Shown one piece after another: positions 1 to 64,000 of a DNA stretch of 64,000 nt (positions are counted from its first letter, which is position 1; each line of letters starts with the position of its first letter). Source of the DNA: Hormiphora californensis (lineage: Eukaryota > Animalia > Ctenophora); NCBI GenBank assembly GCA_020137815.1, contig CM035360.1:6200001-6264000 (forward strand). The letters are read 5' to 3'. The notes beneath the pieces are model-generated. The model did not search any database. It was not told the DNA's origin and was given only the letters and a program-made list of their open reading frames with translations. The position numbers and the translations under genes are program-made.

Positions 1-174
1 CGAGGTTTGGCTTCATTCATAATAAAGCCGGAAAGTGGACTGAAACAAAATCACACTGATGTTCAATATGGTCCACATGCTGCAAGTCTTCGAGCGCTGC
101 AGCAGGAAAGGTGTTTATATTAACAAGAGTTCATAGGCATTGGTCCTGCACAACTGTTGCACGGGTTCTATCCC

Positions 175-177
<3 letters not shown>

Positions 178-251
<74 letters not shown>
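178..251. repeat. (CT)n microsatellite
   Basis: Pure CT dinucleotide run. Similar (CT)n/(GA)n tracts occur at about 5161-5300, 7259-7450, 8885-8941, 24180-24320, 46615-46746, 47070-47163, 48027-48130, 49750-49998 and 50142-50188. Confidence 0.97.
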
Positions 252-253
<2 letters not shown>

Positions 254-449
254 GTGAGCTCATGTTTTCCTTCCCCCCTTTTTTACAGTTTCTCCGTTTC
301 ACCTCTTTCTCCATTTCCCCACCAAATATCATCTACCTCCGATAGCAGACCTATGCAGCAGCAGAAGTTCACATTCTATAGCTCCAGTCGTTATGCCAGT
401 AACACCTATATTCCCCCTCCTCTTTCTCTCTCCCTGCTAATTACCTCTA

Positions 450-2101
450 ATTCCAGCGACCCACTAGTCGCTTCACTACCGGAATTTGCTTTCCTCTACA
501 TGCTGTTGTGTGCCTCCTCTTTCTCTCTCTCTTTCCCTCTCTCTATCTCTCCCTCTCTCGATGCATATAATTTAAGTCTTTTGGAAAATTGTTTGCGTGG
601 TTCTGAAATATGAGGGCTGGGGCTCTCAAAGGCATTTTTAAGTTAGACATACCAGTTATTTTACACTTATTATTAGTTGTGTGTGTTGGGGGGTGTTTCT
701 ATAAATTAATTCGCGGTTGGTGGTTGTAGTTGGTAATACGGTACGTGGTGTCGCCATGTTGTTATTGAACCAGTGGCCTAATAACCACTAAATAAATGCA
801 CTTGTTGCTTTAACAATATCTTGGCTTTTTGGTTTGCTTCGAGTGTTTCTTAGAGCTGTCTGCATCCTCTCTCTTGTATAACAGCTCTCTGCCTGATAAT
901 CTCTCTATAAGCTCTCCCTCCCTCTGTTGTATTTAGTTGTACACGCTCCAGTGCAGCTCCCCAGCCATGAATCCCCTCTACAATACCACCCCCTTGAGGG
1001 GGAACTGTTCCCCAGATTGTGCAGGGATCACAACAATCTCCCTCTACACCATCTTTTCCCCTCTACAGTCTACAACAACTCTCTCTACACAGAGCTTTAC
1101 AATAATCTCCCCCATCCCCTCACCAAGATCTGGTTCATAAATCTTTTATAGGTTGCTCTATTGTTCTTGCCTAACATGGTTCAAACAGTGCAGGTCTTAT
1201 CTTGTACAGTCCATTCGTTTTTTGGTGTTGTTTCTCTTCCAGTTCCAGCTGGATCATTTTGGTATAGGTTATTCCAGCGACCCACTAGTCGCTTCACTAC
1301 CGGAATTTGCTTTCCTCTACATGCTGTTGTGTGCCTCCTCTCCCTCTTTCTCTCTCTATCTCTCTCGATGCATATAATTTATGTCTTTTGGAAAATTGTT
1401 TGCGTGGTTCTGAAATATGAGGGCTGGGGCTCTCTAAAGGCATTTTTAAGTTAGACATATAATACCAGTTATTTTACACTTATTATTAGTTATTATTAGT
1501 TGTGTGTGTTGGGGGGTGTTTCTATAAATTAATTCGCGGTTGGTGGTTGTAGTTGGTAATACGGTACGTGGTATCGCCATGTTGTTATTGAACCAGTGGC
1601 CTATAATAACCACTAAATAAATGCACTTGTTGCTTAATATCTTGGCTCCATTCTTTAGCTGTTTTTGTTTGCTTCGAGTGTCAGAACTGTCTGCATCCTC
1701 TCTCTTGTATAACAGCTCTCTGCCTGATAATCTCTCTATAAGCTCTCCCTCCCTCAGTTGTATTTAGTTGTACACGCTCCAGTGCAGCTCCCCAGCCATG
1801 AATCCCCTCTACAATACCACCCCCTTGAGGGGGAACTGTTCCCCAGATTGTGCAGGGATCACAACAATCTCCCTCTACACCATCTTTTCCCCTCTACAGT
1901 CTACAACAACTCTCTCTACACAGAGCTTTACAATAATCTCCCCCATCCCCTCACCAAGATCTGGTTCATAAATCTTTTATAGGTTGCTCTATTGTTCTTG
2001 CCTAACATGGTTCAAACAGTGCAGGTCTTATCTTGTACAGTCCATTCGTTTTTTGGTGTTGTTTCTCTTCCAGTTCCAGCTGGATCATTTTGGTATAGGT
2101 T
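450..2101. repeat. Head-to-tail tandem duplication of an ~0.82-kb unit (450-1270 and 1271-2101)
   Basis: Both units start ATTCCAGCGACCCACTAGTCG and end GGTATAGGTT. Identical short ORFs at 927/1758 and 937/1768. Only small indels differ. Confidence 0.93.
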
Positions 2102-2321
2102 ATCTTTGTTCGCCAGGGGCCAGAACTTGTTTGCATTGCCACTCGTTTGTTTTCAAAAAACCAAAATCAACAGCTTTATTGGCAGGCAGCCCAGCTGTTA
2201 GACCACGTTAATTTTGCCTAAATTTGTACAGTGACCCTATTTGAATCTAGTGCAGGTTATGAAGCGTCGTCACAGTGTGGCAGCTTTTGGCCGAAACCAG
2301 TGCAACATGCCCTTTCAGGTA

Positions 2322-2455
2322 CAGTCGGACCCCGATTTACCGGAATGCTCGGGGGAAAGGGTTTTGCCCGGTATATCGGGGTGCTCGGTATATCGGGGTT
2401 AAATACTGTTAATTTCTTATATCGGGGGAAGTTTATCCTCCTGGTAAATCGGGAT
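2322..2455 (+). mobile_element. Truncated Tc1/mariner-pogo-type MITE
   Basis: TA followed by CAGTCGGACCCCGATTTA, the same terminus as the complete elements at 9640 and 14411, with internal ATCGGGG motifs. The right end is missing. Another remnant lies at ~43776-43845. Confidence 0.75.
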
Positions 2456-2924
2456 TCATGAGTTATGCATAAACGTGTGATTGAGAAGCATAAACACATT
2501 TGTTATTTTAAATCAAGAAACACGTAAAAACATTAAAATCGGGTCGCTCCTCCTCCTCTTCTCGTAATATTTTCACTTTCTAATTACCCCAACAGCGAAC
2601 AGTCAGCTAAAATAAATATACAAGATTATACACCGGGTGAACTAACCATCGTTAATATACTAAAAGATATGATGCCTATATTTTAAACCCAACTCATTTA
2701 TAAGGCCCTGATATACATGATAGTAAATTAGGGCTTCGGAAAATCGTTTTCGGCCAATATAATATAGCTCACAAAAAATACCTGCTCACAGTAAAACGTG
2801 AAACCACAGCGCAATTACATGTTCAGCGACATTTTATGTCCCAGAAACCACGAAAAAAGAACCCCTTGTTTTTATATCCTAAAACACCATAACATAATGC
2901 ATAATATTGTTCTACCCTGAATCA

Positions 2925-4097
2925 TCACTTCCTTTCAATAGGATCCTTCATTCTCAGTGTTCCCTTTGCCAACACGCCACCCCTCATTAGAGGTCTATGT
3001 TGGTTGCCGGATATGTTGTGGAACTGTATGGAAACTCCTCCCACATCTCCCCCTGTCCCCCGAGTATCGCGTTCCATCATACCCAACTTTCGCAGAACGG
3101 TTACCCGAAGCCGCTTTATCCTGCTAAAATACACCACGGGGTTTGCAAGAGAGTTTAGGGGGACACAGAAGCAGTAGATGAAGTTGGAGAGGTAGTAGGT
3201 GGGGGCATCAAACGAGGTGTAACTCTCAAACTGGTCGGATAGTCCTAATTTATCGAGTTTTTTATAGTTAACATCATCCAGAGTCAGGAAGATATTGGCA
3301 ATGGACATGGGGAGATTGAAGATCACGTATAGGAATGTCAGGAGCACAATAGTCAGAGTTGCAGAGTTTTTAGCAGCAGTAGATCCAATAGGTGCAGCCC
3401 CATTGCTCACCTTCTGGATACACGATGACTCTCTGCCAGGTCTCTTGCTGCTTTGCAACACCCCGTATGAGATGACACATGATAGAATGACGGGAAGGAC
3501 GGGAACCCAATACCACGTGATGGTGGGGATCACGTGCTTGAAGTAGTGTTCTGGTGTTATAACAATATAGGAGCAGTCAACATAGTTCGCACTATACGCA
3601 CCATGCCCTCCATACCAGTACAGGATGGAGCCTGTTATCAGCTGGAGGATAAAGGTAAAGAGGATGGGTATCACAATAGCTCGTTTTGAGATGCGGATCT
3701 TGAGGGGAAACAGAATGGAAAGTGTTCGTGTTATGGAGAGAATGGCAACGAGAGCCACACTTTGTCGAGATAGGATCTGCCAGAGAAAATGCCATACGTC
3801 ACAGAAAATGTGGCTTCGGAACAGACCAGGTCTCCGTCCCGTTAGATAACTCACTCCTACGGGTAGTTGGAGTAGAGAGATAAACACATCCACTAGGGTG
3901 ATTAGAATGTAGATAACCGTGCAGTTGTCCTTCCGTTGGGAGGAGAAGTAGGCACAGGCCGCAAAGTTACCCAGGGTACCCAGGAAGAAGCAGATTAGGG
4001 AGAGGATTCCATAGCAGATGTCTATTGCATGGTTGTAGTTATCCGCGGAGTAGATAACCTCAAGGGATTCATTGAGCTCAGTTTCATTGAATGTCAT
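2925..4097 (-). CDS. Orphan rhodopsin-like (class A) GPCR, single coding exon, 390 aa
   Basis: Seven hydrophobic segments. TM1 GN (GTLGN), TM2 LxxxD-like (ITLVD), TM3 Cys, TM6 FNLP, TM7 NPVVY, N-terminal N-glycosylation sequons. DRY position reads TRT. Confidence 0.9.
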   Translation of the reverse strand: MTFNETELNESLEVIYSADNYNHAIDICYGILSLICFFLGTLGNFAACAYFSSQRKDNCTVIYILITLVDVFISLLQLPVGVSYLTGRRPGLFRSHIFCDVWHFLWQILSRQSVALVAILSITRTLSILFPLKIRISKRAIVIPILFTFILQLITGSILYWYGGHGAYSANYVDCSYIVITPEHYFKHVIPTITWYWVPVLPVILSCVISYGVLQSSKRPGRESSCIQKVSNGAAPIGSTAAKNSATLTIVLLTFLYVIFNLPMSIANIFLTLDDVNYKKLDKLGLSDQFESYTSFDAPTYYLSNFIYCFCVPLNSLANPVVYFSRIKRLRVTVLRKLGMMERDTRGTGGDVGGVSIQFHNISGNQHRPLMRGGVLAKGTLRMKDPIERK

Positions 4098-5160
4098 ATC
4101 ACGTGCACTTTCCTAAAAGATATGGGGGTTTTTATAGCGGTTATCATTTTGCATTTGAGTAAGGGGTGAGAGGTGACAAATTTTGCAATGAACAAAAAAA
4201 GGCAAGATCACAAATCACTCGATAACAATACAATACAACTACAGAGTTGTAATGTAGACAGCTCAGCTGAGTAAGACACGGTGTGTGTGGAGACTATTAT
4301 ATTGTTCCCTCCGCCGCCGCAGACAATATTTGCTGCATTTCATGAGACATGTGACAGGTCCTACAATTACCACACATGAGAGGGAGGGGCAGAGGGTACT
4401 GGGTATAATAGCGGAGGTATAGCGGATCAGCAATGAGGTGGTTATAGCGGAGCAAAGACTGCTGGAAGGTGTCAAAATTTAGGTATAAAGTACTGTAAGA
4501 CACATGCAATCAGGGAGTCATAAGTCTGGAGATGAATAAGACATTAGCAGCAATCACCTCAATTTACACACACACCCTTGCTTCTTACACAAGGATTCAG
4601 CCCTTTAGTCCCTACATATAAAGCTTTAGATTCAAACAGGTTCAAAAATTCATCATTACTATACTAAAACATTTATTGAACTGTTCTGTCTCGAAGGGTT
4701 CAAAACATTGAAACTAAAACAGGGTGAATGAACTTGGTGCTATATATCACCACAGTAAGAGGACTGAAGGGCGATATACTACAGCAGCACTCGATATATC
4801 TCTTGGATATATCTGAATTTCTCTCTACTCGGTGTAGTAGACTCTCATCAAGATGTGCAGACATTGTTCCATGAGAATGTGAGGAGAACCTGGATGAGGA
4901 ATGTGGATGGGGAGAAGGAACGAATATAATGACTCTGCAGTTCCTCCTAATAATAATGGCCCTATTGAGGATCTGAACATGACCTTTGAGGACTGCTGCA
5001 CAATACTTCATTTTCATGGGGTTTTATGGGGTTTTCATAACTCACTTATTTCAAATCCAACGGAAACTGTTATACCATTCGTGTGTAGCGAAAAGCAGGT
5101 TTCTTGTCTTGTGAAACGCATGAGGTGCATCATGTAAATTTACTACAAGATTCCAGGTTT

Positions 5161-5242
<82 letters not shown>

Positions 5243-5243
5243 C

Positions 5244-5302
<59 letters not shown>

Positions 5303-5606
5303 TCTCCCTATTTTTCATCTTCAGTTTTAGTCTTTCACACACGCTTGGCCACACAGCAGCCTATGTATGTGTAAGGAGAGAAGCAGGCAAATTGGTATTT
5401 CCCCTATACCCACAGCAGCCTGTAGCAACATATACGCCGTTCAACCTTTCTCGCAACTTTGTGTAATTGTGCTAGCTCCGTTTTTTTGTACTCGTATTTT
5501 CTACACCCCTAGTACACTATCAAAAGCGGTGTCTTCAGGCGATCACATTACACACTTGTTGGGGAACTTGTTCAAAGACTATCAAAGCAGTCACAGCTAA
5601 AGCACC

Positions 5607-6473
5607 ATGATGGGGATGAGTGATGTGGTGGTGGCGGTCAGAAAACCCCCTCCACGGTCCATCATCGCAACTATTGATGTGTCAGCAGGCACCTCGACCA
5701 CCCAGAAACTCAGCAAAATGGTGAACTTCAATAACGCAGTAAAGACATTTCTCATCCCGGTGCGGGTTCCAACAATGACCGTTACCCCTAACAACAACAC
5801 AATTCACCTCTACCCTGCTCCTCCGCAAACAGTCGAGGATGCTGATAGTCCTCCCCCTCCACCAAAGAGTTGTAACATGGAGTTTTATGTGAACAACATG
5901 AAGTTCACTGCAACTGTTCACTATCCCAATCCTCCTCCACCACCTCCTTCTCCTCCTCTACCACCACCTATCGAGAGGGATTGCGATCTGGATAGTATTT
6001 GTAGTGAGCTAGATTTGGAGAGTCTACCACCCTCCCGGGCTACTACACCAGAGAACAAGATGCCGCTGATAAAACTTCACTCAGCACCCGAGAATGGAAG
6101 GTACCCACTCCACGTTATTTTGTGCTTCGGACGGAAAGTTATTTTGTGTTTAGGTCGCAAAGTTATTTTTGGACGCAAAGTTATTTTGTGTCTCGATCGC
6201 AAAGTTATTTATAAGATGCACCAACTAACACCCGTTCGATATCTCTCCTAATCACCCAGATGGACAAGTTTTGAGCAGCACAGTGGTTGGCGACCTAGTA
6301 GTAGATCAGGGGATCAGAGAAGGGCCGGCTGGGGAGGACCCCTGGATAGACCAAAGAGCGGACAAGACAGGAGGTGGAAGAATCCATGGGGAGGGAGCAA
6401 CTGGGGCAGCAGATCTAGTGTGGGTGCCTCTAACTTTATATTTGCTTTTTCTTCTCTTTCTGTAGATCTCTAA
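5607..6473 (+). CDS. Hypothetical proline-rich protein, tentative exons 5607-6100 and 6260-6473
   Basis: ATG-initiated ORF with poly-Pro tracts. A GT at 6101 and CAG at 6257-6259 remove a repetitive stretch and give an in-frame G/W/S/R-rich continuation to TAA. No recognised domain. Confidence 0.4.
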
Positions 6474-6784
6474 TATCATTCACTATCATGCATATCAAGA
6501 CAACTACAAGTAATTCAGTATGCGTGTTGAATCAGACGAGATAAGCATTTGATTGGAAAGATATTAAAGCTATAAGAATTACTCGCACCACCTGTAAACA
6601 TGTGTTATAGCTGTGACTCACAGTGTGAGAGAGGGGGAGCTGGGGGATGGATTAACACAAAATATGCAATGAAAACAATGCAACATGAATTGATCTTCGA
6701 TGCGGCTCTTTTCATACAGACCTAGAGAGATACGTAACTAGCAGTAATATATCGAGATACAAAAGGTTGCACATGTTTTTAAGC

Positions 6785-6859
6785 AAGGTTTATCACAAGG
6801 TTAAAGGTTTATCACAAGGTTGAAGGTTTATCACAAGGTTGAAGGTTTATCACAAGGTT
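6785..6859. repeat. Minisatellite, ~4 x 19 bp (AAGGTTTATCACAAGGTT[G/A])
   Basis: Directly visible tandem copies. Confidence 0.9.
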
Positions 6860-7275
6860 CTGGGTAGTCTGGGATGTCGAGCTGCCATTCTCAACCCCCC
6901 CTTAATCGCACAGGGCCCTGATGCTAATCAAGATTATGAATTAATGAAGTAATAAATAATAAGAGGAAATATAATAGCTGTTATGAATTATCCCCGAGAG
7001 CAAATTAATTGTTTCTCACTCTATGAGGAAGGAGCACCATGTTGTTTGATAGAGAGGAGACTGGAGAGAGGGGTGGAGAAAAAGAGAGAAAGGTGGCAGC
7101 TATAATAGCTACATATAATATGATAGTTCCCCGATGACGCCCGATCAGACTGCTATAATATACATCGCGCTGTGCGGCCTATAAGCATGGGGAGGCGTGA
7201 ATAATTAGTCTTTACCACAGCAACATTGTTGATAATCACATGTCTTCAGTACGAGACCCTCTCTCTATCTCTCTA

Positions 7276-7328
<53 letters not shown>

Positions 7329-7398
7329 ATCTCCCTCTTTCTCTCTCTCTCTATCTCTATCTCCCTCTTTCTCTCTCTCTCTCTCTATCTCTATCTCC

Positions 7399-7436
<38 letters not shown>

Positions 7437-8879
7437 ATCTCCCTCTTTCTATAATCTATCCATATCTTTCTCCCTTGCAAGTACCTTTCCACTGCTGCAG
7501 TCCCACCCCCATATATTGTATAGGCACGTGCACGTTATTGCAGGACCCTGAACGGCAGCAGCGGGTCGCATAAGATTCATCGCAGCTGGGATCTAATCGG
7601 AGTAATATATCTAGCTACTCTATCTCGGCAGCTTCTCAATCTCTCTCTATCTCAGCCTCATTCTCTAACGTTCAACTCCCCTGTTTCTCTCTCAACTTAA
7701 CACAGCCCCTGTTTCCAAATCAATTCCCAAATATCTCTCGATCTAATATCTACCTGTCATGTATAATATCATGCCGGAGATATATCTCACTGGGGATATC
7801 TCTCACCCCCCATATCAAGCTGTCATACATATGTTGAATATCTCACGAGAGTGATAAAAATTTAAGGTTCGTACTGGGTCTTCCCTTCAATTAGAGTCCT
7901 AATTTCATCTCTCTCCCCCCTTTCTATGATCCGTATTCATCCCATTGTCTCCAGCTGAGAGATAAAAAAGTAGCAAGGTAGTGAGATTACTGATTGTCGA
8001 CTGGCGACTATTTAAGAAATGCCCCGCCCCTCAATCCTATTATTTATTTTATAAACACAGACTTTAGTTCACATCTCATTCGAGACATCCACCCCTCTTT
8101 ACAACAAATATGCCCCATATAATTACGACGGTTCAAAATGACGGAAATTATAAACATCATCTTTTTCAGAGCCGTAACGACAACTCAGCCACCGAAGTCA
8201 AGAATCTTACGGATGACTTTATCAAAGACTGTGAGTTAAATTATAACCTCAAATCGAGGTCGCCGCGGTACATCACCTATACCTACTCCTATTCCTAAAC
8301 TATAACGCATTTTCTTTTCGGCGTTCATAAAATTAAATTAAAAATTAAAACTAGCTCGTTAGCTCTAAAATTGCTCCTAAAATTACATTATATTGGACTC
8401 ACTAACCACATAATGTTCATAAAGACCTGAAGAAATTCAATTACTATTAGGAAATGCACAGCGATCTGTATTGCATTCGGATGATGATTTTGATGAACTG
8501 ATTGCTACCGGAAGTCGCCGTTGCGCCGGTGCCGATTTGATATACATTCCACATAGGAAACTAATGAAGGAACAGATGTTTTGTTGTAAATCGAATAGCA
8601 AAGTGGGGTACTTTGGTCCAGATTAATAACTCTAACGTAGCAAGTTGAGAGAAGAAATTGAAGATAACATTTCATTGGGAATGGGTGCTCTCTGTCTCCC
8701 TCTCTCTGTCTCTCCAGGTCTCTCACACATTAGTTATGAGTAGAACTATATTCAGACTGCCTGTCTCATGATGACAGTATAGGGCGTCAACTGTTGACTC
8801 AACAGATCTGCACCGATGATAGAAAGGCAGTCTAATATAATACTACAAACACAGACCCCAGCAAAAACCGCCAGATTGG

Positions 8880-8940
<61 letters not shown>

Positions 8941-9639
8941 CCTGGTGCCTGCCTGCATTATACATGTGCGTCATGGAAACCTATTGAAGATGTCAGACGA
9001 GGAAAAGCTAGACTATTAGCCCTCGAGAATTCTAGCTGCAATTATAATATGAATAGGCTAGTGCCTAGTACAATCATTTTACCCATGATATAATATTCTT
9101 ATTAGTATAGTATTCTTATTTCTTAATGAACAAGTCGTGGACTACAACACAAAAGAGATGTGAACAGAGTAGTACGGTCACCTAGAACAATTCAGGAATG
9201 TGTGGGAATTAGAGGCAAATTTAGTGAGCGGCATTCCAGCCAGCCCCCCCCCCCTTATTACATAATAAACCACTAGGCGAGAAAACCACACAATTTTATG
9301 TAGTGTGGTAGTCTCAAAAGGAAAAGGTCTCTCTTCACACACACAGACGTAGGAATTCAGAGAGAACAATGCCATGAGAATAGCATTTTCAATGGCAAAT
9401 TATATTCACGCATCGGTGCGGTATGTACTTTTTTAAAGGTTCCGAAACGGAAAAAGCGCAGAGAGACAACAATTTTCGTAGAAGAATAGAAAATAGCAAC
9501 TTTTTAACTGGAACTCGTATATTACATGAAACTGAAGGCCAGATTACCCAATGGCCAACACCAAATGAGACCATTATTGAGGGTCAGGGGACTGCTACAG
9601 CTGAGCCCCCAATACCAATAAAAAGCACCAATATGCATA

Positions 9640-12166
<2,527 letters not shown>

Positions 12167-13429
12167 TATATACATTCTACAAAGGTGATTTTGTTTTTAA
12201 TCCGGTAAAAAGGAAATGTCCGTACTGCAGTAACTACATGTGGAAAATTAGGGACAGCAATTAAATTGATACACCAGATACAACAGATGTACCGAGCTGT
12301 CATTATTATCATGAAAACAACTAAATTTACACAAGGCATCAAGATATCAAAATGTATTGCCGAGTTGTACATCATTTGTGTACGTGTGGTTTATCAGATT
12401 TGACGAAGGGAGTGTAAAAAGAATTACGAAAGACGTTGTTTTGTTCAAACCCTTTTTAGACAGGGTCGAACAAGACGTGTATCAGAGCAGAAGACAAAAC
12501 CAGTCATTCCATCAGCATATTGGTAAAATTAAAATTAATATAGAAGGAATATCATGGCTGTGCCTGGTGCCATCCTGCACAATGCAATCAGCCGGGCACT
12601 GTGACTACCAGACATTGGAAGCATCGAGACTCGACCAACTAAACATACTATCACGCCCTCACTCAGAATTCGAAGTAAAGGTGAACTATATAAAGTTACC
12701 AACTACAGCACGCTACTTATAAGCGGGTTATGTAGGGCGACTGTAATATGCTGTTTTATTAGCTGATGATGTAATACGGCTCTATAAAACTAATGTGAGC
12801 TATCAACAAGTTATATAACTTGCCGACAACTTCTATCTAATGAAGCGTTCCTACAATGCCGTGCACATATTTAAGTTTAAAAAAGCAAAGCCAAGAAGTT
12901 TCATTTTTAAAAGGAGTCGTCTTACTAAATGAAATATAATGACCTGAACCAAGTACTATTCAAAATTAGCTTGATGGCTATAGAGTGCTCAATCTTTTCA
13001 GAGAGCTATTAACACGAAAACCAAAGAAAACGAATTTTCTGTGTTACGAACGTTTCATGGATAAACCAATCATCAGACGATAGAAAACCAAGTACTATAT
13101 TATAAACTATTCAATAGCCAAGGTCAAGGTTTTATATACCGTGCTTCAATCACGCGTTAGGGGCATGAAACGGGGCATAAAACCACATACTCACTTTTAA
13201 TAAAACCGCATTTTCCCATACTCTATAGTTGACAGTACCAGTTTAAACCTCCTAGACAAATTCACTGTGCCCTGCTCTGCCCCATTTTTCTCCGAAACGG
13301 CTTGTCAGTGTGGTTGGCAATTTGGAAAGCTATAATAGATAGTTTTAGAGAAACCCAAAAGTTGTACGATCCCCGTCCTAACCCAATATAGTTGTACGAT
13401 CCCCGTCCTAACCCAATCACTTGTTTCAG

Positions 13430-28543
<15,114 letters not shown>

Positions 28544-29739
28544 AACACGAGTTATCATAATATCAGATCATTTTCCCATTAATATTATTTGATGTGATGA
28601 GAGGGACCTCATTATTATTGAGATATTGATTCTCATCTTTCTGAAACGTTTTATTTGACTTATCCGTTATAATCACTTGGTTCTCGATGATGATACTACT
28701 ACGAATTATGTTGACTGTATCGACAGTTTAGTAAACCTATAACTGAGTGAGAAACTGACATCAGCCTTTAATCAATTCCTCAGTAGTCTTGTTTTTATAA
28801 TAATTTTCTTTTCAATAAAGTAAATGGCAATGTGAATACAATATTGTGAGTAATGATATGAGATTAGAAAGAATAGAATGTGATTTCAGATCGAATAGAT
28901 ATGCTTTGAACTTTCTAAACTTTCAATTTTAACTTTATACCAGACAATTTGATGTAAAAAGTGCATGTGGAATTTGCAAATTGTTTTTGTTAACAAAGAA
29001 AGAACTCGTTTTATTTCGGTGGTAGCTCTCCACGTATATGGTGTGGTGAATGAATGTGGTCTCGGCAGTTATCATCAGATTATCTCAGAGAGGGGGGGAT
29101 CCCATGGTATACTTTGGTATACTTTGGCACTTTCCACAACTTTTTCAGCGATTTTCCATATACCAAAGTATACCAAAGTATACCAAAGTATACCAAGGTA
29201 TACCAAAGTATAATAATAATAATAATAATATCTAGACTTGTATCCTGCCCAGATCCCCCAGGGACAGCATAGCATAGCTAATACTGCCACTGAGGGATAA
29301 TCAGAGCAGTTTACTCACACACTCAACCAAAATTAGATTCAAAAACGGTGGTAAAAACCAAATAAACCTGCTCTCATGAGATGGAAGAAATACAATCGGA
29401 TTCATAACAGACATAAATGGTAAGAAGACAAAAAATATAGCTTCAAAAAATATCCTCTACAACCTTTACACCTCTCCAAAAAACTTTATCAGATCAAAAA
29501 AAGGTTCAGATAAATCTCTGAACCACCCTCAACACAGACATCGCCCAGGAAAAAGCGGAAACTGAACACTGAATAAAAATAGTATTACACACTCAGACAC
29601 TCGTGCTTCAAACCCAAAAAGATGTGCTAGAAAAACTTGTCACGAGGGACACACAGTACAAACACACGTCTTACCTGATAGACAGTACAGCGAGTGATAG
29701 GATAGCGATAGGGGAAATCCGGAAAGAGGAAAGACACAA

Positions 29740-32700
29740 CTAGTCAGCCCCAAAGGATTCCACGAACAGTCTTGTCTTGAGACGAGTCTTAAACGATTCC
29801 ACAGTGGTCAACGACCTCAGATCGAGGGGGAGGGCATTCCAAAGGTCCGGTAGGAGAACTGACGGTCTCCTCTTCCTCAGTTTAGAACTGGCATTCACAC
29901 TCGACAGTTTGGGGTACCGGAGCTTAAAGAGATCGGGCACTGTAGTCGCTCTGGTCCGGCGGGGTACATCCAGTACATTGTCCGCAGGTATTTGCTCACA
30001 GAGGTAGTCTGGAGCACTTCCATGTATGATCTTGTAGGCCATAAGACATGATTTGAAGACAACACGTTGCTCAATAGGGAGAATGTGAGTCTCTCTCAGG
30101 TAGGGCAGGTAATCATCTTGATGACCATGAAGTCCATAGATGAACCTAACACAGGAATTAAGCACCTTCTGAAGGCGGGCAATGAGCTTCTTTGGAAGAC
30201 CTCCATAAAGGATATTACAATAATCCAGACGGGAGATAACAAGCTGCTTCACCAAGAGAACTTTGGTGGAGAAGTCCAGACAACGATTGACCTGCCATAA
30301 ATTCTTTAACAGCATTCCACAATGTTTTCTCACACTGTTCACCTGACGCTCCAAAGTCAAGTTTTCATCCATGTAAATACCCAGAGTCTTGCCCGAAGTA
30401 CCCTTGAAGTCAATAGGACCGATATCCACATCTCCAAACCTAACCGACGGTTCAAAAGTAAGCTTATCGATAGCACTACTTTTACCCAGGATAAGAAGTT
30501 CCGTCTTCGACTCATTGCATTTCAACCAGTGCTCGACCATCCATGCCTTGAGGCGATCAAGACATTCCTCAACATTCCTCTTCGTTCCTTTCCATTGGTC
30601 TTCATCACAGGGAACCAGACTCACATAAATCTGTGAGTCATCTGCATATAGCTTAATTTTAAGCCCATATGCACGCACCAGATCCTGAAGTTCCTCCACA
30701 TAGAGAAGAAACAAGACTGGACCAAGGAGGGATCCTTGGGGTACCCCACATATCAAATAAATCATCCTTGATAGTTCTCCTCGCACGTTCACTCTGAAGT
30801 TCCTCGATCCAAGATAACTGATAAACCACTGAAGAGCTGCTCCTCTTACTCCAAACCTCCTACTCAGAACGTCCACAAGCTTAGAATGATCCACAGTGTC
30901 AAAGGCAGCCGACATATCCAAAAGAAGAAGGGCAACAACATTACCCTTGTCCATTTCCTGTAAAAGGTCATCAAACATTCCCATAAGTAGAGTCTCGCAA
31001 CTATGGCCTACCCTGTACCCCGACTGGTGAGGGTTCAGCAAGTCATTCTCCTGAAGGAACTCGTTGAGCTGGTCAAGTACCACCTTCTCAAGAACTTTTG
31101 AGATAAATGGTAGGTTCGATACCGGGCGATAGTTAGATAGGCTGTCCCTATCCCCATTAGGGTTCTTAATGGTGGGAAAAACAAAGGCTTGCTGAAACGT
31201 CTCTGGAACAACAGCTTTGCGAAGAGAGGAGTTAATAACTCTTGTAAACAGAGGAGCAAAAACTTCGATACACTCTTTAATCATCCACGTTGGTATCAGA
31301 TCGAGATCACACGTCTTATCCGCCATATCCTTCACTATCCTCTTAATCTCCTCACAAGAGACTTCCCTGAATTCCTCGAACGTACAATTCCTAACCGAGT
31401 CCTCAAGAGATTCCACATCATCATAAGCATGCTCCTCTGCAGTAACAGAATTTCTGATTTTCTCAACTTTTCCAGTAAAGAAGTCTGCAAAATCCTCAGC
31501 AAGTTTACGATCACATCCTGTTTCAGGTAGTACTACCTCACTTTTTCCCAGCAGTCGGTTGAGTTTCCTCTGTAGGCCATTGGAGTCCCCTTTAGATTCT
31601 TCGAGATCTGCTTTGACGTAGTTAATCCTTTGGATCCATCGCATCCTATTCTCGCTCCGCGAATAATAGGATCCCGGTCCGTTGAGAGCAAGAACTCACG
31701 TGCGCGCGATATAAAGCACGTTTTCAGCAGATCGCGCGTGATAGACCGTTTTTGGAGACCTTTTTAGCTGACCTAGCACTACTCAAAGGTCAATTATGGC
31801 CTCATTTCGCATCGTGGTGAATCGGCGGGTATTTTCCCATACTCACAAGGCCATGACGATTCCCCCAGTACCCGCAGATTGTCCCAGGACCGAGTAGGAG
31901 CTTGCAGCCAGGTCTTTAAAGAATTGCTCATGTTTAGCGTCAATTTTGACCCACTATTCCTCAAATGCTGATACTCGCGGGTATTTTCCGTAAAACTAGA
32001 GATAATTATCTGCCAGGAGCAACAAACGAGATGCAAATCGGTTCAGTAGTTCCTTGCAGCCAGGTCTTTGAAAAAGTTTGCTCTAAAATCAATAACGGAC
32101 CGGAGGCCTAGATGTGAGATCGATCTCGGTCGCTGCGCGACCTCGATCTCACTCAGGCATCAATGTGGCCAAGTTAATCCTCGCTTCCTTGTCAACTTTT
32201 CCAAACATCTTCTTCATCGCATTGTACTGCTTCTTCGTGATGGGGGTTTTATTACCCTCCCACGCCCTCTCAGCACACCGACGGAGTCTAAGTGCCTGTC
32301 TGACCTCCTCATTGTCTCTCCACGGGCGAAGCTTCTTAACTTTCTTTCTCCTCCTCAATGGGACAGTAGTATCCACTAATTCCTCTAGCTCTCGCTCATA
32401 GATCTCAAAGTTCTCTTCAGGGGAGTCCTCCAGCATACGATCCTCAAGATTCAGTCCTCTAACGGCTTTAGTAAACAAAACTGGGTCCACTGATTTGAAG
32501 TCTCTGTAGGTATTGACACGATTTCGGTCCTGCATGTTGCCATGCCTGGTTTCCAGGGAAACCTCACTCAAGACTAGGAAATGATCAGATTCAGTCCCAT
32601 CAGGGTAAATCTCCAAGGATTTGACTTTTTCCTCCACTTCCTTCGGGCAAACCACTAGATCAAGTGTACCTCCACGATTGTGGGTAGGCTGCCTAGGAAC

Positions 32701-33252
32701 AAGCTGAGAAAATTCCAGAGAGTCCAAGAGTTCAGCTAGCTTTCTGGTGTAGAAATTTTTCCCATCCTGCCACTGGAAATTAAAATCACCCATGATCAGA
32801 GGAAGACCTGTTTTTGACACCAGTTCAGAGAGATAATCCGCAAATTCATCCAGGAACTTCGCCTCAGTAAACCGAGCTTTACCCGTATAGGGGGGTCTGT
32901 AAATGTTACATAACCGAGTGAGATCGGCACCATCCCCAATTAAAACCTCCTGTATCTGAAAAGACCGAAAATTTCGAACAGGTGACAGCCTGACCTTCAC
33001 TCCATCCCGGTAGAGAATACCAATTCCTCCTCCCGCTCTCTCCGCTCTTGGTGATGAAAAGATATTCCAGCCATAATCTCGTATCTCCTGAAGTTTAGCT
33101 GTATCCGTATTCTTTAGGTATGTTTCCTGAATTAGACATATATCACATTTCTTATCCTCAAGATGTGTAATGACCCCAGACGTTTTGTTCTGAATGGAGT
33201 GTACATTTAATGTACCGATCCTCCACGTCTCTTTACTTTCAGATCTTCCCAC
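29740..33252 (-). pseudogene. LINE ORF2 (AP endonuclease + reverse transcriptase), split by one insertion
   Basis: APE motifs TLNV, IQET, GGGIG, NIYRPP, MGDFN, TLDLV, SDH in 32173-33252. RT motifs NYRPVSNL, QSGYR, LDMSAAFDTVDH, GVPQGSLLGP, YADD and an L2-type C-terminus (SRLDYCN, LWNALP, FKTRLKT) in 29740-31629. Removing the insert and one TSD copy joins ...DKEARIN|YVKADL... in frame (~986 codons). Confidence 0.93.
31630..32172. mobile_element. 543-bp non-autonomous insertion with 9-bp TSD, unclassified
   Basis: GTTAATCCT at 31621-31629 and 32173-32181. TTGG...CCAA termini. Subterminal inverted CCGGTCCGTT/AACGGACCGG. A hairpin at each end. Confidence 0.88.
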
Positions 33253-34511
33253 GCCCTCGTCAGATAGGAGTTTTTTCGCTCCTTTGTGACTCCACTTGTG
33301 TTCTCCATGAGTCGTCCTCTAGCATTCACATAATGCGGACACAAGTTGCTTGATGCTGGGTGAGATTTCGCATATCTCTTATCCTCTTTGCTACCTCCAA
33401 CATCACAGTTGACACACTTCATTCTACCAAGATCATTGTCCTTCTTCGCATTACACTGTCTGGTGTCATGGTCCCCTGAACAGAATGCACAGGTGGGACT
33501 CTTATCTTTGTTAGGACAGTAAACGGATCCTGCAACATGTCCATATCGCTGACAATGGAAGCATTGTGTCACATAGAATCTGTCCTTCACAATATGCTGT
33601 CGTAGTTTCAGGAAAATCCTGTCTCGGTTGTTGGCAATCATTGTCCGAATTTCGGGTGCAACCTTGATCACTGCATACTTCCCTGGGATATTGACGTGTA
33701 CAACATTGATCGCCTGCCCTGCCTGATGTAGCCTCTTAATTCCCTCATTTTTATCACTAAGGATGGCATCCGTCAGCGCATCCTTGTTCAATAGATCCTG
33801 GTCAAGATCAGAAATCATCAGTCGAGGGTCTCTCTTCTTCTGTTTCTCAACTACCGGAGTGACATCCAGAAAAGGTGATAGAGCCTTCTCTGCCTCCTTC
33901 AGATCATCATCAGTCTCAAAGAACAATTGAGTGTGCTTCCTATTCACGGAAGTATCAAGAACAGGAATGTTCTTCAACGCCTTCTCCACTTTCGATCTCA
34001 CCACAGTGGTCCATTTCTCCTCACACATAGGGGTCGCTCCTTCATCACTTGTGTCTTTGATATTTACATACCGTTTGACAGGGGTTGGTGGTGATGGTTT
34101 CTTAGCCAGGTGATCTATACTTCGACTGGTACCACTTCCATTCTCCTCTTGGCTAACTTTCAATATTTCACTCACTTTTGGGGCTACAAGTCCAGGGAGG
34201 CTATCAATCAGGTCTTGTTTCAGTTTCGAGAAACTGTCCTTCAGGTCATCACACGAGAACGAAACTCCAGACTCAGAAGATAGGGTTGCACACCGAGATG
34301 TGTCAGGAAGCATGTTGTAGCACATAACAATCATTCTCCATAGGTGTTCTCTGGTAGGTCCATCCGGCGGGGTCATTCTTCCCTCTTCCAGGCACTTCAC
34401 CACTGTACTGCCTTTACATCTGTCAGAGAAACTCGTGCCAAGTAACTCACCTTCATAATCTTTCTTCGTCCGTGTCATTCCATTTCCATACTGGGGTGCC
34501 ACACCCGACAT
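33207..34511 (-). CDS. LINE ORF1 (gag-like nucleic-acid-binding protein with Cys/His knuckles)
   Basis: Long open frame with first ATG at 34511. Knuckles CFHCQRYGH.....C, CAFCSGDHDTRQC and CVNC...H......C. Confidence 0.9.
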   Translation of the reverse strand: MSGVAPQYGNGMTRTKKDYEGELLGTSFSDRCKGSTVVKCLEEGRMTPPDGPTREHLWRMIVMCYNMLPDTSRCATLSSESGVSFSCDDLKDSFSKLKQDLIDSLPGLVAPKVSEILKVSQEENGSGTSRSIDHLAKKPSPPTPVKRYVNIKDTSDEGATPMCEEKWTTVVRSKVEKALKNIPVLDTSVNRKHTQLFFETDDDLKEAEKALSPFLDVTPVVEKQKKRDPRLMISDLDQDLLNKDALTDAILSDKNEGIKRLHQAGQAINVVHVNIPGKYAVIKVAPEIRTMIANNRDRIFLKLRQHIVKDRFYVTQCFHCQRYGHVAGSVYCPNKDKSPTCAFCSGDHDTRQCNAKKDNDLGRMKCVNCDVGGSKEDKRYAKSHPASSNLCPHYVNARGRLMENTSGVTKERKNSYLTRAWEDLKVKRRGGSVH

Positions 34512-34699
34512 TCTATCCTGTAACAGTGACGCGAGGGACCGCTCCACCAAGATTTGGCTTCCCGGATTTGACTCAACGAGGTCTCCTAAGGCTTGCTCAA
34601 TGTAGAGGGAGACAGGAACACCAGACTTGTCTTGTCTTTAGAAAAGAGATGGATTGAGCAGAGCTCTCAGAAGATTAACGAGGAGTAATTGAACGGAAC

Positions 34700-34742
34700 C
34701 TCAAATTAATTTGTTTAAAGTAGTGTTGAAAAGTTTGAAACT
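34700..34742 (-). other. Copy of the ctenophore spliced-leader (SL) exon
   Basis: Minus strand reads AGTTTCAAACTTTTCAACACTACTTTAAACAAATTAATTTGAG, matching the Pleurobrachia/Hormiphora SL as I recall it (GAGTTTCAAAC...AATTTGAG). Needs database confirmation. Confidence 0.85.
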
Positions 34743-36794
34743 TTAGGTATACCATAAAAATTTTGAAAAAGGTAAAATTTAAGCGATAAGTTAACATAAA
34801 TGACTAAATTTGTAAAACTACATCCTTATTTCTTTATAAGTTGGTAATATAACGCTTATTAAACCGATTTTTACGTTTTTGTTACATCATCCGGCTAGTG
34901 CTTCTAGGCTTGCCACTCGGGTTCGATTCCCGGTGAAGGCAATTTTTGAAAAATTTTTGGAGACTTTACCAAATACTATTTGAACATTTTCTTGACTTTT
35001 TAAAAGTTTTTTTATCATACTCAAATGGGTCCCAATTTGTCAAACCCCAGTTTTCTGACTCACCATTTTATAGGTAATATTTTCCCTCGATTCTATGAAT
35101 TTAGCCTATTTAGCACCATTGTCCAATTTTATGAGTCAAGAAAGTTTATATAAAATGTTTTAAAGCCTTAACTGTTGTAAATTAACACTTTAAAGTACTT
35201 TAAAGTTATTAAAAAGATATGGTATACTTTGGTATACTTTGGTACTTTCCACATATTTTTTTCCCTGCCCGGGTGAATGCCGAAGGCATTCACCCGGATG
35301 CCTTTTTACTTTGTAAAAAGGCATAGCAGGGTTAGAATTCGAAAACGACATTTTGGTATACTAACTAATCGGTAGAGGGACATTTTTTGGTCACACTTTA
35401 GTTGCGAGGGGCAACGGTGTAGCAACAAGAGCCGCGCACACAGTTACGAGCTGCTCCTTCATAAACCACTTCATTGGCACGTTTTCAGGAAATGTGTGGT
35501 GCGCAATGTGGCGGCGTGGCGCGCAATTTAGTGCTACTAAAACACAAGGATTTGCTCTATACTGTTTGTCTGATGTATAAATCATCGGGATTTTGTGTCC
35601 CGCTTGCTGCTACAGCGGATCTGGTCATGATTTACTTTCTTCATATATTCACATGGCAGGGAAATTCAGCATTATGTTAGAACATAATGCAATAATTCTT
35701 GTTTGGGATTTTCCATATACCAAAGTATACCAAAGTATACCAAAGTATGCCATGGGATCCCCCCCCCTCAGAGACAGATTTGTACGAGCTTGGTAACCGC
35801 TACCAGTACCATCAACCATGGTACGTTACCAGTGGTAACGTACCATGGTTGATGGCATTGCCAGTGGTAAATACCCACTGGCACTACCAGCTGAGATAGA
35901 GCTGAGTCCTTGTACTGTGCAGCGACATGGTAGTACCCGGTGTTTTGGTCATGATCAACATCACCAGTTCCCACTTGGTCCAGAATTAAAACCAAACCTC
36001 TTAAATTCATCCTTGTATTTTTTTGCACGCGCAAATCCATTTTTTGCGTAAACGCGCAGCGGCGCGCCGCGCGCGGGCGTGATCATAAATAAATATTTTC
36101 AAAATTTTTATGTTTTTTTGGAATTTCAGAAATTTCAAAAACGGGGAAATTTTCCGATTTTGAGAAGCGGAGTCTGCGGAAAACGCAATTTTTTTCGGGG
36201 AGTGGGGACCAGTTAGGTGTTCCACCTAACGACTTCGGTAGTGATTGCTACAACGGTCCCTCAACATCGTCTTAGAAAACAAGAAACAATGGCTTTGCAT
36301 TTTTCCCGTTGTCCTGATTTTGTTAATTGATTCCCTCCTCCCCCTTTCTGTCTTCCTTGGTATAATGGATTTTTGTCCCCCACCACTCACCAGCTGTAAT
36401 CCTACCACCATGTAATCCTACCATCATGACGATTTGTTTTTTCATAATGCCCAACATCCAATTTTTCTGACATTGTTTCCCCGTTATTCTCCCAAGATCT
36501 AGAACCTATCATTTCTCTGTTACTATTTCATCTATAATTTAGAGGCAACTTGGTTTGTGCTAAAAATGATCAAAATCACGAGCAGTCGTACATTTTTTTC
36601 ATTTCTGCCTTCTGGTTGTATTGGTGACGCAGTCACCCTTACAACTCGCGCGTGTAGCACGCGAAAACGAAGCCCGCCAAGCGGGCTGATGGCATCACCA
36701 ACTGGTTGTAATGGTGGGTTTCGAGTTTCTTGCAGGAGATCAATTTTCGATGCAATATGTTTATTATTTACTCGACATGATCTTCCTAACCTCT

Positions 36795-36995
36795 AGTCTC
36801 TATCTCGTCATATCAGAAGGTGGAGGTATAACCGTGGGAAAATTGTATGTTAGCTCAATTAATTGAAATGGGACGGTAACGAAGTTTATGATCAGTTCAA
36901 TCACGATCTCTACCCGGTGGTATCGCTTCAGTGATAGTATTAACACACAATTTTCCCACGGTTATAGCTCCACCTTATATGACGATATAGAGACT
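36795..36995. mobile_element. Small MITE-like inverted repeat
   Basis: AGTCTCTATCTCGTCATAT..AAGGTGGAGGTATAACCGTGGGAAAATTGT is mirrored at 36948-36995. No TSD seen. Confidence 0.65.
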
Positions 36996-37384
36996 GTGAT
37001 ACCTCCTCGTGGGTTCTCGGACCTAGGCAAAAGAATTTGATACTGATACGCGAATCGACTATGGAGGTCAGAAAAATGTATTCCGACACGTATGATAATG
37101 CGACGCAAACAGTGATGTTTGATCGTTTTGGAGGTATTTCGAATCGGTTTGCAAGCCGTACAAGCGAGGATCTTGATCTAAAATCTCCCTGACTACTGCC
37201 ACTGATAGAGTTGATATATGCCCGTTCTTCTGACTTTTAGAGGTTGGTCCTGGAACAATGCCTTTTTGTCTGCCGTTCGATCGATCTCTAGTACAATTTT
37301 TATGAACCGTGGTGTTCCGTCATCAGTCGTCGCCTGTACGTCGGTTGGGTGTCAAAGACGCAATGTGTAAGGGTCAGCAGAGCG

Positions 37385-37576
37385 AGACACACCAGCGCTG
37401 TCAAAATTCTCTCTCCCCCATTCTCACAGTAACAATCTCGCGTGCGATTTTGACAGTCGCGTTGGATGACAAAATGATTTTGTCATCCAACGCGACCGTC
37501 AAAATGGTGAGTGAGAATATTACTTATAGAATAGGGGAGAGAATTTTTAAAAGGGCTGGGAGGGCTGGTGTGTCTG
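37385..37576. repeat. Degenerate palindrome (MITE remnant) upstream of RIB43A
   Basis: Core ATTTTGACAGTCGCGTTGGATGACAAAAT-G-ATTTTGTCATCCAACGCGACCGTCAAAAT with decayed outer arms. Confidence 0.7.
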
Positions 37577-37956
37577 GCTCCAAAATTTTAATTTTGATTT
37601 TGGCGTCGGTGTGTGGTGACCCTAACGGAGCACCATGCCACCATTGTAATTTGTAATCAGATTTAGTAAACCAGTTGTTGTTCATCTTCTGTTCAGTGCG
37701 GACATCGGCCTTCAGACCTGCCCAAAATCTCAGCCAAACACAAAACGCGGCCCGGAAAAGTTACAAAAACAGAGCTGTTGCAGAGCTTTTTTGCGTGTGT
37801 GCCTGTTCGTTGCATGAACATTGAACATCAGGGCTGTTTTTACTTTTTGCCACAGTTTTGAGCAAAACTATCCAATATCCATTTTCTTATACATATATAA
37901 GTACAGCCTGAAATAATTTTTCCCAATAACAAATTGTATGTCAACAGGCAGTAGCG

Positions 37957-40900
37957 ATGTATAAACTCGACCTTCCCATTGATACCCGTGAGGCTAACGC
38001 CATAGCAGCCCGACAACAGCGGGAGGAACAGAGGAAGACTCAGATCTTCAATGCCAGGACACGGCTTATCGGTGTCGACACTGACTCCCTTGCCAAACAA
38101 ATCGAGGAGAAGAAATTGATGCAGCAGGCTGAGAGGGAGCGAGCCAATGCTTATGACAATGACATGATTAAAACAGCCCAGATTTGTACTCTACTTGACG
38201 AGAGGCAGAGTAATGATACTAGGAAACTAAACGGACAACTTAACAAATTCAGGTATGAAACACAAAAATCAAGATGATGCTTTAGTTTTCCTTTGATTAC
38301 AGCAAGAACTCGACTTGTTGACTAACCTCCAAATAAAATGTGAGATCTATCTTATCAGGGACTAGAGGTCTTTTTAGTAAGGGGTTAGGGGTTTACTTTA
38401 CTAGATCACTAATACCTCCTTATCTATTTTAGGCTGGAGCAGCAGGCAGCAGCCAGTAGACGAGAGTTTGATCTGTATGATCCTGAGAGTAAGAAGAAAG
38501 ATAAACCTGCTCGAGTTTCTGATGATGACCCTAGGTGTCAAGTATCCGGTCTCCAGCTTTTCCAGGGTTAGTTTTGAAAATTCTCCTCATTTTATCAGCT
38601 AACAAAAGGTCGACTACCACCCTCGCAGTGAAACACAGTGTTTTCGAAAGCTTCTGTCGATTCATTGATTTAGTACCACTGTATCGGTGTCGAGTAGTAT
38701 CAAGGCCAGTAGGTTGTGTAGTTAACAGATCAGTAGTTTATATAATACTGCCTAGAGATGTAACAACCAAACACCCACCCTCCCCAGGAGAGGACCTGTC
38801 AGCCAAAGATAGAAAGAAGTTGCAGCAGGAGCAAATGAGGGAATGGATCAAACAGCAGTTGGAGGAGAAGAACAGAGAGAAAGCAGCAGAGAGGTACGCT
38901 GAACAGCTTCACCAAAAGAAAATGATGGAGATTGATGCCCGATCTGCAGCTCTGGCCCGTGAGGAAGAGGAATGTAGGAGGAATCTTAACATGGCAACTA
39001 AAAACTACAATTCGGCACTGTCTGCTGAGAGGAAGGCCAGGGAAGCTTTGGATAAACAGAAGGAACAAGATGATAACTTCACAGAGCTGTCCAACCAGGT
39101 AGGACTTTCGAAACTTTTTGTTTTATTTCAGAATCAAAATTGTTGGCCTCTTATCTGGGCATCTGGCCTCTCCACTAAGCTAAGTTTCACTGAGTCTCTA
39201 GTTTCTAACTCCATAATTCTCTGTAAGGTATTCGGTGACACACTGACTGAGAACCCTGGTGTTGCCCAAAGCAGCTTTGGTGCTCATCGTGTCATCCCGG
39301 ACCGATGGAAGGGAATGAGCGCTGAACAGAAGGCTGAAATTCAGAGGACTCGAGACTTACAGGTAAGATTTGGACTCAATTAGAAACTGCCAAATGTCGG
39401 GTGTAAAGTAAGCCTGTCAAAACGTGTCGATTTTTGGCCAAACCTTGAAGTCACGAGAGGCAAGCCAATTCCGGTTGTACATCCTAGGTATAGGTCTCCT
39501 GAACATAAAAAACCAAAACGTCAGTCTCAATTATTTGGGGGAAGGTGTGTAATTAGCCCCTAATTGATTGGTAATTGAGCACAAGGGGGAAAAAGCTGTA
39601 TCTACCCTTAGGAAAGGAGTAGAGACAAAATTAAGGGCACCAAAGTGTTCAGCGTCCTCGCATTAGTGGGGGTAGGTGCCGGAATGAATTCTCTATCTCA
39701 TCTGGTTAATTAGATAATTGGATAATTAGGTATGCGCATAGCCGTTTGCTGGCCAAATGGCTATAGCCATGTTAGGAAAGGAGTAGAGACAAAACCGAGG
39801 GCACTAAAATGATCAGCGTCCTCGAATTAGTGGGGGTAGGTGCTGAAATTAAATCTCTATCTCATCCGGTTAATTAGATAATTGGATAATTAGTTTTGCG
39901 AATAACCGTTTTTAGGCTATATGGCTATAGCCACTTAGGAATGGTTTAGAGACTTTTCATTGGTGCCATTTTGTAGGCAATGGCCAAGTTATGGGGGGTC
40001 GACGTCGAACTTTTAAGCTCTATCTTCAACCGTTTAGCCGTTATTTGGCTTTTAAGGTGCTGAAAATGAGTAAAAATCGGGCTTTTTACCGTTTTTTGCT
40101 CATTTTGAGCACCTTTAAAGCCAAATAACGGCTAAACGGTTGAAGATAGAGCTTAAAAGTCCGACGTCGACCCCCCATAACTTGGCCATTGCCTACAAAA
40201 TGGCACCAATGAAAAGTCTCTAAACCATTCCTAAGTGGCTATAGCCATATAGCCTAAAAACGGTTATTCGCAAAACTAATTATCCAATTATCTAATTAAC
40301 CGGATGAGATAGAGATTTAATTTCAGCACCTACCCCCACTAATTCGAGGACGCTGATCATTTTAGAGCCCTCGGTTTTGTCTCTACTCCTTTCCTAACAT
40401 GGCTATAGCCATATGGCCAGCAAACGGCTATGCGCATACCTAATTATCCAATTATCTAATTAACCAGATGAGATAGAGACTTCATTCCGGCACCTACCCC
40501 CACTAATGCGAGGACGCTGAACACTTTGGTGCCCTTAATTTTGTCTCTACTCCTTTCCTAAGGGTAGATACAGCTTTTTTCCCCTTGTGCTCAATTACCA
40601 ATCAATTAGGGGCTAATTACACACCTTCCCCCAAATAATTGAGACTGACATTTTGGTTTTTTATGTTTAGGAGACCTATACCGAGGATGTACAACCGGAA
40701 TTGGCTTGCCTCTAGTGAGTTCTAGGTTGAAACACGTTTTGACAGGCTTAAAGTAATAATTTCCAATCGATCCTCAAATCAGAGTAGAGTTTGGAAGTGG
40801 GAATGCCTACTTAGCGTAGCGCGCGAGACAACACAGAGAGTATTTCTCGCGCGCGTTTTGCTATGATCCAGCGCGTAACCATGACAACTTTTACAGAAAG

Positions 40901-41160
40901 AAGAAAAACAGAGGATGCTAGATGAAGAGAAAGAGCTGTACAATGAATACGAGAGGACCGCCCTACTTCAGGCCCAGAAAGCCATTCTGATGGAGAGGGA
41001 GAAGAACAGGAAAGCAGCTGAGCTGGAAAAGAGCATTGCGGAGGAGAACATGAGGTTGTCTCAGGAACAGAGATCAAACCTGACCCGGCTGAACAAGGAA
41101 ATTTACACCAACCCTCCCACCAACGATTACTTTGCCCAATTCAACACCTCCACTCGATAG
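37957..41160 (+). CDS. RIBC2: RIB43A-like coiled-coil ciliary microtubule inner protein
   Basis: Exons 37957-38252, 38433-38566, 38788-39098, 39228-39362, 40897-41160. Motifs IFNARTRLIGVD, RREFDLYDP, DDDPR...GLQLFQGEDL, LTENP..A.S.FG.HRVIPDRWKGMS, YTNPPTNDYFAQFNTSTR*. RIBC1 versus RIBC2 orthology is not resolved. Confidence 0.93.
39409..40750. mobile_element. Near-perfect 1.34-kb palindromic (foldback) element in last RIB43A intron
   Basis: TAAGCCTGTCAAAACGTGT ... ACACGTTTTGACAGGCTTA with centre at ~40085. Flanking repeat TAAAGTA(A) overlaps the termini, so TSD length (3-9 bp) is ambiguous. Arms contain ~170-bp internal subrepeats. Confidence 0.88.
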
Positions 41161-42438
41161 AAGGAGAGCGTGTCATTCAAAGGGAGAGAGACTTTAGGCA
41201 GTTGCCAGAGAGATAGAGAACATTATGTCAACCAATATGTGTGTGTACAAAGCTGGATTTTTATGTGCGTCACCGGATGTGTAGCTAAACCAAGATGCAA
41301 TAATATTTGAACAAAATGAAAAACTGCCTTTTGAAATTTGTAACACATGAAACTGTACAAAATTAACATCTGCATTTGTCGCAAAGAAAGAATGGCAATA
41401 CGAGTTTCGGAATTAAAATATATCAAGGCTTAAATAGTCAAATAAGTCTTTCAAATAAGGCTTGTGGTACACATGACAGTCACACACGTCACACACAAAG
41501 TGCTGTCATCGTGGGACGTTTCTGAAATAAACACTGTCTTTCATCTCTGGTCTTGTTATGTTCTAACCCTCGTGAAAAGAGGGTCGAGCTAGGCAACTCT
41601 AGGAAACTGGTAGAATTGGTAGATTTAAAGTTTTTAAAACACTCATTGTCATTACTGCAGGGGTGTGTATAAGAAGGGATACAGCATAGTCTCTAGAGCT
41701 ATCATAAGATCCAGTCTCTAAGCCTTGATCCTTTGATCTGCTCTTCTGCCCCCTTGGTAGCCTGGCTTGGGACTTTTTCAATCCTAGCTTTGAGATAATT
41801 CCTGAAAAGTGAGAGAAATTAATTCATCGGAAAGAGACGCTACACATTTTGCAAAAAGATGTTGTCATACCACACTAGTCTTTGACAGGAGTTAGTTTGA
41901 TCCTTGGTAATGGTCTTCGTTCCTTCTCCCTGTATAATTGTGCTCTACTTGTCGAAGGTCTGTCGGTCACTTTGTCTGTCGCTTTGTCTGTCGCTTTATC
42001 TGTCGCTTTGTCGGTCGCTTTGTCTGATTTTCTCTTCTCTCGTGATCTGTCCCTTGACTTCTTTTTCTTTGATTTCGCAGGTTTTTCTGCCTCTCTTTCA
42101 GCAACAATGGGCGACATTGGCATGAAACCATCCATTCCCCGCATTGACATAGCCAGGCCTGATTTTCTGGGAATTTGGGTACGATTGAAATGAGCTGAAT
42201 CGATCAGCATAAAATCAATCAAAGTTGCAATTTAAAGGAACAATGAACATACATTTAAAATTCTATTTTAAAGGAACATACATTGAGGCTCCTGCTGCCT
42301 CCGGGGGAAGTAGCATCTGAAGATGCGGAGACGCTTCTTCCCCTACTCATTTCTTGTAGATTCTTCAACGAAGCTATAGCTTTACTGCTCACAGCCAGTA
42401 GAGCCCCTCTCTTTCTCGCTTTCTCTGCCTCTTTTTTC

Positions 42439-45400
42439 TTAGAGAATAAACTCTGCCATTTCAATATCTTGTTTCCTTATCATTTCATTCAGTCGGTCCT
42501 TGTCAAATATCCAGTGCTGTAGGTCAGCTGTCAATTGTTATAGTGGGTCAGTTTGTTAGTCAGTTTGTCACACAATACTATTGGTTGTCATGGAAACACT
42601 AATTCACATGTCACAGTATGTACCCTACCTGGTGCGTTTCTAAGTATTGAATCGTGATGTTTCCTGGTAGCCTGGTATGGCCTGCTTGCCTTCCAATACT
42701 TTTCCAAATAGTTGTTAAGGTGCTGGGCTGCTTCATTGAAATCGTGCTCGTTTAGTATCACATCAAAATGACGCTGTAAAGAAACAAGAGTCAGGGTTGG
42801 ACCCTGGAAAGCATCTCACCACGGCCCTTTTAATTGGAAGTACAATGTACTAATTTAGTACATGCTCAGTATCCCATCTTGTCCCCCCATTGTGTGCTAC
42901 CCCCCCCCCCCCCCTCGGACCTCGATGGCAATATTACCTTGTCCAAATCACACAGTTTGGTAGCGGTGTAAACTTGTGCTGTCATTCCTCTCTTCTGATC
43001 CGTTCCTCTCTGTTTAATGAGGTTCTGAAGCACCTAAAATGGGAATAGAAAATGGGTTAGAAATAGGGCGGAATGGCATTAGAAATGGCTATTAGAAGGT
43101 GGCGTACGCTGGACGGTGTGAGAGTAGGGCGAGGTTATACTCCTTCCTGGACTGCAATTGTATGGCGCTGTTTAATCATCGCTCAATTACAGAGTGAGAA
43201 AAGAAGGAGAAAGATGCTAGTGTTTGTGCAATTACCAAGGCAATTAACGACAATCACACACACATACTGATACACACACACTGCAGTGACATAATAATGT
43301 CAGTCGGTAGCACACAATATTCACACCCGGAACCAAGACCGGAAACACGCGAAAAACAAACAAGCAAGCAAACAAACAAGCAAACACGCAAACAAACAAA
43401 CAAACAAACAAACAAACAAACAAACAAACAAACAAACAAACAAACAAACAAGCAAACAAACAAACAAACAAACCTTAGTGTTTGATATTTTGATGTGAAC
43501 CAGGATTGGATTCAGAGCACTGCTTTTCAATGGAGTGGGGCTGTTGATTTTGAGATCTACAAACAGTAGTTTGAAACTCCGGGCTGCTTCATAGATCCTA
43601 TCTGTGATCACATCCAGACCCTCATGGAGCACCAGATCCTGATTTGTTGGCAGAGATGGAGGAATTGAAGGTTTTCAGAGATTTTTCATCCACCTATACG
43701 GGGAGAGGAGGTATTAGGAGATATTACATGATGCTAAGAATGGGATGTAATGAGATGCCCGTTAGAGAATTCAATACAGGATCGGACCCCGATTTACCGG
43801 GATACTACCCTTTTCCCGAACAGCTCGGTAGATCAGGGTCCTACAGCCTACTACTACAAGATGATGATATGAAACTTTACCTGGTAGACTTCTAGTTTCT
43901 CCTCAAACTGTTTCTTGATGGCGTGAAGGAGGGCTTTGTGCATCAAATCAGTGATCTCGAACCCCCTCATACTAGGTCCACAGAGAACAATGGGTCGTAT
44001 CACTGGCACCGCTTCATAAGGACCCTGTGCCTTACTATCCAGCTCACTCACTCTACTCTGAGGTATGGCCTCCACACATAAACTATCCATACTGTCTGAC
44101 TTCTTGACCTCTGCAGTTTTAGCTGGTGGAGCAGCGCTCTTCTTCTCTTCTTTCACTGGTTGTTTCCTGACGATGGTATCTCGTTGTTGACTGGCTATCT
44201 CCTCAGCAAGTTTCTTTATCTTAGCGGGGGCGGGTATAAACCCGATCGGGGAATCTACCTTTACCACCCTTCCTATCCACCAATCCTCGTTATATTTCGC
44301 CTTCACATGGAGACAATCACGTGCTCTGAATGTCACCGCCTTCCCGTGTATTGGACAGTCATCGTCGTGAAACCCGTTAAAAGTGAGGTTCACTCGCACA
44401 GCAAAGGCGACATCCATTCTCTCAGCGTTGGAAACTATTTCCCAGGCCTCCTTTAGACCGTATTGAATTGAGGGTTGGAGTTCTCCATTCCACTGTTCCT
44501 GAAGGGGAGGGGGTGATAGAAGGGGGAGGGGGTGATAGAAGGGGGAGGTAGGGGGGGGGGGGTGAAAATTTAGTTGAGGGCTAGGGGAGATTTATAGCTG
44601 TTTTGTTCAAACCCATTTTATTTTATGGTGGGCGGAGAGGGTCGAATCATTATAGTAGTTGGCACATGTGCTAAAACTAGGGCATATTGTGTAAATGTGC
44701 TTACATTAATTTCTCTCCGTAATCTCTGAACTCCATCATCCACAGGGGTCTTACCAAGGGACTCGGGGTGGTAAAGTAACTGATTTAGAATCTGAGAGGG
44801 AGGGAGATATGTTTAGACTACTTAAATGGAAGTTGGAAATGATTTAGTCTTTATCCAAAGAAAGTAAGACCGGGTATAATTTAGAGTAGGTAGTACATGT
44901 ACAACTCTAAAAGTACCGTGTGGGGCAATAAAAATGCCCCCCCCAAGTCTACCATAGTTCTAGATATCGTGGAGCGCTAAAATTTGGTACAGTAACTCTA
45001 TGAGACAAATAAATAACTTGACCAAAATTTCAGACCTCTAGCTCAAAATTCATTTTTTTGATCGGAATGAACATTGCCATTCATTCCAGAAAAAATATTT
45101 TACGGTCTAAAATTTAACCAATTATGTTTGGCTATCGATTAGCTTTCCAATGTGACCAAGATCAGCTAAATTGGACAACCACAAGAGACACAGTGCCATG
45201 TTTCTTAAAGTTAGTCAGGTCATGTGATCCTCACCGAATCATGGAGAGATTCGGTATTGCTAATCAGGCCAAGGGGCAGAGGAATCTCGTATCACGGCCG
45301 CTAATGAGGTATGTGTACCAATACTGGGTGATGTGATTCGAGAAAAGAGGACATTTATCTGAAGAGCTACAGCATCGTCATCCCTCATTAGCAGCCGTGA

Positions 45401-45873
45401 TACGTGATTCTCTTCCACTTAGACCAATTCGTAATACTGAACACTCAACGATTCGGCGAGGATCACATGACCTGACTAACTTTAAGAAACATGGCACTGT
45501 GTCTCTTGTGGTTGTCCAATTTAACTGATCTTGATCACATTGGAAAGCTAATCGATAGCCAAACATAATTGGTTAAATTTTGGACCGGAAAATATTTTTT
45601 TCTGGAATGAATGACAATGTTCATTCCGATCAAAAAAATGAATTTTGAGCTAGAGGTCTGAAATTTTGGCCAAGTTATTTATTTGTCTCATAGAGTTACT
45701 GTACCAAATTTTAGCGCTCCACGATATCTGGAACTATGGTAGACTTGGGGGGGCATTTTTATTGCCCCACACGGTACAACTCTAAAAGTTTGCTTTGAAC
45801 AAGTTTAGACAACGTACAGTTAGAACAATCCAACTCTACTCACATGATCTTTCTCTATCGCATTTGCCATCAT
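42439..45873 (-). CDS. CACNB: Voltage-gated calcium channel beta subunit (SH3 + guanylate-kinase-like); C-terminal end uncertain
   Basis: Exons 45873-45844, 44791-44705, 44498-43881, 43638-43474, 43033-42938, 42773-42629, then probably 42527-42439. Motifs VAFAVR, LHVKAKYNEDWWIGR, IGFIPAP, PYEAVP.IRPIVLCGPSMRGFEITDLMHKAL, KVLQNLIKQRG, FDVILNE....AAQHL..YLEKYWKA. Confidence 0.92.
43355..43472. repeat. (AAAC)n microsatellite starting at a CACNB splice donor
   Basis: Tetranucleotide run. On the minus strand it begins with the donor GTTTGT. Confidence 0.95.
44916..45774. mobile_element. Palindromic TA-flanked non-autonomous element in CACNB intron (Tc1/mariner-pogo-like termini)
   Basis: TA|CCGTGTGGGGCAATAAAAATGCCCC ... 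GGGGCATTTTTATTGCCCCACACGG|TA. Arms ~390 bp, spacer ~70 bp. Confidence 0.88.
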
Positions 45874-46617
45874 CTTGACAAGGTATCAGGAGCTGCTAGT
45901 CTGGGAAGGAGTTGATTAGAACTATAACACATAGAACAACAAGCTCAGAATTAGGGCGGTATATGATAGAGGCGGAAAGGAAAGGCCAGAAATACATGAG
46001 TCATACACTAGGGGGTGGCATCATCAGAGCTTTATTCGCACAGTACACATGTGTGAACTACAGTGGCTATCTACGACAAATAGAGCTGTGTACAAGGTAT
46101 GAACAGTGTGCGTGTGTGTTTATTCGATTGAACAAATGTTTGCTAAAATGTCAGTCATGTACCGCTTGGCTCTGCAGTTGTAGTGGTATAGTTCCCTAAC
46201 ATAGCAAAACATGAATCAGTCCGGTTTGTTTGAGTAATTGTTGAGTAAGATTCCACTGCAAATAAGGAATATATAAGAATCTCATCACAAGCTGTGAATA
46301 TAACTTCTCAGTTCAGGTGCAGGAGGAGAAGTGATAGAAAATTGCTAGAAAATTCATTAGTTCTGCAGTTGATCAGTTTCAACACTCACAACAACATGCT
46401 TGTTTCACACACACCCTCCTCATAGAGCCCAATTTTAGAACATGAGAGAGAGAGAAAGAGAGGTCAGATGGTGCGTTCACAGACTGAAATTGCTAATATA
46501 TATTCAGTGTGTATCATCGAGCATATCATAATTATAAAGGTTTGATATCACACAACCGGCATGCTCCTCTTATAATAGCACCCTATAATATGTCGCTAGA
46601 AGATGGTAATTGTGAGA

Positions 46618-46753
<136 letters not shown>

Positions 46754-47066
46754 TATGATGCAAATCATAATAGCATCGTTGCCCAAGCCACACACATACA
46801 CCCTAACAGAGGTACGAACAACAAGGGAGAGTGAGAGATCGATGTATAGATCGTTAAACTTCAAGTACAGGAATAAAGTCTGTATTTTGCCTTTATCTAG
46901 ATCCCTATAATACCGCTCTATCTTTATCTAGATCCCTGTATCCCTCTGGTGAGCTGTATTGCCAGGGGAAGATCATTGAACAACAGGGAGTACCAGAGGA
47001 ATAATTATCTTAGCAGGACAAAAGAAGAGACTGCTGGAGAGAATCCCAGCGAAGAGAGCTGAGAGA

Positions 47067-47165
<99 letters not shown>

Positions 47166-48024
47166 AGCAAACATACACAGCCAATATAGGTACCAATACC
47201 TTCTGACAGAGAGCACAATTGCCGAATAGCAAATTACAGTAACATCACGATATATGACAGAAGCAGTGGGGATGATAGAGATCACGATTCATTTCACTGA
47301 ACAGATATGGATATATCAGATAGAGATGTATTTAACATATCAGATGTGTGAAGAAGTGTTGCTGTAAAAGATGAAGTGCACCAATTGGGTCTGTTCGATT
47401 CCCATCAAATCAGATAGCTATATAGAGGGGGGGTGGACCAATAACACAGTATCAGAACTATGTATAGGGTCCAATACTGCAGTATATCATTGAAGGAGTA
47501 ACAAAGCTATTATTATAATAGACAAGCCACTGCAGCATACAGTAATACACTGGGTATATAATAGATACTTTGATTAACTAGCTAGAGATTACTATCATTC
47601 AAAGACACTAATATACAAAGTAAAGGACACAATTACTGAAGCTGCTTAGTTGGACTCTTCAAGACCGATCAATAATTTGTACACACACACAGCACTGCTT
47701 GCATTATGTATTCTCTCCCCTGTCTCCCTCTTCTCTCCCCTGTCTCCCTCTCTTCTCTCCCTGTCTCCCTCTCTTTTCTTTGCAAAATTGCGGCAATGCG
47801 GCCTGCTGTCAACAGCTTGTCCGAGAGAGAGACAGGAGAGAGAAAAACGAAGCGAGATCCAAGGTACTTCCCCAGGTACTGGAAATAGATCAATGTATTT
47901 TATCAGCGGCTGAAATTCAGCTCCACATAATTCACACACTGACTCTAAAGCACTCACACGTAACGAACAAATACAGTGCATGCCCTTCCCGTCTCGCAAC
48001 AAGGAAATGAATCCTATAGCGAGG

Positions 48025-48115
<91 letters not shown>

Positions 48116-48445
48116 GGGGGAGAGAGAGGAAGATTGGAATTAGTATACATTCAGCTGACAGCCATGTATGTGATGGTCCACTAGAGAGAGAAATCAGAGA
48201 AAAAGAGGTAAAATACAGGATCTAGAAAACTTAGAACAGGATATGAGACATAACAAGGGAATTTCAAGATAACAAGCAAAAAAAAAGAGTGAACACACAG
48301 AGTAGACAGAAGGATGGAGTAGACAGGTACTAGACAGCACACCTGGAAATGAGGAGAAACAGGAGCCAACAAAGGTACACTGTAGTGCTGCATGAACAAG
48401 TGCGAAAAGAACAATGTGGTCTATAACTGCAGTATCTCTCTCCCT

Positions 48446-48485
<40 letters not shown>

Positions 48486-49770
48486 CTCTCTCTCCTTCTG
48501 TCTTCCTATCTTTCTCTCTTAGGTTGTATCCTAGAAGCCTTAAAAGAATGCATGTGCTGAAAGCAAAAAGTTAGACACTACATCAGCGGTCAACACTATA
48601 AAATCACTCTTCAAAGCAGGTCTATAACTCTTGTCTCTTGTTTTATCCCAAGTGTATAGAATAAAAAAATGAAACAGAAGCCAAGAAGATATCTCTCTAG
48701 TTGGTATATATTGAAAAGCTGACCGATATATCAGGTGTTATTTATCAGGTGTTATAGGAAAAGGAATAGAAAATACAAATTCGCTGGAAGAATTTATAAA
48801 GAGAAAATGATTTGATAATATACAATTTGAGGTAGTGACAATTGAAAGGGGGACAGGAGAAATTAGAAATACGAATGCAGAGATGCCTATAAAAGAAAGA
48901 CATGTGCAATACGCTACAAATGCTATAAAAAGTAAATTACTTGTCTTAGACAATTACATGCTTGAAACCGATTATCAAATCAAAAGCGATCTAACTTCTG
49001 AAAAACGGCAGCTCATTTAAATCTTCGAGAATTTTACCAGTTATTCAGTCTAGTGAGCCAAAAGTGTGCACTATCTTTATCTAGAGATCAGTACCAACTC
49101 GCTACAGTTATATACAGATGCAGAAAGAAGGGAGGGTACATTGGAGAGCTAGTATACACTCAGAGAGATAGGTCTGATACACAGATAATTACCGTACACG
49201 CGGTCTCCCATTAACTCATTAGGCCGGCAGACCGAGACAAGTTAGAGATAGGAGGAGGAGGAGCAGAATTATAGAATTAATCAAGTAATTGTCTACAAAT
49301 GGGGATGAAATGCGCTATATTTTCAACACTTTGGGGCTTGGGTTGGTTGGGTCACTGGTCGAAGACCACAGTGACAGAACCACAGAAAGAAATCTTCCCA
49401 CGGTGTGTTAAAAAGAAGAACCGTGGGAAATGCGCGCCAAAATAAGGGGTCTTGTTACAATTAGGAGACAGTGCGCGTTCCTACTAATTACGTCTGGAAA
49501 GTGGAAAGTGTGACAAACCGACAAGACATGGGACAAAAAATACATGTAAACACATATATGGGACACGGACGTCGGGCAGATGCATGAAGGAATGCGATGA
49601 GCCATACCGTGTTGCCCTAGATGTATAGGTGCAAGCACAGAGACTAAAGATACGAGAAATGAACAGAGAATAGTAGACAGGTCTATCTACAAACTACGTC
49701 CATCCTCCAATCTCTATCTGTAGATCGATGATCACATGGTCCTCTATCGAGAGCGAGAGAGAGAGAGAGA

Positions 49771-49916
<146 letters not shown>

Positions 49917-49931
49917 GAGAGAGAGAGAGAG

Positions 49932-49983
<52 letters not shown>

Positions 49984-50138
49984 GAGAGAGAGAGAGAGAT
50001 CATTGCATGTGTACCACAAATCACTGTGTGTCATACACGTGGTAGAGACACACGCTAATATTAATCATTTCTAGGAGAGCCCTCCTTAACTTTCTATCTT
50101 CCTTTCTACCTCTCCCTTTCTTCCCTGTTTGCTTTTCA

Positions 50139-50189
<51 letters not shown>

Positions 50190-50693
50190 ACGTGTACACA
50201 TTATGAACTGGACTAAGGACAATACGCTCATCTTCTCCAATACAATATTCATAGAAAGCATACCGGGTTTTAGGGAGACTTTGGATTTGTGGATACAGAG
50301 AAGAGGAGAAGAAAGAGATAGGGGGATTGATGGAACCTTGACCCGGATTGAAGGTACTGAATATATCGATATTGGAGTTATTGATCAATTGATAAGGAGA
50401 ATTTTTAACAACCTTTATTAAATCTGAATTACTAAAGATCCATTGTTATTACCTGATCGCTGAACTGATCATCGTCTAGATCTCTCTCCACTAAGTAGAC
50501 TGTCGTCGTCCAATACTGATCTCTCCATTGATAAATTCCCTTGTCATTGGTACCTGCAGGAAATGAAGGAGAGAGTTTAAGGAAAAGTGAAAATATATTA
50601 CTTTGGAACCAAATCAAAGGATTTCACATTTTCATATTCATTTGTATATATTCATACTAATACTAATTCATGTTTCATTCACTTCAGTTAAAA

Positions 50694-52241
50694 CTAGGCC
50701 AAAGGAGACTCAGAGTTCTCATTTCTCGTTTTAGCATAACACTCCACATCTTTTGGTGTCTCGGGGATTCGCCGTCCGGTCGTATCAGGCTGAAACCATA
50801 CTGCAAGGCCACAGAGCGCCGTCAGGACCGCAAAAACAACCAAGGGAACTCTCCTGTCTGCCACGTTGTACATGAGACTCATGTAGGGACCAATAAAAGA
50901 TCCGATCCTGGCAGAACTTGAGCTCAGGGAAAGGACCATTCCACGATGGGAGGTCGGTGCTAACTCTCCTGTAAACAGATAGAACACAGCAAACACAGCA
51001 GTTACACCCATACTCCCAATTAGACAAGACACATTCTCCAACGTCCATCTTCCCCCAAACTTAACATCAGGCATCGCAAGGAAGTAGGATGCGAAGGAGA
51101 TGGAGAGAAAGAAGAATGCGCCCTTTCTAGCACCCAGCCACTGACACACTGGGAAGGTAGAACTGTATGATATGAATTTCCCGATAGCAGCCAGTAGATA
51201 ACTGATATACAGGTCATCACTAATCTTGCCCCAACCAAATGAGAACCCGTAGAAGAGAATGGCAATGATGAACCATGACGCCATAGATCGGAGGGTTTCC
51301 TTGGTAAGAGTTGGGAAGTTCCTGAAATCTTGGATCTGACTAAGGAACCCCTGGACTCTTTTCTGGTATACGATCTCTACTTGGTCAAGGTTGATGGGGT
51401 TTCCAGCTGCCCGTGAGAAACTGGTCAGCACCCTCTTCGCCTCCTCTTCCTTGCCCTGGACCAGGAGGAACCGGGGAGACTTTGGGAGGAAAATGAGGGG
51501 AATGGCGGTGACGACATTTAGAATTGCAGCTGCCAGGAAGATCAACCTCCACTCCTTGATCACATAGGAACAGCACACAATGGCAATATACCCGCAACTC
51601 CACAAGACCTGAGTTCCCGCACTGGCTGGGTTCCTGAGGTGGGATGGTGCAAACTCTACCGCCCAGCAATAGACCCCTGTAAAGGTGATAAACTGTCCGA
51701 AACCCTGAACAATCCTTAGCAACAACAGGGTGGTGTATCCAGAGACAACTAGACCAGACAGTGACCCCACTGTTCCTATTGCAGTTCCAATCAGTGCCCC
51801 GTACTTCCTGCCGACCCTATCAAAAATAGCAGTGGAACAGAGAAGACCAAGGCATGCTCCGATGAAGAAGAACGAGTTGATGATCGGTAGCTTGTACTCA
51901 TTATCACAGTATAGACCCCAATCCAAAGCGTAGGAGGACCTTTCACTCTTCCACACAAAATCCACTTCCACCTCCAGCTCGTGATGACCACAGAGGACAT
52001 CTCGGTTGTAAATAGTGGCATTACCCACCGCCACCGCGCACCTGTGGGACACACACCGCCACTCGTTGTACGGGACATGCCCTGCGAAGATGGTCACGAA
52101 GATCTTGGCAGGGGTATTCATGGAGGGAATGGCGGCCAGGAACAGGAGACAGAGGACCCAGTTGGGACGATCCGGTACTATCTTATCAACAATCTCGTCA
52201 ACTGTTAGTCGCTGCTTTATTTCCTCTGGTTTAGGACTCAT
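50694..52241 (-). CDS. SLC22-like organic ion transporter (MFS), intronless, copy A, 515 aa
   Basis: Cys-containing loop after TM1 (DWGLYC), DRVGRK MFS motif, VEFAP..R, PKSPRFLL..G, ELAPTSHR, PDT.G..IPET. Confidence 0.92.
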   Translation of the reverse strand: MSPKPEEIKQRLTVDEIVDKIVPDRPNWVLCLLFLAAIPSMNTPAKIFVTIFAGHVPYNEWRCVSHRCAVAVGNATIYNRDVLCGHHELEVEVDFVWKSERSSYALDWGLYCDNEYKLPIINSFFFIGACLGLLCSTAIFDRVGRKYGALIGTAIGTVGSLSGLVVSGYTTLLLLRIVQGFGQFITFTGVYCWAVEFAPSHLRNPASAGTQVLWSCGYIAIVCCSYVIKEWRLIFLAAAILNVVTAIPLIFLPKSPRFLLVQGKEEEAKRVLTSFSRAAGNPINLDQVEIVYQKRVQGFLSQIQDFRNFPTLTKETLRSMASWFIIAILFYGFSFGWGKISDDLYISYLLAAIGKFISYSSTFPVCQWLGARKGAFFFLSISFASYFLAMPDVKFGGRWTLENVSCLIGSMGVTAVFAVFYLFTGELAPTSHRGMVLSLSSSSARIGSFIGPYMSLMYNVADRRVPLVVFAVLTALCGLAVWFQPDTTGRRIPETPKDVECYAKTRNENSESPLA

Positions 52242-53014
52242 GGTTTCTTTTTTTTTCTTCTAAAAGTCAGGGTGAAATTAGCAATTGTTTCTTAGGTGAA
52301 AATAACAATTATCATTCAGTTCAAGGAATTTAACATGTCCTGGCCAGTGACTACTACTACTACAGTTTATTGATAAGATAAAAGCGAAAGGGCGGCATAT
52401 TTTAAAGCAATGACAGTCTCTCTGTTCCTGCTCCTGCAGAAGAGACAAGGTTGTAACATAACGCGGTAAATGACAACACTCATTTCACCCAGACATCCAC
52501 ACTCTTCACGATCATTACCTTCACGAAGTGCAACCATATATGGGCATCACGTAGCACACAACACCATATATGGGCATCCCCACTCTCTCTTTCACGATCA
52601 TTACCTTCACACGATAGGAGAATTTCATCTTTTGGACTTTTTAATGTGATTCAGAATAAAATTAACTACCAATTCCCCATAGTATGCATGTCGATATTGG
52701 ACTCATTGATCAAATGATAAGGAGAAGTTTTAACAACCTTTATTAAATCTGAATTACTAAAGATCCATTGTTATTACCTGATCGCTGAACTGATCATCGT
52801 ATAGATCTCTCTCCACTAAGTAGACTGTCGTCGTCCAATAATTATCTCTCCATTGATCGATAAATTCCCTTGTCATTGGTACCTGCAGGAAATGAAGGAG
52901 GGAGTTTAAGGAAAAGTGAAAATATATTACTTTGGAACCAAATCAAAGGATTTCACATTTTCATATTCATTTTCATATTCATACTAATTCATGTTTCATT
53001 CATTTCAGTAAAAA

Positions 53015-54562
53015 CTAGGCCAAAGGAGACTCAGAGTTCTCATTTCTCGTTTTAGCATAACACTCCACATCTTTTGGTGTCTCGGGAATTCGCCGTCCGG
53101 TCGTATCAGGCTGGAACCACACTGCAAGGCCACAGAGCGCCGTCAGGACCGCAAAAACAACCAAGGGAACTCTCCTGTCCGCCACGTTGTACATGAGACT
53201 CATGTAGGGACCAATGAATGATCCGATCCTGGCAGAACTTGAGCTCAGGGAAAGGACCATTCCACGATGGGAGGTGGGTGCTAGCTCTCCTGTAAATAGA
53301 TAGAACACAGCAAACACAGCAGTTACACCCATACTCCCAATTAGACAAGACACATTCTCCAGCGTCCACCTTCCCCCAAACTTAACATCAGGCATCGCAA
53401 GGAAGTAGGACGCAAAGGAGATGGAGAGAAAGAAGAATGCGCCCCTTCTAGCACCCAGCCACTGACACACTGGGAAGGTAGAGCTGTAGGATATGAACTT
53501 CCCGATAGCAGCCAGTAGATAACTGATATACAGGTCATCACTAATCTTGCCCCAACCAAATGAGAACCCGTAGAAGAGAATGGCAATGATGAACCATGAC
53601 GCCATAGATCGGAGGGTTTCCTTGGTGAGGGCGGGGAAGTTCCTGAAATCTTGAATCTGACTAAGGAACCCCTGGACTCTTTTCTGGTATACGATCTCTA
53701 CTTGGTCAAGGTTGATGGGGTTTCCAGCTGCCCGTGAGAAACTGGTCAGCACCCTCTTAGCCTCCTCTTCCTTGCCCTGGACCAGGAGGAACCGGGGAGA
53801 CTTTGGGAGGAAAATGAGGGGAATGGCGGTGACGACATTTAGAATTGCAGCTGCCAGGAAGATCAACCTCCACTCCTTGATCACGTAGGAACAACACACA
53901 ATGGCAATATACCCGCAACTCCACAGAACCTGAGTTCCCGCACTGGCTGGGTTCCTGAGGTGGGATGGTGCAAACTCTACCGCCCAGCAATAGACCCCTG
54001 TAAAGGTGATAAACTGTCCGAAACCCTGAACAATTCTCAGCAACAACAGGGTGGTGTATCCAGAGACAACTAGTCCCGACAGTGACCCCACTGTTCCTAT
54101 TGCAGTTCCAATGAGTGCCCCGTACTTCCTGCCGACCCTATCAAAAATAGCAGTGGAACAGAGAAGACCAAGGCAAGCTCCGATGAAGAAGAACGAGTTG
54201 ATGATAGGTAGCTTGTACTCATCATCACAGTATAGACCCCAATCCAAAGCGTAGGAGGACCTCTCACTCTTCCACACAAAATCCACTTCCACCTCCAGCT
54301 CGTGATGGCCACATAGGACATCCCGGTTGTAAATAGTGGCATTACCCACCGCCACTGCGCACCTGTGGGACACACACCGCCACTCGTTGTACGGGACATG
54401 CCCAGCGAAGATGGTCACGAAGATCTTGGCAGGCGTATTCATGGAGGGGATGGCGGCTAGGAACAGTAGACAGAGAACCCAGTTGGGACGATCCGGAACT
54501 ATCTTATCAACAATCTCATCAACTGTTAGCCGCTGCTTTATATCCTCTGAGTTTAGAGTCAT
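53015..54562 (-). CDS. SLC22-like organic ion transporter (MFS), intronless, copy B, 515 aa
   Basis: Nearly identical protein to copy A. Differences are at the N-terminus and a few scattered residues. Confidence 0.92.
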   Translation of the reverse strand: MTLNSEDIKQRLTVDEIVDKIVPDRPNWVLCLLFLAAIPSMNTPAKIFVTIFAGHVPYNEWRCVSHRCAVAVGNATIYNRDVLCGHHELEVEVDFVWKSERSSYALDWGLYCDDEYKLPIINSFFFIGACLGLLCSTAIFDRVGRKYGALIGTAIGTVGSLSGLVVSGYTTLLLLRIVQGFGQFITFTGVYCWAVEFAPSHLRNPASAGTQVLWSCGYIAIVCCSYVIKEWRLIFLAAAILNVVTAIPLIFLPKSPRFLLVQGKEEEAKRVLTSFSRAAGNPINLDQVEIVYQKRVQGFLSQIQDFRNFPALTKETLRSMASWFIIAILFYGFSFGWGKISDDLYISYLLAAIGKFISYSSTFPVCQWLGARRGAFFFLSISFASYFLAMPDVKFGGRWTLENVSCLIGSMGVTAVFAVFYLFTGELAPTSHRGMVLSLSSSSARIGSFIGPYMSLMYNVADRRVPLVVFAVLTALCGLAVWFQPDTTGRRIPETPKDVECYAKTRNENSESPLA

Positions 54563-56525
54563 GGTTTCTTTTTTTCTAAAAGTCAGGGTGAAATTAGCAA
54601 TTGTTTCTTAGGTGAAAATAACAATTGAGGTGAAATTAACAATTATCATTCACTTGAAGGAATTTAACATGTCCTGGCCAGTGACTACTACTACAACAGT
54701 TTATTGATAAGATAAAAGCGAAAGGGCGGCAATGACAGTCTCTCTGTTCCTGCTGCAGAAGAGACAAGGTTGTAACATAACGCGGTAAATGACAACACTC
54801 ATTTCACCAAGACATCCACACTCTCTCTCCTTCACGATCATTACCTTCACGAAGTTCATCTTTTGGACTTTTTAATGTGATTCAAAATAAAATTAACTAC
54901 CAAGTCCCCATAGTATGCATGTAGCTATATATAGGCCAAATGTAGCTATATATATATGCCAAATCAAAGAAAATATGAAACCAATCAACCAATAAATAGC
55001 TAACAAACCTTTAGAATCGAATGCTACCATATGAAGTTATCACGGAGAAACAATTATAAGGATACCAGGGTCCAGACTCCAAGAGGTCCGAAGTAGTCGA
55101 AAATCTGAAGGAAGATAGTGGTGTTAAAAGACCCTAAATTGGTTTTTTGGGTTTTCAAGTGATCATATTGTCAGTAACATGTCATGGCAGAAATACGCCA
55201 CGTAGGCAGGAATATGCCGTATGGCGTATACCTTCGCAGACACAACAACTCCTACTCTTGGTTAAAAGGGAGACCCCGGAGAGAGATACCTAAGCCGATT
55301 TTACCTAGACCGCAGTTTATCCATTCTTTGATACCTACTCTGAAAACCAAATGTTTTAATTCTTGTTCACGGCCCTCTTATCAATATCTCAGGTTCCTGA
55401 TAAGATAGAGACATGATCTTGATTACGTACTCAATAAGATCTTTTCAACGCAACGAAGATCAAGTTCTTATCTCATCAGAAAGTGGAGATATACGGTGCA
55501 CCACACAGCTTGATAATAAAATTACCCCTCCGCGAAAGCAACAATAGGGTTGACTTCGTAACCAACCACACAGAATAAAAGGGTTTTTAATGTTTGGAAT
55601 TTTTGATACCCGATAATGGTCGAGTAATTTTTAGGGTCCAAGGCCAGGAGCACTGAGCAGAGGATCACACAATTTCAATGTTTCCTATTATCATACATAG
55701 CATTGCTCAGGACTGTCCACATGTCCACATGGACACTGGACTTGGTGACGCAGTCACCCTTACAACTCGTGCGCGTAGCGCACGAAAACGAAGCCCGCGA
55801 AGCGGGCTGAGTGATGGCATCACCAAACACTGGACATTGTCCAGTGTCACTTGTCCATGTCCATGTCCCGCACAACTCGTGGTGATCACTGATGATATGT
55901 GAACACCTGCATTCCTGCAGTATTACAAGGGCTCGTGGCTTTACTCAATGACTGCGAAAGGGCCCAGCGGAATCACTAGGAAAATGATTCGCTGCCTAAT
56001 TCATTAATGTCACGTTTTTATCTTTGGTTCCAGGAATGGCTTCTATTTTTACATAATCCGGTATAATTCATCCGGCGCTGTATATATCATATCATATTCC
56101 GGATTCCCAGGTATGTGGGGCTGTTTGAAACAAGGCTGGGTATTTCTAATCTGGGCAGAGCAGTAAGACCTTTTCTGTTATCTGTTTGGATTGAAGCATT
56201 GTCTCTGTTCTCGTAACACGAAGTGCACTACCACCCCCAGACAGCCGATGCAAAGTTCTGTTCCACAAATACAGTGTATCCCTTGTTTCCTGGTTTAATA
56301 ACGTTGTGAAAGGGCTGCCCCTAATTACTGAATACAATTAGAAATACACACTTAATGTTCCCCACCGGCCCACCACTTCCTCTCCCTCTCCAAGTTCCAC
56401 TTTCACATGGTCTAAAATACATGTGTAGTTTTAGTGATATTTACAATTGCCGCTGGCTAGTAGCCAGTTCCTCTAAATGCTTTTGGAAATCAGATCAAAA
56501 CAGAAAGCGCTGCGTTCAACCTGCT

Positions 56526-56913
56526 ATAAGGAACCATAATAAAGTTCAAGAGCCTCCAAGAGCACCCAAGAGCGCACCCGATCGAAGAGAGACCACACCT
56601 GAGAGCGCACCACATCCAAAAGAGACCACATCCAAGAGCGCACCACCTCCAGAAGACACCACTTTAAGAGCGCACCACATCAAAGAGAGCTCCCCATCCA
56701 GAAGATACCACGCGCAGGGGACACCACGCGCAGAAGAGACCAGCGCGGCGTTGTATTTGCGCGTGCGGTCTCTTCTGCGCGTGGTGTCCCCTGCGCGCGG
56801 TATCTTCTGGATGGGGAGCTCTCTTTGATGTGGTGCGCTCTTGGAGTGGTGTCTTTTGGAGGTGGTACGCTCTTGGATGGGGTGCGCTCCTGAACTTTAT
56901 TATGGTTCCTTAT
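56526..56913. mobile_element. Palindromic MITE with internal AAGAGCGCACCAC-type subrepeats
   Basis: ATAAGGAACCATAATAAAGTTCA ... TGAACTTTATTATGGTTCCTTAT with mirrored interior centred at ~56750. Confidence 0.82.
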
Positions 56914-57362
56914 TATACCATGCTTGCCCCGTGCAGCTCCTGAGTCCTGATGGGTCCTGCACTAAGGCTCATTGAATTTGTTGTTTTTAGCAAAAATGTG
57001 ATTACAGCTCAGGAAAAGTTCATTTCGGCATTTCCAATTCCCATATATCTTGTTTTGCGGTCCCTTTATTATATAATACCTCCCCACACGAGAATTGAGG
57101 TAGTTTAGTGTAGAATAAATGAGGACTCCTAGAAAACCGTACACAATTGATACACTCCTGCACTCCATCGTTATAATAGGGAGCCCCCCCCCCCCTTTTG
57201 ATATCAATTATCAAGAGGTTTACATTTTGCACAATTTTTGCACCTGCATTCTGCAATGCCGTGTAATTGTTTGTGCAACATCTAATTCCTTGCAGCTTCA
57301 TTGCTATTTGCTCTTCCTCTCTCTACACCCACAGTTTACCTTTCAATCTCTTAGCAGATATA

Positions 57363-58997
57363 ATGGACGAAACACCGCTCAAATCAGAACCCGAGGATCA
57401 AGAGACCCCTCTGAAATCAGAACCCGAGGATAACGAGACCCCTCTGAAATCAGAACCAGGAGAGCAGAAGGAATCTCTCACTATCGATGACATCGTTGAC
57501 CGAATAGTGCCCAGTATCAATATCCGTCTGATATTGTTGTTCCTGGCTATGACGTGGACTACTTGGAACACCGCCTCAAACATCTACATCGTGGTATTTA
57601 CAGGGTTCATCCCCTACACAGAGTGGGAGTGTGTGTCAGAGGGATGCTGGGAGGTCCTGGAACAAGCAAACAACACTATTTCCAAGAATGTGATGTGTGA
57701 CAACAACCTGATTGCCGGGGAGGACTTCAACTGGACAACTGTGAGGACATCTTTTGCAATTGACTGGGGATTTTACTGTGAACAAGACGTGAAACTACCT
57801 GTTGTGACCAGTTTCTTTTTCGTCGGAGCTTGCTTGGGTCTTCTCTGTTCCACTGCAATCTTTGATAGGGTCGGCAGGAAGTACGGGGCACTGATTGGTA
57901 TTTCCCTGGGCACCCTTGGCACGGCTATCGGTATCTTTGTCAACCATTACTACCTCATGTTGGCATTACGGGTGATCCAGGGGTTCGGTCAGTTTATTGG
58001 TTGGACCGGTGTCTACTGTCTAATTGTTGAGTTTGCTCCCACTAAACTCCGGAACCCAGTCAGCGCTTCCTGCCTTATCATGTGGAGCTGTGGGTACATT
58101 GTCATTGTTTGTCTCTCCTACACCATTACCAGCTGGAGGTTTATCTTCCTGGCAGCTGCAATTCTAAATGTCGTCACCGCCATTCCCCTCATTTTCCTCC
58201 CAAAGTCTCCCCGGTTCCTCCTGGTCCAGGGCAAGGAAGAGGAGGCTAAGAGGGTACTGGCCAGTTTCTCACGGGCAGCTGGAAACCCCATCAACCTTGA
58301 GGAGGTTGAGATCGTCTACAAGAAGCGGGTCCTCACATTCCTGGAACAGGTCAAAGATTTCAACAAATACCGTACAATGGCTAAGGAGACATTCCTTCTC
58401 ACAATTTCCTGGTTCATTATTGCCGTGATATTCTACGGATATGCTTTCGGTTGGGGTAAAATTAGTGATGATCTGTACGCTAGCTACCTGCTCGGAGCAT
58501 GTGGTAAGTTCATTGCGTTCTCCTCAACAATCCCTGTCTGTAAGTGGCTGGGTCCAAGAAGGGCCATCCTGTTTTTCCTTGCCATCGCTATCGCCTCCAA
58601 CTTCATAGCCATGCCAGACTTGATGTTTGGGGAGAAGTGGTCCTTGGAATATGTGGCCTGTTTGATAGGCAGTATGGGAGTCTCTGCAGCATTTGGTGTC
58701 ATTTATCTGTTTACGAGTGAGCTAGCACCAACCTCCCATCGTGGAATGGTCCTTTCCCTGAGCTCAAGTTCTGCCAGGATCGGATCTTTTATTGGGCCCT
58801 ACATGAGTCTCATGTATAACGTGGCGGACAGGAGAGTTCCCTTGGTTGTTTTTGCGGTCCTAATGGCAGTATGTGGTCTTGCAGCGTGGTTCCAGCCTGA
58901 TACAACCGGACGGCGAATCCCTGAGACACCAAAAGATGTGGAAATGTACGCTGGGAAGAAAAAGTATCAGGAAATTGAGAATGAAGCGAAAGCATGA
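57363..58997 (+). CDS. SLC22-like organic ion transporter (MFS), intronless, divergent copy C
   Basis: Same SLC22 motifs. True start is probably the ATG at 57363 (MDETPLKSEP), just after a TAGCAG acceptor-like site. Confidence 0.92.
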   Translation: MDETPLKSEPEDQETPLKSEPEDNETPLKSEPGEQKESLTIDDIVDRIVPSINIRLILLFLAMTWTTWNTASNIYIVVFTGFIPYTEWECVSEGCWEVLEQANNTISKNVMCDNNLIAGEDFNWTTVRTSFAIDWGFYCEQDVKLPVVTSFFFVGACLGLLCSTAIFDRVGRKYGALIGISLGTLGTAIGIFVNHYYLMLALRVIQGFGQFIGWTGVYCLIVEFAPTKLRNPVSASCLIMWSCGYIVIVCLSYTITSWRFIFLAAAILNVVTAIPLIFLPKSPRFLLVQGKEEEAKRVLASFSRAAGNPINLEEVEIVYKKRVLTFLEQVKDFNKYRTMAKETFLLTISWFIIAVIFYGYAFGWGKISDDLYASYLLGACGKFIAFSSTIPVCKWLGPRRAILFFLAIAIASNFIAMPDLMFGEKWSLEYVACLIGSMGVSAAFGVIYLFTSELAPTSHRGMVLSLSSSSARIGSFIGPYMSLMYNVADRRVPLVVFAVLMAVCGLAAWFQPDTTGRRIPETPKDVEMYAGKKKYQEIENEAKA

Positions 58998-60047
58998 ATG
59001 AAAACAGACGTGAGATTGCCGGGATACTGTTATTTTGAAATGATGTCTTGTTCTTAGCATCTGGTGATTATTACGGCCAGCAGTTTAACTTTAAATCTAT
59101 AAATCAAATCGATATTTTAACGAAAAATTTGTTTAAATTTGTCTCTCCCCGTTGGTCGGCATTGTCAGACATGGAAAATTGGTAAAAGGGACTGGAGCGT
59201 ATGCCAACGTAAAAGGTAAGATTATTGAGTAAAAATATTTTCCACTTTCATTATTACACATAAGAAGTCATAGATTCAGTCACACAGTATTTAGGAGACC
59301 TTCCTGACAAATTGTTGTCATATTGGGTTTATAAACTAAATCCCTTTTTATGATCCTTTAGCTGCCTGTGAAGCAGTTCTTCCGTCCTTTTCTTTGATTA
59401 ATCTTTTTAATCTTAAAACACACGGAATAGGCACGGAATGAACAATATGTTTTGACCTACTGTAGCTGTAGTACTACACAACGTGCTGTGTTCCTATTCT
59501 GTCAACATGTACATTGTATACCTTGCAGTTCTAGCAGAGAGATACCAATTTGGGCACTTGTGAATGTGTTTTACTCTTCTATAGTGTACATTGACACACT
59601 GCATGTAGCGCTTAAATTCCGCATTAGCATGACAAGATATTCAGAGTCGTTTACTTCATGCTAAAGCTCAAGTCTTGTTTTTAGACCATGCAGGTGTATT
59701 ATGCTTGTTTTTATCATCATGCATCTCTTGTAACTCACATAATGTATGAACTCGACTTTTAGCATTCCTAGACTCTATCACGGGGGATTACGGATCCGCT
59801 GCCTAAGTCTCTATATCTTGGTGATCCTATTATGTGTAGGAATCTAGTTGACATCACTTGCACTGGATTGCCCAAAACGCTACATACGCTCCACAGTAGT
59901 CGAGTTGATTCAACTCAGTTTAACCTGCTTTTTGTATTTGATTTCATCTGAATTAACTTGAATGTAGTACACTGTAAAACCTTGTTCCCAATTGTTAACT
60001 AAACCGCAATCCAAGCTTGGGAACTCCGGAACCCGCCTGCAGCCAAT

Positions 60048-63000
60048 ATGAGTGAAGAGGGAGAGAGGACTAACGGTATCCCAATGGAGACCAATGCCAC
60101 CGAGGAAATGGGGGAGGAGGATTATATGCGAATCAGAAAAGGGGTAACGAGTAAAGAGAGTTTCGACACTTATCTTCGATTTGCGGGATCAAGCACATCG
60201 GAATAAGTCATATTGTGTGATTATATCCAGTGGGCTCGCTCTAAACGCCACCACTATCCCAGTATCCCCCTCTCTCGCAATATCGTTAACATGGTTAATG
60301 ACCACCAGCAATCAATGACAGAACTGTGTTTCAGTTGAAGTACCCGGTTGATAAGAATCCCAGTATTGGCATGTCCATTCTTCTTGGGTTCCAACAGTAC
60401 CTCATCATGTTTGGACCTACCTTTGCCATTCCAATTATCCTGGCACCCAACTTGTGTATCAAAGGTATGAAACATTCTCATTCCACCTATGTTTCAATAC
60501 TGTTTTTAATAAACTGAGCATCTTTGATGTCACTTGTTGCCTAATATCAACACACCAACTCCAGATAACTCGATCGCAACTGGAAAACTTCTGAACTCAA
60601 TGTTTATGGTCTCGGGAATTTCCACCCTCTTACAGGTAAGGAAAATAGTACTTCCTGCTTCTCTTCAGGCCCTTCTTGGGGTGCTTCTTAGCTTCACTCC
60701 AGAGTCCAGAAGTTGAGTCAGCCCGAAAACATTGGGGTTCCACCTCATATGGTTGATATGTTTCTCTATCGTTTTATTATCTCATTGTCCAGGTATTCTT
60801 TGGTACTCGTCTCCCGATCATTCAGAGTGGATCATACGTGTACTTTGCAGTGGCAGCAGGAATCATGACGAACTACCCGTGTGAAGATAGTTATGTTAAT
60901 GGTGAGAGCTCCATCTCATCTTCTCTTCCTGAAAGAGTTCAGTTGTGCCTGACCCTCCTACAGTTCTTTCAAAATTAAATCTAGACATAGGATCGGGGTC
61001 AAACTTTAAAAAGCATTATTACTTTCTGTAATCGAGGGAAGATTGGATTTATAAAAAAAAAATAAAAGGCATGAATCCATTATTATTACTTTCTGTAGAA
61101 GACGGTGAAGCTGTGAACTACGATCCTAACTGGGAAGATAGAGTTGCTCTACTTCAAGGGAACCTCATGTTAGCTAGTCTTACACAGGTCGGTCACAGCA
61201 AATTTAGAAGCATTTGCTTTCAACATTTGGAATAAAGATCTATAATTCTAACACTCGATCTCTGTGTTCTTATATTGTCTGTCAAACTAGACTCATAACC
61301 CCTATTCAGTTTGTGTTTGGTGGGTTTGGACTGGCTGGACTACTGCTCAAGATCATAGGACCCATCACTATCACTATCGTCATCTCTGTAATTGGACTGT
61401 CACTGATAGACGTGGCGATCGATTCTTCTAGTCAGAACTGGGGCATCTCATTGGGGTAAATAATTACTCAAAGATGACCTCATAATCCGCCGTCTCAATA
61501 TGAAATTCATTTTACTTTGCTTGGACACTTTGGGAGCCTATGCTTCCTCCTTTAAAACGGTACGTTTCAGGACGGTGATATTAATAACGGTGCTTTCTGA
61601 GTACCTGAAGAATGTCAAGATTCCAGTTCCTGTCTACAGACGAGGGGAAGGATGTGGGATTTCCTGGTTGAACCTCTTCTCTACACTATCAGTGAGTGTC
61701 TCAGATATCATTGAGTGTGGTTTATCCAGTTACCTAGCTAGACTCTGTTTCGCTCTGTTACAAATGTAAAGGAGGGTTAGAACATAACAATATCCAGTGA
61801 GGCGTAACCCATAATTTCTTCAGATTATCATCTCTATTGCAATTATGTGGATATTATGTGCCATTTTGACTGCTAGCAATGTATTTGAGGATGGAAATCC
61901 TGCCAGTACTAGGGGGCTATCCGAGAAACTGGAAGCTGCAAACTGGTTCTACTTTCCTTACCCAGGTCTGCTTCTTGGTTTTTGTCTCTCTCACCTAGCT
62001 CTTTTCTCTCCTCTTTTGATCATGATATCTCGATAGGAGGAAATAATGAAATATTCAACGCTCTGTCCGTTTCAGGTCAATTTGGAATGCCGAAAGTCTC
62101 ACTAGGGGGATTTATTGGTATGTTTGCTGGAGTACTTGCAGGAATCATTGAGAGCCTGGGTGATTATTATGCGTGTGCTAAACTTGCTGGTGCCCCACCC
62201 CCACCAACGTAGGTGTATATATCATTTGGGTTGGGAGATAACACAGTCACTTAAGTCCAAACTCCAAATCAATAACTCAATTCTCAATAAATATGTGCTC
62301 TAGGTATGCGATCAACAGAGGAATTCTCCTGGAGGGAGTTGGGTGTTTTGTTGCTGGGTTGGTAGGACCTGGAGTTGGGGTAACCAGCTACACGGAGAAC
62401 GTGGGCGCCATCAGCCTCACTAAGGTACACATTATTTTGATTTGTGTAGCTCACACTGCACTCTATGAGGGTTCGGCAGATTACTAAGCTAAGGTACATC
62501 TGACAAGTGCCTCACTATAAAGGCACATCATGATCTGACAATTTTATCTTTTTATCACCAAATCAATTGGTGTACATCTCTTGGTTCAATAATGCAAGTT
62601 GTTTTATTACGTTATGTCCTATGCACCAGGTTGGAAGTAGGGCGGTGATTGTGTGTAGTGGGGTGTTCATGATAGTAATAGCGTGTATTGGCAAAGTGGG
62701 AGTCCTCTTCTCCTCCCTTCCTGAGCCCATTATCGGTGGAATGTACATTGTTATGTTTGGGATCATTGGTGCTGTCGGAATATCCAACCTTCAGGTACTG
62801 GGTAATTATCTATCCTTTCATTTATTTATTTTCCTAGAACATAACCAAGCCACAAGCCAACATTCTAAATCAATAGTCAGTCCATTTTATATGCATACAT
62901 TTATCTCCAGGTCTCCGTGGTTCGTACTTTTATACTCAATCTTCATTTTCAGTTTGTGGACCTGACCTCCTCCAGGAATATCTTTATCATCGGTCTATCA

Positions 63001-63605
63001 CTCTATCCTTGGGCTAGCAATACCTTCCTGGACCAATGCAGAACTTGTAAAGGCAGATAACGTAAGAATATTCATTTTATATCCCCTATCACAAAGTCGA
63101 TTATATATCCTCTACTAATTATTGAACTGTTCTTTCGTGGACAGTGGGAACAGAATAAATTAGCACTGTCAAGATTGTCAGTAGACTAAAATTACCACAC
63201 TCTACTAATTACTAAAATTACTACTTCAGTCCCTCGACACGGGTAATGATGAGTTTGATGCGCTTGTAGCGGTCATTCTCTCCTCTGGAATGATAGTTGG
63301 GGGATCCATAGCGTGCTTCCTGGACAATACCCTACCCGGAACAGACGAGGAGAGAGGTAATCAAGTGTTTAGAGAAAATGTGCTTATCGTAGGTATTGGG
63401 ATAGGGAGAAAATGAAATTGTGGGAATCTACTGTACCTATACCATTATTATACTTTCTATAGGTTTGACAAGCTACCGACTGGCAACAAAAGCAGTTAGC
63501 AATAAGGAGCTGAGAAAGAAAGTTTACTCTGAACCTCTCATGGAAATGCTAGCTAAACGATTCCCTGTTTTGAGAAAGCTACCATTCGTTTGTAAAGACG
63601 AGTAA
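60048..63605 (+). CDS. SLC23/NAT (NCS2) nucleobase-ascorbate transporter family member; one apparent +1 frameshift
   Basis: Multi-exon, e.g. 60048-60143, 60335-60464, 62953-63061 and from 63230. Motifs [93 protein letters not shown]. Confidence 0.9.
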
Positions 63606-64000
63606 TATCTTGTTTGTCGGACGTTCTGGTATTGAATTCGGTTAATTAAGTGTATATAAAAGTTTTACAGTTTATATTTTAATTTTATGTTTTTTGGTGT
63701 TTATAAAAACTCATTTCACACATATAAACATCACAAACCTTCCACGAGCATTCTCAACTTAGCCTATCCAAAGGAGCATACACAAGAGGAAGTAATTTGA
63801 GTAATATGTGATTGATGTTTCTCCGCAGCCCGCCGCCACGACCTGTATAGTATACGTGTTACATAACTCTGCAAAGTCTTGCAGAATAATCACAGAATGA
63901 TACCACCAAGCTCGGTTCATTACCAGCTACTGCATGGCTCCACTTTGGAGGAAGGAACTCGCCCAGCATAAATGAAGAAAATTTTCACTTCATTCGATCC

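Follow-up and report, generated by a model that had tools for sequence, protein, structure and literature searches.

The window analysed here, a stretch of 64,000 nucleotides from contig CM035360.1 of the ctenophore Hormiphora californensis, contains a 5.5 kb LINE with an APE-type endonuclease, which is read from the minus strand and is nested in an unrelated TIR element. Its first open reading frame, ORF1 (33207..34511, minus strand), begins at the ATG at 34511 and encodes 434 amino acids with C-terminal Cys/His knuckle motifs, which alignment showed to be conserved across relatives. The protein shares 55% identity with one from Pleurobrachia bachei and has no Pfam match, a zf-CCHC match being obtained only for one distant relative. 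Near the end of ORF1 lies a slippery heptamer, A-AAA-AAC (33270..33276, minus strand), from which onward the -1 frame is open as ORF2; an A-AAA-AAY heptamer with an open -1 frame is present in 18/18 elements compared, and ORF2 is predicted to be reached via a -1 frameshift. ORF2 (29740..33318, minus strand) encodes an N-terminal APE endonuclease (PF03372, E=1.9e-11; PF14529, E=8.5e-09), as an earlier note on this DNA had proposed, followed by a reverse transcriptase (PF00078, E=5.8e-29) whose top PDB matches are LINE-1 ORF2. The element may be of the L2 type, to judge from the resemblance of its reverse transcriptase and C-terminal motifs. The same note had called it a full-length LINE; it is full-length, but a 543-bp secondary insertion (31630..32172) breaks ORF2, so that the window copy is not intact. 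The insertion is flanked by a 9-bp direct repeat, has weak terminal inverted repeats and is probably a non-autonomous DNA transposon. With it removed, ORF2 has 972 open codons. At one related locus, L001, ORF2 also carries the APE domain and is uninterrupted, and both ORFs are open. The LINE ends in an (ATT)n tail (29213..29231, minus strand), which is identical in L001 next to another flank, and this simple-repeat tail, a short target-site duplication and the lack of LTRs in the window copy are as expected of an APE-type LINE.

The 5′ end of the LINE is a 43-nt copy of the spliced-leader (SL) exon (34700..34742, minus strand). The earlier note had taken it for the SL exon of a cydippid ctenophore, and it is identical at 43/43 positions to nt 2-44 of the published H. 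californensis leader (PMC8527503). A 32-nt part of it has this single match in the window at three or fewer mismatches, and shuffles matched in 0/100 cases. Four bases further upstream, beyond CTAA (34743..34746, minus strand), the sequence of the host element resumes, within a few bases of the leader as had been stated; the empty site without CTAA was found in three contigs of run X1, which confirms the break point, and the CTAA was likely added during integration. The target-site duplication, TATAC (3-5 bp, overlapping the tail at one end), has its 5′ copy at 34747..34751 and its 3′ copy at 29208..29212 after the (ATT)n tail (both minus strand), and brackets the SL and the LINE together, in agreement with the view that the SL belongs to the element as its 5′ end. 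Between the SL and ORF1 lies a 188-nt 5′ UTR (34512..34699, minus strand), with a family motif resembling G-A/T-Y-Y-C-C at its start and a YAG 6 nt upstream of the ATG at its end. As noted earlier, this UTR contains neither an ATG nor an Sm site, the latter by three patterns tried, of which one loose match lies at +240, within ORF1. The terminal AG of the SL copy is the putative trans-splice acceptor.

Rather than an SL RNA gene, the insertion target is a non-autonomous TIR element of ~1.1 kb with a 7-bp flanking repeat, TCTCTGA, now split by the LINE so that its ends lie at 29092 and 35767; it is highly repeated and is covered in all four runs compared (X1, X5, X9 and X13). A search of Rfam, which may lack a ctenophore model, gave no match to an SL RNA family, and within the TIR element it gave sub-threshold miRNA-like hairpins only. 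The exon matches the host mRNA leader, and the conserved GT donor and Sm-site intron of an SL RNA gene are absent. An unrelated target had indeed been claimed before, and the genomic flanks differ between related loci, that of L001 being unlike the window's.

Seventeen of 28 related loci fetched were informative, which with the window makes 18 elements. Among the 11 uninformative loci, six (L004, L013, L017, L022, L025 and L027) lie on contigs that begin within ORF1 or immediately ahead of it, and the contig of L002 begins 109 nt upstream of the ATG, with the leader not seen; three (L014, L020 and L026) are apparently 5′-truncated into unrelated DNA and L028 is a false hit. All 17 informative loci, L015 being scored from 6 nt only, have a leader ending in TTGAG 98-210 nt upstream of ORF1, and each of the 18 junctions coincides exactly with the terminal AG of the leader and a homologous LINE +1 motif. 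A leader-like rule, composed after the loci had been inspected, fits 16/18 elements versus 1/1916 background ATGs. A G immediately follows the leader in 14/18 elements, AG|G being the usual acceptor context; in most animals GAG makes a poor acceptor, and a better-looking acceptor, a YAG 1-16 nt upstream of the ATG, is found in 18/18, with no copy seen, among these elements or the contigs listed, in which the SL is joined there. A second leader upstream was not found in any element (best match at least 8 mismatches in 20), upstream flank of >60 nt being available in eight, and none of these eight shows a 5′ transduction with a second leader. The first AG of the SL was also considered as the acceptor; no tandem of SL and SL(3-43) occurs among the contigs listed or upstream of the elements. 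The possibility of a UTR intron with the SL as exon 1 was rejected, GT not being conserved. The SL pattern had no matches in viral contigs, where the ORF1 alignment gave 65 pattern matches, none of which was confirmed.

The junction was also followed in the contigs of runs X1 and X5 and of a second organism, B (X9 and X13); the DNA nature of these runs is a guess, X1 is possibly the window's own sample, and the run tables hold 166 loose ends and 2660 pieces besides the contigs listed. Among the latter, several subfamilies in the two organisms join the SL at one and the same base. In X1, three contigs make up the whole depth at position 34675 (436.2+451.7+579.5=1467.4) and all three enter the SL, the window subfamily being an unbranched single contig of 716 nt that spans the junction. 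Contigs listed for X5, X9 and X13, which account for part of the junction depth, have the identical junction at divergences of up to about 15%, and the sequence 3′ of the SL is LINE UTR in the listed contigs of all runs. These contigs and the 17 loci show the SL recurring at a fixed junction at the level of the family, the outcome of 5′-end alignment that the earlier note had said would support a family-level mechanism. None of the three results that the note had named as refuting its idea occurred: the 43-mer matches the SL of the species, the relatives carry the leader, and neither a copy with an outron nor an SL RNA intron was seen. Three RNA or RNA-like runs gave small word shares (0.06-0.10), with no evidence of LINE expression.

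Comparison of the leaders with the elements that carry them suggests that the two are decoupled in age. The SL is exact in L001, and the window shares exact SL suffixes of 41, 40, 42 and 28 nt with L003, L005, L006 and L007, respectively, elements with which its ORF1 is 45-50% and its fourfold sites 26-36% identical, and whose UTRs are unalignable with its own (53-58% versus 51-52% in shuffles). Lineages with saturated synonymous sites have kept 28-42 nt of the SL letter for letter. Similarly, L019 and L023 share 97% of the leader at 47% identity in ORF1 and 20% at fourfold sites. The opposite contrast is seen in L009 and L012, whose leaders differ at 9/30 positions and whose adjacent UTRs differ at 3/60 (Fisher p=0.002), the same comparison not being significant for L009/L011 (p=0.18) or L011/L012 (p=0.26). 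The pair L012/L018 was rejected as independent evidence, because its leader is shared through UTR recombination. Leader type tracks the ORF1 tree at its deepest split (6 Hormiphora-type versus 12 others, these being putative SLs), a pattern that descent would explain as well as host tracking.

Since exact or similar leaders occur in distant relatives, it is likely that a fresh host leader is spliced on in each copying cycle. In the reading that we favour, with a probability of roughly 0.68, SL-bearing copies are transcribed and trans-spliced again at the terminal AG of the SL copy, which would regenerate the 5′ end. Transcription would begin at the SL copy, inside it or a short way upstream, an internal UTR promoter and read-through being equally likely sources; the AT-rich SL copy would then serve as outron, and splicing would attach a new host SL to the LINE +1. 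The RNA would resemble an ordinary host mRNA and be translated as such, with ORF2 made by use of the frameshift motif, and target-primed reverse transcription to or near the cap would insert the SL and LINE together with a short duplication, the product observed in the window. A new copy made in this way carries SL-AG directly before +1, and therefore the junction would stay fixed while the leader follows the current SL of the host, and therefore would not age with the element. The earlier note had anticipated this point, in that the AG of the SL would re-create an acceptor at a constant junction, and the pattern among the relatives fits repeated re-splicing. In dinoflagellates, an AG inside a retrocopied SL is reported to serve as acceptor (PMC12014239, PMC5585692).

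A bolder form of this proposal is possible, though we would not bet on it: an ancient ctenophore LINE clade may have given up its own promoter and use SL DNA as a self-renewing acceptor, by which the host spliceosome excises the element from passing transcripts and caps it like a host mRNA, so that the clade would supply much of the 718 leader copies of Hormiphora and record the SL of each host. That the element lacks a promoter of its own, as the earlier note supposed, is mildly disfavoured, because its UTR is conserved and swapped as in promoter-bearing LINEs and no 5′ transduction with a second leader was seen in the eight elements with enough upstream flank.

The strongest rival, which we consider unlikely, is a single capture of the SL followed by inheritance. 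Transcription would then start at SL +1, driven by a promoter inside the element (within the SL or the UTR), no further trans-splicing would take place, and selection or occasional conversion would hold the leader host-like. Internal promoters are normal in LINEs, UTR conservation within a clade is strong (96-97% in L009/L011/L012 versus 69-75% at fourfold sites), UTRs have been swapped between lineages, and leader type matches the deepest split of the tree; moreover, SL relics have been proposed as promoters in dinoflagellates (PMC5585692). A single capture would, however, require 40-42 nt to have remained identical to the present host SL while synonymous sites were saturated, and it does not sit well with leaders that differ more than the UTRs beside them in L009 and L012. 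It is less probable still that masters with a promoter and an outron exist and that all SL-bearing copies are their dead-end processed progeny. This would be the ordinary fate of a retrocopied trans-spliced mRNA, and sampling is partial, 11/28 loci being uninformative and the contigs of X1-X13 seen only as listed; nevertheless, an outron is present in 0/18 readable junctions, no junction branch appears among the listed contigs of X1, both ORFs are open in SL-bearing copies like L001, and a lineage that lost its promoter at each jump could hardly have yielded many old lineages.

U6-L1 chimeras arise by template switching, and a switch of the reverse transcriptase from the 5′ end of the LINE RNA to SL RNA or an SL-bearing mRNA could add or refresh the leader without splicing. 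Homology-driven switching inside the SL could renew its 5′ part, and two of the contigs listed contain rearranged tandem SL pieces, yet switching should give variable junctions and 18/18 are exact at the terminal AG and the homologous +1 motif, which leaves this explanation improbable. More improbable again is that the element imitates an SL RNA donor, as the earlier note had suggested from the GT that follows the SL in the window, or lies in an SL RNA gene: donor mimicry was rejected because the leader is followed by GT in just 5/18 elements (TG in 4 and GA in 9), the UTR lacking an Sm site and Rfam an SL family match, and a gene location is at odds with LINE UTR after the SL in all runs and with flanks that differ among copies. 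That the SL is an assembly artefact or comes from RNA-derived contigs, being absent from genomic DNA, is scarcely credible, for all that the DNA status of the runs is a guess, given the target-site duplication around SL and LINE in the window, the >60 nt of flanking sequence that precede the leader in eight elements and the coverage of the host repeat in four runs.

Several known systems resemble parts of this arrangement. CRE, SLACS and CZAR of trypanosomatids and NeSL of nematodes are non-LTR elements that likewise occur in physical association with SL sequence. Their endonuclease is restriction-like and their insertion targets are SL RNA genes, whereas the Hormiphora LINE encodes an APE domain at the N-terminus of ORF2, has the SL as part of its own sequence and lies in unrelated target sites. 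With LINEs of the L2/CR1 group (Jockey superfamily) it shares ORF1 Cys/His knuckles, an APE-RT ORF2, an L2-like C-terminal region, a simple-repeat tail and a short duplication, a likeness in motifs that suggests a putative kinship, and differs in its SL 5′ end and the conserved -1 slippery site between the ORFs. R2, and the L1Tc/ingi elements with their 5′ HDV-like ribozymes, set the 5′ end by RNA processing inside a longer transcript, as is proposed here, except that they rely on ribozyme self-cleavage and the host spliceosome would act on the Hormiphora LINE and also supply a capped leader. Slamovits and Keeling reportedly described SL-relic retrogenes of dinoflagellates in 2008. These are retrocopied with the SL, transcribed again and re-spliced at an AG in the old SL (PMC12014239, PMC5585692), much as in our proposal, and an SL at the 5′ end of the retrocopy is likewise found in the window and at 17 loci; the dinoflagellate cases involve host-gene cargo, an internal AG and tandem relics, whereas the Hormiphora LINE is autonomous and has no tandem relic, and its terminal AG would restore an identical end. 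In parasitic flatworms, SL sequence adjoins LINE or LTR elements at 597 genomic loci, and integration of trans-spliced retrotransposon RNA has been suggested (Calvelo et al. 2025, PMC12582326; Boroni et al. 2018, PMC5832876), so SL-tagged retrotransposon copies have already been proposed in print; in the accessible portions of these papers they appear as partial leaders in a passing remark on discarded loci and are not tied to a family, a constant junction, tracking of the host or a life cycle. Transposable element RNAs are also trans-splicing substrates in Hydra, where about 30% of the Iso-Seq reads from such elements carry an SL (PMC12220107), and in Heterodera (PMC6362198), the accessible text of both reports staying at the RNA level, with no SL-defined genomic 5′ end. 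A clade-wide animal case of retrotransposons that start with an SL was not found in the literature searched, in which the accessible text of PMC7986045 and PMC8629364 offered nothing pertinent.

How a LINE obtains a complete, capped 5′ end at each new site is a basic problem, to which internal promoters and self-cleaving ribozymes are the known answers. If the favoured reading of repeated re-splicing is true, host trans-splicing that writes the 5′ end of a whole clade would be a third answer, in an animal lineage. Dispersed leader copies, 718 in Hormiphora and 491 in Mnemiopsis, have been reported without explanation, in the accessible part of the source (PMC8527503), and SL-bearing LINEs are a testable source of these hundreds of ctenophore copies, which also mislead gene annotation. 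Re-splicing lends itself to a direct test on copies whose SL carries private mutations, and the SLs of unsequenced ctenophores would become readable from DNA alone. Part of the leader at locus L021 returned 0 papers in a full-text literature search; this leader appears similar to the SL of Mnemiopsis.

At 34742-34700 on the minus strand, the window carries a 43-nt AT-rich stretch ending in TTTGAG, which the earlier note took for a ctenophore spliced leader (SL); it is identical to nucleotides 2-44 of the Hormiphora californensis leader printed in the excerpts of PMC8527503, and that identification was right. A 32-nt part of the motif, with up to three mismatches allowed, occurs only once in the window and in 0 of 100 shuffles. 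According to the same excerpts, 56% of Iso-Seq reads in this species bear the leader, and the genomes of Hormiphora and Mnemiopsis contain 718 and 491 leader copies, which the excerpts do not connect with LINEs.

The SL is followed directly by a 188-nt 5' UTR (minus strand) with neither an ATG nor an Sm site, then by ORF1 (34511-33207, minus; 434 aa), which is 55% identical to a relative annotated in Pleurobrachia bachei, and 3' of this by ORF2 with APE and RT domains (minus), the element ending at about 29213 in an (ATT)n tail. Together with the SL, the Pleurobrachia bachei relative would place the window in a pleurobrachiid ctenophore. ORF2 is broken by a 543-bp insertion at 31630-32172 with a 9-bp duplication, presumably a non-autonomous Mutator-like element, and is open over 972 codons once this is left out; L001, a related locus, lacks the interruption. 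As the earlier note had claimed, the LINE's target is not an SL gene; it is a repeat within a 1.1-kb TIR element (29092-35767, with a 7-bp flanking repeat). TATAC stands at both LINE ends, with four additional bases ahead of the first SL base, and the empty site is present in three contigs of sequencing run X1. An Rfam search matched no SL RNA family.

The SL at the LINE 5' end is real and family-wide, recurring at the same junction in contigs of four public runs and in all 17 informative related loci. Contigs were placed on 33900-35100 from X1 and X5, which are organism A runs of two studies, and from X9 and X13 (organism B), figures being taken from the contigs listed; the window may itself come from the X1 sample, and the runs are presumed to be DNA, as indicated by coverage of the host repeat and by contigs running on upstream of the SL into unrelated sequence. 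The whole X1 depth at 34675 (1467.4) is made up of three contigs (436.2, 451.7 and 579.5), which stop inside the SL at 34718, 34721 and 34718; the 436.2-depth contig (716 nt) has no branch across the SL-LINE junction, and the other two represent diverged subfamilies. Among the contigs listed for the remaining runs, three of X5 extend to 34718-34732 (3553 of 6625, a fourth being unlisted), one of X9 extends to 34716 (1018 of 2800) and two of X13, one of which differs by 43 substitutions and 13 gaps over 335 nt, cross the junction (955 of 2349). In several contigs the match covers the SL and the next 2-8 nt of LINE before breaking off, and in two (X1, X13) an incomplete SL at 34700-34745 runs into the start of another SL; other LINE subfamilies or genuine SL RNA genes may account for these patterns.

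Alignment of ORF1 fetched 28 loci from metagenome contigs, 17 spanning the 5' junction (L015 on 6 nt of leader only) and 11 uninformative. An AT-rich leader ending in TTGAG lies 98-210 nt upstream of the ORF1 ATG in 17/17. With the window counted, the UTR is free of ATG in 16 of 18 elements, and a leader-like rule, devised after the loci had been inspected, picks out 16 of the 18 versus one among the window's 1916 remaining ATGs. L001, L003, L005, L006 and L007 have the Hormiphora-type SL; the other 12 leaders are related to it, yet different, with an (A)GTTT start in several of the longer ones and about eight distinct variants among L008, L009, L010, L011, L012, L016, L018, L019, L021, L023 and L024 (first 60 nt ahead of the junction), that of L021 presumably resembling the Mnemiopsis SL. 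We take these 12 to be candidate SLs of other ctenophores, which fits the common TGAG end noted in excerpts of PMC8527503.

The junction falls precisely at the SL splice point in 18/18 elements, the hallmark of an RNA that was trans-spliced and then reverse-transcribed up to the cap or close to it; L003, L005 and L006 have lost 1-3 nt from the 5' end of the SL. The alternative proposal that the element mimics an SL donor is rejected, GT following the leader in only 5 of 18 elements (TG in 4, GA in 9). Trans-splicing would remove the outron, and a promoter lying upstream of the outron would not travel with the RNA; the lineage would therefore persist only through active SL-bearing copies or outron-bearing masters; no such masters were seen, and SL-bearing copies with open ORFs exist. 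If the leader is renewed, the acceptor would be the AG formed by the final two SL bases, as no other AG stands directly before +1. The earlier note's main model, of which the SL as the LINE's own family-wide 5' end with its junction at the splice point has stood, is that the LINE RNA would be re-spliced at the terminal AG of the SL DNA copy, thereby renewing the leader; we give it a probability of about 0.68. Two points weaken it: GAG is not a common splice acceptor, and a YAG 1-16 nt upstream of the ORF1 ATG in 18/18 elements (window: 34518-34523, minus), often behind a CCTCAA motif, looks like a conserved and better acceptor, yet the run contigs listed include none in which the SL is joined to it. 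The YAG may serve an RNA that is only translated.

Sequence comparison suggests that the leader does not age with the element. Against the window, L003, L005, L006 and L007 show 45-50% ORF1 identity, 26-36% identity at fourfold sites (saturated) and 53-58% in the UTR (shuffled 51-52%, maximum 59-61%), and have exact SL suffixes of 41, 40, 42 and 28 nt in common with it; in ORF2, L003 and L006 share 62-63% identity with L001. The leaders of L019 and L023 are 97% alike although ORF1 is 47% and fourfold sites 20% identical, and L009 and L012 differ at 9/30 leader positions versus 3/60 in the adjacent UTR (p=0.002). Against decoupling, the same contrast lacks significance for L009/L011 (p=0.18) and for L011/L012 (p=0.26), and in the 18-row ORF1 tree all six Hormiphora-type elements group as a single clade (100/100), so leader type tracks the deepest ORF1 split. 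Two loci show 5' UTR exchange between lineages: L018:1-300 joins an L012-type UTR to an L010-type ORF1, and L015:1-300 joins its own UTR to an L009-type ORF1. Since L018 is a recombinant, its leader identity with L012 is not independent evidence.

That UTRs are conserved and exchanged, and that no second leader lies upstream in the 8 elements with long flanks, makes us lean towards a local transcription start over long read-through; an element without a promoter of its own is therefore doubtful. At the end of ORF1, 18/18 elements have the slippery heptamer A-AAA-AAY (window: 33270-33276, minus) together with an ORF2 that reads open in the -1 frame, and the window ORF2 frame has no ATG ahead of the APE domain, which suggests a predicted programmed -1 frameshift yielding an ORF1-ORF2 fusion; the term 'frameshift' is absent from a review of non-LTR ORF2 translation (PMC3894237).

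CRE, SLACS and NeSL differ from this LINE in endonuclease and target. The feature joins two known kinds, the APE-type LINE and the SL-tagged retrocopy. In the excerpts of each source, Calvelo et al. set aside 597 loci with partial leaders in the vicinity of LTR and LINE elements, suggesting that trans-spliced retrotransposon RNA had integrated (PMC12582326); Boroni et al. noted six SL-containing elements (PMC5832876); about 30% of TE reads in Hydra carry an SL (PMC12220107); in Heterodera, a CR1 repeat overlaps with SL-spliced genes (PMC6362198); and for dinoflagellate retrogenes re-splicing at an AG within the old SL is described and a promoter role of the SL relic is proposed (PMC12014239, PMC5585692, PMC3942190). 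The literature covered, mostly outside subscription papers and Repbase, yielded no LINE clade with an SL as its fixed 5' end, and none in ctenophores; the comparative evidence for continual SL renewal, here in an animal lineage, is stronger than any found in print.

Elsewhere in the window, near-perfect long inverted repeats at 21981-23323 (663-nt arms), 39441-40728 (640) and 9804-11481 (315) are probably foldback elements. A RIB43A gene (PF05914) lies at 37930-41160 (plus). Some 7 kb upstream of the LINE and on the same strand as it, 41875-44417 (minus) holds what we take to be a calcium-channel beta subunit-like gene, and about 20500-28300 (plus) a presumably villin-like one, both by likeness and without a supporting Pfam match. 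Three related single-ORF transporter-like genes (515-544 aa), two tandem and one inverted, occupy 50694-58997.
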